Assembly (NCBI GenBank): GCA_021839985.1 | Contig: JAKBZO010000002.1 | Span: 1-49,296 of the forward strand | Source: a bacterium | GTDB taxonomy: Bacteria; Patescibacteriota; Minisyncoccia; Phycocordibacterales; SBAW01 | DNA: 49,296 nt | Reading direction: 5' to 3' | In this document: one piece after another, positions 1-49,296 of the stretch | Position numbering within the stretch: the first letter of the stretch is position 1 | Layout of the letters: every line of letters begins with the position of its first letter | The notes under the pieces: model-generated | The model's database searches: none | Told to the model about the DNA's origin: nothing | The model's input: only the letters and a program-made list of their open reading frames with translations | Program-made: the position numbers and the translations under genes

Positions 1-1
1 T

Positions 2-94
2 AACTCTGAACAAGCCGTGCTTGCATACGTTAAATCACAAGGCAGGGAAAAGGAATACGCCACACTCCACACCGACCAGCTGGTGTTGTTTTGA
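2..94 (+). CDS. 3' end (last 30 codons) of a CDS that begins upstream of the window
   Basis: Frame open from the window edge to TGA at 92-94 (..NSEQAVLAYVKSQGREKEYATLHTDQLVLF*). Too short to assign. Confidence 0.3.
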   Translation, partial: NSEQAVLAYVKSQGREKEYATLHTDQLVLF

Positions 95-148
95 TACCTC
101 GTCAGCTTGCTGCGAGGTAGTTCATTAATATGCATATATACCCTATAT

Positions 149-1264
149 ATGAAAAAAGAAGTTATGTATAGCCAACCTAATTTACTTCCCAAGGAAGGCA
201 CTCAACTTGATGCCAATATTTTTACGAAAGAAAAGTCTGAAGCCGAATACAATTTGGGTCAACTTCAAGGTTCTGGGGGAGACGGTTTCGGAAAGAGATT
301 TTTTAATTCAGAACTTTTAATTTCCCCCCTTATAACCAAGGAAGCCGTCATGAGCTCAAAGATTGAAGGGACCATCAGTACAGTTTTAGATGTTTATAAA
401 TACGAAGCTGGACAAAAAACTCACTATTCGGGGACCGCAGAGGTTTTCAATTACCGACGAGCAATACGTCAGGCTATTGTGCATGTTCAGTCCGGCAAGA
501 AAATAAATAAGAGCCACATTAAAGGTATCCACAAGACTCTTCTCACTGACGTCCGTCACAAGGGGGTTTTGGGCGACTTTCGCAAAGATGATGTGTGGAT
601 TGGAGCTAGACAAAATGACCCTATCGAAAAAGCCATATATGTTCCCCCTCATTTTCTTACCGTGGATTCGTACATGGACAATATTTTTGAATATATTGAA
701 CATGGAGCTGACGACCCTCTTACGAAGGCGGCCTTGGTACATTACCAATTTGAAGCGGTCCGTCCCTTTGAAGACGGTAATGGTCGCGTAGGAAGATGGT
801 TAATTCCTCTAATCCTCTATGAAGAAAAGAGGCTCTCACAACCGATGCTCTATATGAGCGGATATTTCGATGCGCACAGGGATGGATATCGAGAAGCTCT
901 ACATGAGGTAGATACTACGCTTAAGTACGAAAAATGGCTAAAATTCTTTTTCAGTTCAGTTGCCGCACAATCGAAAGAAACGCTCGCGTTGATTACAAAA
1001 ATCAACCAACTTTATGATCAAGTGGAGAAAGAGGTTTGCACTTCTAAATCTCCTTATCTGCACAAATTTTTGGCCTACATATTTGAGCACCCCGTTTTTT
1101 ATCCGAGCTCAGTTATGGAGGAACTCAAAGCAACCTATCCGCCAGTAGCGGGTCTCATTAAGCTTCTCGAAGACAAGAGACTTATCGTAAGGGGTGTGAG
1201 TATAGATAGACGTACAAAAGTCTACATGTTTGAGCCTCTTATCGAACTTCTTAATAAAGCGTAA
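149..1264 (+). CDS. Fic/DOC family protein with N-terminal inhibitory motif; the Fic motif is degenerate (catalytic His replaced by Arg)
   Basis: Core motif reads RPFEDGNGRVGR (canonical HPFx[D/E]GNGRxxR). Upstream inhibitory-type motif SSKIEG ([S/T]xxxE[G/N]). ATG at 149 chosen over the TTG at 107 used by the ORF track. Low G+C by eye. Confidence 0.85.
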   Translation: MKKEVMYSQPNLLPKEGTQLDANIFTKEKSEAEYNLGQLQGSGGDGFGKRFFNSELLISPLITKEAVMSSKIEGTISTVLDVYKYEAGQKTHYSGTAEVFNYRRAIRQAIVHVQSGKKINKSHIKGIHKTLLTDVRHKGVLGDFRKDDVWIGARQNDPIEKAIYVPPHFLTVDSYMDNIFEYIEHGADDPLTKAALVHYQFEAVRPFEDGNGRVGRWLIPLILYEEKRLSQPMLYMSGYFDAHRDGYREALHEVDTTLKYEKWLKFFFSSVAAQSKETLALITKINQLYDQVEKEVCTSKSPYLHKFLAYIFEHPVFYPSSVMEELKATYPPVAGLIKLLEDKRLIVRGVSIDRRTKVYMFEPLIELLNKA

Positions 1265-1627
1265 AGAAACAATTCTTCGAATTTTTGAAAAAATCGGGGA
1301 AGTGGTCGCATTTGAATCTTGAGCCGAATCCGCAACTGAGCCGGCCAGAGGGAGTAAATAGGTAAATAATAGACACATTCAACCAACAGCAGGGCGAGGA
1401 TGCGTGAGTGTTTTTTCAGCAACCTTCTTTTAGACCCGAGTAGACCAAAAGGATCGCAGAACCCCTTTCTTCTAATGCAAGAGTCGCAAAAGGTATATTG
1501 TGCGACGTATATATACAAAATCACTGTATGACGACCAATCACTCTGAACAGCCGAGCTTCTATGCAGACCTCTCGTTCTCCGCTTCCAGTGCTGTGAGTT
1601 TTTCTCGCCGTCAGTTATGATGTGAGT

Positions 1628-1990
1628 ATGCCTCTATGGTTTGAAGATATGACCGCACTTCTCGGGCGAGTCCTCGTCGGGGGATTCTTCTTGTGGACGG
1701 GGATCCTCAATGCGATGAACTTCCCGGAGACCGCGGCGGTCTTTGGAGCGCTCCAACTCCCCTATCCTATCGCTCTTGCGATCCTGGTCGTAGCGATCCA
1801 GGTGTGCGCCGGTGTGGCGCTTGTCGTCGGTGTGCGCGTGCGTGTCGCGAGCTTGGTTCTCGCAGCGTTCCTCTTGATCATGACGCCGATCTTGCACAAC
1901 GCCTTTGGCGATCCGCAGCAGCTGCCGCTCTTCTTGCAGAACCTTGCGCTTGTTGGCGCGCTGCTGTATATCGCTGCGATAGAAAAGTAA
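1628..1990 (+). CDS. DoxX-family small integral membrane protein
   Basis: About 120 aa with four hydrophobic segments and an N-terminal LLGRVLVGGFFLWTG pattern typical of DoxX. ATG at 1628; GTG at 1622 is also possible. Confidence 0.7.
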   Translation: MPLWFEDMTALLGRVLVGGFFLWTGILNAMNFPETAAVFGALQLPYPIALAILVVAIQVCAGVALVVGVRVRVASLVLAAFLLIMTPILHNAFGDPQQLPLFLQNLALVGALLYIAAIEK

Positions 1991-2094
1991 AATACAAAGT
2001 AAAAGTACAAGAGAGTTTGCCGCGGTCTATTCTCAAATTCTTGAGAATTTGAGAATAAGATCAGGTATCAGAAAGAAAGATGTCAAAAACAGGC

Positions 2095-2128
2095 TCAACG
2101 TACGTTGAGCCTGTTTTTGTTGTGCTTT
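2095..2128. terminator. Bidirectional rho-independent terminator
   Basis: AAAAA-CAGGCTCAACG-TA-CGTTGAGCCTG-TTTTT, between convergent DoxX (+) and the SLT-like gene (-). Confidence 0.65.
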
Positions 2129-2146
2129 GTATTTCGTATCTTGTTT

Positions 2147-2587
2147 TTACTGCTGTGCTGTCGCTACTGTGGGAGCCGTATTCGCAGACTCGCCCCAGCA
2201 GTAGCTCGATGAAAGCCACGGCGTGGTACCTTCGCGCTCGTACAGGTATCGTGCGAACGCCATGTTGCCATCGAGCGTGTAGAGATCGTAGCCGAGCGCC
2301 CGTGCCTCTTTGCCGTGATAGTACTCATTGATCTGCATCACACCGACATCGCTGTGGACCTGTCCGCGCAACACATTGCCGTCAGCATCGTATTGTCGAA
2401 ACCTTGATTCACAGCGTGCGATGTCCGCCATGATCGGGATGCCCGCGAAGTACAGACGGACGCGCTGCTCTACCGTCTGAGGTGCGGGCGTGGATAACGG
2501 GACCGATGAAGAGTCCGCTGCTGCAGTCGGAGTTGCGCCGCCAAAGGCGACGGACATGAGCATAGCAAGACCTATAGTTACTGGCAT
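2147..2587 (-). CDS. Secreted lytic transglycosylase-like (SLT/lysozyme-like) protein
   Basis: N-terminal signal-like segment. Motifs IARCESRFRQY (catalytic Glu-Ser) and GVMQIN are typical of the SLT domain. Confidence 0.7.
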   Translation of the reverse strand: MPVTIGLAMLMSVAFGGATPTAAADSSSVPLSTPAPQTVEQRVRLYFAGIPIMADIARCESRFRQYDADGNVLRGQVHSDVGVMQINEYYHGKEARALGYDLYTLDGNMAFARYLYEREGTTPWLSSSYCWGESANTAPTVATAQQ

Positions 2588-2812
2588 ATAAACTTCTACT
2601 ACGTTTTATGGCTAGGGGTAGATATCGGGTCTCGAGGCCGAAACAAAAACGCCCCCGCGACACCGCGGAGGTAGCAATATGATGCCGTTTTTAATGCAAG
2701 GCGTCAATGCGACACGCTTGACAAGTCTTGTAAACCAGACCTCTGTTGTAAAATAAGGGTTTTTAGGTGGTTCGGACAAGATACGAGAAATGTGGTATCG
2801 TGAATGGGTTCT

Positions 2813-2886
2813 CGGGCTGTAGTATACCGGTAGTACGCGTCCATGGGGTGGATGTAGACCGGGTTCGATTCCCGGCAGCCCGACCA
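2813..2886 (+). tRNA. tRNA-Pro (anticodon GGG), CCA encoded
   Basis: Hand-folded cloverleaf. Acceptor CGGGCTG/CAGCCCG, D arm GTAT-ACCGGTA-GTAC, anticodon arm CGTCC-AUGGGGU-GGATG (U33, G37), T arm CCGGG-TTCGATT-CCCGG, discriminator A, CCA. 74 nt. Confidence 0.9.
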
Positions 2887-2936
2887 TACGGAAAATCCGC
2901 CCTATCAACTGGCGGATTTTCCGTATGGTCGGGCTG
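2876..2936. repeat. Perfect 26-bp inverted repeat (9-nt loop) that includes the last 11 nt of tRNA-Pro
   Basis: 2876-2901 CAGCCCGACCATACGGAAAATCCGCC is the exact reverse complement of 2911-2936 GGCGGATTTTCCGTATGGTCGGGCTG. Confidence 0.95.
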
Positions 2937-3080
2937 AACAGACAAACTGCTTTGTCTGTGTCCGGAATCGAAAGCCGGAACATGCTTCGGCCAGTAGGAT
3001 GAAGCCGTGAGGCGGGGTCGCTGAAATTTTCGAGCGACGGCGAGAAAATTATCAGTGACCGATTCCCGGCAGCCCGACCA
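2911..3080 (+). repeat. tRNA-end-flanked module M1 (homologous to M2 and M3 at 21.8-22.1 kb)
   Basis: Begins with an inverted copy (2926-2936) and ends with a direct 21-nt copy (3060-3080, CGATTCCCGGCAGCCCGACCA = 2866-2886) of the tRNA-Pro 3' end. Interior shares GGAATCGAAAGC and GAGCGACGGCGA with M2 and ATCAGTRAC with M3. Confidence 0.7.
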
Positions 3081-3086
3081 AGACCC

Positions 3087-3377
3087 TCAAAACTGATCCG
3101 ATAAAAGGAAACACCATCTTCCCCTACCCTGGTCGACGACGCGGTCGGCCTCGCCGATGATCCGTCCGTGAGGAATGGGCATGCTTAGACACATTTCTCG
3201 CAGCAGGGCAGGGTTTTCCATGACGATGCCGCCGTTGAAGAAACCGTCGGAATGTTTACCGCCAGTGAGTTCCGCGTGCGGTTGCCGCGGGTCGCCGGAG
3301 TGCTTCCAGAGCGCACCCATTTCCTTGAAACGCTGGATGTAATACTCTTTGCTGATGCTATCGGTTGGCACGGCCAT
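3087..3377 (-). pseudogene. Truncated phosphoribosyltransferase-like (PyrE-like) gene; only the N-terminal ~85 residues look native
   Basis: N-terminus ..PHAELTGGKHSDGFFN.. resembles orotate-PRTase-like proteins. After ..EADRVVD the expected PRPP-binding region is missing and the tail is unrelated. The ORF ends 7 nt from the tRNA-Pro repeat copy. Confidence 0.45.
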
Positions 3378-3458
3378 GTCCTCCAAATCGTGTTACGGGT
3401 TGAGGAAAACTACTCCGTTGAGCACGGTCTCATAAGATCAGCCGCACTGCAAGCATGC

Positions 3459-4058
3459 TTACTTCAGCCACGGGATGTCGAATTGTTCGAATTCAGGAAG
3501 GAGTTTTTTGTCATAGAGAAGGCGCGAGATGACCTCGGCGTGGCAGAGCGCGCCGGTGAGCGCGTTGTGCGGTTCCGGTTCTGCTGGTATGCCACAGTAG
3601 TTGAGCACGGCGTCGAGGTTGAGCGCAGAGCGATGTTTTTCCGGATCGACCGGTGGCACGAGTCCGCGCTTCACGATATGCATCCAGCAGAGCGTGTGCG
3701 AGTCGATCGTGCGGTATGCGAACGGAAACTCCGTGTGCCCGGCACGTTGTGCGGCTGCTTTGATGAAGTCTCGGTCGAACGAAACATTCTGTCCGGCAAG
3801 TGTTCGGTCATTGGCCGGCATGGCCCAGTCGATGAAATGATGCACGAGATCGCTCTCGCTCTCTTTGGTGGGATCGATGATCTCTTCTCGCGTGAAGCCG
3901 TTGACCTCAAGCGCCTGGTCGTCGATATGCGCGCCGTCCCACACGCGGCACTCTTCATAAAAGCGGCGCTCGGGATGATCAAGGTCAAGCGCGCCGACGC
4001 TCACGATCGAGTGCAGGTTGTATTCGACTCCGGACGCTTCGACATCGATGATGATCAT
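3459..4058 (-). CDS. DnaQ-like 3'-5' exonuclease (DEDD family)
   Basis: Exo I IIIDVEASG and Exo II QNVSFDRDF. The Exo III region reads HNALTGAL, so the usual Asp position is Gly. Start is the ATG at 4058 giving MIIIDVE; the ORF-track extension to 4121 runs through the heptad array. Confidence 0.75.
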   Translation of the reverse strand: MIIIDVEASGVEYNLHSIVSVGALDLDHPERRFYEECRVWDGAHIDDQALEVNGFTREEIIDPTKESESDLVHHFIDWAMPANDRTLAGQNVSFDRDFIKAAAQRAGHTEFPFAYRTIDSHTLCWMHIVKRGLVPPVDPEKHRSALNLDAVLNYCGIPAEPEPHNALTGALCHAEVISRLLYDKKLLPEFEQFDIPWLK

Positions 4059-4059
4059 A

Positions 4060-4094
4060 CAGTTAGGTATTAGCTGGTAGGTTGTAGGTTTTAG
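4060..4094 (-). repeat. Heptad-phased CTA array H1 (5 units) immediately 5' of the exonuclease start
   Basis: Minus strand CTAAAAC CTACAAC CTACCAG CTAATAC CTAACTG, then T, then ATG. On the plus strand TAG falls at 4064, 4071, 4078, 4085 and 4092. Confidence 0.95.
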
Positions 4095-4117
4095 TAAAAC
4101 ACAATTCCAGAAGACCA

Positions 4118-4146
4118 CCAACTTGGAGGCCGAACCTCCAAGTTGG
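4118..4146 (-). terminator. Hairpin directly after the stop of the 4147-4569 gene
   Basis: CCAACTTGGAGG-CCGAA-CCTCCAAGTTGG, a 12-bp stem. The U-tract on the minus strand is weak. Confidence 0.4.
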
Positions 4147-4569
4147 CTATTTGCAATTTGTTGCGCGCGTGTAGCCGGCCGCTTCTGCCGTGGCGGCGGT
4201 TGCGAACCACACTTTGTTGGCGTCTGTTATCCGGCTCGCGCCGCTGCAGGTTGGCGTGTAGTACTTGGCGCCGTTCTTCGAGGCGACGAATCCGCCGGTG
4301 GGCGGTTGAGACGTGCTTGCGCTGGGCGCCGACGAGGTCGGTGCCTGCAGAAAGTCATTCGACGCTTCGGTCGGCCGGAGGATCTCCTGCATATTCCCTG
4401 CCGGATGAATGACCACCGGCTTTCTCCCCTCTTCGAGCGCCGAAAGCCGTCCCAAACCGAAAGCGCCGAGGGCGACCAATACCACGATGGCCGGCAAAGC
4501 GGCCCTGTCGAAAAGCTCAAGGAGTCTCTTGCGCGACAAGTACTTATCAGGTATGATGTTGGAGTTCAT
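4147..4569 (-). CDS. Membrane-anchored protein with a C-terminal Cys-containing (Ada-like/'sunset'-type) domain
   Basis: One N-terminal TM segment, a Ser/Pro/Thr-rich linker, and the C-terminus ..SKNGAKYYTPTCSGASRITDANKVWFATAATAEAAGYTRATNC. The domain name is from memory. Confidence 0.5.
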   Translation of the reverse strand: MNSNIIPDKYLSRKRLLELFDRAALPAIVVLVALGAFGLGRLSALEEGRKPVVIHPAGNMQEILRPTEASNDFLQAPTSSAPSASTSQPPTGGFVASKNGAKYYTPTCSGASRITDANKVWFATAATAEAAGYTRATNCK

Positions 4570-4595
4570 GGCTTTGTCCGTGTCCTCGGGTTTTA

Positions 4596-4623
4596 CTACA
4601 CCCTACGACCTATTCCCTATAAC
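4596..4623 (+). repeat. Heptad-phased CTA array H2 (4 units) in the rpmA leader
   Basis: Plus strand CTACACC CTACGAC CTATTCC CTATAAC, with CTA at 4596, 4603, 4610 and 4617. The ATG of rpmA is at 4634. Confidence 0.9.
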
Positions 4624-4633
4624 TTAATCAATT

Positions 4634-4912
4634 ATGGCACATAAAAAGGCTGGAGGTACCGCGAAAAACCTCACTGATTCCAATGCACAGTATCTTGGTG
4701 TGAAGCTTTTTGCTGGCCAGATCGCGAAGATCGGCAGCATCTTGGTCCGCCAGCGCGGCACGCGCATGATGGCGGGCACCAATGTTGGCGTCGGCAAGGA
4801 TCACACCCTCTTTGCACTCAAGGATGGCATCGTGAATTTCCGCACGGCGCGCAAGACGCGTTTCGACGGAACGAAGACCGTTAAGTCGGTCGTCGACGTC
4901 GTCACGAAGTAA
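4634..4912 (+). CDS. rpmA: 50S ribosomal protein L27
   Basis: [29 protein letters not shown] is the canonical L27 N-terminus. Confidence 0.95.
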
Positions 4913-4928
4913 AACAAAAGACAAAACG

Positions 4929-4957
4929 AAAAAGGCCGGCGTAAGCCGGCCTTTTTT
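4929..4957. terminator. Bidirectional rho-independent terminator between rpmA (+) and rplI (-)
   Basis: AAAAA-GGCCGGC-GTAA-GCCGGCC-TTTTTT. Confidence 0.75.
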
Positions 4958-4971
4958 AGGAATAGTTGAAG

Positions 4972-5418
4972 CTAGTTCTGAGGAGCGATCGCTACAATGA
5001 TCGTGCTCGTTGCGCCATGTGCGCGGAACTCGACTGAATGCTCGCCAGTGGTTTTCAGCGGATGCTCGAGTTTTACCGCCGATTCAGGGATATCGAGTTT
5101 CTTCTCTGCTTTGATCGCGCGGATGATCTCCGGTGCTCCTATCGCTTTGAAGAGCCCGCCCTTCTCCGTGGCGCGCGCCGATATATCGAAGCGCGCACCG
5201 TTGAGTTCTTTGATATGCGCAGCGAGCGTTTTTTCCTGCGCCGCGATCTCCTGCTCGTGTTGCGCCGCCGTTGCTTTCAACCGCTCGATCTTCTCGGGCG
5301 TTGCGAGCTCGACAAGTTTGCGCGGCAGCAAATTGTTGATCGCGTAGCCGTCGGCAACATCCTTCACGTCGTGGATGCGACCGACTCCTTTAACATCTTT
5401 CAAAAGAATGACTTTCAT
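4972..5418 (-). CDS. rplI: 50S ribosomal protein L9
   Basis: MKVILLKDVKGVGR.. N-domain plus a long helix and a C-domain; 148 aa. Confidence 0.9.
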   Translation of the reverse strand: MKVILLKDVKGVGRIHDVKDVADGYAINNLLPRKLVELATPEKIERLKATAAQHEQEIAAQEKTLAAHIKELNGARFDISARATEKGGLFKAIGAPEIIRAIKAEKKLDIPESAVKLEHPLKTTGEHSVEFRAHGATSTIIVAIAPQN

Positions 5419-5437
5419 AGTAGTGCGATTGTTCCGT

Positions 5438-6751
5438 TTAGTTGTTCACTAAGTACTGCACGGCGGCGTCTTTCTGCGGATCGCGTCCGGCAGCGATATC
5501 GTCAGCGGTCGTCGTTGCATTGATGTCGGGCGTGAGGCCGCCATCGGAGATCGACGTGCCGTTAGGCGTCAGCCAGCGCGCCACTGTGATCTTCACCTGC
5601 GCGCCGTCGCCGAGGTCGAAAACCTCCTGCACCGAACCTTTGCCAAATGAGCGCGTGCCCACGAGTTTGGCGATGCCGTGCTGCTGTAGTGCACCCGAAA
5701 GGATCTCTGCCGCCGACGCGGTCCCCTGGTCGATCAGGATCGCCATCGATAGTTTCTTATTGGCAAAGACGTTGTAGCCGAAGCTGCGGTGCGTGTTGTT
5801 GCTCTGCGTGCCGCGGAAATCTTCGGTCACGACCGTGTCGCCTGCAGGCAAGAAGTAGCTCGCCATATCGACCGCCGCGTCGAGGTAGCCGCCTGGGTTG
5901 CCGCGCAGGTCGAGCATCAAGCGCGTGTCTCCGGACTCGAAGAATGCGCGAAGAGCCTCTCGGAATTGATCGGCCGAGGTTGCGGAGAAATTGTACAGGT
6001 CGATCTCGAAGATCTTGGTGTCGGCGTGATTGACGTAGTTGATCGTCGGGATCGCGATGGTGTCGCGCACGATCGCTATTGTGAACGGTTGGCTCGTGCC
6101 GGCGCGCGTGAGCGTGAGTTTAACGGTCGTGCCCTTCTCTCCGCGAATAAGCGCTACCGCTTGATCGGCGGTCATATCGGCAGTGCTCGTGCCATCGATC
6201 GCGAGGATCTTGTCGCCAGCGCGAACGCCGGCCGCTTCTGCAGGACTCCCCTTAAGCGGAGCGATCACTGTCACTGCATTGTCTTGCACACCGACATCCA
6301 TGCCGACGCCGCCGAACGAACCGCTGACGTTCTCATCGAACATCTTCGCGTCTTGCGGCGGGAAGAAGGTCGTGTACGGATCACCGTAGCTGTCGACAAG
6401 ACCTTGAAGCATGCCGTAGACCTTCTGCTGGTCGGTCGGGATCGTACCGCTCGCGTGCGTCTCGACGAAATTGCTGTTCAGAAGATTCCAGGTGCGCCAA
6501 AGCGTGGTGAGGTCCACATTGCTCGGCTCGCTGCCTCCGGAGAGATCGAGTGTGACCGAGGTCGTGCCCGGCGTACTTGATGCGGATGGATCGGCGCTTA
6601 TCACTTGCGTTTGTGCAAGCGTCGATACCTGATGAATGCCGACATACAGCCCGGCAATGAAGACCGCGACGATGAAGATAAAAGCGCCAGCCGCACGTTT
6701 GGTAGTGTTGGATAATGCGCTCGGAGTGAATTCTGGTTCCATGCTCTGCAT
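5438..6751 (-). CDS. Carboxy-terminal processing (S41) peptidase with N-terminal membrane anchor and PDZ domain
   Basis: PDZ-like GSPAEAAGVRAGDKILAIDG; S41 motifs RGNPGG and DQGTASAAEILSGALQ..KLVG..FGKG. Confidence 0.85.
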   Translation of the reverse strand: MQSMEPEFTPSALSNTTKRAAGAFIFIVAVFIAGLYVGIHQVSTLAQTQVISADPSASSTPGTTSVTLDLSGGSEPSNVDLTTLWRTWNLLNSNFVETHASGTIPTDQQKVYGMLQGLVDSYGDPYTTFFPPQDAKMFDENVSGSFGGVGMDVGVQDNAVTVIAPLKGSPAEAAGVRAGDKILAIDGTSTADMTADQAVALIRGEKGTTVKLTLTRAGTSQPFTIAIVRDTIAIPTINYVNHADTKIFEIDLYNFSATSADQFREALRAFFESGDTRLMLDLRGNPGGYLDAAVDMASYFLPAGDTVVTEDFRGTQSNNTHRSFGYNVFANKKLSMAILIDQGTASAAEILSGALQQHGIAKLVGTRSFGKGSVQEVFDLGDGAQVKITVARWLTPNGTSISDGGLTPDINATTTADDIAAGRDPQKDAAVQYLVNN

Positions 6752-6800
6752 TATAGATCAAAAGACTTAAAAACTTAAGCGAGAGGTCGCTCATGATATA

Positions 6801-8309
6801 ATGACCGATATGTTGACACGGTTTCTTTCTGTGTTTTCCAAGCGTCCGAAGCGCTCGTCTTTGCCGCCGCTCTATTTTCGCAATACGCTCTCCGGCGATC
6901 TTGAGGAGTTCATTCCCCTCTCGCGCAAGGTGGTGAAGATGTACAACTGCGGTCCGACCGTCTACGGCCCGCAGCACATCGGCAACATGCGCGCTGCGGT
7001 GTTCGCCAACACGATCAGGCGCGCACTCGACCGCTTCGGCTATGACGTGAAGCAGGTCATCAATATCACCGACTTCGGGCACTTGGTCGCCGACGCCGAC
7101 GATGGCGAAGATAAAATGACCGCGGGGCTCAAACGCGAAGGCATGGAGCTCACGCTTGAGAATATGCACACGCTTGCCGAGAAATATGCGCAGCTGTACC
7201 TGGACGACATTCGTTTGCTTGGCGTCGATACGGAGAAGATCACGTTCCCGCGCGCGAGCGCCTACATTCCCGAGCAGATCGCGCTCATTCGAGCGCTCGT
7301 CGAAAAAGGGTACGCCTACAAAACAAAGAACGGCGTGTACTTCGAGGTGGCACGCTTCCCTTCCTACGGCAAACTAGGCGGCGTTAAACTCTCGGGCCTC
7401 AAAGAAGGCGCGCGCATAAAAGGACATTCAGAAAAGCGCGGACCGTTCGACTTCACGCTATGGAAGCGCGACGCACATCTCGGCTGGGACAGCCCGTGGG
7501 GCAAAGGGTTCCCCGGCTGGCATATAGAATGCACCGCGATGATCTTCAAGCTGCTCGGTAAGCAGATCGACATTCATACGGGCGGCATCGAACATATTCC
7601 GGTCCATCACAATAATGAGATCGCGCAGGCGGAGGCGGCGAGCGGCAAACGCTTCGTGAAGTATTGGATGCACAACGATCACATCATGGTCGAAGGAAAA
7701 AAGATCTCGAAGTCGATCGGCAACACCGTGTATCTCTACAACGTGACGGACCGCGGCTTCTCGCCGCTTGCGCTGCGCTACTGGTTCCTCACTGCGCACT
7801 ATCGCTCCTCCGCTAACTTCACCTGGGATGCACTTTCCGGTGCGGCGGCAGCGCTCGCTAAGCTCAAACGTTTTTTCTTGGAAGAACTGCCGCGCGATGG
7901 TGCTCCCGCTTCACCCGACACGGCGTTCATGAAAGACATACTCGACGCGATTGCGCACGACCTCGATACGCCAAAGGTCATCGCGCGCACCTGGGAGCTC
8001 GTGAAGGACATGAATGTTTCTCCTGCTGCCAAGCGCGCGTCGTTGCTTGAAGTGGACGCGCTTCTTGGTCTCGGACTCGCCGCGGCTGATTCGCGCGCCG
8101 CCGTGCCGTCTATGCTTGCAGTGGTAGAAGAGAAGGAGGAGGCGGTGCCGGAGGAAGTGGCAGCGCTCCTGGAGGCGCGCACGGCGGCGCGCGAAGCCAG
8201 AGATTTTGCGAAAGCGGATGATCTGCGCGCGAAGATCGCAGAACGAGGCTATGAGATCAAAGATACCGGCAACGGCGCGCAGCTCAGCAAACTAAGCGGG
8301 CAGCAGTAG
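6801..8309 (+). CDS. cysS: Cysteine--tRNA ligase
   Basis: HIGH-type PQHIGNMR, the KISKS (KMSKS) motif and a GWHIEC zinc site. The start (6801 or 6810) is not resolved. Confidence 0.92.
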   Translation: MTDMLTRFLSVFSKRPKRSSLPPLYFRNTLSGDLEEFIPLSRKVVKMYNCGPTVYGPQHIGNMRAAVFANTIRRALDRFGYDVKQVINITDFGHLVADADDGEDKMTAGLKREGMELTLENMHTLAEKYAQLYLDDIRLLGVDTEKITFPRASAYIPEQIALIRALVEKGYAYKTKNGVYFEVARFPSYGKLGGVKLSGLKEGARIKGHSEKRGPFDFTLWKRDAHLGWDSPWGKGFPGWHIECTAMIFKLLGKQIDIHTGGIEHIPVHHNNEIAQAEAASGKRFVKYWMHNDHIMVEGKKISKSIGNTVYLYNVTDRGFSPLALRYWFLTAHYRSSANFTWDALSGAAAALAKLKRFFLEELPRDGAPASPDTAFMKDILDAIAHDLDTPKVIARTWELVKDMNVSPAAKRASLLEVDALLGLGLAAADSRAAVPSMLAVVEEKEEAVPEEVAALLEARTAAREARDFAKADDLRAKIAERGYEIKDTGNGAQLSKLSGQQ

Positions 8310-8326
8310 AAGTTTTAAAAAAAGAA

Positions 8327-8359
8327 ATAGCCATCAAGCGCGCTGCGCTTGATGGCTAT
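8327..8359. terminator. Bidirectional terminator between cysS (+) and the 8381-9043 operon (-)
   Basis: ATAGCCATCAAGCGC-GCT-GCGCTTGATGGCTAT, a 15-bp perfect stem, flanked by an A-run on one side and TGTTTG on the other. Confidence 0.75.
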
Positions 8360-8380
8360 TGTTTGCTGAGCCTCGGTCCT

Positions 8381-8683
8381 TCAATCGGATCCAAAAGACG
8401 TGGTGTCCGGGTGTCGGCGTGTCTCCAGATGGTACCCGTGTTCCAGTGTACGCATGATATCGTTGATGATGAGTTCACCCGTGCCGGGGTTGAAATCTCC
8501 TTCATCGGGAATCACGTCGGCACATGCAACCTTGTTGCCCTGAAGATCGACGACGGTCGAGGGGCGGAAATTTATTCGAGTGTTGTCCGGAATGCCGCTA
8601 ACGCTCCTCAGCGATTCGAGTATGCGTTCGAGGCAGTCCCGCTTATCTTCCCGCTTTATTGTTTCGTTTATCACGATGTACAT
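8381..8683 (-). CDS. Hypothetical protein (100 aa), second gene of an orphan two-gene operon
   Basis: GGGAGGAG lies 4 nt upstream of the ATG. No recognisable motif. Confidence 0.6.
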   Translation of the reverse strand: MYIVINETIKREDKRDCLERILESLRSVSGIPDNTRINFRPSTVVDLQGNKVACADVIPDEGDFNPGTGELIINDIMRTLEHGYHLETRRHPDTTSFGSD

Positions 8684-8692
8684 GTCTCCTCC

Positions 8693-9043
8693 CTAATGCT
8701 TGGTTGCGGAAGACGGATCAAGCGAATACAGATCGCATCCTGCGCGTAAGGGAAGCATACACAGTGCGGACGCTAAAGCTTCGCCGAACCGAACAAGCTC
8801 GTCGAACGGCACGCCGATGACCCACGCCATATCTTCGATCTTGTCTTTGAGGAGCTTCTGCGCCAGTTCGCTCCCCCTCTGCCATTCCTGGGAGAGCGTG
8901 GTGTAGAGAATGACATCGCCGGTGAATAGCGCCAGCGCATTCTTTACAGCGCTCACATCGTCCCTGCCGTAGCAGTTGATGAAATGTTGCGCAAGCAGAA
9001 TGCGTATCCGCCCCATTTCTTCAGCTTTCATGATCATGTCCAT
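8693..9043 (-). CDS. Hypothetical protein (116 aa), first gene of an orphan two-gene operon
   Basis: Start moved to the ATG at 9043 (MDMIMKAEEMG..), which is preceded by AAGGAG with a 6-nt spacer. The ORF-track start at 9208 has no such signal. Confidence 0.55.
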   Translation of the reverse strand: MDMIMKAEEMGRIRILLAQHFINCYGRDDVSAVKNALALFTGDVILYTTLSQEWQRGSELAQKLLKDKIEDMAWVIGVPFDELVRFGEALASALCMLPLRAGCDLYSLDPSSATKH

Positions 9044-9289
9044 GACCCTCTCCTTCTCTTTCGCTGGTTGTTCGATAAGCCGCCTATGCGGCCGCTGGAG
9101 TTCATGTGGAACTTTCTGCGCATTATTAAACCATACGATCATGTTTTGAGCAATACCCCTCCGATCCGCTTGTGGTGGTGGTAGGGGCAGGCGTCCTCGG
9201 TTATCCACCTATTCTTCCACACGAAGGAGCAAAACCAACCGTTTGGCACGTTGCTTGGGTCTCTCTTAGTGCGGTAAGCTGTACCTGTT

Positions 9290-10684
9290 ATGTCGAAGAC
9301 CTCCGTCCAGTCTCTACGCGTTCCGCCCAATTCCGTCGAATCAGAACGCGCGCTCCTCGGTGCGCTCATGATCCGTGCCGATGCGCTCCACGATATCGTC
9401 GACCTGCTTGCACCGGATGCGTTCTATAGCGAAAAGCATCGTATCATCTATCGCACGATGCTTTCGCTGTGGGGCAAGAACGAGCCGATCGATATCGAAT
9501 CGATGCGTGCGAAACTTTCCGATGCAGGACAGCTCGACTCGATCGGTGGCGTGTCGTATCTCGCCGAGCTTGCGACCGACGTGTCGGCCGCCGGCAGTGC
9601 CAAACATTACGCCGGTCTCGTGCAGAAAAAATTCGTTCTGCGTTCGCTCATCGATGCCGGCGAGTATGTCGCGGAACTCGGCTTCGACGAAGCGGGCGAA
9701 CTCGATGGTTCGCTCGACAAGGCAGAGAAAAGGATCTACGAAGTCGCGCATAACTCTTCCCTTTCTAAATTCGTCTCGCTGCGCGAATCGCTTGCCGAAG
9801 CGTGGGCGCGTTTGGAGCATTTGAATGAGCATAAAGATGAAATGCGCGGCGTACCGACCGGCTTCACCGACCTCGACAATCTTCTCGCGGGACTCCAGAA
9901 GTCGGACCTCATCATTCTCGCTGCGCGCCCGTCCATGGGTAAGACCGCGCTCGCGCTGGATATCGCGCGCCAAAGCGCGGTGAAGCATGGCACGGTGGTC
10001 GGTATCTTCTCGCTTGAAATGGCGGCGCAGCAGCTTGTCGATCGTATGGTCGCGGCTGAGGCGCGCGTGAACGCATGGAATCTGCGCACTGGCAACATCC
10101 GTGATGCCGATGACTTCGAACGCATCCGCGATGCCTACGACCGGCTCTCTCAGGCGCCGATCTTCATCGATGATCAGCCGGGCAGCAATGTGCTGAAGAT
10201 GCGCGCGGTGGCGCGCCGCCTCAAGCGCGAGCACGGACTCGGTCTCATCATCGTCGACTACCTGCAGCTCATGGTGCCGACGAACGCGCGCGCGAATGAT
10301 TCGATGGTGCAGCAGGTCACTGAGATCTCGCGCTCGCTGAAGATCCTCGCGCGCGAGCTGGATGTGCCGGTCATCGCGCTCTCGCAGCTTTCGCGTGCGG
10401 TCGAACAGCGCGGCGGCAAGCCTCGTCTCTCCGACTTGCGCGACTCCGGCTCGATCGAACAGGACGCCGACGTGGTGATGTTCATTCATCGCGAAGATAA
10501 GATGAATCGCGAAGCCGAGCACACCAATATCGCCGAGATCATGATCGAGAAGCACCGCAACGGCCCGGTCGGCAAGATCGATCTTTATTACGATGAGAAG
10601 CGCACGACCTTCATGAATGTCGAAAAGAATAAATTCGGAGGTTTTGGCGGCGGTGAAGGCGGCGGTTCATTTACGGAATTCTAA
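9290..10684 (+). CDS. dnaB: Replicative DNA helicase DnaB
   Basis: PPNSVESERALLGA N-domain, Walker A ARPSMGKTA, IIVDYLQLM, LSQLSR and RDSGSIEQDAD. Confidence 0.93.
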   Translation: MSKTSVQSLRVPPNSVESERALLGALMIRADALHDIVDLLAPDAFYSEKHRIIYRTMLSLWGKNEPIDIESMRAKLSDAGQLDSIGGVSYLAELATDVSAAGSAKHYAGLVQKKFVLRSLIDAGEYVAELGFDEAGELDGSLDKAEKRIYEVAHNSSLSKFVSLRESLAEAWARLEHLNEHKDEMRGVPTGFTDLDNLLAGLQKSDLIILAARPSMGKTALALDIARQSAVKHGTVVGIFSLEMAAQQLVDRMVAAEARVNAWNLRTGNIRDADDFERIRDAYDRLSQAPIFIDDQPGSNVLKMRAVARRLKREHGLGLIIVDYLQLMVPTNARANDSMVQQVTEISRSLKILARELDVPVIALSQLSRAVEQRGGKPRLSDLRDSGSIEQDADVVMFIHREDKMNREAEHTNIAEIMIEKHRNGPVGKIDLYYDEKRTTFMNVEKNKFGGFGGGEGGGSFTEF

Positions 10685-10693
10685 TTCAGGATC

Positions 10694-11311
10694 ATGGACC
10701 CCATTGAACGACTCATCATAGCTTTTGAACGCTTTCCCGGTATCGGACCGCGGCAGGCGCGCCGGTTCGTGAGCTTTTTGCTGTCGCAGAATAATGCGGC
10801 GCGCAATGACATCGCCGATAGTATTCGCGCGCTAGGCTCCGCGACGGCGAACTGCTCTCGCTGCTATCGCTGGTTCCTTAAAGATCAAGGCCGTGGCGGT
10901 GTGTGCACAGTATGTGGCGACTTGAGACGTGATGCGAGTGTGCTCATGGTGGTCGAAAAGGAAGCCGACATCGATAATGTGGAGCGTGGCGGCTATCGCG
11001 GCTTATATTTCGTGCTTGGCGGCACTGCGCCGCTTGCGGAGGAACATCCTGAGAAATATATCCGCATGCGCGAGCTCTTTTCGCGCGTCGAGAGCGATAT
11101 CGCCGCAGGGACTCTCAAAGAGATCATCCTTGGGCTTTCCGCGACAACTGAAGGCGATCACACGCGACTCCTCCTCTCTGAAGAGCTGCGGCCGCGCATT
11201 GAGGCGCACTCTGTAGTGGTCTCAACACTCGGGCGTGGTCTCTCAACAGGAAGCGAGCTTGAGTACGCCGATCCGGAGACGATCGCGCAGGCACTACAAG
11301 GAAGGAAGTAG
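10694..11311 (+). CDS. recR: Recombination protein RecR
   Basis: FPGIGPRQA helix-hairpin-helix, C4 zinc finger CSRC..CTVC, and Toprim VVEKEADIDNVER. Confidence 0.92.
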   Translation: MDPIERLIIAFERFPGIGPRQARRFVSFLLSQNNAARNDIADSIRALGSATANCSRCYRWFLKDQGRGGVCTVCGDLRRDASVLMVVEKEADIDNVERGGYRGLYFVLGGTAPLAEEHPEKYIRMRELFSRVESDIAAGTLKEIILGLSATTEGDHTRLLLSEELRPRIEAHSVVVSTLGRGLSTGSELEYADPETIAQALQGRK

Positions 11312-11318
11312 ACGCAAG

Positions 11319-11339
11319 CTTTTAGGTTTTAGCTTGTAG
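11319..11339 (-). repeat. Heptad-phased CTA array H3 (3 units) with no downstream gene on the CTA strand
   Basis: Minus strand CTACAAG CTAAAAC CTAAAAG. Plus-strand TAG at 11323, 11330 and 11337 is in 7-nt register with the recR stop TAG at 11309. Confidence 0.85.
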
Positions 11340-11351
11340 GATAACGCAACC

Positions 11352-11386
11352 AAAAACCCGCGTCGGCAAAGCCGACGCGGGTTTTT
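11352..11386. terminator. Bidirectional rho-independent terminator between recR (+) and rplU (-)
   Basis: AAAAA-CCCGCGTCGGC-AAA-GCCGACGCGGG-TTTTT. Confidence 0.8.
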
Positions 11387-11408
11387 GGTTTCCTAAAAGC
11401 CCCGTCTC

Positions 11409-11765
11409 TTACTTGATCGAAGCAACCTTCACTTCGAAGTATGGCTGACGATGACCGCGGCGCTTGAAGTAGTTGCTCTTGGCTTTGTACTTTACGACCT
11501 CGACCTTCTTGGCGCGAGCGATCTTGAGAATTTCAGCCGAGACCTGTGCGCCCTTGATATATGGTTCACCGATCGTGGTGTCCTTGCCGTTGTCGACGAC
11601 GAGCACCTTGTCGAAGACGACCGTGTCGCCCTCCTTGTGTGCTGCGCGCTTACCATCGACGACCGGAAGCTTGATCTTTTCGACGCGAACAACATCCCCT
11701 TCCTTGACAAGGTATTGTTTTCCTCCCGTTTCGATGATAGCGAATTCCTCTTTCTTGGCTGTCAT
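11409..11765 (-). CDS. rplU: 50S ribosomal protein L21
   Basis: Start at the internal ATG 11765 gives MTAKKEEFAIIETGGKQYLVKEGD.., the canonical L21 N-terminus. The ORF-track extension to 11867 is rejected. Confidence 0.9.
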   Translation of the reverse strand: MTAKKEEFAIIETGGKQYLVKEGDVVRVEKIKLPVVDGKRAAHKEGDTVVFDKVLVVDNGKDTTIGEPYIKGAQVSAEILKIARAKKVEVVKYKAKSNYFKRRGHRQPYFEVKVASIK

Positions 11766-11922
11766 AATGCTCAGTACTATATCCGAAAAAGACTTTATGT
11801 GCAAGTTTTCCGTATCGGGTTTGCTGCGAAAAGATCGCCGTATTTTTCTGCTGAAAAATCGGCTCACTCTCGCACCGTCGTGCTCCGAGAGTCTTTTCGC
11901 CTCAAACCCTCACTCTCGTGGT

Positions 11923-11952
11923 CAAACCAAAACCAAAACCAAAACCAAAACC
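11923..11952. repeat. Hexanucleotide microsatellite (AAAACC)n, ~5 units
   Basis: CAAACC AAAACC AAAACC AAAACC AAAACC, which is GGTTTT repeats on the rplU strand. It lies between the rmuC terminator and the rplU leader. Confidence 0.95.
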
Positions 11953-11961
11953 CACTTTTTC

Positions 11962-11994
11962 AAAAGAAAAAGGAGGCGTCTGCGATACGCCTCC
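11962..11994 (-). terminator. Rho-independent terminator (minus strand), ~155 nt downstream of the rmuC stop
   Basis: Minus strand GGAGGCGT-ATCGCAG-ACGCCTCC followed by TTTTTCTTTT. Confidence 0.65.
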
Positions 11995-12148
11995 CTGAAG
12001 CATGAACTCTGGCCAGGTTTGTCTCCTAGCGTGCAGTCGGCAAGCACCGATCCTTCACGGCACCCTATACCTCACAGTCCAGCGGCACTTCGCAGCAGCC
12101 CTCCTGTGATCTGCACCAACAGCAGAGTCCTCGGGCACAATACCACGC

Positions 12149-13255
12149 CTATTCTTTCCCTTCAAGCAGCGGCTTGTCGATCGTGTCGATCTCGAAGCCG
12201 ACCGCCTGATCGGTGATCTTGAGAATATCCTTGTCCACCTTGCCGAGCTCTTTGTAGCCCGCGTTGAAATGATTAACGGTCGTCGAGAGCGAGGCACCGA
12301 GCTTCTTGTAATAATCCTCGTACGACTTGAGGTGGCGGCCGAGCGCCTCAATGTTCTGTTGGATCTTCTTGAAATTTTCCTCGACCTTGAACGCCTTCAT
12401 ACCGTTGGCGACCATCGAAAGATACGCCATGAACGTGGTCGGCGATGCGATGATGACGCGTTTGTCGCGGTAGGCGTAGTCGATGAGGTTGCGTGCATTA
12501 ACCTTGCCCGGATTCACTTCGCCGACCAGTAGGTCGTAATAGATCGCCTCAGCGGGAATGTACATGAATGCGATCGGTAGCGTGCCATCTTTTTCACGCA
12601 CGTACTTCGCGGTCTCGTCTATGCGTAGCTTGAGGTCGCTCTTGAATTCCTTTTCGAGAGCTTCGCGCTGTTCTTCGCCGACCGCATTCACGAGCCTGGT
12701 ATAATTGTCGAGTGAGAACTTTGCGTCGACCGGAATGATGCCGTCTTTGGTGAAGATCGCCGCGTCGACCACTTCGCCGTTGGGAAATTGATATTGCATT
12801 TGGTATGCCGTGGGCGGCAAGAATCCGCCGAGCACGATCTCGAGCGACGCCTCGCCCCAGTTGCCGCGCTGCTTCTGATGCGTGAGGACCTTTTCGAGAT
12901 TGGCCAGCTGTTCGGCGATCGCGACGAACTTGCTGGTCGCTTCGTTGGTCTTGGTCTGCTCGCGCGCCACCTCGGTGAGCTGGCGCGCCACGAGGTCGCG
13001 GATGTCGCTGGCGAGGCGCTGGCTCTCGCCGAACTGCGTCTTCATCGATTCGAACATCTTTTCGGTTCCCTCACCCATCTTGCGATCGACCAACAGTGCG
13101 AGATCGTTCGTTTGCCGCACCATGTCCTGGAGCTGGTTCTGCAGGAACATGAGCCCTTGTGCGCTCCCGCTCTCCTTAGGTGCGCGCAGGTGCCGCCATA
13201 GAAAAAAGACGGCGACGAGGTTTGCGGCAAGGAGTACAATGATGAGCCATTCCAT
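12149..13255 (-). CDS. rmuC: DNA recombination protein RmuC
   Basis: N-terminal TM (MEWLIIVLLAANLVAVFFLW), a long coiled coil, and the C-terminal RmuC nuclease-like region ..VDAKFSL..YIPAE..VIIASPTT... Start is the ATG at 13255. Confidence 0.85.
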   Translation of the reverse strand: MEWLIIVLLAANLVAVFFLWRHLRAPKESGSAQGLMFLQNQLQDMVRQTNDLALLVDRKMGEGTEKMFESMKTQFGESQRLASDIRDLVARQLTEVAREQTKTNEATSKFVAIAEQLANLEKVLTHQKQRGNWGEASLEIVLGGFLPPTAYQMQYQFPNGEVVDAAIFTKDGIIPVDAKFSLDNYTRLVNAVGEEQREALEKEFKSDLKLRIDETAKYVREKDGTLPIAFMYIPAEAIYYDLLVGEVNPGKVNARNLIDYAYRDKRVIIASPTTFMAYLSMVANGMKAFKVEENFKKIQQNIEALGRHLKSYEDYYKKLGASLSTTVNHFNAGYKELGKVDKDILKITDQAVGFEIDTIDKPLLEGKE

Positions 13256-13302
13256 ATTCTTGATCCGAGATTCTGCCTCTCTTGATTCGATGGTATTATA
13301 GC

Positions 13303-13755
13303 ATGATGACACACCTTGAACTCAAGGAAGCCGTCAAGGACGCGATGAAAGCTCGCGACGAGCGTCGGCTTCTCACTATGCGCGGTCTGCTTGCCGCTGT
13401 TACCAATGAATTAGTTGCTACCGGGCGTAAGCCGACGGAAGAGATGGAGGAAGAAGGCATCACCGCGCTTATTCGCCGCGGTATCAAGCAGCGCAAAGAT
13501 TCGATCGAACAATTTGAAAAGGGCGGCCGCGCCGATCTTGTTGAGAAAGAAAGCGCCGAGCTTGCGATACTTGAGGCGCTCCTCCCTGCTCAGATGCCGC
13601 GCGAAGAGATAGAAACTATTGCACGCGCTAAGATCGCCGAGATGGGTGTTGCGGATAAGTCTAAGGCCGGTCAGGTGGTTGGTATGCTCATGAAGGAGCT
13701 CAAAGGAAAGGCAGATGGTGCATTGGTGAAAGAAGTTGTAGAGAGCATCCTATAA
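13303..13755 (+). CDS. yqeY: GatB/YqeY domain-containing protein
   Basis: LKEAVKDAMKARDERRLLTMRGLLAAV..IKQRKDSIEQFEKGGRADLVEKE..E..ILE..LP is typical of YqeY. Confidence 0.85.
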   Translation: MMTHLELKEAVKDAMKARDERRLLTMRGLLAAVTNELVATGRKPTEEMEEEGITALIRRGIKQRKDSIEQFEKGGRADLVEKESAELAILEALLPAQMPREEIETIARAKIAEMGVADKSKAGQVVGMLMKELKGKADGALVKEVVESIL

Positions 13756-13876
13756 AGCCCGTTTGGAATCGCGAGCATGCCTCGTCTGTTGACAGAACTT
13801 AAAACATATGGAAAAATGGCGTCAGGCAGTACCAAACAACCAACCTTCTAACCCATCTACTTCGCAGGAGGCTTCA

Positions 13877-14287
13877 ATGAGGCACGGAACAGGAGAACGT
13901 CCCGTTCAGCCGGGCGCGATCATCGACCTTGAAGGCATGCCAGACGGCGTGTGTAATGTCACACTCGGCAGTCGCACGTATCAGTTCGGTGTGGATTTTT
14001 CGATCGAGGATCTTCACCACGTCACCATAACCGTTGAGGGCAAGCTGCTGGGATTCACCAAGAACGCGAGAAACGAGATCCACGTGACATCGTTTTCCAA
14101 CGTTAAGGTACATGACGCACTGTTCGACGCGGCACGGAGAGTCGCACGCACGATCTTCGAATTGTCGCCGGATGAAAAGATCCGGTTGGCACCGCAGCCT
14201 CCGAAGACACGGGGCGGCCAGGACGGCTACGCACGCTTCCAGCAGGGCAAGCAAACGCCTCGCGCCGCCAACAAGCAGCAGTTCTAG
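13877..14287 (+). CDS. Hypothetical protein (136 aa), first gene of an orphan two-gene operon
   Basis: AGGAGG at 13866-13871 lies 5 nt upstream of the ATG at 13877. The ORF-track start at 13808 lacks a signal. No recognisable motif. Confidence 0.6.
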   Translation: MRHGTGERPVQPGAIIDLEGMPDGVCNVTLGSRTYQFGVDFSIEDLHHVTITVEGKLLGFTKNARNEIHVTSFSNVKVHDALFDAARRVARTIFELSPDEKIRLAPQPPKTRGGQDGYARFQQGKQTPRAANKQQF

Positions 14288-14302
14288 AAAAGGAGGTGCG
14301 AG

Positions 14303-14692
14303 ATGTCGATCTCGGCGTATGAGATCGACCTTGAACTTAAGAAGGTCGATGACGAACGTCGCAAGCTCTGCGCGCTCGGCGGCAAGAAGTTCGAGCCGTT
14401 GAGTCCCGAAATAGCGCGCACATTCGTGCACCGTCTCTCGGATGAGTATGCACAAGCAAAAAGGGCGAAAGAGAAGAGATCTGGGTGCCAAAGCCTTTTC
14501 GAGCAGATCATGGAAAGGGTACTCAACGATCTCGGTGTGCATATCAGGGAGCGCCGCAGTGCCTACAAGCAGCTCGCGGGAGGTATCTTTGTTCGTCGCA
14601 AGAATGCACGGCAGCAGTGCGGCGTCTCAGACGCTCCAGCGACCACGCGTTCGATCCCTGCGGATGGTTGCCAGTTGCGGTTGATCTACTGA
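14303..14692 (+). CDS. Hypothetical protein (129 aa), second gene of an orphan two-gene operon
   Basis: AGGAGG at 14291-14296 lies 6 nt upstream of the ATG. Basic, helix-rich sequence; no recognisable motif. Confidence 0.6.
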   Translation: MSISAYEIDLELKKVDDERRKLCALGGKKFEPLSPEIARTFVHRLSDEYAQAKRAKEKRSGCQSLFEQIMERVLNDLGVHIRERRSAYKQLAGGIFVRRKNARQQCGVSDAPATTRSIPADGCQLRLIY

Positions 14693-14717
14693 AGTGGGCG
14701 CGGAGATGGAAATACCA

Positions 14718-15341
14718 TCACCGCGCTTTTTCTTTAGCATAAGGCTGGTAGAACTTCCGATCCAACACGAACCGCCATGGTTTACTCGCCCACGTCTCCC
14801 CCGCATATGCCACGCCGATACGGGGCGTTCTTTGGATGTGGGTGCGCGGAATATGAACGCCGCGATCCTCGATCCATACGCCTGAGGCGATGCCGAGCTT
14901 CAGAGTATTTTGTGCGCGGTCGATTGAAAGTGCTTTGGTGAGTCGTGCCGGTCCAGTTATTCCCTCTACGCCGCGAATGAGCACGGCTGATGGATAGCCG
15001 CGTCTTCCGCACACGATGTTGAGCATCCAGTGCATGCCGTAGGTGAAGTAGACATACATCACGCCGGCGTCCCCGAACATGGGCGCGTTGCGCGGCGTCT
15101 CGCCGCGGCTCGCGTGCGATGCTTTGTCGCTAAAACCATCGTACGCCTCGACCTCGGTGATCATGCATGCAGCGGTCTTTCCTTTTATGCGGCGCACGAG
15201 AAACTTGCCGATCAGATTTTGAGCGACTACCGGTGCTGAGCGCTCAAAGAAGACATGGGGTAACCGTTTACCTCTTTGTTTTGCATGGTGTACACAAACA
15301 CTTGTCTTTGGTGATATGTTCGTCAAAGTAATCTTTGCCAT
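14718..15341 (-). CDS. mpg: DNA-3-methyladenine glycosylase (Mpg/AAG family)
   Basis: ..VAQNLIGKFLV.., TEVEAYDG..D.ASHA..G.TPRN.PMFG..G..YVYF.YGMH...N.V. The only in-frame start (ATG 15341) overlaps the SET gene 3' end by 74 nt. Confidence 0.85.
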   Translation of the reverse strand: MAKITLTNISPKTSVCVHHAKQRGKRLPHVFFERSAPVVAQNLIGKFLVRRIKGKTAACMITEVEAYDGFSDKASHASRGETPRNAPMFGDAGVMYVYFTYGMHWMLNIVCGRRGYPSAVLIRGVEGITGPARLTKALSIDRAQNTLKLGIASGVWIEDRGVHIPRTHIQRTPRIGVAYAGETWASKPWRFVLDRKFYQPYAKEKAR

Positions 15342-15708
15342 AATCCCATGTTATTTCATCGCCCGGCTTGATGGCCTTTTTGGCGATCAGGTAGGCGTGG
15401 CCGCGGATCACGTCTGCTTCAGCGTTCGGCTTGCAGGAATGATTCGCATACCGCGCCGTGTTGAGGCGGGTGCTGCCGTCGACCGTTACCCTGCTGTTTA
15501 TCTCAAAGAGATATTTATTCTGCGTGATCACTTCGACCTCTTTGTTGTTCAGGCGCTTGCCGACGTATTCAAGGATCTTCTCGCCTTTCTTGAACGTGTC
15601 TTTCGCGAAGAGGCCAAGACCTGCATACGACTTCCCTGCTTTCACCCGATGCTTATTATTCTCATTCAATTCCGAATAGATATCACTCGATGGTACTGCT
15701 GATGACAT
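15268..15708 (-). CDS. SET-domain protein (putative lysine methyltransferase)
   Basis: RYANHSCKPN and ..GDEITWDYG.. are SET signatures, with a Cys-rich post-SET-like tail CLCTPCK. Confidence 0.85.
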   Translation of the reverse strand: MSSAVPSSDIYSELNENNKHRVKAGKSYAGLGLFAKDTFKKGEKILEYVGKRLNNKEVEVITQNKYLFEINSRVTVDGSTRLNTARYANHSCKPNAEADVIRGHAYLIAKKAIKPGDEITWDYGKDYFDEHITKDKCLCTPCKTKR

Positions 15709-15809
15709 GTCTGCTCACAAAAATTACTGATACAAAGAAATAGTATACCAAGGCGATCCATAAAGTGGAACGTCGAAACGTTCATAGCGCGACTAGGTGT
15801 GACAAAAAA

Positions 15810-15838
15810 TTGAATGGCAGCAATTTTCGTGCTACTGT
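15810..15838 (+). promoter_or_regulatory. Candidate sigma70-type promoter for tRNA-Glu
   Basis: TTGAAT (15810-15815), a 17-nt spacer, then TACTGT (15833-15838), 10 nt before the tRNA 5' end. Confidence 0.3.
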
Positions 15839-15848
15839 GTTGCGTATT

Positions 15849-15920
15849 GGCCCTATCGTCTAACGGTTAGGACAGCGCCCTTTCACGGCGTAAATCGGGG
15901 TTCGATTCCCCGTAGGGTCA
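15849..15920 (+). tRNA. tRNA-Glu (anticodon UUC), CCA not encoded
   Basis: Hand-folded. Acceptor GGCCCTA/TAGGGTC, D arm GTCT-AACGGTTA-GGAC, anticodon arm GCGCC-CUUUCAC-GGCGT, T arm CGGGG-TTCGATT-CCCCG, discriminator A. 72 nt. Confidence 0.9.
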
Positions 15921-17631
15921 CAAGTTGGGATTTATTTGCACTGAATTCCTCAGAAAGCTTGAAAAGGCTTGTTAGTTTTGGTGTTCCATTAAGTATTTGG
16001 TCGTAGGTCGGAATCTCCTCAAAAAACAGGGTCAGGAGCAACCGGCGGCTAAACAAATTATCAGCCTCCGTAAGGATTTCTGAGGGGTGTTCCATTACGT
16101 GAGCGGCGTAATGTCGGAAGCTGCGAATACTCTTCTCCGTAATCTCGATGCGTCCACGCTCGCCCTCAGCTTTTGTTATATCCTTTTCGATTTGCTCAAT
16201 CTCAGCTTCCAGCATATCGCGCACGGTCTGAGTCTTCGCATGACCAAAGGCATCAAGTTTGTTTGCAAGCTTTGTTTTCAGGTCGGCGACATTGTGGCCG
16301 ATGGATGAAGCTGCGACGAGAATCTCTTTTTCACGGTTGCGATATTCATCAAGCAAATGGAGTTCGAGGAGAGCCAAGAAGCCCTCATCAAATTTCAAAC
16401 TATCCAAATAGGCGCGAACGTTTTTCTCAAATTCGTCCTGCGCGATGCGGAAGTATTCATGCGCTCTTTTGCCAGACTTTGAGCCTCCGCAATGGTAGGC
16501 AGGAAATTTCTTACCCGATTTACCTACAGAAGCACTGGCAAGTACTTCAGATTTACAATGGTGGCAAAGAATACACTTCCACGGATATTCAGGATTGTCT
16601 TTGATACGCTTTACCTTGCCCCATGGTGAGTAGTTATGCCGTACTTCAACAGCATCACCCGCCTTTGCTTTGGCAAATGAATCGGGGTCAATGTAGATTT
16701 TCCCGCGATTAGCTCGGTTGAAGACATCAACCGAAACTATGCCATCCCAATGAGCCTTCACAGGACGATGCCGCGTCCATTTCTCGTATATGACCGCTAC
16801 ATATTCGGTCTGTTGAATCATTCGTTGCAATTGCTTTATAGTCAGCGGGTTGCCACCTGATTTACCAATAAGCTTAGGACGTTCTTTATCACTCCTGTCC
16901 CATCGGTGATAAAGCGGCGTTTTGTATCCCATTGCATTCAGGAGCCCCACGATTTTTGCGTCATCCCCACCGTTTGCCCTCATTTCAAATGCCTTTTGCA
17001 AAAAATGCGCTCGGTCGCTCGGCTCTCTAATAATTTTCTTTTTCCCGTCAACGAGAACTGAGCTATTCTTCAGTCCATCGGGTGCTCTGCGTACCGCATA
17101 GCCTTCCTGTACCAATTTCATTTCTGCTCCTACAAGCCGCGTCAGAATGTCTCTTACTTCCTGTCTGCCCTGGTGAGCTGCCAGCATTTCCGCAGTCTCA
17201 CTAGGCGAAGACATGCTCCACCAGTATTCGTGATTACCTCCCAGGTGTTCAAGTGAATTTCTTTTCGGTTGAATGATGCCCGTCGTATCAGCAAGCACGA
17301 TTCCTTCTCTCTCCAACTTATCTTTGAGCGGCCAATACTCCGGCGCGCCCATACGGGTAAACCGGTCTATGCTTTTGAAAATATATTTACTTATTACAAC
17401 CCCTGCTTTCTTCCTACTCTTGGCGTACGCAATGATTTCCTCGATGTCATCTCTCTCGGTTGTAGTGGCCGAGTGTGGTTTACGAAAGACTTTATCAACT
17501 ATCCAACCTTGTCGCTCAGCAAGAAAACGTCCTGCCATCTCTTGGTTTTCGAGGCTGCCGCCCTTCAACTGCTGCGGGTCGCTGACCCGGCAATCTATCA
17601 CCGCGTAGACTTTAGGATTGCCCATACTCAT
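15883..17631 (-). CDS. Large serine recombinase (integrase)
   Basis: N-terminal resolvase catalytic domain (YAVIDCRVSDPQQ, SIDRFTR), a recombinase domain, a zinc-ribbon-like CILCHHC..YHCGG and a C-terminal coiled coil. The last 13 codons are antisense to tRNA-Glu. Confidence 0.9.
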   Translation of the reverse strand: MSMGNPKVYAVIDCRVSDPQQLKGGSLENQEMAGRFLAERQGWIVDKVFRKPHSATTTERDDIEEIIAYAKSRKKAGVVISKYIFKSIDRFTRMGAPEYWPLKDKLEREGIVLADTTGIIQPKRNSLEHLGGNHEYWWSMSSPSETAEMLAAHQGRQEVRDILTRLVGAEMKLVQEGYAVRRAPDGLKNSSVLVDGKKKIIREPSDRAHFLQKAFEMRANGGDDAKIVGLLNAMGYKTPLYHRWDRSDKERPKLIGKSGGNPLTIKQLQRMIQQTEYVAVIYEKWTRHRPVKAHWDGIVSVDVFNRANRGKIYIDPDSFAKAKAGDAVEVRHNYSPWGKVKRIKDNPEYPWKCILCHHCKSEVLASASVGKSGKKFPAYHCGGSKSGKRAHEYFRIAQDEFEKNVRAYLDSLKFDEGFLALLELHLLDEYRNREKEILVAASSIGHNVADLKTKLANKLDAFGHAKTQTVRDMLEAEIEQIEKDITKAEGERGRIEITEKSIRSFRHYAAHVMEHPSEILTEADNLFSRRLLLTLFFEEIPTYDQILNGTPKLTSLFKLSEEFSANKSQLVTLRGIEPRFTP

Positions 17632-17816
17632 ATTGTACCGCGAGGAGGGGCGTCCTGCCGGACGGCATCGGTCGCTGTTTTTGCTCGTTTATTCCAGTTA
17701 TCAAAAAGGACGCTAGCCAAGCGGCTCATGCGTTCGTTTACCATTTCTATTTCTTTGTCAGACATTTGTTCCCCACGAGAACCAAGTGCCTTCCTGCAAT
17801 CCTGGACAGATACCAT
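17628..17816 (-). CDS. Small hypothetical protein upstream of, and overlapping, the recombinase start
   Basis: 62 aa from the ATG at 17816 (MVSVQDCRKALGS..). Its stop overlaps the recombinase ATG by 4 nt. Function unknown; an RDF or regulator is possible. Confidence 0.4.
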   Translation of the reverse strand: MVSVQDCRKALGSRGEQMSDKEIEMVNERMSRLASVLFDNWNKRAKTATDAVRQDAPPRGTI

Positions 17817-18203
17817 AGCCTTTCGGCTAGGCAAGAAAACCCTCAACACAAAACAAACCCGTGGTTAGGGTTTGCTAGAAAAAGTGGTGGTATATGGGGT
17901 TAGTTGACTGAAGAATTTAAATGGGGTTTTTGGAGAAGAAATTGTATGGACAAAATAGAAAAGATTTTTTGAATCTTTTTTCCGGCTGCGAGTTTTCAAA
18001 GAGCCTAGCGCCCCTTAATTCAATCATGCGAGGCCTCAAATCACAAGTGTATTTTGACAAAAAACTGAGGAAAAATACGAATTGTATCTTTCCGATATTG
18101 TAGCTTGTTGCAGCCCTGATAATACACGAGAAAATGCGAATTTATGGCTCAGGACAAAGGCCAGAACCTTGGAACGACTCCGAACCTGCCACCCTACTTT
18201 TTC

Positions 18204-18375
18204 GGAAAGATTCCGGAAGATACATCTCTGTGAAATATGCGGAAGATTGAGGGAGATGGAATGTGTCTACCAAAGCCTTTTATGGCTTCAAATCTGGGTT
18301 TCCGGTCAAAAATTGCACATTTGTATCTTCCGCATATTTCCCAATCTTTCCCAGAGATGCTTTCTCCGGGGAAAG
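18204..18375. repeat. Iteron-like repeat cluster with a 16-bp perfect inverted repeat
   Basis: GAAATATGCGGAAGAT (18232-18247) is the reverse complement of 18325-18340. CATCTCTG 18223-18230 pairs with 18352-18359, and GGAAAGATT 18204-18212 with 18343-18351. There are five GGAAGAT/GGAAAGAT copies (3 direct, 2 inverted). Confidence 0.85.
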
Positions 18376-18379
18376 TATG

Positions 18380-18829
18380 CTAGAGATTCAGGAGTTGCTT
18401 TTTCTTCTGGTTGAATTCGTCCTCCGTGATGACACCTCGCTCCTTCAGATTCGCAAGTTTTTCAAGCTCGTCCATGCTGCTGTGTTTCTGCCCGTCCTGC
18501 CCGATACGCTCCTCGATGAGTCGCTTCGCTTCCTCAAACTTTTCGTTCTTGCCACCGTATACGTGGAAGTTTATTGAGTTCTCGTCCTTGGCCGACTGGA
18601 ATAGCCCGGCCTTGGCCTCAGAACCGCCCATAAGCGTGAGTTGGATGTACCCGGCTACCATACCCGCTCTTTTGAGTTGCACGGCCACTATACGCGAATA
18701 CGGAATGGTCTTGTCGCCCCGCAACATTCCACCACCAAGCAGAAAACCTTTCATGCCGCGTTTAATAATCACACCCGCATCCGTGAGGATGAGAGTGCCG
18801 TTGTACCCCTTATATTCTCTTTGTTCCAT
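18380..18829 (-). CDS. SHOCT-domain protein with an N-terminal PH-like beta-rich domain
   Basis: The C-terminus DELEKLANLKERGVITEDEFNQKKKQLL matches the SHOCT consensus. The N-terminal domain assignment is tentative. Confidence 0.75.
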   Translation of the reverse strand: MEQREYKGYNGTLILTDAGVIIKRGMKGFLLGGGMLRGDKTIPYSRIVAVQLKRAGMVAGYIQLTLMGGSEAKAGLFQSAKDENSINFHVYGGKNEKFEEAKRLIEERIGQDGQKHSSMDELEKLANLKERGVITEDEFNQKKKQLLNL

Positions 18830-19056
18830 AGGACTTATAGGCTAGCTCGTAAGTCCGGGGCAGGCTCTCACACAAAAAGCCCGCCACGGGTAGAGGCCGA
18901 AGCCCCTCGTATGAGTTTCCCCATACGGCCAGTTAGACACCCCATGACGGGTTCTTTGTGTCTAACTGGACTTTTTCACCATGCCCGGTCTTGAGACCGA
19001 GTTTAGGCTACTTCGCACCTGTTGTGCCCCTTAATGATAACAGGAAATGGCCGGGA

Positions 19057-19860
19057 ATGCCCTTTAGGCGACGGTTCAATTCTTGGAACAAAGAGCGTAT
19101 AGTTGCCCCTATGAACAACGGCTTTTGTATACCAAAAAATGCCTTCCAAGCACTTCTGATAGAGCGGCAGAAGGCCATGCTTAGGCGTGTCATGGCGACC
19201 TTCGCGGATAGCCTATCTCAGCAAGAAATGGTGGCGCAGATGGAGCGTGAAGAGGGCGCGTTTAGCGAAGCGATGAAGGCAGAGAACGCAAAATTTGCAG
19301 CAAAGACCACGAACGTGGAAATCGTCATCGCGTTCCAACTAGCAGACTTCTATTTCCCTGGCGTTGATGCCGAGCTGTGCTTTGAAATGCGGAAGAGCTT
19401 CTCTCCCGATTCTGCAACTTCCTACGACAACATCGTAGCCGGAATTGAAAATGACACCGCGATAGACTGCGCGATAAGAGCTGACGGTCGGCAGTTTCAT
19501 TTCCAAATAAAGCGTTGTCCGCAAGAATATCTGCCGCATACACGCGCCGCGCTGACCGAGTACATCAAGAAGACGCTCTCTCATTACGGCAATATGAAAG
19601 GGACAGGTCTTGTGCTTCTCCTCCAACCCAATACCGAGGAGCGCAATGACGACCTGAGTTTCAAGGAAGTACACGAGGACATGGTGGCGATAAAAGACCA
19701 GATAACTTTTAACGAGATTGTTTTCGTCTTTAACAACCAAATGCAGAGTATGCGTTGGCAGCAGGTGTTCCCGGCCTACGGTTACAGCGAGAAACCGCTC
19801 GTACTCCTCAGTGAGAAGTACCAAGCGCAGCAGGAAGAGTGGAAAAATAAAACCTTATGA
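19057..19860 (+). CDS. Hypothetical protein A (island cargo), start uncertain (19057 or 19111)
   Basis: AGGAAA lies 10 nt upstream of ATG 19057; the ORF-track GTG 18958 lies inside a hairpin. Contains ..AIDCAIRADGRQFHFQIKR.., a D..QxK pattern weakly compatible with a PD-(D/E)xK core. Confidence 0.55.
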   Translation: MPFRRRFNSWNKERIVAPMNNGFCIPKNAFQALLIERQKAMLRRVMATFADSLSQQEMVAQMEREEGAFSEAMKAENAKFAAKTTNVEIVIAFQLADFYFPGVDAELCFEMRKSFSPDSATSYDNIVAGIENDTAIDCAIRADGRQFHFQIKRCPQEYLPHTRAALTEYIKKTLSHYGNMKGTGLVLLLQPNTEERNDDLSFKEVHEDMVAIKDQITFNEIVFVFNNQMQSMRWQQVFPAYGYSEKPLVLLSEKYQAQQEEWKNKTL

Positions 19861-20837
19861 AATTATTCTCCGACGACTTTCCCGAAGTAAACAGCGACGA
19901 GCAAATTGCCGAGCTGCAAAAACAGTTTCCCGAATACGACGCGGGATATTTGGTGCAGGGCGCATACGGACTCCGAAGACACACGAAGGAGTGGATGGAG
20001 CGCATGTGGGCGCAATATGAACCATATGCCGACCCTCATTTTCTAGAGGAGTTTAAACGGCACTTCACTCAGCGTTCTTGGGAGCTGTATCTCGGCGCAA
20101 CGCTCCTCAATCGCGGCTTCAAGCTCGGAGCACATAAGAACGCGGGGGCAGATTTTGATGTACAAAACGACAAGGGTGAGCGTATAACGTGGATAGAGGC
20201 CATCGCGGTGCGCCCCGGAGAGGGCGCAGATAGGGTGCCTGACCTCACATATGAGGTTGTAACGAGCGTGCCGGTGGATGAGATGCTTCTCCGCGTCGCT
20301 GCGGCCTTGGACGCTAAACACAAGAAATATCTTTCCGACGTAAAGAATGGTTTTGTGGCGAGCAACGAGCCGTATGTTATCGCGCTCGACCGTTCCGAAT
20401 TGGGTCATGTGGAAATCCCGCCGTCGCTCATTCTGAAAGCTCTTTTTGGTATTGGCCACCTGACATTGAGTTTCCCGGTACCGGTGCCGGGCGAAGCACC
20501 AAGAACTGAGGAGCCGAAGAGGTTTTGGGGAGCATTGCCTGAAGTTTCAAAGAAAAGCGGCAGTCCCGTATCTATGCAGTTTTTTGAGAATCCTGCACAC
20601 GCCGGTATAAGCGCGGTGATTTATTCTGTGCCGCATGTAATCAGCAGTCCGCGCGTGCCTGAGGAAATGGGAGAACACTTTTATGTCGTCCATAATCCGC
20701 AGGCAACAGATCCGCTTCCTTCCGAGGCATTGCCATTTGGTGAGGAGTACCGAGTTGAGGGCGACATAGTAAATCTCACGAGAGAACGAAAAGAGTACCA
20801 ATCTCCTGACCCTTTTGAACACCTAAGCGATAACTGA
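19857..20837 (+). CDS. Hypothetical protein B (island cargo), translationally coupled to A
   Basis: ATGA overlap with A at 19857-19860. Contains ..RSWELYLGATLL..GADFDVQNDKGERITWIEAIAV.., a helix-Glu/Asp/Glu pattern reminiscent of restriction-endonuclease-like folds but with no Lys in the third motif. Confidence 0.65.
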   Translation: MKLFSDDFPEVNSDEQIAELQKQFPEYDAGYLVQGAYGLRRHTKEWMERMWAQYEPYADPHFLEEFKRHFTQRSWELYLGATLLNRGFKLGAHKNAGADFDVQNDKGERITWIEAIAVRPGEGADRVPDLTYEVVTSVPVDEMLLRVAAALDAKHKKYLSDVKNGFVASNEPYVIALDRSELGHVEIPPSLILKALFGIGHLTLSFPVPVPGEAPRTEEPKRFWGALPEVSKKSGSPVSMQFFENPAHAGISAVIYSVPHVISSPRVPEEMGEHFYVVHNPQATDPLPSEALPFGEEYRVEGDIVNLTRERKEYQSPDPFEHLSDN

Positions 20838-21203
20838 CTAGGTGATAATCACTCGCTCTCTATCTGAGGGTATTTCATCTACGTGCGACCGCTTAACTAC
20901 AGAACGGAGTAACTGCTCATCGCGGGCAAAAATGAATCTGTCGCTAGTTACAGCAAAGCGTAAATTTATTTGCCGGACTAGCTCACGGTCAATCCGGTGT
21001 CCAGTTGTTTTTGTGCCTGTGTTCCCAATGGAGAGGCTCATCGTTGCCGTCAATGGAATAACCTTCACCGCCCCCTGCGTCGCAATTCCTACGCCTTGAC
21101 CCCAATGTGTCTCACCATAGTTCTCAGGCGGAAAAATCGTGAATGGGTTGTCCGTAAGAATGAAAGATGCCGAATCGGGAGCGAAAAGGAATTGCCAGTC
21201 CAT
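20838..21203 (-). pseudogene. C-terminal fragment of a DUF4238-like protein
   Basis: ..FILTDNPF.. and ..FARDEQLL.. resemble the C-terminal half of DUF4238-type proteins (from memory). The N-terminal ~150 aa are absent, and the upstream in-frame sequence is His/Arg/Pro-rich nonsense. Confidence 0.4.
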
Positions 21204-21356
21204 ACCGAAATCGGCGGCAAGCTTCCATCGAAAGTAGGTGGGAGACTCTTTCTCTTTCGTTACGTGCTCCTTTGGGGTGTGGCGGGACTGGCTTTCTATT
21301 GGGTATATACCTATCGGATATTTTGGGATATTTTTCTTTGGGTGCCATATTCGCTT

Positions 21357-21578
21357 ATGGCGATGTGGCTCGCTATGAACTCTATCTTGCCGGTGGTGCG
21401 CTATTTTTCAGTTACCAGAAAACTGTTCGGCATAGATTCTGCAAAAAAAAGTTGGTGGCAACTGCTGACGCGGGGAGCAGCAATCGTCGGGCTCGTATTT
21501 GGGTCGCTGTTTGTTGGTATATATTTTTCCGTTGGCACAAACCTTACGCTTGATATCCTAAAGCATTTTGCCAACTAA
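21357..21578 (+). CDS. Possible small membrane protein (2-3 TM); start unresolved
   Basis: Hydrophobic segments MAMWLAMNSILPVV and AAIVGLVFGSLFVGIYF. The frame is open from 20997, but only the region after ~21230 looks protein-like. Confidence 0.3.
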   Translation: MAMWLAMNSILPVVRYFSVTRKLFGIDSAKKSWWQLLTRGAAIVGLVFGSLFVGIYFSVGTNLTLDILKHFAN

Positions 21579-21771
21579 TATTGCTTTGCGCTCTTGTTCT
21601 ATAACTCATTGGGTAAGTTCTTGCGGCTCTTCTTAGACGAAAAATCCAATTTTCTCTAGGCAAAAGCAGGTACTAGTTTCGCAACGCCCGTAGCCTCAAA
21701 AACTTCGTTCCACCGTAAAACCATGGTTTCCAAGGTGTTCCATTCTAGATACACTGAGTTCACAAATCGAC

Positions 21772-21800
21772 CGGTTCGAAAGCGTTTAGCTTTCGAACCG
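21772..21800 (+). terminator. Terminator-like hairpin just before module M2
   Basis: CGGTTCGAAAGC-GTTTA-GCTTTCGAACCG, a 12-bp perfect stem, followed by TTGTCGTTTGT. Confidence 0.45.
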
Positions 21801-21812
21801 TTGTCGTTTGTA

Positions 21813-21937
21813 GACCCTACGGGGAATCGAAAGCGAGCGCGGGCACCCGTTTTGCAGAACGGGTCGCGCGAGCGTGGCTAGGCGGAGCGAGGAGCGACGG
21901 CGACGAGCGAGCGCCTAGCCGATTCCCCGTAGGGTCA
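21813..21937 (+). repeat. tRNA-end-flanked module M2
   Basis: The 17-bp terminal inverted repeat GACCCTACGGGGAATCG (21813-21829) / CGATTCCCCGTAGGGTC (21920-21936) copies the tRNA-Glu T-loop/acceptor 3' end. The interior has GGAATCGAAAGC and GAGCGACGGCGA, identical to M1. Confidence 0.8.
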
Positions 21938-21978
21938 TGGTAACGAAAGAGAGCGCACTTCTGTGCGCCTTTTTCGTC

Positions 21979-22149
21979 TGTGACCCTACGAGCAAGGCGC
22001 CCGCGCGCCTTGCGTGGGAGTCGAATCGGCGGAGCATGTTCTGAGGTTTTACGAAGGACGGCGGGCCGCGTCCAGCAGTACTTATCTTTTTGCGAATACT
22101 TGGGACAAAAAGATCAGTAACTGTGGGATCATTCACCGTAGGGTCACAA
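21979..22149 (+). repeat. tRNA-end-flanked module M3
   Basis: Terminal inverted repeat TGTGACCCTACG (21979-21990) / CGTAGGGTCACA (22137-22148). It has the same architecture as M1: an inverted acceptor copy, a 9-bp hairpin with a CCGC loop, GGAGTCGAATC, CGGAGCATGTT, ..ATCAGTAAC.., and a direct tRNA 3' copy. Confidence 0.75.
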
Positions 22150-22220
22150 AACCAACCGCTTCGAAAACCGAATGCCTCCAAGCCTTCGTCGTTTATAGAT
22201 CAAGAGCGTAAATGAAAGCA

Positions 22221-22260
22221 AAAGAAAAAAGCGCCGTACCCGAAGGTCGTGCGCTCTTTT
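22221..22260 (-). terminator. GC-rich hairpin with flanking A/T runs after the 22277-22612 gene
   Basis: AAAGAAAAAA-GCGCCGTACCCGAAGGTCGTGCGC-TCTTTT. The stem is imperfect. Confidence 0.45.
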
Positions 22261-22276
22261 GGCCACCCGCTTGGAC

Positions 22277-22612
22277 TTAGGCCGGCTGCATGTTGGACGC
22301 CACACCCGTCCTCTTGCGAAAGTCCGCGTATGTCCCGGCGACGTGGTCCATGTCGCTCGGGTCGCCACGCAACCACGCGTTCAGTTCCTTGAGTGACTGC
22401 TCGCTTCCGGGACAGAGGTTGCCTCCCATGTCTCCGATCGGGTGGTGGTTCTCGAGGTAAAAGGATTCCTCGCTCCCGTTTTTCCCGTTGTCGTCGATCA
22501 GCTTGAGGGTCCCCTGCTGGCAGCAAGGACAGGTGGCGAGACCAGTCACCAGTTCCGAGAAGTCCGCTGTGTTCGTGATCTTGCTCCAGATGACATAGGA
22601 TTTGAGCGGCAT
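22277..22612 (-). CDS. Hypothetical Cys/His-containing protein (111 aa)
   Basis: Start at ATG 22612, preceded by AGGAAAGG. Contains CPCC..HH..C, a possible metal site. It lies between murF and the island attR. Confidence 0.5.
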   Translation of the reverse strand: MPLKSYVIWSKITNTADFSELVTGLATCPCCQQGTLKLIDDNGKNGSEESFYLENHHPIGDMGGNLCPGSEQSLKELNAWLRGDPSDMDHVAGTYADFRKRTGVASNMQPA

Positions 22613-22716
22613 GGCGCACCGTACCTTTCCTGGTAATGAGCTCTTGGGATCTGCCAAGCCAGTGGTCACTAAGACCGTGATCTGGTTGCTATTTAAACAC
22701 AAAAGATTTTGTTTGT

Positions 22717-24024
22717 CTATCGTCTCTCCCACTCTTCCTCCTGCCGTACGAGCAGTATCGGCGCCTGCAGCGGGTCGCGCATGAGGGCGAAGGTGGCGCG
22801 CTCCATGCGCATGGACTGCGAGCCTTTAATGAGGACCACATCGCCTTCCTTTACAAGTGGCAGGAGCGCTTCGCCTGCTTGCTGCGAATCTTCGAATTGC
22901 AGTATCTGCGACTCTGGCATGCCAGCTGCGAGCGCGGCTTCAGCGATATAGCGTGCACGAAAGCCGACCGTCACGAGCATGTCTGCGTTGCGTGCTGCGA
23001 GGGTGCCGAGTTTGCGGTGTTCATCGACCGAATATTTGCCGAGCTCAAGCATGTCGCCGATCACCGCGATCTTCCGGCCGCTTGCGCATAGTGAACCGAG
23101 TGTTTCGATCGCCGCTGACGCCGCAGCCGGTGAAGCATTATATGAATCATCGATGAGCGTCGAGTTGTTGATACCGCTGATGACGCGCATGCGCCCTGGG
23201 GGCGGCACGTAGTTGCTTTCAAAGGACGCGATGATCTGCGGGAGCGGAATATCGAGGGCGACACCGACCGCGGCGGCGGCGATAAGCGGCAAGAGCGTGT
23301 GTTCTCCGACCGAGCCGACGATGTGCGCATGTGCGCTCTCGCCTCCTGCTATGATGTCCGCTTCCATGCCGACCGGTGATACCTGCGGCTCATCAGTGCA
23401 TAGCACGTCGGTGCGCACGCCGCGTACGGTCGCGCTCTCGCCTTGTCCGAAGGTCATCGTGCGCACATCCTCCGGCGCGCGCGCTGCAAGCGAGAGCGTG
23501 CGCTCGTCGTCAGCATATACGATAAGCGCGCCGCCTTTTTTGAGTGCGGTGATAATCGATGCTTTTTCTTCAGCGACCTCTTCGGGAGATGAAAAATATT
23601 CCACATGCACCGGAACTTCAGGCAGGCGCGTGATGATCGCTATGTCGATCGGCAGCCAGCGTGCGACACTGCGTATATCGCCGGGGCGGTCTGCGCCGAT
23701 CTCAAGTACGAGCCACTCGGGATACGGCGCACGAAAAAGAATGAGTGAAAGTCCGTCTATGATGTTCTCGATCCAGCGCAGCGGATTACTCCACGCGTTG
23801 GGGCGCCCGAGAATGGTGAGCGGCAGACCGATCTCGCTGTTAAAACTCTTTTCACTTTTGCGTACGGAGAGATGCTGGACCAGACTGGCATAGATCGCGT
23901 CCTTGGTCGAGGTCTTGCCGACCGAGCCGGTGATCGCGATGACGTGAGGTTTGTACTTACGGATGACCAGCCGCGCTTCTGCTATGAGAATAGCGGTAAT
24001 AAGTTTTTTGAAGATAGATTTCAT
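22717..24024 (-). CDS. murF: UDP-N-acetylmuramoyl-tripeptide--D-alanyl-D-alanine ligase
   Basis: Mur ligase P-loop ITGSVGKTSTKD, DDSYNASP, and the C-terminal ..VLIKGSQSMRME.. Confidence 0.9.
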   Translation of the reverse strand: MKSIFKKLITAILIAEARLVIRKYKPHVIAITGSVGKTSTKDAIYASLVQHLSVRKSEKSFNSEIGLPLTILGRPNAWSNPLRWIENIIDGLSLILFRAPYPEWLVLEIGADRPGDIRSVARWLPIDIAIITRLPEVPVHVEYFSSPEEVAEEKASIITALKKGGALIVYADDERTLSLAARAPEDVRTMTFGQGESATVRGVRTDVLCTDEPQVSPVGMEADIIAGGESAHAHIVGSVGEHTLLPLIAAAAVGVALDIPLPQIIASFESNYVPPPGRMRVISGINNSTLIDDSYNASPAAASAAIETLGSLCASGRKIAVIGDMLELGKYSVDEHRKLGTLAARNADMLVTVGFRARYIAEAALAAGMPESQILQFEDSQQAGEALLPLVKEGDVVLIKGSQSMRMERATFALMRDPLQAPILLVRQEEEWERR

Positions 24025-24029
24025 GGTGA

Positions 24030-25787
24030 CTACCGATCCGGCGGGACTTGGTAATAGTTTAGCAGAAACAGCGTCAGGTCGTGGAACGTGGTCGTCCAGG
24101 TCTGCGATGCGTATTCTGCGCCGACCGGTTCGAAGGCGAAGAGGAAGATCACGAAACGGGCGTTATACGACGGGAAATAGCCGAAGAAGCTGTGCAGATA
24201 TTTGTCCGGATAGTATTTGCCGGTCGACGGATCGACGATCTGCGCAGTGCCCGTCTTGGCCGCAACGCTGTAGTGGTCGAGCTTCACCGTGCCGTTTTCG
24301 AGCGCCGTGTCGACCACGGTCGTCAGCATTTGGCTCACTTCATCGGTCGTCGTCGGCGAGAGTATTTGCATGCCGTTTCCCCAATCGATCGGCTCGGTGA
24401 GTCCGGCGACCGTGCGTATGCTGCTTCCAAGATGCGGTGTTACAAGCCGGCCGCCATTGGCAAGCGACGCGAGCGCACGAATGGTCTCAAGCGGCGTCAT
24501 GGCGATGCCTTGTCCGAATGACGCGGTGTCGTCCTCGACCTGTCGCGGGTCCTTCAGATTGGACAACAGACCGGAGGCCTCGCTTGGCAGGTCGATGCCA
24601 GTGCGAGTACCGAGCTGGTAGCGGTTCTGGAAGTAATCGCGGAAGCGGTCAGGTCCTAACTGTGTGGCGATATAGGAGGCGCCAACATTGAGCGATTGCG
24701 ACAAGATCTGCTGCATCGGGATGACGCCGCGTGCTCTGAGGTCGTAGTTGCATATGCGCATCGTGTTGACCGTGATGCAGCCTGTGTCGTCGTAGGTCGA
24801 ATCCGGTTTGATGACGCCAGCGTCGAGGCCGGCTGCCATCGTGAGCGGCTTGATGATCGAACCCATTTCATACACGCGCTGTGAAAGGCCGTTGGTGTAG
24901 ATGCCGGTGTCGGTCTGCGCACCGTAATTGTTGAGGTCGAACGTCGGCGCTTGCGCCATGGCATAGATCGCGCCAGTCTGCGGATCCATGATGATGCCGC
25001 CCGCGACCTGCGGATGCCACTGGGTCATGTAATTCGCGAGCTCGCGTTCGAGCTCAGCCTGCACGGACGGTTCGATGGTGGTAATGACATCGCCCTCCGG
25101 CTGTCCGCTCACCATGTCTTTGACGCCCGCGAAGAGTTCGACGAAGAAGTTCGTATACAGGTCGTCGCCGGTGCGCTCGAGCGTTGAGTTGTATTGCCGT
25201 TCGAGGCCGTATCGACCGTTCTGCGTATCACCATCATAGCCGACGAAACCGATCGTCTGCGCGGCAAGCGTGCGCGCCGGATAGAATCGCCACACGTCCT
25301 GCGACACGACGACCCCCTTTTGTCCGAGTGCTTGGATCGCCGCGCCGGTGCTTGTTGAGAGTTGATTCGCTACGACGACATACTGCGCGCCCGGGCGTGC
25401 CTCCTTTGTCATGAAGTCATTTTTATCGAGCGGTATGACGCCATTCAGCGCCTGGTACAGCGCCTCTGGATCGGTGACGATCGGTGGTTGAACGGCGAGC
25501 TCCACCCCCTTTTGGTTGGTGGCGGCTGCGATCTGTACGCCGTCCTTGGTGGTGAAATAAATGGTGCCGCGATCGAAAAGCGGATCGCTCGGCGCCATGA
25601 ACTCATGATCGGCGCGCGCTGCATAATCATCCCCATGAATGACCTGAAGATAATACAAACGTCCGATGCACGTAAGCGAAGCGGCAAGCACAAGAAGTGT
25701 CATGATGCGCACACGAAAAATGAACCGGCCGTGCCGTTTTGAATCCGACGAACCACCTACCCGCTCTCCTTTATCGTACGATGGCAT
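24030..25787 (-). CDS. ftsI: Class B penicillin-binding protein (FtsI-type transpeptidase)
   Basis: N-terminal TM and dimerisation domain; SxxK GSIIKP, SQSLN and KTGTAQ. Confidence 0.88.
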   Translation of the reverse strand: MPSYDKGERVGGSSDSKRHGRFIFRVRIMTLLVLAASLTCIGRLYYLQVIHGDDYAARADHEFMAPSDPLFDRGTIYFTTKDGVQIAAATNQKGVELAVQPPIVTDPEALYQALNGVIPLDKNDFMTKEARPGAQYVVVANQLSTSTGAAIQALGQKGVVVSQDVWRFYPARTLAAQTIGFVGYDGDTQNGRYGLERQYNSTLERTGDDLYTNFFVELFAGVKDMVSGQPEGDVITTIEPSVQAELERELANYMTQWHPQVAGGIIMDPQTGAIYAMAQAPTFDLNNYGAQTDTGIYTNGLSQRVYEMGSIIKPLTMAAGLDAGVIKPDSTYDDTGCITVNTMRICNYDLRARGVIPMQQILSQSLNVGASYIATQLGPDRFRDYFQNRYQLGTRTGIDLPSEASGLLSNLKDPRQVEDDTASFGQGIAMTPLETIRALASLANGGRLVTPHLGSSIRTVAGLTEPIDWGNGMQILSPTTTDEVSQMLTTVVDTALENGTVKLDHYSVAAKTGTAQIVDPSTGKYYPDKYLHSFFGYFPSYNARFVIFLFAFEPVGAEYASQTWTTTFHDLTLFLLNYYQVPPDR

Positions 25788-26106
25788 TATTCACGTTGTT
25801 CAGAGAAAGCGCGCGAGTATTCGTGTCGACATAGGCGATATCGGCTGACTTGGGCGTGACGAAACCAAGCTCCGCGGCGAGTGCTGGCGTGAGAGTCTGG
25901 GTTTGCGCAAGATACTGTGACTGTAACAGACCAAGTTCGCTTGCGATAGCGGTTGCTTGTGCGTCTGCCTTCGCGCGCGTGGCGGTGCGCTCGACCGCAA
26001 GAAGGAGGAAGGTGCCATAGAGAAATGCAGCGACAATGATGGCGGCGGCACAGATGGCTATCATGTGCCTCGCGTAATTCTGGATCATTAGGGCTTTGGT
26101 GTGCAT
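25771..26106 (-). CDS. Small bitopic membrane protein in the FtsL position of the dcw cluster
   Basis: A single TM followed by a coiled-coil-like segment. The call rests on position between rsmH and ftsI; there is no diagnostic motif. Confidence 0.5.
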   Translation of the reverse strand: MHTKALMIQNYARHMIAICAAAIIVAAFLYGTFLLLAVERTATRAKADAQATAIASELGLLQSQYLAQTQTLTPALAAELGFVTPKSADIAYVDTNTRALSLNNVNNAIVR

Positions 26107-26114
26107 ACATGATT

Positions 26115-27161
26115 CTATTCAGGGATCTTCTCAATGACTCGTAATTTCGCGCTGCGGCTTGAGGGGTTGTGAGCGATCTCTTCGGCGGTTGGCGTGATCG
26201 GTTTTTTTACCATGAGAACCCCTTCCTTGTCTCGCGTCCATCCTGCGAAGACTCTTTTCACTGCACGGTCTTCAATGCTGTGGAACGTGATGACCGCGAT
26301 GCGGCCGCCTGGCGCGAGCGCGCTCCACGCACCGCGAAGACCTTGGTCGAGTACGCCGAGTTCGTTGTTGACCGCAATGCGCAGTGCCTGAAATGTTTTT
26401 GTGGCGAAGTGCAAACGTCCGCGGCGATACGCAGCGGGCACCGCACCTCCTATCACGTCGACGAGCTGCAGTGTTGTCTCGATCGGCTGACGCTCGCGCT
26501 CATGCACGATCGCTTTCGCGATGCGGCGCGCGTAGCGTTCTTCTCCATACCCGAAGATGATGTCGGCGATCGTCTCTTCCTTCCATTCGTTCACGATCTC
26601 GCGTGCGGTCGCGCCTGAGGCAGGCTCTACGCCGTAGCTCATATTGAGCGGCTCATCGGTCATGAAGCTCAGTCCCCTGCCGTCATAGAGTTGTGTGCGA
26701 TTCCAGCCAAGATCGAAGAGTGCTTTGTTGATGCTCGAGATGTGCAACTTCTGGAGCACCTGTTCGATCTCGCCGAAGTTGGCGTTGATGACCGTCGCAT
26801 GATCGCCGAAAGGCGCAAGACGCGCCGTTACATTGGCGACCGCCTTCGGGTCGGCATCGAGCGCGAGAAGCCTTCCGATATCAAAAGCACGCAGAAGCAT
26901 TTCTGCGTGCCCGCCCGCGCCTGCGGTCGCGTCGAGGATGATGTCTTCATCGCGCGGCGACAGGGCGCCAAGCACTTCCTGCATCATGACGCTTTGGTGC
27001 GCCTCCGGTCCTTTAGCCGTCCTGGTGTCTCTGCTCTCTGTCCTCTGTCCTCTACCTGCTACTTTTCGAACCTGTCGCATGCCGCCTTCCTCTCGAATGT
27101 TGAGACGGCATAAGAAAGACCCGAAAACATTGGATAATGGATATGTAAGGAGGGCGTTCAT
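26115..27161 (-). CDS. rsmH: 16S rRNA (cytosine1402-N4)-methyltransferase RsmH
   Basis: HQSVMMQEVL, DATAGAGGH, ITFHSIEDR and NPSSRSAKLRV. The start could be the ATG at 27080 instead. Confidence 0.92.
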   Translation of the reverse strand: MNALLTYPLSNVFGSFLCRLNIREEGGMRQVRKVAGRGQRTESRDTRTAKGPEAHQSVMMQEVLGALSPRDEDIILDATAGAGGHAEMLLRAFDIGRLLALDADPKAVANVTARLAPFGDHATVINANFGEIEQVLQKLHISSINKALFDLGWNRTQLYDGRGLSFMTDEPLNMSYGVEPASGATAREIVNEWKEETIADIIFGYGEERYARRIAKAIVHERERQPIETTLQLVDVIGGAVPAAYRRGRLHFATKTFQALRIAVNNELGVLDQGLRGAWSALAPGGRIAVITFHSIEDRAVKRVFAGWTRDKEGVLMVKKPITPTAEEIAHNPSSRSAKLRVIEKIPE

Positions 27162-27167
27162 GGTGAT

Positions 27168-27602
27168 CTATAAAATGCCTAATTCACCGAGTTTTTCTGC
27201 CATCTTGTCGGCGTCATGTTCGATGCGGCGTTTGTATTCATCCCACTGCTTGTCGTTCCATACTTCGATGCGATCGGAGACGCCGGCAAGCACCACTTTA
27301 TTTTTGAGTCCTGCAAAGTCTTTGAGGTAATCAGGAATAAGCATGCGACCAGCCGAGTCGACGTCGATCTCGGATGCTCCGGCAAGGAGGAAGCGTCCCA
27401 AGCCGCGCGTGTCCGCCTGGCCTATCGGAAGTTCGGTAAGGCGGTCGGCGATCTTTTTCCATGCCTTTTCAGAAAAGACAAAAAGACACGCATCAAGGCC
27501 GCGTGTCACTACCAGCTTGCTACCGAGTTCTTTGCGAAACTTCGACGGCAGCGAAAGTCGTTTCTTATCATCCAACGTATGTAGATATTCGCCTATGAGC
27601 AT
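27168..27602 (-). CDS. mraZ: Transcriptional regulator MraZ
   Basis: Two SpoVT/AbrB-like repeats carrying DDKKRLSLP and DSAGRMLIP. Confidence 0.93.
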   Translation of the reverse strand: MLIGEYLHTLDDKKRLSLPSKFRKELGSKLVVTRGLDACLFVFSEKAWKKIADRLTELPIGQADTRGLGRFLLAGASEIDVDSAGRMLIPDYLKDFAGLKNKVVLAGVSDRIEVWNDKQWDEYKRRIEHDADKMAEKLGELGIL

Positions 27603-27633
27603 GGAGTAGGAGGAAAAAGCGCATATGACACTT

Positions 27634-27689
27634 CATCCCACTAGAATCCATCTTACTACACTAATATCCCACAAGACTCCATTTATCCA
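27634..27689 (-). promoter_or_regulatory. Candidate MraZ operator boxes upstream of mraZ
   Basis: Minus-strand GTGGGAT at 27634-27640 and 27665-27671, and GTGGAT at 27684-27689. GTGGG-type direct repeats are the known MraZ box type. Confidence 0.4.
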
Positions 27690-27714
27690 CAGTTGAGGCT
27701 TGCGATCAGCATAC

Positions 27715-27749
27715 GAAAACCCCCGCAACGCTTTGCGTTGCGGGGGTTT
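27715..27749. terminator. Bidirectional rho-independent terminator upstream of the dcw promoter region
   Basis: AAAA-CCCCCGCAACGC-TTT-GCGTTGCGGGGG-TTTT. Confidence 0.8.
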
Positions 27750-27778
27750 TCGTAGCCACATAGCCTTTTATCTGAAGT

Positions 27779-28306
27779 TTAAATGCCGTCTGATTGCCCT
27801 CCTCCTGCGGCCCCCGAGTGTGCGCCGAGGATCGCCTTGCGAGCGCGCTCTGGATCTGCTGCTTGCGTGATCTTGATATTCTCGCTCTCGCCTGCCGTTT
27901 CGATCGTAAGGTTGCCCATGCGGAATATGGTCTGCAAAAGTCCCTCGGTGTCGATCGTCACATCCTGTACTTTTTCAAGGCGCGCGGTAGTGAGTTCGCG
28001 GCTGAAGAGTCCACCCTGGCGTATGTCGATGATGTGTTGGTTGGTCACCACAACGACGTTGAGATAGTAGGTTGTCCATAAAATGAAGAACATCTGCCAC
28101 AAAAAGAGTAGCCAGAGGACATAGAGGAAGGCCAGTAGTTCGGCGGCGTTCTGTAGGGAGAGTGCACTGAGAACGCCGCCGGGCAGAAGACGCAAGACAA
28201 TGATCGGCAAGATCGCGCCGAATGCGATGACCAGTACATTGCCGGCGAACACAAGCCAGTGCTTGCGAACGACGTAGATCAGGTCTTCTCCTTCGTCAAA
28301 TCTCAT
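27779..28306 (-). CDS. Membrane protein with bacterial PH (bPH_2/YdbS-like) domain
   Basis: Two TM segments followed by ..VVVTNQHIIDIRQ..V.IDT.G.LQ..F..G.L.IETAG.., typical of the YdbS/YdbT PH domain. Confidence 0.7.
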   Translation of the reverse strand: MRFDEGEDLIYVVRKHWLVFAGNVLVIAFGAILPIIVLRLLPGGVLSALSLQNAAELLAFLYVLWLLFLWQMFFILWTTYYLNVVVVTNQHIIDIRQGGLFSRELTTARLEKVQDVTIDTEGLLQTIFRMGNLTIETAGESENIKITQAADPERARKAILGAHSGAAGGGQSDGI

Positions 28307-28515
28307 AGCAATAGTGAGGCGGTGCCAAGCAGTGCGACGACAAGTGCGGCCAGGCCGCAGGTGTACACGGCCATAGTTACAATGGCGCCGATGTGCGACG
28401 GAGAAAAACGCAGCCAGTGATAGTACAGCGACAGCGTCATGAACACGGTAACAAGAAGTGCCACATCAAGTGCGCTCAAGATGATCGGTTTGCTGGTAAG
28501 AAATGTTACATCCAT
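28303..28515 (-). CDS. Small hydrophobic membrane protein (70 aa)
   Basis: Two predicted TM segments and a 4-nt overlap with the downstream PH-domain gene. Confidence 0.5.
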   Translation of the reverse strand: MDVTFLTSKPIILSALDVALLVTVFMTLSLYYHWLRFSPSHIGAIVTMAVYTCGLAALVVALLGTASLLL

Positions 28516-28540
28516 ACAGATTCATTATAACGCAGAGTTC

Positions 28541-30010
28541 TTAGTCCTCGCTGCGCGGCTTCATGAGCGGAAAGATCTGGCATTCGCGCACGCTCTTGTT
28601 CTCGAAGAAGCTGAAGAGACGCTCCGAGACGCCGAAGCCGAATGCCGGCGGCATGCCGTATTCGAGCGCTTCCACATAGTCGCGGTCGAGGCGCTGCGCT
28701 TCTTCGTCGCCTGCTTCGCGCAGTGCTTGCTGATGTTCGAAGCGTTCGAGCTGGTCGAGCGGGTCGTTGAGTTCTGAGAAACCCTTCCCTATTTCCGAAC
28801 CGCCAAGGATCACTTGGAAGCGCTCGACCGTCTTCGGATTCTCGGGCGAGCGTTTCGCGAGCGGTTCAAGATAGACCGGGACGCCGACGAGGAACGCCGG
28901 GCCGCTGACGGTCTTGCGGATCTGCTTCCACATGAGATCGACGATGCGTGTCGTGTTGCGTGCAGCGGCATCCAGTGGGATCCCTGCCTTCTCTGCCGCT
29001 TCGACTGCTTCGGCGTCCGTGCAGACAAGCGGGTCGATACCGAAGTTCGTCTTAACCTGCTCACAGAAGTCTATCCGCGGCCATGACGTCGCCAGATTGA
29101 CCGTATGATCGCGATAGGTGAACTCCATTGTGCCGTAGACTTTTTCTGCGATCGTGCGATAGAGATCTTGCACGAGCGTCATCCCCTCCTCCATGTTCGA
29201 GAACGCTTGGTAGAACTCCAACTGCGTGTAGTCTTGGAGATGTTCGTGCGACATGCCTTCATTGCGGAAGATGCGTCCGATCTCGAAGACCTTTTCAAAG
29301 CCGGCGACGAGCAGGCGCTTCTGCCACAGCTCGCCTGCTGAGATGCGCAGGTACACATCGATATCGAGTGCGTTGTGATGCGTGACGAACGGACGTGCGT
29401 CCGCGCCGCCCGGTTCGGTCTCGAGGATCGGTGTCTCGACTTCAAGGAAGTCGCGCGCGAGCAGGAAGTCGCGGATCGTGCGCCAGAATGCAGCGCGGCG
29501 CACGATCGTTTCGCGCACGGCGCCCTCAAGAATGATGTCGAGGTAGCGCTGGCGGTATCGCGTATCTTCATCTTTGATACCGAACCATTCGGACGGAAGC
29601 GGCAGGAGCGATTTTGCCGCCATGGTCCACGACGAGACCTTCAGCGACCGCTCGCCGCGCTTCGTGGTGAACGCTTCGCCGGTGGCTGAAATGAGGTCGC
29701 CCTGATCGACGAGCTTCAGGAAAATATCGTATGACGTGTCGCCGATATCTTCGCGGCGCACGACCAATTGGATGCGCGTGCCATCGAACAGATCGGCGAA
29801 CACGATGCCTCCATGTTCGCGCAGCGACATGACGCGCCCCGCAAGGGACACCGATTCTTTGATGTCGCTCTGCTCGCGCTCAGCGAACGTGTCTAAAAAA
29901 TGCGCCACCGTGGAGGTGTGCGGAATGTGCGACGGGTACGGATCGATACCAAGCTCTCGGAGCTCGGCGAGTTTTTTGAGGCGCTCCGCGCGCAGTGCGT
30001 CTTCTGCCAT
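28541..30010 (-). CDS. lysS: Lysine--tRNA ligase (class II)
   Basis: OB-fold N-domain, RQRYLD, RIFRNEG and GFGVSERL. Confidence 0.93.
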   Translation of the reverse strand: MAEDALRAERLKKLAELRELGIDPYPSHIPHTSTVAHFLDTFAEREQSDIKESVSLAGRVMSLREHGGIVFADLFDGTRIQLVVRREDIGDTSYDIFLKLVDQGDLISATGEAFTTKRGERSLKVSSWTMAAKSLLPLPSEWFGIKDEDTRYRQRYLDIILEGAVRETIVRRAAFWRTIRDFLLARDFLEVETPILETEPGGADARPFVTHHNALDIDVYLRISAGELWQKRLLVAGFEKVFEIGRIFRNEGMSHEHLQDYTQLEFYQAFSNMEEGMTLVQDLYRTIAEKVYGTMEFTYRDHTVNLATSWPRIDFCEQVKTNFGIDPLVCTDAEAVEAAEKAGIPLDAAARNTTRIVDLMWKQIRKTVSGPAFLVGVPVYLEPLAKRSPENPKTVERFQVILGGSEIGKGFSELNDPLDQLERFEHQQALREAGDEEAQRLDRDYVEALEYGMPPAFGFGVSERLFSFFENKSVRECQIFPLMKPRSED

Positions 30011-30040
30011 ATGACTACCATACTAGCAGAAAAAGCCACG

Positions 30041-31474
30041 CTAGACGAACGTCTCCAAGATATCAGGATCAAGCGGCGACCTGCTGGCAAACGCCATGAT
30101 CTCGGAGTTCCGCTGCGTACACACGACGTACGGAAAGCCGAGGTCGGTGAGGACGCGTTCCAGAGTGCTCGCAGTAAAACCGGTCTTATGTTGCATGCCG
30201 CTCATGCCCGTGCGTATGAATTCACGATAACCATAGATCATATCAAGCGGCGTTATCGGTCCTGACGGCGACTGGTACGTCACATCAAGGAGACGATCAT
30301 CGGTGATCATTTCTGCGGCTACTTGCAGATCTGGCACAGAGATGATAGCGATGCCATCGTCTTTCAGTAGGCGTAGGAGCTCGTGTACTACCTTTGGCAG
30401 CTCGTGCCACGCAACGTGTTCGAGTACATGCGATGCTCATATGATATCGGCGCAGTGCGCAGGCAGTTGAGGTACGTCAGCCATGTCCGCCAAAATGTCG
30501 GGTGACGCTTCGGGATCGCTGTCGACGCGTACCTCGGCCCACTCGTCATGGCGTAATGAAGATACCGGAAGCGGACTCTTACCGCATCCGACATTCACGA
30601 CGATCTTCTTTTCGGTCGGCAGAATAAAAGGCGTCGGTGTACGGGTTGGCTCAAATCGGTCCCACCACGCTCGCCAGTCGATGAACGGATCTTTCTCCGT
30701 ATCGTATTGCAGATGGAGCGCTAATGATGGTATGGGCGTGAAGAGGAAATAGCCACGTTCTTGCCAGAGGCAGTTGATCGAATCGCGCTCCATCGAGGCT
30801 GACACCTCGCTCGTTCCCATTTTATAAAAGAGATCCCAATTCTTTTCGATGATCGAATGATGCGTCATGAAGCACGACGCTGTGTGGTTGTTGGTTCGCC
30901 AATGGCGGAATTCTCCCTGGACCATGCGCAGAAACTCATGGTTGTTGATGTCGGTATACCGGAACGGGTCGTTGAACGGATAGATCGAGATCGGCGCGCG
31001 CAGTTTGGCGCTCGCCGCTTCATCGAATTGGATCATTTCCGTGATCGCCGTTTCGCAGAAGAGGTAGTCATCCTGTGCGAAGTAGACCAGGTCTCTGCCG
31101 TGCTCTTTGCCATACTCATAACACGCAAGTATGGATGGCATGATGCCGTGGCTCTCAAGGGCGAAGAAGTTGGTTTTGGACCTTGCGCCAAGAAGCATCT
31201 CTTGAAGATCGTGCACGGTTTGCGCATCCGAATGATCATCGAAGATCGCTAATTCGAATTCATATTGAGGAAGAGCATCGCTCGCGCGGTTCATCGAGTC
31301 GATGAGCGATGCGGTACAGCGCCTCGTGATCTCTGATTTTGAGGCGCCGCAGTAGCGCTTCTTGTTGAGATGTGCCTGACTATCCCCTCTCGAATGAGTT
31401 TGGAGAACGCACAAAAAATGCCGCTTCAGTGTTGAAGAATGGTCATGGGCACCTATGGCCTGTGGCTGGAGCAT
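30041..31474 (-). pseudogene. Glycosyltransferase-like / SAM-methyltransferase fusion ORF interrupted by one in-frame TGA (30437-30439)
   Basis: N-terminal part FDDHSD..AQDDY (GT-A-like). C-terminal part VVNVGCGKSP...ADII[TGA]ASHVLEHVAWHEL.. (Methyltransf_11-like). The same frame continues through the stop. Confidence 0.65.
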
Positions 31475-31501
31475 AGGCGATCTTGACGGATGAGACGTCG
31501 G

Positions 31502-31963
31502 TTACTCAGCTTTAATGATCTTGTACTTGGCAGTGCCTTTGGGCGTGTGGAATGAGAATTCGTCACCTTTTTTCTTTCCCATGAGAGCGCCGCCGAGCGG
31601 CGAATGATACGAGATCTTGCCAGTGAGTACGTCCGCTTCTTCGGCGCCGACGATGGTGTAGGTGTGCGTGTCGGTCGTGCCGATCTTCTGGACGGTGACC
31701 ACGGAGCCCATGCTGATCGATTCACTTCGACCGACGCGGATGATGCGGGCACTCTTGAGAATATTCTCCAGTTTTTGGATGCGCTCCTCGAGGCTTGCCT
31801 GTACTTCGCGTGCTTGTTGATATTCGGCGTTTTCAGAGAGGTCGCCGAGCGAGCGTGCGTATTCAAGTTGCTCGGCTACTTCGCGGCGGCGCTTGGTGCG
31901 GAGCTCTTCAAGTTCATGGGTCAACTCATCGAATTTTTCCTGCGAGAGCAATTCTTCGGACAT
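31502..31963 (-). CDS. greA: Transcription elongation factor GreA
   Basis: ..RSLGDLSENAEYQQAREVQA.. coiled coil plus the C-terminal ..SYHSPLGGALMGKKKGDE.. Confidence 0.92.
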   Translation of the reverse strand: MSEELLSQEKFDELTHELEELRTKRRREVAEQLEYARSLGDLSENAEYQQAREVQASLEERIQKLENILKSARIIRVGRSESISMGSVVTVQKIGTTDTHTYTIVGAEEADVLTGKISYHSPLGGALMGKKKGDEFSFHTPKGTAKYKIIKAE

Positions 31964-32071
31964 ACAAAATTTTAACCGTTTATGAGTAAACTAAATTGAA
32001 CTCTCCTACATTTACAACGTAAGTGTATAGGAATGACCCTATGCGCGCAAGAGACATCTGGCCTGCCGTCA

Positions 32072-33760
32072 TCATTGGTCGGTAAGATACTGCGGCGCAT
32101 TGTCACGCATGAAGCCGAGGAAGTTCGCCATGGCGGCTGGTGCACCGTAGAGCGTTCCCGCTGGTCCCTTCTCAAGTACGACCGCGAATGCGTAGCGCGG
32201 ATGTTCATACGGGAAGAAACCGACGATCCATGAGTTCATGAACTGATTATGATCGCCGAGCTGCGCGGTGCCGGTCTTTGCGGCGACGTGTACGAAACCG
32301 ACGTTGACCGCGGCGGCGGTCCCGTTGTCATCGACGCAGAGTCTCATGCCTTCACGCACGACCTCGAGATCGTGCGTGGAGATCGGGAGTGTTATGCCTT
32401 GCGCCGGAGTGCCCTCAAGAAGCGTTGGCGTCAGCAGAGTGCCGTTGTTCGCGATCGCTGCGATCGCACGCGCCATTTGTAATGGTGTGACCTGCACGCC
32501 GTACTGTCCGATCGAGGTGTGGTAGGTGTCGCCGATGCGCCACGGATCGCCGGGGAATACGACCGCTTTCCAGGCGGGCGTCGGGATCGTGCCGGCGCTC
32601 TCGGAAAAACCGGAAAGTCCGGTCGGCGCACCGAAACCGAACATGCGGAAATATTTATCGATGTTGTCGATGCCAATGCCTTTCTGCGATCCATATCCCC
32701 CGCCCACTTCATAGAAATACACATCGGAGGACACGGCGATCGCATGGCGCACATCGACGTATCCTTGCGGTCGCCAGTCTTTGAAGATCGACGGGTGTGC
32801 GGGATCGTACGGATTTGGCACGGAGATGGAGCCAGTCGAGAGGATCTGCGTGTTCTCCGAGACCACGCCTTCGGTGAGCGCGCCGAGTGCCATGATCGGT
32901 TTGACGATCGAACCCGGCGTATAGAGACCGTCGACTGCGCGATCAAGGAATGGGAGGCGCGGATCGGAGAGTAATGCTGAGATCGCGCGAGAGTCTGAAC
33001 CTTGCGCAAGCGTGTTGAGCGAGAACTCAGGCCAGCTCACCGATGCGAGTATCCCACCCGTGCGCACGTCCATGATGACGCCAGCGCCGCCGATGAATTT
33101 CGATTCCGTCGCCTGCTTCGCGATCGCGTCGTATAAGCCTTGCGAAAGCGGCGCGTCGATCGACAGCGTGAGCGTCTGACCGTTCTCCGCCGGTTGGATC
33201 GTGCTCGCGGAGACCACTTTGCCGGTCACGTCGGTTTCCGTAAGTTGCGCACCGTTGTGTCCGGCGAGCAGATCATCGAACGCCGCCTCTGCTCCATCGA
33301 CGCCGACGCTGGACTCTCGGAAATATGATCCACTCGCATCCTGCGCGGGAGGTTTCGCGTAGCCGACCACATGTGCGATGCCGCGATAGTCGGTGTACAC
33401 GCGATCGGAGAAATCGCTGCTGGTCGCGATCGCATTGCTGGCGAGCACGTTCCCATTCCGATCGAGTATCTCGCCGCGATCGGCAAACAGGATCGTGCTG
33501 TCGAGTTTGTTCTGAAGCGCGCGCTTGGCGAAGACCGCGCCCTGCGCGATCTCCAGCCGCCACGCTTGCGCAAGATACACGACGCACAGGAGCACCAAAA
33601 AAATGCCGACGCCGGCGATCGACCGGCGCGAGAGCGGACGCTCCACGCGCCCTTCGAATTGGTCGATGTCGAACTCCGGCAAGTTCGAGGAGTCTGCGAA
33701 GATCTCATCCGGCGATATTTCCACGACACGCTTCGACTTCCTTCTCATTCGCCATGACAT
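32072..33760 (-). CDS. mrdA: Class B penicillin-binding protein 2 (elongation transpeptidase)
   Basis: N-terminal TM; SxxK GSIVKP, SSD(V) and KTGTAQ. Confidence 0.85.
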   Translation of the reverse strand: MSWRMRRKSKRVVEISPDEIFADSSNLPEFDIDQFEGRVERPLSRRSIAGVGIFLVLLCVVYLAQAWRLEIAQGAVFAKRALQNKLDSTILFADRGEILDRNGNVLASNAIATSSDFSDRVYTDYRGIAHVVGYAKPPAQDASGSYFRESSVGVDGAEAAFDDLLAGHNGAQLTETDVTGKVVSASTIQPAENGQTLTLSIDAPLSQGLYDAIAKQATESKFIGGAGVIMDVRTGGILASVSWPEFSLNTLAQGSDSRAISALLSDPRLPFLDRAVDGLYTPGSIVKPIMALGALTEGVVSENTQILSTGSISVPNPYDPAHPSIFKDWRPQGYVDVRHAIAVSSDVYFYEVGGGYGSQKGIGIDNIDKYFRMFGFGAPTGLSGFSESAGTIPTPAWKAVVFPGDPWRIGDTYHTSIGQYGVQVTPLQMARAIAAIANNGTLLTPTLLEGTPAQGITLPISTHDLEVVREGMRLCVDDNGTAAAVNVGFVHVAAKTGTAQLGDHNQFMNSWIVGFFPYEHPRYAFAVVLEKGPAGTLYGAPAAMANFLGFMRDNAPQYLTDQ

Positions 33761-33869
33761 ACGACAGCAGTATAGCGCGTGACCGAGAAAAAAAGAATCA
33801 GGAGCAATGAGGCGGGTTAAACAACCGCAGAGCTCAGGCGTACGGCGGGTTCTCGTCTCAACATTTCAT

Positions 33870-34400
33870 CTATTGAATATCCGGCAATAAGCGTACCGTC
33901 ACTGAATTTGACGGCTGTGCGCCGTTTTGTGCGACGCATGTGAGCGTAAACGATGTTGGTGACATTATCACCGGAGACTCAACGCTCCCCTCTCCTTTTT
34001 CTGGATTCTCGACGGTCGTACTCCAAGAGCTATCGGTTTGCGCGATAGTGCATGAACTTGCGCGTACGTTCTCCACGCTCCAGTGAAGATAAGTGGTCAT
34101 CTTACGATAGATGACCGACGGGTCCGGCATAAGCGTCACGGTCGGCATCACATAATTCGCCACTATCGATGTGTCGGCGATGGCATACTTTTGTACTGAC
34201 GTCGATGCGGAGCCAGTGATGAGGGAGTCCACCACTTGTTCCGGCACGGACACGCGCTGCCCGCTCGAACTTTTTGACGGTAGACCGAAACCGAAGGTGA
34301 GCACCCACCACAGTGCGACGAGGGTGGCGAATAGGATCGCAAAGACCGTCCACTCGGCGTAGAACGCGAGCGGCCGGCGCGGATCATGTAAAGAGAACAT
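33870..34400 (-). CDS. Hypothetical membrane-anchored protein with a beta-rich extracytoplasmic domain
   Basis: One TM segment (WTVFAILFATLVALWWVLTF). No diagnostic motif. Confidence 0.5.
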   Translation of the reverse strand: MFSLHDPRRPLAFYAEWTVFAILFATLVALWWVLTFGFGLPSKSSSGQRVSVPEQVVDSLITGSASTSVQKYAIADTSIVANYVMPTVTLMPDPSVIYRKMTTYLHWSVENVRASSCTIAQTDSSWSTTVENPEKGEGSVESPVIMSPTSFTLTCVAQNGAQPSNSVTVRLLPDIQ

Positions 34401-34472
34401 AGTTAGAGTATAACGCGTACCGGTATGGCTGGTACGTCAAAAGTACTGCCGTGTGGATAGCCTGCTTTCGTT

Positions 34473-35762
34473 TTAGAGATACGACAGCGGATTGAGATAG
34501 CCGGAGAGCGGTGCGACCGGCATGGTGTAGATCCTTCCCCGGCATCCCTTGCTTGGGAACGATGAGATCTGAACCACATCTGATGCGAATACGCCGAAGT
34601 GCAAGTGCGGACCGGTCGCGTAGCCGGTCGACCCGCTATAGCCGACCGTCTGTCCGGTTGCGACCACTTGCCCGGCGCCTACGCTGATGACGGAAAGATG
34701 CGCGTACAGCGTTGATAGGCCGTTGGTGTGCTTGATGAATACCCACTTGCCGTAGGATGCGCCTGGGCATGTGAGATCGGTGTTGCCGGTGCCAAGGACA
34801 ACGCCGGGGTCGGCAGACATGACGCGCGTGCCGGGACTTGCGGCGAAGTCGACACCTGAATGCCCATGACCGTTATAGATCTGCGGATTTTGAGTTGCGA
34901 ACGGTGTGTTGCCGAAGTATTGAGTGATGCGGATGTTCGCGAGCGGCCACTGTAAGATGTGATGTCCGCTTGTGGGCAGCGTCGAGGTGTCGACCACGCC
35001 CTTGAGCTGGTTCTGAAAGGCGTTGAGCTCTTGCTCGAATTCATCCTCTTGTGCTTGCTTCTGCGCGATGAGCGCCTGATAATTCGATTCTTTGTCTTTG
35101 GTCTGCGCAAGAAGCGAGTTCTTGTCGGCGATCGTAGCCGCGAGCGCTTGTTTCTGCTGCGTCAAGTCGAGCTTGAGGGCGGCAAGTTCGTCGCGCTTTT
35201 GTTGTGTGGTGGTGCGCGTGTTGGTGAGCGAGACCTTCAGCGAGGACAGATCTTTGACCTGGTTACGCAGATCATCGCGCGTGGTTGAAAGGGACACCAC
35301 TTCGTCGAAGATCGAGGAGAGCGTACCGCCTGAAAGAAGCACGAGGGCTGCCGGGCTCTCGTCATTGCTGTTAAGGTCGCGCAAGATCGCTGCGATACTC
35401 GCATTATCTGCCTGAATGCTTGTTGAGGTGGTGGCGATGTTCGTTGAAAGTGCCTGGATCTGGAGATCTGCCCTGCTTATCTGCGTTTGAGTGAGCGAGA
35501 TCTGTGCAGTAAGTTTTTTATTCGAGAGATCGAGCGTGTTGAGCGCACTTTGGAGCGTCTGCTTCTGTGAGCTGGTCGAGTCGAGTTCTTTTTGAAGTGC
35601 CGTGATCTCGTTCTGGATCGCTTGTATCTTTTGCGAGCGGTCGTCGATCTGAGATTGAATATCGTTCTGCGTGTCGGCGTGGACGAGGTGCGCCAGCGGA
35701 GCGCACAGAGATACGCACACCACGAGGATCAGCAATAAGCGTAGAGCGGTGCGTGTCGGCAT
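34473..35762 (-). CDS. M23 family metallopeptidase with a long N-terminal coiled coil (EnvC-like)
   Basis: HSGVDFAA and GYSGSTGYATGPHLHF are M23 motifs. A signal/TM segment follows MPTRTALRLLLILVV (ATG 35762). Confidence 0.85.
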   Translation of the reverse strand: MPTRTALRLLLILVVCVSLCAPLAHLVHADTQNDIQSQIDDRSQKIQAIQNEITALQKELDSTSSQKQTLQSALNTLDLSNKKLTAQISLTQTQISRADLQIQALSTNIATTSTSIQADNASIAAILRDLNSNDESPAALVLLSGGTLSSIFDEVVSLSTTRDDLRNQVKDLSSLKVSLTNTRTTTQQKRDELAALKLDLTQQKQALAATIADKNSLLAQTKDKESNYQALIAQKQAQEDEFEQELNAFQNQLKGVVDTSTLPTSGHHILQWPLANIRITQYFGNTPFATQNPQIYNGHGHSGVDFAASPGTRVMSADPGVVLGTGNTDLTCPGASYGKWVFIKHTNGLSTLYAHLSVISVGAGQVVATGQTVGYSGSTGYATGPHLHFGVFASDVVQISSFPSKGCRGRIYTMPVAPLSGYLNPLSYL

Positions 35763-35816
35763 TTCTCTACTGTAGAACGTTTGCCAGGTCGAGGCAAACG
35801 GGAGCACCAGATCCGC

Positions 35817-35845
35817 AAAAGAAAAAGGGGCCTGGTTAGGGCCCC
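35817..35845 (-). terminator. Rho-independent terminator after the 35872-36390 gene
   Basis: Plus strand AAAAGAAAAA-GGGGCC-TGGTTAG-GGCCCC; on the minus strand the hairpin is followed by TTTTTCTTTT. Confidence 0.65.
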
Positions 35846-35871
35846 TTGGTCGTGCGTCGGCGGTGTGCGAT

Positions 35872-36390
35872 TTAGTTGTGCTTCATGTCGCTGATCTGTG
35901 CGAGCACTTTTTCGAGCAGACCATCCGCCATACGGATGTACTTCGCTGGCGTCTCGCCGAAGTGTTCAAGCAGTTCGGCGGCGACATCCCACAGGATCGC
36001 TCCGTGCGCTATGGCGTAGCCGAACGCGTGTGGCGACTGCGATATTGCTGGCGTGAGACGAGTGTGGCTGCAGTGATCATAGATCTCTTGGTCGCACAGG
36101 CACAGCATCTTGTGTACTTTCTCGGTGATCCCCCCGCTAAGTTCCGCGTTTTTGGCCGCTTCCTTGAACTTGGTCGCGTCTTCAGTGCTGGTGAACGTCA
36201 CCTTGTTTCCATGTAGCTCGAAGCCAAGGAAGAGCATGTCCAGTTCGAACTCGCTGAGTGTGTCGACGTCCTTGCACTCGGGATGGATCATTCTGTCGAA
36301 AAACGGCATGCGGCTCAAGGTCCAGCCGACCACCAGGAATGCGATCACGACGCCTATGATCAGTGCCAATCCAGGGTTGATCGTGTCCAT
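35872..36390 (-). CDS. Hypothetical protein with N-terminal TM (172 aa)
   Basis: GGAGGA (36395-36400, minus strand) lies 5 nt upstream of the ATG. No recognisable motif. Confidence 0.6.
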   Translation of the reverse strand: MDTINPGLALIIGVVIAFLVVGWTLSRMPFFDRMIHPECKDVDTLSEFELDMLFLGFELHGNKVTFTSTEDATKFKEAAKNAELSGGITEKVHKMLCLCDQEIYDHCSHTRLTPAISQSPHAFGYAIAHGAILWDVAAELLEHFGETPAKYIRMADGLLEKVLAQISDMKHN

Positions 36391-36460
36391 TTCGTCCTCC
36401 TTTCTCGAGGAAAGTATTCACACCGCGAATGTGCGGTCTGCGCATACCATAGCACATAAA

Positions 36461-37888
36461 TTACAAAAGCTCAATAGCTTTGGTGAGGCGTTGTTTCGTT
36501 ACTTCTTTCCCCAGGAGTGCGGCGAGGGTGAATGGGTCAGGCGACTTTTCGCGGCCGGAGAGCGCGACGCGCATCGGCCAGAGCACGGTGCTCCTCCCCA
36601 CTTCCGTGGCGAAGGGGAAAACCTGCTCCTTCACGCTCTCCCCGCTCCACGCGCGCTCAGAAATGTCATCGAGCATCTCGATAAGCGCTGTGAGATTCTT
36701 TCGCACTATCTCAGCGTCAGCCTTCGCGCCGGCAAGAAGCAGGTCTCGGGAAGGAGCCGCCTCTTCAAAGAATGCGAACTCGCCTCCCGTGAGCGACTCG
36801 ACGGCGTCGCTGAGCGTCTGTGCGCGCTCTCGCAGAAGCGGAAGCGCGCGCGCCGTGTATCGCGGCATTTGCGCACCGCGCTCATCCATGAGTATCGTGA
36901 GTCGCCCCATGAACTCATCGTCGGAGAGTCGCTTGAGATGTTCATGGTTCATCCAGGAAAGTTTGACGTCGTCGAATTTCGCGCCGGCTTTTTGCACGCG
37001 GCTGATGTCGAATTTCTCCGCGAGCTCCGCAGCACTCATTATTTCCGTCTCGTCCTCCGGGTGCCAGCCGAGCAGCGCCAAAAAATTCACGATCGCCTCC
37101 GGCGCGTATCCTTCTCGGCGATAATCGAGCACGTCTTTTGCGCCGTCGCGCTTGCTCAATTTCTTTTTGCCGTCAGGACCAAGAATGACCGGCAGCGTTG
37201 CCATCTCCGGCGGCGTGATACCGAGCGCTTCATAGAGTGAAAGGAACTTCGGCGTCGAGGAGATGAATTCTTCGCCGCGCATGATGTGCGTCACGCCCAT
37301 CTCCAAGTCGTCGACGATATGCGCGAAGTTGTATGTTGGATAGCCATCGCTTTTGATGAGAATGAAATCGTCGAGTGCTTCCTCCCCCGCCGACAATTCT
37401 CCGCGCACGAGGTCGGTCCAGATGAATCGCTTGATCTCCGGAGTGCGGAAGCGCAGCGGTTGCGTACCGTCCCACGCGTCGGGGTTGTGCGGTCGATGAT
37501 CGCGATACAAGAATGGCCGCTTCTCTGCTTCTGCAAGCAATCGAAAACCCTCGAGCTCGTCTTCGGTGTACGGATCAGGATATGCGTATCCTCGATCGAT
37601 CAGGATCTGCGCATACCTCTTGTAGGTCTCAAGCCGCTGTGATTGCAGGTACGGTCCATGCGGGCCGCCGATGTCCGGACCTTCATCCCACACGATGCCG
37701 AGCCAGCGCAGCGACTCAATGATATGTTCGATCGAACCGGCGACTTCGCGCTCTTTGTCCGTGTCTTCGATACGAAGAATGAAGCGGCCGCCATGTTTGC
37801 GCGCGAAAGCCCAAGCAAAGATGGCGGTGCGCACGCCGCCGACGTGCATGAATCCTGTTGGGCTTGGGGCGAAGCGGGTGATGATCAT
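36461..37888 (-). CDS. gltX: Glutamate--tRNA ligase
   Basis: RFAPSPTGFMHVGGVRTA (HIGH region) and KLSKRDG (KMSKS). Confidence 0.92.
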   Translation of the reverse strand: MIITRFAPSPTGFMHVGGVRTAIFAWAFARKHGGRFILRIEDTDKEREVAGSIEHIIESLRWLGIVWDEGPDIGGPHGPYLQSQRLETYKRYAQILIDRGYAYPDPYTEDELEGFRLLAEAEKRPFLYRDHRPHNPDAWDGTQPLRFRTPEIKRFIWTDLVRGELSAGEEALDDFILIKSDGYPTYNFAHIVDDLEMGVTHIMRGEEFISSTPKFLSLYEALGITPPEMATLPVILGPDGKKKLSKRDGAKDVLDYRREGYAPEAIVNFLALLGWHPEDETEIMSAAELAEKFDISRVQKAGAKFDDVKLSWMNHEHLKRLSDDEFMGRLTILMDERGAQMPRYTARALPLLRERAQTLSDAVESLTGGEFAFFEEAAPSRDLLLAGAKADAEIVRKNLTALIEMLDDISERAWSGESVKEQVFPFATEVGRSTVLWPMRVALSGREKSPDPFTLAALLGKEVTKQRLTKAIELL

Positions 37889-37891
37889 GTG

Positions 37892-39016
37892 TTATTCGTG
37901 TGAGATGCCGATATCGAGCAGCGCTGTCGCGATCGTCTGCGCTGCGTCGCCGCGTGCGAATGCTTTTGCTGCGGCGCTCAGTTGCGCCGCAAGCGACGGG
38001 TTGTCGATGATGCGATCGATCTCGGCGATCAGGATGCCGGGCGTGAGGTTGTTCTGTTCAATGACCGCGGTGGCACCGGCGCGCGCGTATGCGAATGCAT
38101 TTTTCGTTTGATGATCGCCGGCGGCTCCCGGGAGCGGAATGAGAATGGACGGCAGGCCCCACGCTGCGATCTCAAAGAGCGCTGAGCCGGAGCGCGAGAT
38201 CACGAGCGACGCCGCGCCTGCGGACATGCGCATGGCGAGATCGTCGAGATAGTCGAATGCGTGATAGCGCTCCGGGTGCGGAGAATCATGGAGTACCAAC
38301 TTGGCGCGTCCTTCTACTTCGGTGATATTGGCGCGGCCAGTCTGATGGATGATCTGATATTTCTCGACGAGGCGCGGCAGCGCGGCAAGGATAGCGTCGT
38401 TGATCGTCACCGCTCCTTGCGAACCGCCGAGCACTAGCAAGACCGGCACGCCTTCCTGCAGTTTGAGATATTCGAACGCGCCTTCTTTCGTCGGGTGAAG
38501 AAGCGCCTTGCGCACCGGGTTGCCGGTCACTGCAACTTTTTCTTTCGGAAAATATTCTGCCGCTTCGGGGAACGAGACCGCGATCTTCTGCGCGAACTTC
38601 CCTGCCCACACATTAACGCGACCGGGAACCGAATCGCTTTCGTGGATGATGATCGGAATGCGGAACAGTCGCGCGGCAAGAAGCGTCGGGAAACTCACAT
38701 AGCCGCCCTTGCTGAAGACGACATCGGGATAGAGAAAGAAAACGCGCACGACCGACTTGATGACGCCCCATGACGCCTTGAACAGGTCGATCACGTTCAT
38801 TAACGAGAAGTAGCGCCGCAGTTTGCCGGCTGCGGTCGGAACGAAACGGATGTCGTTGGCGACGAGCATGTCGCGGTCGTACGGATCGGGCGCGGCATAA
38901 TACAAGATCGGTTCGATGAGCCGGCGTTCGCGTACAGCATCGTGTACCGCTTCCGCGACCGCGATGATCGGATAGAAATGGCCGCCTGTTCCCCCTCCGG
39001 TGAATAGTATCTTCAT
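37892..39016 (-). CDS. murG: Undecaprenyldiphospho-muramoylpentapeptide beta-N-acetylglucosaminyltransferase
   Basis: MKILFTGGGTGGHFYP.. from the ATG at 39016. The ORF-track extension to 39061 is translation through the heptad array. Confidence 0.9.
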   Translation of the reverse strand: MKILFTGGGTGGHFYPIIAVAEAVHDAVRERRLIEPILYYAAPDPYDRDMLVANDIRFVPTAAGKLRRYFSLMNVIDLFKASWGVIKSVVRVFFLYPDVVFSKGGYVSFPTLLAARLFRIPIIIHESDSVPGRVNVWAGKFAQKIAVSFPEAAEYFPKEKVAVTGNPVRKALLHPTKEGAFEYLKLQEGVPVLLVLGGSQGAVTINDAILAALPRLVEKYQIIHQTGRANITEVEGRAKLVLHDSPHPERYHAFDYLDDLAMRMSAGAASLVISRSGSALFEIAAWGLPSILIPLPGAAGDHQTKNAFAYARAGATAVIEQNNLTPGILIAEIDRIIDNPSLAAQLSAAAKAFARGDAAQTIATALLDIGISHE

Positions 39017-39046
39017 AGGTTTTAGCTGGTAGCTTGTAGGTTTTAG
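39016..39046 (-). repeat. Heptad-phased CTA array H4 (5 CTA) abutting the murG start
   Basis: Minus strand CTAAAAC CTACAAG CTACCAG CTAAAAC CTATG; the last CTA shares its A with the ATG. Plus-strand TAG at 39016, 39023, 39030, 39037 and 39044. Confidence 0.95.
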
Positions 39047-39112
39047 AGTTAACCCAACCACCTAACAGCTCGCAGCTTGTTACTCAGTGTAGCAAAAATA
39101 CCGTCCTCACGC

Positions 39113-40207
39113 TCATCCCTGTTTCATCCGCCTGGAGACGCTGAGGACGACGCCGACTTCGGCAAGAGCGATCGCGAGCGCGGTGCCGCCGTGAGAGACG
39201 AAGATGAGTGGAAGGCCGGAAAGTGGCACGATCCCGACGGCGGTGCCGATGTTGAGGAACGATTGTCCGGCGATGAGTACGATGACGCCAACGACCAAGA
39301 GGCTGCCGAATGCATCCGGTGATCGCGCTGCGATACGCAGTCCGAGCAGCGCGAATGCGGCGAAAAGAAGCACGAGCAGCGTGCTTCCGATGAAGCCGAA
39401 CTCTTCTCCGGCGACGGCGAAGATCGAATCGTCCATCGGCTCAGGAAGATACGAGAATTTTTCCATGCTTTGTCCGAACCCCCTTCCCCACATGCCGCCG
39501 GAACCTATCGCGACGAGCGATTGCTGTGTTTGATATCCGGCGCCGAGTGCGTCGGCGGACGGGTTGAGGAATGTTTCAAAACGTGCGCGAAGATAGGGGC
39601 GGTAAAGTGCGAGCGCGCCGATCACGAGGACGCCGACAAGGATGATCCCCGCGAGGTATGAGACGCGGCCGCCGGCGGCGTAGAGCATCGCGGCGCCTGC
39701 GATGCAGATCATGACGACGCCGTGCGTGTCCGGCTGGAGAAGAAGAATGCCTGCCGCGGAACCGAGCACGAGCAGGAACGGCACCATGCTCGCCTTGAGT
39801 GTTCGAATATCTTTCGCGCGTGCGGCAAAGAGTGCGGCGAGCAGGGCGACGGTGGAAAACTTCAGCAATTCGACCGGCTGGAAAGAAAGCGGACCAAGAG
39901 AGAGCCAACGGCTCGCACCTTTGAGCGAGAGACCGAGCGGCGTAAGTGTGAGCGCCGTGAGAAAAAGCGACAGAATGAAGAAATACGGCGTCCACTTGCG
40001 CCATGCGCGATAGTCGAGATTGGCGATTACCGCAAGTGCGATGCCGCCACCGACAAAACCGAGGAGCACCTGGCTTATAGCAACGCTTGAGAACGAGGCG
40101 CCACTGCGTGCGAGGAGTCCCATGGCGGCGGAGGTAAAGATAAGCAGGCCGAAGATGACCAGTATGCCGGAGATGAGCAAAAATGGCGTGTCGACGGAAT
40201 GTTTCAT
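39113..40207 (-). CDS. ftsW: SEDS-family peptidoglycan glycosyltransferase FtsW/RodA
   Basis: About 10 TM segments, the ..GQS..K.SYLPE..DSIFA.. motif, and its position between mraY and murG. Confidence 0.88.
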   Translation of the reverse strand: MKHSVDTPFLLISGILVIFGLLIFTSAAMGLLARSGASFSSVAISQVLLGFVGGGIALAVIANLDYRAWRKWTPYFFILSLFLTALTLTPLGLSLKGASRWLSLGPLSFQPVELLKFSTVALLAALFAARAKDIRTLKASMVPFLLVLGSAAGILLLQPDTHGVVMICIAGAAMLYAAGGRVSYLAGIILVGVLVIGALALYRPYLRARFETFLNPSADALGAGYQTQQSLVAIGSGGMWGRGFGQSMEKFSYLPEPMDDSIFAVAGEEFGFIGSTLLVLLFAAFALLGLRIAARSPDAFGSLLVVGVIVLIAGQSFLNIGTAVGIVPLSGLPLIFVSHGGTALAIALAEVGVVLSVSRRMKQG

Positions 40208-40263
40208 AAAGCTGGTAGCTCTGTCAGTTTTTAGGTTCGGACCGCATCCCTAAAAGCTGGGTA

Positions 40264-41334
40264 TTATGCGATCGCGAGCACCATGCCGAGTATTGCGCAC
40301 ACGATGCCGACGATCCAGTAGCGCATGGTCACTTTATACGACGGCCAGCCGATCGCTTCGAAATGGTGATGGAGCGGCGCGATACGCAGCAATTTTTTGC
40401 CGAAGAATCTCTTACTGATCACTTGTGCGATATTCGACAGCACGGTCACCACAAGCAAAAACGCGACAAGTGGAAGCGCGGAAACGCCGCGTCCGCCGCC
40501 GTGCACATCAGTGAGGAATGCGACCACGGTGAGCAGGAGCGTGAGCCCCATGGTGCCGGTCTCGGAAAGATAGAATCGTGCAGGCGGAATGTTGAACCAC
40601 AAGAATGCAAGGAGTCCGCCGGCGACCGCGGCGCACAGCGCGGCAAGATCGAAGAGATGTTCATAGAACGCGATGCCGGAATATGCCAAGAACATGGACG
40701 TGAAGACGCCGCCGGCGAGGCCGTCGATGCCGTCGATGACGCCGCCGGCATACATGAAGAGTGCGACGCATACGAAGAATGGAACGAACAGAACGCCGAG
40801 TTCAAGCGGAGTAGTGCCAAGCGGAAGTGAGACCGATGAGATGCCGAGTTTGCTGTAGAACCACCAGGCGCACAAAAGCGATATGATCGCGACGATGCCG
40901 AGTCGCACGCGCAAGCGAAGTCCGCCGCGCCCGAGTACTTCATAGAAGTCATCGATGGCGCCGACGATGGAGCCGAGGAGGAACGTCGCAAGCGGCACCC
41001 ATGTTTGTGCGCGGCTAATGAATGAGATGTTGCCCCAGAATACCGAGTTCGTTCCCCAGGCGACGAGGGCGTATAGCGCTACAGTAAGCAGCACGCTCAG
41101 CCACACGATCACTCCGCCGAGGCGCGGCGTCGAGCGCTCATCGCCGGTGCGGTTGCCGTGAAGTCGATTGAACTCGACCGCTTGCGAGCCATCGAGCGCG
41201 GTCTTTCCTCCCTTCCGTTTCCACATTTTATAGGTGTACAAAAAGTGCGTGACGATCGGCGTGATCGCAATGCCGATCACGAATGCGCTTGCAGCGGGGA
41301 TGAGGATCTCGGGTGCGGTGAAAGTGTTCGGCAT
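40264..41334 (-). CDS. mraY: Phospho-N-acetylmuramoyl-pentapeptide transferase
   Basis: Polytopic; DDF..V, IDGIDGLA and APLHHHFE motifs. Confidence 0.92.
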   Translation of the reverse strand: MPNTFTAPEILIPAASAFVIGIAITPIVTHFLYTYKMWKRKGGKTALDGSQAVEFNRLHGNRTGDERSTPRLGGVIVWLSVLLTVALYALVAWGTNSVFWGNISFISRAQTWVPLATFLLGSIVGAIDDFYEVLGRGGLRLRVRLGIVAIISLLCAWWFYSKLGISSVSLPLGTTPLELGVLFVPFFVCVALFMYAGGVIDGIDGLAGGVFTSMFLAYSGIAFYEHLFDLAALCAAVAGGLLAFLWFNIPPARFYLSETGTMGLTLLLTVVAFLTDVHGGGRGVSALPLVAFLLVVTVLSNIAQVISKRFFGKKLLRIAPLHHHFEAIGWPSYKVTMRYWIVGIVCAILGMVLAIA

Positions 41335-41346
41335 ACTTCTTCAGAC

Positions 41347-42249
41347 TTAATGCTGCACGCGTACAGCGTTTATAAGCGCATGAATGTCGCTGTAGCGACC
41401 TTGTTCGGTCGAATGCAGGACGACGGCAATCAGCGGATGACCGAGACTTTCGTCGAAGATCACGACGAGGTTGCCGCCTGCAAGATCAGTATAGCCCGTC
41501 TTTGCGCCGATGAGTCCGGGGATGTCGAAGAGCGGTGCGGCGGTGACCGCAGCAAGGGCGATCTTGTTCGGACCGATGATCTTGTTGCTGTTCGGCGTTA
41601 GTGTACTTTCAAAATAAGATGGATGCGATCGATAGAAGTCGGCGGCGAGCATCGCGACGTCGTGTACTGATCCATATGCGCCGGCAGTCTCAGTGGTAAG
41701 ATCAAGACCGGTCGGATCAAGGAAATAGGTTTGGGCGAGTGACATGTCCTGCGCATGAGCATTCATTTGTTCGATGAATGTCTGTCCGCCGCTTTCTGCC
41801 ACTGCCGCCATGCCCTGGTTAGACGACACCAAGAGAGAATATCTGATGAGCTTGCCGAGTGGCCAGGTTTCCCCCACCTTGAATCCAGAGCTACCTTCGG
41901 TGGCAAGCGCTTGTTTAGACATGCGCACCGAGCTCGTCGCACTCATGATCGAGAGCGCTGTGTCGGCGGTCATGAGCTTGGTGAGTGATGCCAGCGGCAG
42001 CTGCATCTCGCTGTTCTTGGAGAACAGGATCTGGCCGTCGCTTGGATCGTACACGATAGCGGCTCGCGCCGTGAGTGTCTCGGGCGCGAGCGTGATCGGC
42101 GAAAGCGTGCGTGCGGAAGTGGTTGGCTGCGGCTTCCGGCTGTGTTCAATAAGCAGCGAGTAACCAATAATGCCGAGCGCCACCATGATGATGACCATAT
42201 GTATGGCGTGCTGCCTCCTTTTTGTTTTTATATCACTTGTATTATTCAT
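41347..42249 (-). CDS. D-alanyl-D-alanine carboxypeptidase (S11 family)
   Basis: SxxK LASLTKLMT, SxN VSSNQG and KTG GAKTGYT. The start at ATG 42249 overlaps the scpB stop by 8 nt. Confidence 0.85.
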   Translation of the reverse strand: MNNTSDIKTKRRQHAIHMVIIMVALGIIGYSLLIEHSRKPQPTTSARTLSPITLAPETLTARAAIVYDPSDGQILFSKNSEMQLPLASLTKLMTADTALSIMSATSSVRMSKQALATEGSSGFKVGETWPLGKLIRYSLLVSSNQGMAAVAESGGQTFIEQMNAHAQDMSLAQTYFLDPTGLDLTTETAGAYGSVHDVAMLAADFYRSHPSYFESTLTPNSNKIIGPNKIALAAVTAAPLFDIPGLIGAKTGYTDLAGGNLVVIFDESLGHPLIAVVLHSTEQGRYSDIHALINAVRVQH

Positions 42250-42853
42250 GGTCGGTTTCGCTAGTCTCTGGCAATTCTTCTGATGACGCTTCGTGCGCCG
42301 CTTCACTGACTTCTGGGTGCGGCGTTTCCAGATCATTCAGTTGTTTCTGGATCTGTTCAAAGTCTGGTAGTTCAGAGATCTTTGTGATGCCGAGATGCGC
42401 CAGCAGCTCCGTGGTCGGTTCATACATATAAGAACGCTCGTTCTGAGGATTGGTCACTTTGCGCAACAGGCCGCGCATGGTGAGCGTGCGAAGGGTCTGT
42501 GTTGAATTGACGCCGCGGATGAAGTCGATCTGCGCGCGGGTCTGCGCATTTTTGTAGAGCACGGCGGCGAGGACCTCGAGTCCCGCACGGCCTATATCGC
42601 GGTTGTACTCTTCTTTGCGAATGCGCTCGATAAGCGCTGCGCACGACGGCGCGGTGCGCAGCTCAAGCGTTGTGCCGTCATCGACAAGTACAACGCCGCG
42701 CTCACCTCCCCGCTCTCTCATGACGGCGATCGCGCGCTCCAGCTCCTCCGGCGTGATGCCGAGATATTTCGTAAGTTCGATCTTGCTCATGCCGCCCTCT
42801 GCAAAGAGCAGCGCTTCGATCTGTGTTGCGTGTATCTGGTCGTCAGTTCCCAT
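42242..42853 (-). CDS. scpB: Segregation and condensation protein B
   Basis: ..IEALLFA....s..eL......e.....i......y....RG..L........L.T....... pattern (tandem winged helices), immediately downstream of scpA. Confidence 0.85.
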   Translation of the reverse strand: MGTDDQIHATQIEALLFAEGGMSKIELTKYLGITPEELERAIAVMRERGGERGVVLVDDGTTLELRTAPSCAALIERIRKEEYNRDIGRAGLEVLAAVLYKNAQTRAQIDFIRGVNSTQTLRTLTMRGLLRKVTNPQNERSYMYEPTTELLAHLGITKISELPDFEQIQKQLNDLETPHPEVSEAAHEASSEELPETSETDHE

Positions 42854-43592
42854 ACTTTGGTGTTGTTACGGCGTCCGTTTCCAGCATGATATCACCAAAT
42901 GAACCTTCCTGCTGCGCGCGGATGACGCCTTGCTTGACGAGTTCAAGGAGTGCGAGGAAACTTACGACGATGTCATATCTCTTTTCGCGCGGCATCGCGC
43001 CGCTTGAATGGCCAGCGAACTCGTGGAATGAAAGATGGATCGCGTTGCTGACGCGGTCGGCGAGCTTTGAGATCATCTCCTCAAGCGAGATCGCTTTTTT
43101 GACCGCTACCTTGGGGAGCGCCGCGACCGTCTTCGGGAATTCCATGATGACGCGCATGATCGCCAGCTTCAATTCTTCGGGTGTCGTGTGCGCATCGGGC
43201 ATGAAGACCGGCGCCGGTTCGGGCAGCGCGCCGTCAAACAGCGCCGGCGCTGTCCGCAGCGCATTGGCAAGCGAGCGCGCCGCCTCTCGGACGATCTGAT
43301 ACTGCGCGAGGCGGCGCTCAAGCTCATCAATGCTTTGCGTTTCTTCTTGCGTCAATGAGAGCGTCGGCAGAAGCGAGCGCGACTTGATAAGGAGCAGCGT
43401 TGCTGCGAGCGCGACGAAACTGCTCGCTTCTTCAAGCGGCAGCTCGCCCATCGCGCTTACGCGCGCGATGTAATCGTCGGTCACCTGCGCCAGCGTAATG
43501 TCGTTGATGAGCAGCTTGCGGCTCTCGATCAATTCAAGCAGAACCTCAAGCGGTCCTTCAAAGACAGGAGTTTTTACCGAGATCGCAGACAT
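42843..43592 (-). CDS. scpA: Segregation and condensation protein A
   Basis: FEGPLEVLLELIESRKLLINDITLAQVTDDY is the typical ScpA N-terminus. Confidence 0.88.
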   Translation of the reverse strand: MSAISVKTPVFEGPLEVLLELIESRKLLINDITLAQVTDDYIARVSAMGELPLEEASSFVALAATLLLIKSRSLLPTLSLTQEETQSIDELERRLAQYQIVREAARSLANALRTAPALFDGALPEPAPVFMPDAHTTPEELKLAIMRVIMEFPKTVAALPKVAVKKAISLEEMISKLADRVSNAIHLSFHEFAGHSSGAMPREKRYDIVVSFLALLELVKQGVIRAQQEGSFGDIMLETDAVTTPKYGN

Positions 43593-43598
43593 GAGTTT

Positions 43599-44999
43599 TT
43601 AAAGAGATTCAACTGCTTTGAGGAGAAGCCGCACGGGGGCGCCTGCGGCGCCGGGAGCGAGATACTCATCTTTGTCTGACGTCATGCGCGGCGCGATATC
43701 GAGGTGGACGAACGGACACCTGATATCTTTGGCGAATTCCTGCAAGAACATGCCGCCGCCGGTGACGCCGGCGCGGCGCGACCAGCCGCCCGTCGGCACA
43801 TTGGCGACATCGGCGAAATCGCTCTTCAGCATTTCTTCGTATTCTTCCCACATCGGGAATGGCCAGACATAGTCGCCGGATTCTTCGCCGAGTGCGCTGA
43901 GTTTTTTCAAGACCGCTTCGTCGGTCGTCATGAGACCGCTGGCTTGGAAGCCGAGCGCGACCACGCTTGCGCCAGTGAGTGTTGAACATTCGATGATGGC
44001 GCGTGGATCGTAGCGCTTGGCGTAGGTGATCGCATCGGCAAGGGTAACGCGCCCTTCGGCATCGGTATCGACGATCTCGATCGTCTTACCCGAAAGACTT
44101 TTGATGATGTCGCCAGGTCGCACGGCGGTGCCGGATGGCATGTTCTCGACCGCCGCGACGAGTGCGATGATGTGAGTCGGAAGCTTGAGGCGCGCTGCGG
44201 CAGCGATCGCATGAATGACCGCGCTGCCCCCGGACATGTCCATATGCATCTCACTCATGTTGCTGCCTGTTTTTATATTGAGACCGCCGGAGTCGAACGT
44301 GACGCCTTTGCCGATGAGCACGATCGGTCTCTTTTTCGTCTTTACAGAGGGTTCCCCTCTGTATTCCATGATGAGGAACTGTGGCTCCTCTGCGCTTCCT
44401 TGTGCAATACCGAGCACTGCGCCCATGCCGAGCTTCTGCATTTCTTTGCGGCCGAGGACTTTGAGCGTCACCGAAGTGCCTTTGAGTGCGACTTTTGCAG
44501 CCGCGACCAATTTCTTCGGTGTCATGTCGCCACCCGGCGTGTTGGCGAGCATACGACATCCGTTGACCTCTGTGCCGACGATCTCCCCGCGCTGTATACC
44601 TGCGAGCGCTTCTTTGGGTGCACCGATCACGAATACGCGTTCAACGCCCGCGTAGTCATTCTTGCCTTTCTTTTTGTAAACGGTGAATGCGAAATTCGCC
44701 ATCGCGAACGCAACCGCCATCATCTCGCCAAGCTGCGCGTCGCTTACATCGGTGTGAACGAGTTTGCGCACCTCACTCCACGAAAGCGAGAGCGACCTGA
44801 TCTTATTCTGTTTCGCCGTCGCGACGATCTTGCGCAAGAAAAGCACTGCCTTGCGGCGCGAGAGCGGCAGCGACTCCTTCTTGCCACAGGCGATACGGAG
44901 CTCGTGTCCGGTCTTCGTCTCGACGAACTTCGATACGGTCCCTTCAGCGAAGCGGACAATCGCAGCATCCTTTCCCGCTTTCTTTCTCGTTTCGATCAT
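43599..44999 (-). CDS. pepA: Leucyl aminopeptidase (M17)
   Basis: GKGVTFDSGG, MHMDMSG and VDTDAEGRVTLAD (the NTDAEGRL signature). Confidence 0.9.
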   Translation of the reverse strand: MIETRKKAGKDAAIVRFAEGTVSKFVETKTGHELRIACGKKESLPLSRRKAVLFLRKIVATAKQNKIRSLSLSWSEVRKLVHTDVSDAQLGEMMAVAFAMANFAFTVYKKKGKNDYAGVERVFVIGAPKEALAGIQRGEIVGTEVNGCRMLANTPGGDMTPKKLVAAAKVALKGTSVTLKVLGRKEMQKLGMGAVLGIAQGSAEEPQFLIMEYRGEPSVKTKKRPIVLIGKGVTFDSGGLNIKTGSNMSEMHMDMSGGSAVIHAIAAAARLKLPTHIIALVAAVENMPSGTAVRPGDIIKSLSGKTIEIVDTDAEGRVTLADAITYAKRYDPRAIIECSTLTGASVVALGFQASGLMTTDEAVLKKLSALGEESGDYVWPFPMWEEYEEMLKSDFADVANVPTGGWSRRAGVTGGGMFLQEFAKDIRCPFVHLDIAPRMTSDKDEYLAPGAAGAPVRLLLKAVESL

Positions 45000-46342
45000 T
45001 TTACTTCTTCGCCTTCTGCGGTTAATCGAACATCGATACGATTGATATCGCGCGGGAACAAGGTCGCCTCTTTGACATTGGGCAGGCCGAGGAATTTCGC
45101 GGTGAGGCGCTCAAGACCCATACCCCATCCGCCGTGCGGCGGCATGCCGTATTTGAAGGCTTGTAGGTAGAAAGAGAAATTCTCAGGAACGAGCCCCTTC
45201 ATCTTCATTCCCTCGATGAGGTTGTCATAGTCATGGCGTCGCTGTCCGCCGGTCGTGATCTCAACGCCGCGGAACAGAAGATCGAAACTCTTGGTGAAGC
45301 CCTTATTGTTCTCGTCTTCGTAGGTGTAGAACGGGCGCTTCGAGACCGGATAGTGCGTGACGAAAACGAAATCAGAATTGTGGGCGCGCTTTGACCACTC
45401 GCATAGCCAGCGTTCATCCTCTGGTTCGAGATCCGGCTCGGCGCGCTTGTCTTTGCCGGTCTCTTTGAAGATAAGCTCCTGTGCTTCGCGCAGTTTCATC
45501 GACGGGATCGTCTCTGGCACGACCGGCACTTCTGCTTTCAAAAGCGCGAACTCGGCAGCGCATGTCTTTCCAAGATGCTCGCAGATCGCTTTCATGAGGC
45601 GTGTCTCAACCGCCATGATATCGGTGTGATCGCGGATAAAACCGAACTCGGCATCCATCGAAGTGTACTCGTTGAGGTGGCGGGTAGTGCTGTGTTTTTC
45701 TGCGCGGAACACGTTGCCGATCGCGAACACCCGCTCGAAGACGCCGACCATGATCTGTTTGTAGAGTTGAGGTGAGGTTGCAAGGTGGGCGGTCTTGCCG
45801 TAGAGGTACGCGACTTCAAAAACCTCACCGCTTCCTTCTGCGTCGTCGCCGATCAGTTTCGGTGCTTGGAATTCGGTAAAGCCGTCGCTCCCGAGAAAGG
45901 CGCGGTACGCTTTCGTTATCTCGGCTTGCACTTTGAATACCGCACGAGCTTTATCAGCGCGCAAGGTATAGGGCAGATAGTCGAGATATGTGTCGATGTT
46001 GAGTTCGGCGTCGAGGTCGAACGGCAGGTCGCGTGGGGCTGCGAGCACATCGATCGAATGGATCTCGAGCTCAATGTCGCCGTTCTGCATGTTCGGATTG
46101 ACGTTCTTCTCCGGGCGCTTGTTCACCGTGCCGATCACGCAGACGACCGCCTCGCGCGCGGTTTCCTTCGCTGTGCCGATCGCTTCCGACTGCGGAAGCG
46201 TCACGCCCTGCACCATGCCGCTGCGATCGCGGAAATCGAAGAATACCATCTTGCCCTGGTCGCGCCGCACCGACACCCATCCTTCAATGAGCGCTTTCTC
46301 CCCGACCTTCTGCCCGAGTCCTGCGATAAGTGTTCGTTCCAT
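44996..46342 (-). CDS. aspS: Aspartate--tRNA ligase, archaeal/eukaryotic-type (class IIb)
   Basis: ATSPQLYKQ, FRAEKHSTTRHLNEYTSMDAE and GGWGMGLERL; 448 aa. Confidence 0.88.
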   Translation of the reverse strand: MERTLIAGLGQKVGEKALIEGWVSVRRDQGKMVFFDFRDRSGMVQGVTLPQSEAIGTAKETAREAVVCVIGTVNKRPEKNVNPNMQNGDIELEIHSIDVLAAPRDLPFDLDAELNIDTYLDYLPYTLRADKARAVFKVQAEITKAYRAFLGSDGFTEFQAPKLIGDDAEGSGEVFEVAYLYGKTAHLATSPQLYKQIMVGVFERVFAIGNVFRAEKHSTTRHLNEYTSMDAEFGFIRDHTDIMAVETRLMKAICEHLGKTCAAEFALLKAEVPVVPETIPSMKLREAQELIFKETGKDKRAEPDLEPEDERWLCEWSKRAHNSDFVFVTHYPVSKRPFYTYEDENNKGFTKSFDLLFRGVEITTGGQRRHDYDNLIEGMKMKGLVPENFSFYLQAFKYGMPPHGGWGMGLERLTAKFLGLPNVKEATLFPRDINRIDVRLTAEGEEVK

Positions 46343-46343
46343 G

Positions 46344-46378
46344 TCTTTAGTAAGTAGAAAGTAGTTGGTAGTACGTAG
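46344..46378 (-). repeat. Heptad-phased CTA array H5 (5 units) immediately 5' of the aspS start
   Basis: Minus strand CTACGTA CTACCAA CTACTTT CTACTTA CTAAAGA, then C, then ATG. Plus-strand TAG at 46348, 46355, 46362, 46369 and 46376. Confidence 0.95.
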
Positions 46379-46411
46379 TGAAAATTCCTGGCGGTATTTC
46401 TCTATGATATA

Positions 46412-47362
46412 TCATAGAGAAATACCGATCTTCTGTCGCACCTCTTTCATCTTTGCCGATGCGATCTCACGCGCTTTCTCAGAACCATTTGCAAGCACTT
46501 CGCGCACGACATCATCGGTGATGAGCGCACGCTTCTCGCGCATGGGCGCTATGAACGCATCAATGTCTTCGATGAGCAGTTCTTTGAGGTTCTTGTACTT
46601 GCCGCGGTTCTCTTCGTAGATATTCACAAGCTCATCTTCGCTGCGGAAGAGTTTGTGGATCGCATACACATGCTCCGGTCGCTCGCCTGAGGAGTCGGTC
46701 ACGATGCTCATCACCGCCTTCGCGATCTCGTCTTTGGTACCGAAGAGCGGAATGGTGTTGCCGTAGCTCTTGCTCATCTTGCGACCGTCGGTGCCGGGGA
46801 CCACGGCAACTTCTTTGAGTATCTTCTCTTGCGGTTCTTTGAATGTTGCGCCGTAGGCGTTGTTGAATTTCGACGCTGCTTCGCGCGCGTACTCGACATG
46901 CTGCCGCTGATCCTCGCCGACTGGCACAATGTCGGTATCGTAGAGGATGATATCCGCCGCCATGAGCATCGGATAGTTGAAGAGCCCGGCATTCGCTTCC
47001 TCGCCCTTAGCGGTGCGGTCTTTGTAGGCGTGCGCCTGCATGAGGAACGGCACGGTCACGAGGCACTCAAGTATCCATGCGAGTTCTGCGTGCTCCGGCA
47101 CGTCGGACTGTTTGAACAGAAGCGCCTTTGAAGGATCGAAACCTGCGGCGAGATAGTCGCGAACGATAGCAAATGAATTGGCGCGCAGTTCGTCGCCGGA
47201 GCGCACGGTCGTGAGTGCATGGAGGTCGGCAAGAAAAAGGACGCTGTCATACTCGCTGTACATGTCCAAGAACGGCTTGAGTGCACCGAAATAATTGCCG
47301 ATATGGAGTGAGCCGCCGGTCGGTTTGAGCCCGGTCAAAAGCCGCTTTTTCTGAGCTGTCAT
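46412..47362 (-). CDS. trpS: Tryptophan--tRNA ligase
   Basis: GSLHIGNYFG (HIGH) and KMSKSYGN (KMSKS); 316 aa. Confidence 0.93.
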   Translation of the reverse strand: MTAQKKRLLTGLKPTGGSLHIGNYFGALKPFLDMYSEYDSVLFLADLHALTTVRSGDELRANSFAIVRDYLAAGFDPSKALLFKQSDVPEHAELAWILECLVTVPFLMQAHAYKDRTAKGEEANAGLFNYPMLMAADIILYDTDIVPVGEDQRQHVEYAREAASKFNNAYGATFKEPQEKILKEVAVVPGTDGRKMSKSYGNTIPLFGTKDEIAKAVMSIVTDSSGERPEHVYAIHKLFRSEDELVNIYEENRGKYKNLKELLIEDIDAFIAPMREKRALITDDVVREVLANGSEKAREIASAKMKEVRQKIGISL

Positions 47363-47412
47363 ATGCGTAAGTGTAACATAAGGACATGCGCCTTGCGACG
47401 GTGCGGGCGAAG

Positions 47413-47440
47413 CTTTTAGCGGGTAGATTTTAGCTTTTAG
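47413..47440 (-). repeat. Heptad-phased CTA array H6 (4 units) between the dnaJ terminator and trpS
   Basis: Minus strand (GTAGAAC) CTAAAAG CTAAAAT CTACCCG CTAAAAG. Plus-strand TAG at 47417, 47424, 47431 and 47438. About 50 nt upstream of the trpS ATG. Confidence 0.9.
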
Positions 47441-47452
47441 GTTCTACAAACA

Positions 47453-47479
47453 CCCCGCGCTGGTTTTGCCAGCGCGGGG
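47453..47479 (-). terminator. Terminator hairpin after dnaJ
   Basis: CCCCGCGCTGG-TTTTG-CCAGCGCGGGG, an 11-bp stem. On the minus strand it is followed by TGTTTGT. Confidence 0.6.
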
Positions 47480-47510
47480 TTTGAGCCCCCTACATTCTAC
47501 GAACTTGATC

Positions 47511-48575
47511 CTACACCCCTTCGTCCTTCAATTTTTCGATAAGACCCATCGCCTCCTTCGAAAGTTTTTTCGGCAAAATGATCGAGACGCGCACATAGAG
47601 ATCGCCGCGTTTGCCGCCGCGTCCATGCGGCACGCCCTTCCCTTTTATGACGATCATCTGCCCGTGTTCAACGCCTGCGGGCACGTCGATCTTCTCATCG
47701 CCGTCGAGCGTGGGCACGGAGTATTTTTTGCCAAGCAGTGCGTCAGTGAGTTTGACCGAAAGATCGGTAATGAGATTAACGCCATCTTTGATGAATCGCT
47801 TGTCTGCGGCAACATGCACTTTGATGTAGAGATCTCCCGCCACACCGCCTGCGACCGCTTCTCCCGCTCCGGTCATGCGGATCATCTCGCCGTTCTCGAT
47901 ACCGGCGGGCACATTGATGCTGATCTCTTCCTGCTTGCGCCGCACGCCTTCACCGTGACAGGTCGTACACTTTTCCTCCGGTACCTTGCCAGTGCTGCGG
48001 CAGGTCGCGCATGGCTGCACTGTCGTCACCGCGCCAAAAAATGAATTGACGGTCTGATGCACTTTGCCGGCGCCGCCGCAGGTCGTACACGTGTTAAGTT
48101 TGCTCCCGGGCTTGGCACCGGAACCATGACACACTTCGCACTCGGAAACTTTTTGAAGCAGCACGACGCGCGCGGCACCAAAGATCGATTCTTTGAATGA
48201 GAGCTGAAGGTCGATCGAAATGTCGCGACCGCGTCGCGCCTGACGGCCACCGCCGCCGAAAATATCGCCGAAATCGAATCCCATACCACCGAACGCTTCC
48301 TGGAACTGCGAGAAGTCGAAACCTTGCGCACCATTGAAACCGCCGAAACCGCCCGCGCCGTTCCCGCCGAAGGTCTGTCCGTACGAGTCATACTCAGCGC
48401 GCTTCTTGTCGTCGGAGAGTACGGAGTATGCTTCGCTCGCCTCTTTGAATTTTTCCGCATCGCCGCCCTTCTTGTCGGGATGATATTTGTGCGCGAGCTT
48501 ATGGAATGCTTTTTTTATTTCTTCCTTGCTGGCGCTTTTCGGAACGCCGAGCACGCTGTAGTAATCTTTTGCCAT
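47511..48575 (-). CDS. dnaJ: Molecular chaperone DnaJ
   Basis: J domain [14 protein letters not shown], a G/F-rich region, and four CxxCxGxG repeats. The ATG at 48575 gives MAKDYY. Confidence 0.93.
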
Positions 48576-48608
48576 TTGCACAATATACTCTTTTGTATCC
48601 TTATATGC

Positions 48609-48640
48609 AAAAGAAAAGGCGCAGGGTTGGTCCTTGCGCC
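48609..48640 (-). terminator. Rho-independent terminator upstream of dnaJ (ends the 49080-48663 operon)
   Basis: Minus strand GGCGCAAGG-ACCAA-CCCTGCGCC followed by TTTTCTTTT. Confidence 0.65.
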
Positions 48641-48662
48641 CGTGTGATGGCTTTGACAGCCG

Positions 48663-48782
48663 TCACTTCCTACTGTGCGTGATCTGGTCGCCGATGTTTT
48701 TCCCGAGCTCGTCCTCATGGGTCTTGCTGCAAGCGACGACCAGGAGCAGCGCGCATATCAGTGCCGTGATGAGTTTGAGCAT
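48663..48782 (-). CDS. Putative small lipoprotein (39 aa), absent from the ORF track
   Basis: Hand translation gives MLKLITALICALLLVVACSKTHEDELGKNIGDQITHSRK*: a signal peptide plus lipobox VVAC. It lies 10 nt after the stop of the upstream gene. Confidence 0.45.
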   Translation of the reverse strand: MLKLITALICALLLVVACSKTHEDELGKNIGDQITHSRK

Positions 48783-48792
48783 GATAGCCCCT

Positions 48793-49080
48793 TCATATCT
48801 GCTTGATGTACTGCGGGTTAGCGAGAAGCTTCTTCGCTCGCTCGCAGTCGTCCTTGCCGCCGGGGCCGGGGTATCCCGGGTCGCAGAGTCGGATCGTGTC
48901 TTGCACCCGCTTCTCTGTTCGTTGGGTCGAACCGGTCGGCACCGCTTGCTTCGCTTGCGGCACTGAACTCACATCCAGACCCTGAAGATAGACGTCGACG
49001 ACAAGCAGTCCCGCGACCGTCAAAGCCGCCATGATGAGGAGCCCCCACACCGGGCGCCGTTCAATAATTGGTTCTTTCAT
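48793..49080 (-). CDS. Hypothetical membrane-anchored protein (95 aa)
   Basis: AAGGAGG (49086-49092, minus strand) lies 5 nt upstream of the ATG. One TM segment (WGLLIMAALTVAGLLVV). Confidence 0.55.
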   Translation of the reverse strand: MKEPIIERRPVWGLLIMAALTVAGLLVVDVYLQGLDVSSVPQAKQAVPTGSTQRTEKRVQDTIRLCDPGYPGPGGKDDCERAKKLLANPQYIKQI

Positions 49081-49192
49081 GATGACCTCCTTGGCCGATG
49101 AAGTTTCGGGAATGGTTCTATGCGAAAAAACAACTGCGTAAAGTTAAGCATACATAATCGAATACGTCAATACCCCCATGGTGAATTCGCAC

Positions 49193-49228
49193 GCTAACTG
49201 CACAGCGGTTTGCAGGCTAATTGCACAG
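49193..49228. promoter_or_regulatory. Direct repeat GCTAA[C/T]TGCACAG x2 upstream of the 49080 operon
   Basis: 49193-49205 and 49216-49228 match at 12 of 13 positions with a 23-nt period. The second copy overlaps the palindrome CACAG-GCA-CTGTG. Confidence 0.3.
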
Positions 49229-49296
49229 GCACTGTGGCCGCACATACTCTGGCCATATGTCACATACCCATATCAGGCCAGAAGACTGGCCAGTCA

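Follow-up and report, generated by a model that had tools for sequence, protein, structure and literature searches.

Mobile elements that integrate into tRNA genes leave direct repeats of the tRNA 3' segment starting in the T-loop, and the tyrosine integrases that use tRNA and tmRNA genes reportedly include a class with a T-loop sublocation. Defining features of integron attC sites are the boxes R'' (RYYYAAC) and R' (GTTRRRY) at the stem base, gene cassettes from one site to the next and a linked IntI. MITEs carry terminal inverted repeats of their own that match an autonomous IS, and make short target duplications of fixed length. In retrons, the a1/a2 inverted repeats flank the msr-msd non-coding RNA and a reverse-transcriptase gene is adjacent. 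The IS200/IS605 elements, whose subterminal hairpins are bound by an HUH transposase of the Y1 type, use guides of ~4 nt, do not duplicate their target and are not tRNA-specific; R2 of 28S rDNA, its short non-autonomous derivatives and the tRNA-derived SINEs are eukaryotic and need a known reverse transcriptase. The partial tRNA duplications left by tRNA-integrating elements have been described (PMC9897764).

The window analysed here, a stretch of 49,296 nt from a member of the Patescibacteriota, contains three modules, M1 at a tRNA-Pro gene and M2 and M3 at a tRNA-Glu gene (Table 1), which share features with several of these systems. They are members of a large, widespread family of folded non-coding elements of ~100-170 nt in Patescibacteria (CPR) and Elusimicrobia, situated directly 3' of tRNA and tmRNA genes and with a closing helix made from a duplicated copy of their own host gene's 3' end. 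The original prediction, made from the window, was of a conserved core with ends matched to the neighbouring tRNA, beyond what a simple att duplication would give, and this holds in roughly 150 further copies.

Organization of the modules in the window

On the tRNA-sense strand a unit reads copy 1, spacer, complementary strand, core and copy 2. Copy 1 is the host gene's own 3' segment, usually from T-loop C56 to the discriminator (~18-21 nt), and the short spacer is often a terminator-like hairpin. The complementary strand always has a T-loop/T-stem part and, in a subset, an acceptor part set apart by a small hairpin, P1. The conserved core of ~85 nt is a three-way junction with a GGA/GA internal loop in arm P3 and the cap C-GA-GC-tetraloop-GC-GA-G on arm P4. 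Copy 2 pairs back with the complementary strand and closes the junction through helices P2 and P0.

Table 1. Features of the tRNA-Pro and tRNA-Glu loci (positions in the window)
Feature	Position	Strand	Evidence
tRNA-Pro(GGG), host gene	2813..2886	+	ARAGORN; Rfam tRNA 51.5 bits; repeat D1
Copy 1, last 21 nt of tRNA-Pro, T-loop C56 through CCA	2866-2886	+	
Perfect 26-bp palindrome (spacer hairpin with flanking copy 1 and inverted copy)	2876-2901 / 2911-2936		
Spacer hairpin, 15-bp arms 2887-2901 / 2911-2925	2887..2925	+	inverted repeat I1
M1 inverted copy of acceptor 3' strand and ACCA (P0 5' strand)	2926..2936	+	I3, 11/11 complementary
M1 inverted repeat	2926-2936 / 3070-3080		
M1 hairpin P1, 9 bp, CTGC loop, arms 2938-2946 / 2951-2959	2938..2959	+	inverted repeat I5
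M1 three-way-junction core	2964..3066	+	model R1 93.6 bits, E 1e-24; fold z-score -7.5; family covariation
M1 P2 5' strand, GGAATC(G)	2964-2970		
M1 P3	~2974-3013		
M1 P4	~3016-3060		
M1 P4 apical motif GAGCGACGGCGA	3032-3043	+	
M1 P2 3' strand	3060/3061-3066	+	
M1 copy 2, exact 21-nt direct repeat of tRNA-Pro 3' end	3060..3080	+	D1, 100% identity
tRNA-Glu(UUC), host gene of M2 and M3	15849..15921	+	ARAGORN; Rfam tRNA 63.1 bits
TCACAA at the island junctions	15918-15923 and 21760-21765		
Large-serine-recombinase island (context only), between tRNA-Glu and M2	15924..21765	.	Resolvase and Recombinase Pfam domains; low GC
Terminator-like spacer hairpin before M2	21772..21800	+	terminator scan; inverted repeat I6
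M2 inverted copy of tRNA-Glu T-loop, T-stem and acceptor 3' strand	21813..21829	+	I2, 17/17 complementary
M2 17-bp inverted repeat	21813-21829 / 21920-21936		
M2 three-way-junction core	21823..21926	+	model R1 57.8 bits, E 2.5e-14; fold z-score -10.5; L060 ortholog
M2 apical motif GAGCGACGGCGA	21892-21903	+	
M2 copy 2, 18-nt direct repeat of tRNA-Glu 3' end	21920..21937	+	
Terminator-like hairpin between M2 and M3 (spacer of second tandem unit)	21953..21968	+	terminator scan
M3, decayed tandem unit	21979..22149	+	I7, I13, D1; fold z-score -5.5; R1 11 bits, E 0.83
M3 inverted acceptor copy	21979-21990		
M3 12-bp inverted repeat	21979-21990 / 22137-22148		
M3 P1, arms 21992-22000 / 22005-22013	21992-22013		
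M3 degenerate core	~22017-22134		
M3 copy 2	22131-22148		
Repeat of tRNA-Glu 3' end at M3, one mismatch	22131-22146		

The direct repeats of the tRNA 3' segment that flank the inserts in the window are 21, 18 and 16-17 nt long. At tRNA-Pro the repeat is CGATTCCCGGCAGCCCGACCA, its two copies are spaced by 194 nt, and the spacer hairpin between gene and module failed the terminator scan. Copy 2 of M1 provides the 3' strands of both P2 and P0, and P1 is placed exactly between the inverted acceptor and the inverted T-stem parts. Hairpins equivalent to P1, with other sequences, are found in most family members (alignment A2), and the hairpin noticed earlier after the inverted acceptor copy of M1 and M3 is P1. 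In M2 the 5' strands of P0 and P2 are contiguous over 17 nt. The tRNA-Glu gene is now split from M2 and M3 by an unrelated island, before the insertion of which the hairpin preceding M2 stood directly after the gene.

M1 and M2 have a common three-way-junction core of ~102 nt. In the whole window the 12-mers GGAATCGAAAGC and GAGCGACGGCGA are confined to M1 and M2, with one occurrence of each per module and a spacing of 56 versus 57 nt and then, in both modules, 16 nt to CGATTCC; by our estimate ~0.001 shared 12-mers would be expected by chance in two sequences of this length. The covariance model with which the modules were scored was made from nine other genomes, and it bears out, together with these 12-mers and their near-equal spacing, the interior homology proposed for M1 and M2. 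Every repeat quoted in the original prediction lies where it was placed, and the set of three homologous modules stands for M1 and M2 by the model; M3, scored whole, reaches only the 11 bits of Table 1, and it is for its architecture and its place in the tandem that it is counted as a degenerate member. The M3 sequence GAAGGACGGCGG, put forward as the counterpart of the loop motif, probably is not its homologue and aligns better with the 3' side of P3.

Size and distribution of the family

In GTDB genomes an interior-based pattern, GGAATCGAA..GAGCGNNGGCGA..CGAWTCC, gave 71 loci. The covariance model confirms about 67 of these as genuine, and four (L016, L026, L029 and L062) were rejected because their model score was weak or absent and their context wrong. 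A second pattern, in which P2 (the ends) was left unspecified, found at least 120 stretches in metagenomes, and the matches in both collections are mainly from Patescibacteria and Elusimicrobia. M1-M3 are thus not isolated. No family copies were found in phage, plasmid and viral collections, including IMG/VR. The loose pattern TCGAA..GAGCGNNGGCGA..CGAWTCC gave eight chance matches on viral contigs, within coding sequence and with no tRNA nearby; reused as negative controls, these gave no match to the covariance model.

The view that this is no recognised class of element agrees with two kinds of search: the family matches no Rfam 15 family, and literature searches located no description of it. 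A scan of the whole window at the Rfam 15 gathering thresholds returned only the two tRNAs and LOOT. Permissive scans of the Pro and Glu loci returned nothing relevant, the best match being tmRNA_permuted (27.5 bits; cut-off 47) over the tRNA 3' end and its hairpin; with E-values of up to 10 admitted, neither locus matched a self-cleaving ribozyme or a group I/II intron of Rfam. Unlike an intron-interrupted gene, the upstream tRNA needs no splicing to be complete. When 814 ORFs from the 71 loci were compared with one another by BLAST, only housekeeping families emerged, each in at most seven loci. No transposase, reverse transcriptase, integrase, integron integrase, HUH gene or TnpA/TnpB is recurrent near the copies at these loci, and no reverse transcriptase or other gene recurs within ~4 kb of the modules.

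The serine-recombinase island

Two explanations offered earlier were that the modules are att-site remnants or integrase-binding arm regions of islands retargeted between tRNAs, or that they are MITEs mobilised by the serine recombinase at 15883-17631. Direct repeats of the tRNA 3' segment starting in the T-loop are indeed the typical trace of tRNA-integrating elements, and M2, which had been placed within the tRNA-Glu island, adjoins its right end. However, the recombinase crossover is at TCACAA, a sequence that stands at the very 3' end of tRNA-Glu and at both island junctions. A conserved P-arm common to the window, L002 and L004 ends at TCACAA, upstream of the module, so that with the P-arm ending at 21765 and M2 starting at 21813, M2 is outside the island. 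In L060, from a relative of another species, tRNA-Glu and M2 are contiguous at an uninterrupted site with no island. The recombinase homologs examined with their contigs are all on tRNA-Glu, with a 39-41-nt overlap; module ends coincide neither with the recombinase crossover nor with the att half-sites; and nearly all of the ~150 other copies have no such recombinase or integrase nearby. The island is a later, unrelated insertion into tRNA-Glu that split the gene from M2. Mobilisation of the modules by its recombinase is contradicted by the crossover, the position of M2 and L060, and 'MITE-like' applies only loosely, in the sense of a small, spread, non-coding element.

The wider comparison points the same way. 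Like tRNA/tmRNA attL/attR duplications, the modules have a direct repeat from T-loop to 3' end, also target tmRNA, accrete in tandem and keep the tRNA functional. They differ in their gene-free, non-coding inserts of only 115-175 bp, at most 194 bp, in the use by one family of 17 tRNA amino-acid types, tmRNA and some non-tRNA sites, and in that they contain the target inverted and form a three-way junction that covaries; the direct repeat of an att site is present, but neither an encoded or derived cognate integrase nor specificity for one gene was found. What is conserved, with compensatory changes, is a single-strand fold and not duplex protein-binding sites for integrase arms. The inverted sequences are copies of the target that vary by locus rather than ends of the element's own, the duplication ranges from 7 to >25 nt instead of having one length, and no related transposase was found. 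We therefore regard both the att-remnant and the MITE explanations as extremely improbable.

Conservation of the fold

The structure was specified by hand on nine ungapped seeds and the family was then aligned to the model. In this alignment 92.3% of cells are paired, against 64.8% when shuffled and 31-44% in slid controls, and 37 of the 38 pairs change on both sides. Individual folds agree with the family fold, and RNAalifold on a plain MAFFT alignment recovers only part of it because variable stems are misaligned. In 67/68 cores the fold of the tRNA-sense strand is more stable than that of the complement, with a mean difference of 10.9 kcal/mol, and a G.U pair is kept in 59/94 sequences. Covariation shows the fold to be conserved on the tRNA-sense strand. 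That it is conserved at the level of RNA rather than single-stranded DNA is what the strand asymmetry and the G.U pairs suggest, and among the earlier explanations the strand-specific covariation and conserved G.U give most support to that of a small structured RNA with an acceptor/T-arm mimic.

The alternative, which we think quite improbable, is a single-stranded-DNA recombination or transposition element on which a trans-encoded recombinase acts. The tRNA-sense DNA strand, which for genes co-oriented with replication is the lagging-strand template, would take up the fold, and either P2/P0, possibly stacked on P4, would serve as a duplex target mimic or the cleavage sites would be paired with the internal strand. 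The models are two sites of tyrosine recombinases, CTX-phage attP and integron attC, and the ends of IS200/IS605 (HUH Y1 transposase). Structure and orientation are strand-specific, and the layout of target, spacer, inverted copy, ~90-130 nt and direct copy is what one-strand-exchange hairpin integration would be predicted to leave, by our own derivation from the accepted models for CTX phage and attC. The internal complementary strand could pair with both junctions, compare the guide/cleavage-site pairing of IS608, and the terminator-like hairpins often found between tRNA and module are awkward for a role as RNA. On the other hand, the retained G.U (G.T) pair and the tandem G.A motifs are typical of RNA, an element-borne copy should come from the previous host yet copies 1 and 2 mostly match the present one, no copies turned up on phages, plasmids or viral contigs, and no integron integrase or HUH gene recurs near the modules.

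In attC and CTX-phage attP(+), too, imperfect inverted repeats ~60-140 nt apart fold into a hairpin with a variable, sometimes branched interior, structure is conserved over sequence and tandem arrays form. The stem of the modules, however, is the T-loop/acceptor sequence of the target gene and not a fixed R''/R' pair, no R''/R' consensus being present; their interior core shows sequence conservation, the boundary of the repeat falls at the stem's inner end, and there are no cassettes or cargo genes. IS200/IS605 and the ORF-less PATEs are likewise small, strand-specific and hairpin-rich, with a guide that pairs with the flanking target and no classical terminal inverted repeats, but pairing between internal strand and flank in the modules covers 7-20 nt, the target is duplicated, no TnpA/TnpB relatives are linked and the core fold is unrelated.

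Ends that follow the host gene

Most copies follow a same-strand tRNA, or a tmRNA gene, at a distance of 2-130 nt. The genome set has 54 modules within 150 nt downstream of a same-strand tRNA; in the metagenome set, among the matches listed, 56 of 82 have a same-strand tRNA at most 260 nt upstream and nine more are at contig edges. The 17 amino-acid types of host tRNA are counted over both sets, among the matches listed. Six 'orphan' modules follow tmRNA genes and the same architecture is found at a few non-tRNA sites, including one after a protein-coding gene, so that the question whether copies always flank tRNAs is answered by most and not by all.

At the 54 loci of the genome set the direct repeat always begins at the C of the T-loop CGATTCC, with a median length of 18 nt. 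In the P2-independent set, among the matches listed, the median length of the longest exact match is 15 nt with the module's own tRNA versus 5.5 nt with non-cognate tRNAs, the own tRNA is matched better than any non-cognate one in 43/56, and the 5' strand pairs at 6 or more of 7 positions in 30/34. At L076 and L079 copy 1 and copy 2 differ, by a single base of the T-stem. Variants of the T-loop, among them CAATTCC, CAAGTCT, CAAATCC, CGAATCT and CGACTCC, each have their mirror image in the 5' strand, which co-varies with a 3' closing strand that usually runs from T-loop C56 to the discriminator. The closing helix thus tracks the upstream tRNA, tmRNA or other sequence. Of the inverted and direct copies of the tRNA end first described in M1-M3, the direct copy and the inverted T-loop/T-stem are general, but the inverted acceptor part belongs to a subset: it is at least 7/8 complementary in 25/51 modules against 29% of non-cognate controls, a modest enrichment on which it was rejected as a universal feature, and about half of the copies lack it or have it in imperfect form. 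A second class of modules pairs with the tRNA 3' terminus and trailer and not with the T-loop.

M2 and its L060 ortholog show the module inherited at tRNA-Glu in two species. The two tRNAs differ at one acceptor position; copy 2 carries the same change and the inverted copy its complement, and at the base of P4 the orthologs differ by compensatory changes. Such coordinated changes suggest selection over time. They also favour a host-function RNA, a non-mobile, cis-encoded companion of the tRNA or tmRNA on the same transcript, which we hold to be possible but unlikely. The complementary strand would pair with copy 1 or copy 2 as a two-state switch or decoy for tRNA 3'-end maturation, stability or availability, or the module would offer an acceptor/T minihelix mimic to a tRNA-binding enzyme; the spread would be ancient and gene conversion would keep the cores alike within a genome. 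The persistence of many copies in streamlined genomes of ~1 Mb agrees with such a companion, as do modules between tRNAs in operons and tight clusters (2-60-nt spacers), and the similar cores with locus-specific flanks within one genome. The complementary strand, furthermore, contains the complement of T54 and T55, which fits the tRNA context (TT before CGATTCC) better than copy 2 (GAC before). Against a host function stand the patchy presence in tRNA clusters (that of L075 has Ala tRNAs without a module), tandem arrays, truncated units and a decayed M3 that look like selfish turnover, and the members at non-tRNA sites, the second class and the frequent loss of the acceptor-complementary strand described above.

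The tRNA mimics (the tRNA-like domain of tmRNA, YrlA Y-RNA, viral TLS and mascRNA) resemble the modules in that their 5' and 3' ends form an acceptor and T-stem helix, an extra domain replaces part of the cloverleaf, and the 3' end is that of the tRNA, sometimes with an encoded CCA. In the family, in contrast, a junction replaces the T-loop, the CCA of M1 is base-paired and the mimic is specific to the adjacent tRNA.

Copy-number dynamics and a proposed mode of spread

Units occur singly, in tandem (L021, L033, L050, L064, L095 and M2-M3 in the window) or as truncated remnants, including truncated second units and a 12-nt footprint-like remnant. The left edge of the duplication is fixed and the right edge variable. 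Cores at different loci of one genome are 89-100% identical, versus a between-genome median of 65%; those of L021 and L034 are 98% identical, with different P1 and acceptor-complementary strands. CCA follows copy 2 only in eight loci and copy 1 only in one, and its rate on copy 2 (12/36) is close to the background of 14/56 for tRNAs without modules; in genomes with CCA on copy 2, other tRNA genes are mostly without it. Inverted copies complement the genomic trailer and not CCA (e.g. L045, L051, L060 and L070). Copying from mature tRNA by reverse transcription was set aside, and with the CCA rate so near the background no conclusion was drawn from it.

The reading that we prefer, and consider moderately probable, is that the element is duplicative, probably mobile and at work on the RNA level, and that its internal complementary strand directs it to T-loops. 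The element would be co-transcribed with the tRNA and act as RNA. It would enter immediately 5' of a sequence of at least 7 nt complementary to the internal strand, which would therefore be its target-recognition guide, and entry would duplicate the segment downstream of the entry point. Target-primed reverse transcription of the co-transcribed RNA and single-strand DNA transposition are the candidate enzymologies. Tandem arrays, truncated units, the footprint-like remnant and the CCA asymmetry would reflect insertion and duplication dynamics, and the high identity of cores within genomes and the non-tRNA sites point the same way. Yet the CCA asymmetry is modest, the near-identity of cores could be gene conversion instead of transposition, as the pair L021/L034 illustrates, and terminator-like hairpins argue against efficient co-transcription at the loci that have them. 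A simple target-site duplication leaves the match of the acceptor-complementary strand to each new host unexplained. The lack of a recurrently linked transposase, reverse transcriptase or integrase also counts against mobility, and the check for empty sites suggested in the original prediction recovered none for a module itself.

Such an element would have parallels in R2, its short derivatives and the tRNA-derived SINEs: fixed orientation in a highly expressed RNA gene, probable co-transcription, a structured RNA with host-gene sequence at its ends, target duplications of variable length and non-coding copies. It differs in size and fold, and neither a reverse transcriptase nor a ribozyme was found with it. 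Retrons share the terminal inverted repeats, but the modules lie inside tRNA clusters with no recurrent reverse transcriptase.

A bolder proposal, which we rate as rather unlikely, makes the core a catalytic or protein-assisted self-guiding RNA whose internal strand pairs with the T-loop-to-3'-end segment of the tRNA or tmRNA, as RNA or as gene. The three-way junction would bring the U55|C56 bond to its branch point, where the element would be joined. Either the family would be a mobile, RNA-guided element that writes its targeting helix anew with each hop, or it would supply a spare 3' fragment of the tRNA (C56 to CCA) with which tRNAs cleaved in the T-loop are repaired.

Implications

If these conclusions are true, some of the smallest bacterial genomes hold many copies of a conserved folded RNA element whose closing helix is written in the sequence of the adjoining tRNA or tmRNA gene. 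Should the element be mobile, it would choose and copy its target by base-pairing, which for a non-coding element would be new and of relevance to programmable insertion. Should it serve the host, each tRNA would share its transcript with a cognate mimic or antisense partner, and this would add a new layer to tRNA biology. The partial tRNA duplicates that belong to modules can mislead the calling of genomic-island boundaries in CPR genomes, as at this locus, and the modules are hot spots for the insertion of other elements, such as the serine-recombinase island.

Modules at the tRNA-Pro and tRNA-Glu genes

The units at the two tRNA loci of the window have the same order: tRNA, spacer hairpin, inverted copy of the tRNA end, core and direct copy of that end. 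There is one unit (M1) at the Pro locus and two in tandem (M2 and M3) at the Glu locus, M3 being the decayed one. Every repeat quoted for M1–M3 in the original prediction was verified in the window sequence, and its main observation was confirmed and greatly extended beyond the window; its interpretation found support in part. Two 12-mers are common to M1 and M2 and absent elsewhere in the window; they lie 56 nt apart in M1 and 57 nt apart in M2, with CGATTCC 16 nt further on in both. Fold z-scores against shuffled sequence are −7.5 (M1), −10.5 (M2) and −5.5 (M3).

Coordinates of modules and other features in the window and in comparison loci from other genomes and metagenomes (L handles)
Feature	Position	Strand	Remark
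Low-GC segment	window 1-2800		42-52% GC, ~57% elsewhere
Fic/DOC-family gene	window 107-1264		in low-GC segment
tRNA-Pro(GGG)	window 2813-2886	+	ARAGORN
M1	window 2911-3080		
tRNA-Pro acceptor part, inverted copy	window 2926-2936		
tRNA-Pro last 21 nt (CGATTCCCGGCAGCCCGACCA), direct repeat	window 3060-3080		194 nt downstream
L21 (rplU) gene	window 11409-11765	-	
73-nt sequence	window 11827-11899	-	62 nt upstream of rplU
tRNA-Glu(UUC)	window 15849-15921	+	ARAGORN
Large serine recombinase	window 15883-17631	-	582-aa ORF
LOOT RNA motif (RF03000)	window 18892-19009	-	full-length
M2	window 21813-21937		
M3	window 21979-22149		
tRNA-Glu 3' end, inverted copies	window 21813-21829; 21979-21990		
tRNA-Glu 3' end, direct repeats	window 21920-21937; 22131-22146		latter with one mismatch
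Modules at non-tRNA sites	L132/L123 ~1380-1610; L145; L122		
Second Elusimicrobia element	L064 7206-7298	-	
Second Elusimicrobia element	L066 5775-5867	+	
Second Elusimicrobia element	L023 6389-6473	+	
Second Elusimicrobia element	L030		downstream of module

The serine-recombinase island

The large serine recombinase lies in a low-GC stretch and has homologs in Parcubacteria-type MAGs. In the window and on three other contigs (L001, L002 and L004), its gene ends 39–41 nt inside tRNA-Glu, the stop codon falling in the anticodon-loop region. The far ends of the islands have a conserved P-arm in common (TTCCAAGGTGTTCCA...TCACAA), which stops at 21765 in the window, and the tRNA-Glu junction likewise ends in the six bases TCACAA. 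The crossover would thus lie at the tRNA 3' tip (TCACAA/TCACCA), with the island spanning ~15924-21765. The sequence from 21766 on, M2 and M3 included, is the original chromosome downstream of tRNA-Glu. This placing is confirmed by a Kaiserbacteria relative (L060), in which only a spacer separates the same tRNA-Glu from an M2 ortholog and the island is absent. M2 and M3, once taken for the far end of the island, are outside it. The proposal that the window's own recombinase mobilises the modules was rejected on this position and on the island-free L060 ortholog, and the integrase and recombinase options of the original prediction are most improbable.

Islands of ~6 kb with a large serine recombinase (15883-21765 in the window; L001, L002, L004) form a family in CPR genomes, their cargo comprising DUF4238, DUF4429/SHOCT and unknown ORFs. 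The LOOT motif (85.7 bits; gathering score 46.4) lies within the window's island and overlaps the start of ORF 18958-19860. The low-GC segment upstream of tRNA-Pro is possibly another acquired segment.

Size and novelty of the family

A pattern made from the M1/M2 interior, with ends fixed only at the T-loop heptamers (GGAATCG, CGAWTCC), found 71 loci in GTDB species genomes, four of them false. They come mostly from Saccharibacteria, Kaiser-, Nomura-, Yanofsky- and Paceibacteria, other Patescibacteria and Elusimicrobia. Nine of the 71 served to build a covariance model, which gave 99 matches over the collected loci, taking in the weaker modules of recombinase loci L002 and L004 and an extra one after tRNA-Ser in L002; eight viral negative-control loci gave none. 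A second pattern, with the closing helix unspecified, found at least 120 stretches in metagenomes. The search for relatives that had been proposed yielded many further copies. None was found in the phage, plasmid and IMG/VR collections searched.

Modules of this abundant family of structured elements at tRNA and tmRNA gene 3' ends match no family in Rfam 15, and no description was found in the literature searched, coverage of which is incomplete; this agrees with the impression that they belong to no recognised class. Since tests of membership in known classes assigned the family to none, we rate it as categorically new, with literature coverage incomplete and any function putative.

Elusimicrobia have a second structured element, also small (…GGTCCGCAAGGGCG…TTATCCGTGAC), which adjoins modules in the opposite orientation and matches the module model weakly (29–37 bits).

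Ends that match the host gene

Of the genome-set modules, 54 are found 2–130 nt downstream of a tRNA on the same strand. Without exception the direct repeat starts at the C of CGATTCC (T-loop position 56) and usually ends at the discriminator, sometimes running into the trailer (median length 18 nt). As the genome pattern itself fixed GGAATCG and CGAWTCC, the fair test of end-matching comes from copies whose detection was free of this constraint. Further model matches have the T-loops CAATTCC, CAAGTCT, CAAATCC and CGAATCT, mirrored by 5' strands GGAATTG, AGACTTG, GGATTTG and AGATTCG, respectively. Among the metagenome matches listed, a tRNA lies within 260 nt upstream in 56 of 82, and nine further ones sit at the edge of a contig. 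Exact matches to the module's own tRNA run to a median of 15 nt at their longest, versus 5.5 nt for tRNAs of other amino acids; the own tRNA is best over any non-cognate in 43/56, and the complementary 5' strand is present in 30/34. tRNAs for 17 amino acids are represented among the matches listed from both sets. In a second class, pairing is with the tRNA 3' terminus and trailer (e.g. CACAAGG with CCTTGTG) rather than the T-loop.

Modules seemingly without a tRNA turn out to follow tmRNA (ssrA) genes in Saccharibacteria and Paceibacteria (L022, L034, L035, L056, L058, L114), one or two directly 3' of the gene, with two in tandem in L035. In a few cases what precedes the module is a protein-coding gene or some other sequence, and the order X, hairpin, anti-X, core, X' is kept. 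One such gene, in L132, has the unit beyond its stop codon and terminator; there ACGTTTGCTC, ahead of the core, is the complement of upstream GAGCAAACGC, and an imperfect copy comes after the core. Association with tRNA genes is usual, not invariable. End-matching holds across the family for the direct copy; the inverted acceptor-strand copy, prominent in M1–M3, is only modestly enriched. The closing helix consists of duplicated host-gene sequence.

A conserved fold

Single-sequence folds give the same three-way junction in nearly all cores: P2 pairs GGAAUC(G) with (C)GAUUCC, P3 is GCC-[GGA]-GCG...hairpin...CGC-[GA]-GGC, and P4 is GGUCGCGG...C-GA-GC-tetraloop-GC-GA-G...CCGUGAC(C), its 3' strand continuous with that of P2. 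In an alignment fitted to the model, and so biased in favour of structure, 92.3% of cells pair, versus 64.8% when shuffled and 31–44% with slid partners, and both partners vary in 37 of 38 pairs. A single G.U pair persists in 59/94 sequences. The slid-partner controls, and single sequences folded independently, argue for a real covariation signal. The better-folding strand is the tRNA-sense one in 67 of 68 cores. Together with fold conservation, this points to a single-stranded, tRNA-sense functional form, most likely RNA, in keeping with the earlier suggestion of a structured RNA with a tRNA-end mimic.

The 73-nt sequence upstream of rplU matches the module model weakly (18.7 bits, E 0.005). 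It has the modules' CGGAGC...GCGAG internal-loop motif and three-helix layout; candidate identities are a ribosomal-protein leader and a distant relative of the core.

Duplication, inheritance and mechanism

L021, L033, L050, L064 and L095 have tandem units that are nearly identical, and L023, L031, L060 and L083 have truncated second units. In L027 a full module lies between two copies of the repeat, and a 12-nt remnant (CGAACGAAGTAC) separates the second copy from a third; the remnant, the unit's first 10 nt joined to its last 2, looks like an excision footprint or internal deletion. Cores at different loci of one genome reach 89–100% identity (in one Saccharibacteria MAG, those at tRNA-Lys and tmRNA; in others, those at two Arg tRNAs) against a between-genome median of 65%. 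CCA follows copy 2 (the downstream repeat) alone in eight loci and copy 1 (the gene's own end) alone in one, an asymmetry modestly in keeping with copy 2 as the displaced original 3' end. No recurrent protein family was found near modules. Some modules lie inside tight tRNA clusters, e.g. Val-module-Pro-module-Pro-module in L075, where the scant space for promoters of their own suggests co-transcription.

Between the window and L060, tRNA-Glu has one changed acceptor position; copy 2 carries the same change and the inverted copy its complement, and the M2 orthologs have compensatory changes at the P4 base. M2 is stably inherited, a sign of selection that speaks against turnover. Such co-evolution with the tRNA is accounted for by a purely host-serving RNA, e.g. 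a switch or decoy acting on the tRNA 3' end, but the tandem, truncated and non-tRNA copies are not, and we consider this rather unlikely. Less probable still is a folded single-strand DNA route analogous to attC, CTX phage or IS608, which predicts the observed order of parts but not a match of both copies to the current host.

Target-primed reverse transcription of a read-through transcript is a candidate route that would account for the host-derived repeats, the fixed left and variable right edges and the carry-over of flanking sequence, although it leaves the rewriting of the acceptor-complementary strand unaccounted for. On balance we lean slightly towards a duplicative, probably mobile element, which would be co-transcribed with its host gene and act as RNA; its internal complementary strand would direct entry to a point just 5' of the heptamer it pairs with, and the host sequence downstream of the entry would become duplicated.

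Follow-up and report, generated by a model that had tools for sequence, protein, structure and literature searches.

Why do runs of heptamers in which only the triplet CTA recurs stand directly before the start codons of housekeeping genes that have no Shine-Dalgarno (SD) motif? The window, i.e., the whole stretch of DNA that was analyzed (49,296 nt of a Paceibacteria (CPR) genome), contains six arrays in which CTA, with TAG on the opposite strand, recurs at an exact spacing of 7 nt. They lie where the sequence-only reading had placed them and far exceed shuffled controls, and a seventh array follows the dnaJ stop codon. The arrays and the structures beside them are:

4064 to 4094, minus strand: H1, five heptads, CTAAAAC CTACAAC CTACCAG CTAATAC CTA(ACTG)
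4117 to 4147, minus strand: hairpin CCAACTTGGAGGTTCGGCCTCCAAGTTGG with a 14-bp stem, at the stop of a 140-aa ORF, 22 nt upstream of H1
4596 to 4619, plus strand: H2, four heptads, CTACACC CTACGAC CTATTCC CTA(TAAC), 10 nt before the L27 ATG (4634)
11309 to 11339, plus strand: H3 plus an in-phase extension, read along the TAG strand as TAG(recR stop)ACGC AAGCTTT TAGGTTT TAGCTTG TAG
11348 to 11399, unstranded: recR-rplU bidirectional terminator hairpin, predicted fold −58.3 kcal/mol, z = −7.1
39016 to 39046, minus strand: H4, five units, CTAAAAC CTACAAG CTACCAG CTAAAAC CTA-TG
46348 to 46378, minus strand: H5, five units, CTACGTA CTACCAA CTACTTT CTACTTA CTA(AAGA)
46392 to 46427, unstranded: perfect palindrome with a 16-bp stem that spans the trpS stop and lies 13 nt upstream of H5
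47417 to 47440, minus strand: H6, four units, CTAAAAG CTAAAAT CTACCCG CTA(AAAG)
47453 to 47479, minus strand: G+C-rich dnaJ terminator hairpin, between a TAG-sense array (5') and H6 (3')
47490 to 47513, plus strand (CTA strand): seventh array, 3'-type, on the dnaJ strand TAG(stop)GATC AAGTTCG TAGAATG TAG

In 300 dinucleotide-preserving shuffles, arrays of at least three units occurred at a mean of 0.047 (maximum 1) against the six observed, and arrays of at least four units, five of which are present in the window, did not occur in any. No array base falls inside a gene, in a window that is 84% coding. When all 64 triplets were compared at periods of 4–12, period 7 alone showed CTA/TAG anchoring. 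The unit consensus is CTA-M-A-A-S with only CTA invariant: neighboring units agree at CTA in 20 of 20 pairs and at the spacer positions in only 6–11 of 20 (30–55%), and the six arrays, with their differing spacers, all have this anchor in common. The sense (CTA) strand is G-poor and C/A-rich, the TAG strand G/T-rich. Comparison of the arrays also bore out the earlier remark that several loci draw on one vocabulary of units. TRF detected only H5 (76% matches) and H6 (65%), both weakly; an Rfam scan and scans for sigma-70 promoters and terminators gave nothing meaningful at the arrays, and no sigma-70-like promoter was found at any of them. The neighbors, identified with Pfam and NCBIfam as a DEDD exonuclease, L27, MurG, a non-discriminating AspS and TrpS, are unrelated housekeeping genes with no functional theme. 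As the sequence-only reading had pointed out, the ORF caller reads through the arrays and creates false N-terminal extensions, VVGLTLKPTSYQLKP-MKILFTGGGT for murG and ..LLKPTTYQLIPNC-MIIID for the exonuclease.

The arrays are placed with a definite polarity. H1 is of the 5' type, with CTA on the coding strand, and ends 1 nt before the exonuclease ATG (4058); H5 ends likewise 1 nt before the ATG (46342) of aspS, the gene for an Asp-tRNA(Asn) ligase; and H4, lying within the 96-nt ftsW-murG spacer, shares the A of its last CTA with the murG ATG (CTATG). H3 is of the 3' type: its core of three units (11323–11339) follows the recR stop at a distance of 11 nt, where recR and rplU converge, with TAG on the recR coding strand, the TAG stop itself in phase, and the terminator beyond. 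The TAG-sense mini-array behind the dnaJ stop is in phase as well and leaves one frame open, with stops in two. H6 comes directly after the dnaJ terminator, 50 nt short of the trpS ATG; since the probable −10 box of trpS (TACACT, 7 nt from the ATG) is downstream of it, H6 is probably not in the trpS leader. The claim that the arrays take the Shine-Dalgarno position thus stands for H1, H2, H4 and H5, which lie 0–35 nt before the start, and fails for H3, a post-recR trailer, and probably for H6. Overall, the CTA strand reads into a gene boundary, in the last 0–35 nt before the ATG, and the TAG strand reads outward after a stop codon, often in phase with it. Across the window and the sister genomes, five CTA-sense arrays lie at most 30 nt upstream of a start and four TAG-sense arrays follow a stop, compared with no CTA-sense array after a stop.

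The same polarity was found in metagenomes, where a scan with the window's own dialect (CTAMMAS three times, then CTA) gave 109 arrays, all of them loci preselected by the CTA-M-M-A-S pattern. The generic pattern (CTANNNN)x4CTA was uninformative on viral contigs, where the matches listed were mostly perfect microsatellites. Contigs with CCCTAAA, which resembles the plant-type telomere, were left out as eukaryotic. An earlier count of 3' against 5' arrays (54:12) was inflated, the array's own first TAG closing antisense shadow frames, and was replaced by a geometric test on the longest ORF of each flank, the metagenome gene calls being ORF-based. By this test, the CTA-3' end has a gene boundary at most 5, 15 and 30 nt away in 23, 36 and 41 of the 109 arrays; for the other end the counts are 0, 4 and 8. 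In the commonest register, the array ends 1 nt before an ATG. With the TAG strand outward and the CTA strand inward, inverted pairs of arrays should have the TAG arm first, and they do so 20:1 among the 21 pairs in metagenome loci and 4 of 4 in the window's clade. Moreover, non-CTA heptamers oriented by their G/C skew follow the same polarity (23 vs 6 within 30 nt), and heptamers without all-frame stops keep it (16 vs 4). The rule that the C-rich strand reads into the boundary and that inverted pairs begin with the G/T arm is, in the metagenomes, therefore a general one, independent of stop codons.

The arrays are labile. Those of at least four units number five in the 49 kb analyzed here and five in 1.18 Mb of relatives, i.e., they are about 24 times denser than in other Paceibacteria, and they are gained, lost and resized among sister genomes whose flanking proteins are 92–96% identical. 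H1 is kept in a sister genome (L329/L330/L332) with two spacer substitutions and none in CTA, and at the H2 site a sister genome retains an array of three units with other spacers. The H4 site has six CTAs in L322 and none in the 76% relative L325. H5 is conserved in L323/L324 (four spacer substitutions, none in CTA), and L322 has instead (TAAAGTTCA)x4, a period-9 repeat seeded on a stop codon. H6 is conserved in L322 (three spacer substitutions, none in CTA) and absent from L323/L324; the dnaJ array has grown by four further units in L322 and L323. No orthologue of H3 was found among the RecR relatives, of which the sole close contig stops 5 nt past the stop codon and a 71% relative has a plain terminator. 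Among 80 aspS-centered Paceibacteria loci, the orthologous site carries no array except in L043, so the array there is not an ancient conserved leader.

In the retained orthologous arrays, 0 of 42 CTA positions changed, compared with 9 of 56 spacer and 16 of 90 flanking positions (Fisher p = 0.009 and 0.0015), a test that is partly ascertained because the window arrays were picked for perfect CTA; for changes in the sister lineage alone, the probability of finding none is about 0.03. The spacers drift at the rate of the flanking non-coding DNA while CTA stays unchanged, so that the proposed constraint on the phase of CTA held in both the unit and the orthologue comparisons. Per-position mismatches in the heptads beside pattern-matched cores look uniform, a biased measure in which a CTA change ends the core and many spacer changes do not. 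The combination of a fixed triplet at a 7-nt phase with neutral-like spacers argues for a reader with a heptamer footprint and not for sequence-specific base pairing or G-quadruplexes.

An array could act on its gene in translation initiation. The array-bearing exonuclease, murG and aspS genes have in common a same-strand gene 69–96 nt upstream, a hairpin, no SD and no −10 box near the ATG. GGAG, GAGG and AGGA were absent upstream of the array-bearing genes (complementarity to CCUCC, 4–13 nt from the start); the observation that these genes have no SD is thus correct, but unspecific, since only about 4 of the 37 window genes have an SD-like motif. That the array is itself an SD element was rejected, the sense strand being G-poor and without purine-rich anti-SD complementarity. 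A TAnnnT motif 4–13 nt from the ATG is found in about 11 of the 37 other window genes, and upstream of aspS the relatives have the arrangement TGnTATTTTATA-N6-9-ATG. In the predicted RNA folds, H1 (mostly unpaired), H2 and H5 are single-stranded with a free start codon. An unstructured A/C-rich leader would not require an exact 7-nt CTA phase, which speaks against the leader account.

An obligatory role in translation is not supported, given the inverted copies at 3' ends, the sister orthologues without an array and the array-free state of most SD-less genes in the window. About 90% of these SD-less genes do without arrays, as do those orthologues, so the translational benefit, if any, is small or conditional. 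A leader or enhancer read by a putative RNA- or DNA-binding protein remains plausible, and no S1, CSD, KH or HutP-like gene was found among the proteins of the 49-kb window.

The best overall explanation, to which we assign a probability of about 0.55, is that the arrays are slippage-born, orientation-filtered repeats probably serving as SD-free leaders, a putative function. They are members of an already described class, the intergenic heptanucleotide tandem repeats, and form within it a lineage-specific Paceibacteria family with the unit CTA plus four free bases. This classification, together with the polarity and the lability of the arrays, is very probable; that they function as translational leaders is a tentative proposal which we consider rather doubtful. 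Heptamers would arise and change their length by replication slippage at the few sites that a compact genome leaves free, and may survive only when it is the G-poor, unstructured strand, without SD or start codon, that precedes start codons. They may stand in for the leaderless layout of the relatives (−10 box, then ATG), most likely as a landing or standby leader in SD-independent initiation. The invariant triplet at a 7-nt phase suggests a hypothetical factor with a footprint of about 7 nt that would read one CTA or XAG per heptad, for which an OB-fold protein (S1 or Csp) or a HutP/TRAP-like multimer are candidates. Individual arrays would be dispensable. The position of H6, probably upstream of the trpS promoter, counts against a leader role there.

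The arrays might instead be neutral or selfish slippage products without function, the invariance of CTA being due to youth, concerted evolution or ascertainment. In favor of this, the closely related genomes differ in which arrays they have and in unit number, the neighbors show no functional theme, and L322 has a period-9 repeat in place of H5. Perfect-microsatellite forms of the window's units, such as (CTAACAG)n, (CTAAAAG)n and (CTACCAG)n, are moreover common in metagenomes. A passage of PMC4692102 that cites Mrazek 2007 ascribes the excess of heptamer SSRs to polymerase slippage. However, uniform decay cannot yield 60 of 60 CTA matches beside about 44% at the spacers, or 0/42 against 25/146 substitutions; six arrays with different spacers have one anchor, and the orientation and adjacency rules need at least an orientation-dependent selective filter. 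We regard a purely neutral origin as unlikely.

It is quite unlikely that the arrays are regulatory RNA sites, at which a HutP/TRAP-like multimer would read (U/X)AG at a 7-nt phase beside terminator stems and control termination genome-wide or, in another mode included in the same estimate, would block pairing with the CUA arm that abuts the start codon and so control initiation. The two 3'-type arrays do lie directly 5' of the dnaJ and recR terminator hairpins, the in-phase variants are XAG (AAG or CAG within the recR and dnaJ arrays), CAG, AAG and GAG dominate at the 5' edges of arrays, and a fixed triplet among neutral spacers is what such a reader would leave. A TAG-arm/CTA-arm pair in L329 also folds into a hairpin that ends 8 nt before the ATG (z = −4.7). 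Yet in five of the window's seven arrays UAG is confined to the antisense RNA, the second XAG site found 12–17 nt past the first in hut terminators is absent, the neighbors are unrelated housekeeping genes, and the polarity extends to heptamers without XAG. A broader version, drawn by analogy and again quite improbable, would make the arrays a genome-wide punctuation system of SD-poor, largely leaderless Paceibacteria. A hypothetical multimeric or OB-fold reader with a 7-nt footprint would set transcript ends and ribosome starts in an orientation-specific way. It would read one CTA/XAG per heptad on RNA or on a displaced DNA strand and ignore the four spacer bases, as HutP does. If true, such a system would also account for the STRR, GGGAATC and TAACTGA heptamers of other phyla.

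Reading of the duplex itself, with the heptads as an operator or polar roadblock for a putative DNA-binding protein after the manner of the omega-repressor or ToxR/H-NS heptads, would be the most economical account of arrays that occur in both orientations relative to transcription. The triplet is fixed and the spacers are free, and three heptads, the minimum array size, make two helical turns. Against it, three specified base pairs per site are very little for a DNA-binding protein, there is no candidate protein, and the arrays abut start and stop codons, not promoters. This analogy is very unlikely to apply.

Still less probable is that the arrays are structural arms, there to build or lengthen intergenic hairpins or cruciforms with a role in termination or RNA stability. 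For H3, H6 and the dnaJ array, H4 in L322 and the L329 pair, the folds predict pairing with an inverted copy on the far side of a terminator or loop, and there are the 21 inverted pairs of the metagenome loci. A lone CCTAAAAGC unit (11391–11399, with CTAAAAG at 11393) is predicted to pair with GCTTTTAGG of H3 and to lengthen the terminator stem. However, H1, H2 and H5 have no partner, the fold of H4 in the window is no better than that of shuffles (z = −0.2), free spacer drift would erode pairing, and an intrinsic terminator would have a U-tract, which the A-rich 3' arms do not.

The proposal of an all-frame stop insulator has the slimmest chance. With 7 mod 3 = 1, the outward TAG strand would halt ribosomes in every frame before they melt the neighboring terminator, acting on sense read-through at 3' ends and on antisense translation at 5' ends. 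The TAG strand is always outward, with pairs TAG-first 20:1; the TAG stops of recR and dnaJ and a TAA stop in L329 keep the phase of their arrays; and the long shadow ORFs antisense to the exonuclease gene and aspS (3252–4073, 45785–46357, 45990–46364) terminate within H1 and H5. But heptamers without stop codons follow the same rule, including GGGAATC, which is stop-free on either strand, so the idea is unsupported, and sorting non-CTA arrays by stop content gave only a weak trend. TAA occurs in just one of eight in-phase interruptions, array edges decay to non-stop NAG, the dnaJ array covers only two frames, and a period of 4 would serve more cheaply. Stop codons as the cause of the polarity were therefore rejected.

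Rho rut sites are disfavored, as the heptamers of Nostoc show the same polarity and cyanobacteria, to our knowledge, lack Rho. Priming was also considered as an alternative: the Firmicute-type DnaG primase initiates at 5'-CTA.

That bacteria carry tandem heptanucleotide repeats has been known since 1990, and that these are over-represented since 2007. With the present case the class reaches a group that is new to it, uncultivated and of deep-branching position, whose genomes are compact and poor in SD motifs. The class itself is known; what is new is an unusually degenerate form, with one constrained triplet at a 7-nt phase, in a new phylum. In practical terms, such arrays lead gene callers to add false N-terminal extensions, and short-read assemblies break at them. 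The sequence-only reading had not recognized a described class, which has to be revised, since start-proximal (PMC4679880) and polar (PMC4692102) intergenic heptamers are already published; a literature search on CPR/Patescibacteria with heptamer repeats, leaderless genes or SD found nothing.

Among the known systems, the omega-repressor operator of pSM19035 consists of contiguous heptads, (A/T)ATCAC(A/T), upstream of plasmid promoters and is bound by a ribbon-helix-helix (RHH) protein. The window arrays are contiguous heptads too, but differ in sequence and context and have no promoter-like sites. Phase-variable heptanucleotide SSRs of promoters and 5'-UTRs are also tandem heptamers upstream of genes, with a copy number that slippage alters and that tunes expression: a passage of PMC12721329 describes those of H. 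influenzae hmw, and a passage of bioRxiv 10.1101/2021.05.14.444153 the TTTTGAT heptads of V. cholerae ctxAB with ToxR/H-NS. As far as these passages go, such repeats are perfect and belong to contingency or virulence loci, whereas the units here are non-identical, poor substrates for slippage, and stand at housekeeping genes.

HutP binds XAG triplets (mostly UAG) 7 nt apart with non-specific spacers, reading only A and G, next to a G-C-rich terminator stem; its site has at least three triplets, single-stranded and just 5' of the stem, and hut has two sites with a 12–17-nt linker (PMC2425495). The TAG strand of every array likewise offers at least three XAG at 7-nt spacing with free 4-nt spacers, which fits the dnaJ and recR trailers. 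The resemblance is one of mechanism only, as just two of the window's seven arrays have UAG on the sense RNA, CUA in place of UAG is found 3' of the dnaJ terminator with no second site after a linker, and the arrays are dispersed genome-wide, unlike the hut site in one operon leader. TRAP sites are similar to those of HutP.

The G-rich heptamer SSRs GGGAATC (Xanthomonas) and GGGGA(C/T)T (Nostoc/Anabaena) have their G-rich strand non-coding 0–50 bp upstream of ORFs and coding 0–50 bp downstream, where it may overlap the stop codon (Rehm et al. 2015, PMC4692102). They show a strong intergenic bias, inverted pairs and no functional theme, and occur between the same genes in related species with extensive variation in length and sequence (PMC4692102). 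The heptamer period, intergenic bias, polarity, inverted pairs and length variation recur in the Paceibacteria arrays; in contrast, the G-rich repeats fold into G-quadruplexes and favor a copy number of 4, and the CTA/TAG units have no G-tracts and are mostly degenerate.

TAACTGA direct repeats are known from marine Beggiatoaceae and also from some Cyanobacteria and Bacteroidetes (MacGregor 2015, PMC4679880). [quoted passage not shown] S1, Csp or CsrA have been proposed as readers (PMC4679880). The period is exactly 7 nt in both cases, and H1 and H5 likewise end 1 nt before an SD-less ATG, with H4 fused to it and H2 10 nt off. The TAACTGA unit, however, is essentially exact, whereas the window arrays fix only CTA; the sole unit resembling TAACTGA is the last of H1, CTAACTG. 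TAACTGA also has no G/C skew, carries TAA and TGA on its sense strand and occurs in other phyla, and the Paceibacteria arrays have a prominent TAG-sense class at 3' ends.

The STRR (short tandemly repeated repetitive) sequences of cyanobacteria, for which PMC4692102 cites Mazel et al. 1990, are reportedly tandem heptanucleotides dispersed in non-coding DNA with lineage-specific abundance. Their units (CCCCAGT, TTGGTCA, CAACAGT) are near-identical within an array, and we know of no report of STRR in CPR. The arrays here are tandem, non-coding and lineage-specific as well, and several low-GC metagenome contigs, on which numerous different heptamer arrays lie next to one another, recall heterocystous cyanobacteria. 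Near-identity of the units within an array is missing in Paceibacteria, but the arrays have in common with the heptamer SSR/STRR class 7-nt head-to-tail units, a non-coding position, polarity and variability of the locus.

All six arrays of tandem CTANNNN heptamers claimed by the sequence-only reading were found in the window as described, listed here with CTA at exact 7-nt spacing.

H1, 4064-4094, minus strand, exonuclease: CTAAAAC CTACAAC CTACCAG CTAATAC CTAACTG-T-ATG
H2, 4596-4619, plus strand, rpmA: CTACACC CTACGAC CTATTCC CTATAAC, 10 nt, ATG
H3, 11323-11339, minus strand, recR/rplU: CTACAAG CTAAAAC CTAAAAG
H4, 39016-39046, minus strand, murG: CTAAAAC CTACAAG CTACCAG CTAAAAC CTATG
H5, 46348-46378, minus strand, aspS: CTACGTA CTACCAA CTACTTT CTACTTA CTAAAGA-C-ATG
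H6, 47417-47440, minus strand, trpS neighbourhood: CTAAAAG CTAAAAT CTACCCG CTAAAAG

Their presence is statistically robust: six arrays of at least 3 units were observed against 0.047 per dinucleotide-preserving shuffled window, and the five with at least 4 units had no counterpart in any such shuffle. When all triplets and periods were scanned, period 7 was the sole one with CTA/TAG anchoring. Adjacent units within arrays were identical at C, T and A in 20/20 comparisons and agreed at positions 4, 5, 6 and 7 in 10, 6, 11 and 8 of 20, giving the consensus CTA-M-A-A-S. Arrays of this type are unannotated because standard tandem-repeat detection sees H5 and H6 alone, and weakly. The false N-terminal extensions of ORFs reading through the arrays were confirmed.

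The nearest genomes belong to the CPR/Patescibacteria, Paceibacteria (Parcubacteria) group. Coding sequence makes up 84% of the window, with no array base inside any gene. According to Pfam/NCBIfam, the neighbouring genes encode a DEDD exonuclease, L27, RecR, L21, MurG, FtsW, TrpS, DnaJ and, for aspS, a non-discriminating Asp-tRNA(Asn) ligase. H3 lies not in front of a gene but 11 nt past the recR stop codon and upstream of the bidirectional recR/rplU terminator, with TAG on the recR coding strand and the recR TAG stop in phase with it (TAG ACGC AAG CTTT TAG GTTT TAG CTTG TAG). After the dnaJ stop (TAG GATC AAG TTCG TAG AATG TAG) comes a seventh such array, 5' of the dnaJ terminator, which H6 flanks on its far side. 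The shared order is a stop codon, a TAG-sense array, a hairpin, a CTA-sense array and ATG. The array-bearing genes, exonuclease, murG and aspS, are those that have a same-strand gene upstream at a 69-96-nt gap, plus a hairpin, and lack both a Shine-Dalgarno (SD) sequence and a -10 box near the ATG. Since a TACACT lies 7 nt before the trpS ATG, H6 probably sits upstream of the trpS promoter.

Several other features were noticed in the window. A 140-aa ORF between H1 and H2 (4147-4569, minus) matches no Pfam family, reaches the NCBIfam "sunset domain" only sub-threshold at its C-terminus (22.8 bits, cutoff 27), is kept in sister genomes and has an orthologue with a faint Pfam ArfC match in L331. 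A palindrome with a perfect 16-bp stem (CGGTATTTCTCTATGATATATCATAGAGAAATACCG, 46392-46427) spans the trpS stop codon, is kept in the sister contigs L323/L324 and may serve to terminate transcription in both directions or to bind a protein. A large serine recombinase gene (15883-17631, minus) extends with its 3' end into the tRNA-Glu(ttc) gene (15849-15921); beyond it, up to 22000, runs a series of low-GC3 hypothetical genes including a SHOCT-domain protein (18380-18829); a LOOT RNA (RF03000, 85.7 bits) lies at 18892-19009, minus. The region 15849-22000 looks like a mobile element integrated at the tRNA gene, and no CTA array was found within it. The Fic/DOC-family gene at the contig edge (107-1264, plus; GC3 0.39 against ~0.7 in core genes) may have been acquired horizontally.

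A metagenome scan with the pattern CTAMMAS x3 + CTA returned at least 120 loci where chance predicts almost nothing; these loci are pattern-selected, without assigned taxonomy, and some contigs hold several arrays. The listed loci range in GC from 0.31 to 0.71 and include both perfect and degenerate arrays. Plant-type telomere (CCCTAAA) contigs (L267, L246, L303) were left out. Some of the other contigs (L221, L237, L220, L233, L299) carry many differing heptamer arrays next to one another (GACATTT, GGTCAAT, AACTTAA, AATCACC, CCCAAGG and others) and may derive from Cyanobacteria or another repeat-rich source. Each array was oriented to CTA, and the longest six-frame ORF per flank was taken as the gene, so that boundaries are ORF-based. 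Among the matches listed, a gene boundary lay within 5/15/30 nt of the CTA-3' end in 23/36/41 of 109 arrays, compared with 0/4/8 of 109 for the CTA-5' end. At the CTA-3' end the abutting gene has either its start, the array then being CTA-sense, or its end, the array then being TAG-sense. Adjacent inverted pairs, again among the matches listed, had the order TAG-arm, loop, CTA-arm 20 times and the opposite order once; in the window's clade the TAG-arm came first in 4/4. A new pair of this kind, in L329, reads TAA(stop)GAGG, TAG x5, 7 nt, CTA x4, 8 nt, ATG and is predicted to fold into a hairpin.

The stop codon of TAG-sense abutting genes is often the first TAG of the array. The proposal that the arrays act as all-frame stops fails on three counts. 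Among the matches listed, non-CTA heptamers oriented by G/C skew followed the same rule (23 vs 6 within 30 nt), including the subset without all-frame stops (16 vs 4). In-phase interruptions of TAG showed no preference for TAA, and towards their edges the arrays degenerate into CAG, AAG and GAG. The dnaJ array stops two frames only.

Around aspS orthologues of 80 other Paceibacteria, only 5 CTA arrays with 4 or more units turned up in 1.18 Mb; the window's genome is therefore ~24-fold enriched and, judged by this comparison, the arrays are not ancient. One of the 5 (L043, 6607-6639; CCTAATG CCTAGTG CCTAAAG CCTAGCG CCTAA, 5 units) lies 14 nt before the aspS orthologue of a distant relative (AspS identity 62%, GC 0.57). 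Relatives closer than L043 have no array at aspS, and the L043 array looks like a separate gain at the same gene. For the array-rich clade itself, the comparison covered only ~80 kb of sequence.

Array sites in syntenic sister-genome contigs (percentages give identity with TrpS or exonuclease of the window)
H6 site, L322 (92%): array retained; 3 substitutions, in spacers only
H6 site, L323/L324 (95%): no array
H5 site, L323/L324 (95%): array retained; 4 spacer substitutions
H5 site, L322 (92%): (TAAAGTTCA)x4 instead, with the trpS stop codon as its seed
H5 site, L325 (76%): no array
H4 site, L322 (92%): CTA count 6 vs 5 in the window
H4 site, L325 (76%): no array
H1 site, L329 (96%): array retained; 2 spacer substitutions
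H2 site, L329 (96%): 3 units vs 4 in the window
dnaJ trailer array, L322 and L323: 4 further units each vs 2 in the window

In L322 the trpS-aspS spacer (7675-7711) carries the period-9 repeat TAAAGTTCA TAAAGTTTT TAAAGTTCA TAAAGTC-ATG, in which the first TAA is the trpS stop and the final unit continues into the start of aspS; another tandem repeat thus occupies the slot of H5. The only close RecR relative, an 808-nt contig (L327), ends 5 nt past the recR stop codon, about where the H3 equivalent would lie, so arrays may interrupt short-read assemblies. In alignable orthologous arrays CTA was changed at 0/42 positions, compared with 9/56 in spacers and 16/90 in ungapped flanks (Fisher p = 0.009 and 0.0015), the window arrays having been ascertained for perfect CTA and sister-lineage changes alone giving P ~0.03. 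The spacers therefore drift neutrally, while the triplet is held.

An SD-like motif precedes only ~4/37 window genes, and in ~11/37 the ATG follows a TAnnnT box at a distance of 4-13 nt (dnaJ, TATATT-gtgcaa-ATG). The aspS orthologue of relatives (L001-L023) typically shows a hairpin followed by TGnTATTTTATA-N6-9-ATG. Together, these signals suggest that leaderless mRNAs are common in this Paceibacteria lineage, maybe the norm. Because the arrays occupy the slot where relatives have the -10 box, array-bearing genes probably have a short leader in its place.

The analysis shows that the arrays belong to a known class, are labile and polar, and are constrained at the triplet alone. As to mechanism, we infer that the arrays originate by heptamer slippage, after which an orientation filter would leave the G-poor, SD-free strand before start codons. 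The CTA strand of the window arrays is free of ATG, GTG and TTG, and H1, H2 and H5 are predicted to be unpaired with their start codons free; SD-less initiation would proceed from this unstructured platform. That the triplet is constrained at a 7-nt phase and the spacers are neutral suggests a reader whose footprint is one heptamer. A reader of duplex DNA remains an alternative, as does a purely structural role with the arrays as hairpin arms, which the folding of inverted pairs would fit. Pure neutrality is a further rival. The triplet-only constraint and the general orientation rule offer a clean handle on a decades-old question.

The arrays are no new kind of element, and the earlier statement that they match no described class was wrong, since polar heptamers are published (PMC4692102, PMC4679880). 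Rehm et al. 2015 (PMC4692102) described GGGAATC in Xanthomonas and GGGGA(C/T)T in Nostoc, whose G-rich strand is the non-coding one in the 0-50 bp before an ORF and the coding one in the 0-50 bp after it. Those repeats may overlap stop codons, occur as inverted pairs and are transcribed, no function having been identified; the locus is kept between species and repeat length and sequence vary. Both repeats share the polarity of the CTA arrays, and GGGAATC has no stop on either strand. Over-representation of heptamer SSRs in many bacteria (a 2007 finding) and a polymerase-slippage hypothesis are cited there. MacGregor 2015 (PMC4679880) reported TAACTGA repeats in 169 sets of 2-6 copies. Most sets point toward start codons, and the largest group stops 1 nt before the start. 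The repeats cover the RBS position, with an SD in only ~10% of repeat-containing regions, and precede unrelated genes, ribosomal-protein genes among them; S1, Csp or CsrA were proposed as readers. The SD-independent (S1-type) leader and repeat-reader platform of the sequence-only reading had thus been put forward for a sister phenomenon, and its interpretation is partly supported. Our literature search for such heptamer repeats in CPR found no report; what is novel is the highly degenerate, CTA-anchored form, and the phylum is new for polar heptanucleotide repeats.

For a triplet at 7-nt spacing, the best-documented precedent is HutP (PMC2425495). It recognises XAG motifs, mostly UAG, that recur every 7 nt between non-specific spacers and lie next to a G-C-rich terminator stem. 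The TAG-sense trailers downstream of dnaJ and recR fit this pattern well, in-phase AAG or CAG units included, whereas in 5/7 window arrays UAG is on the antisense strand alone.
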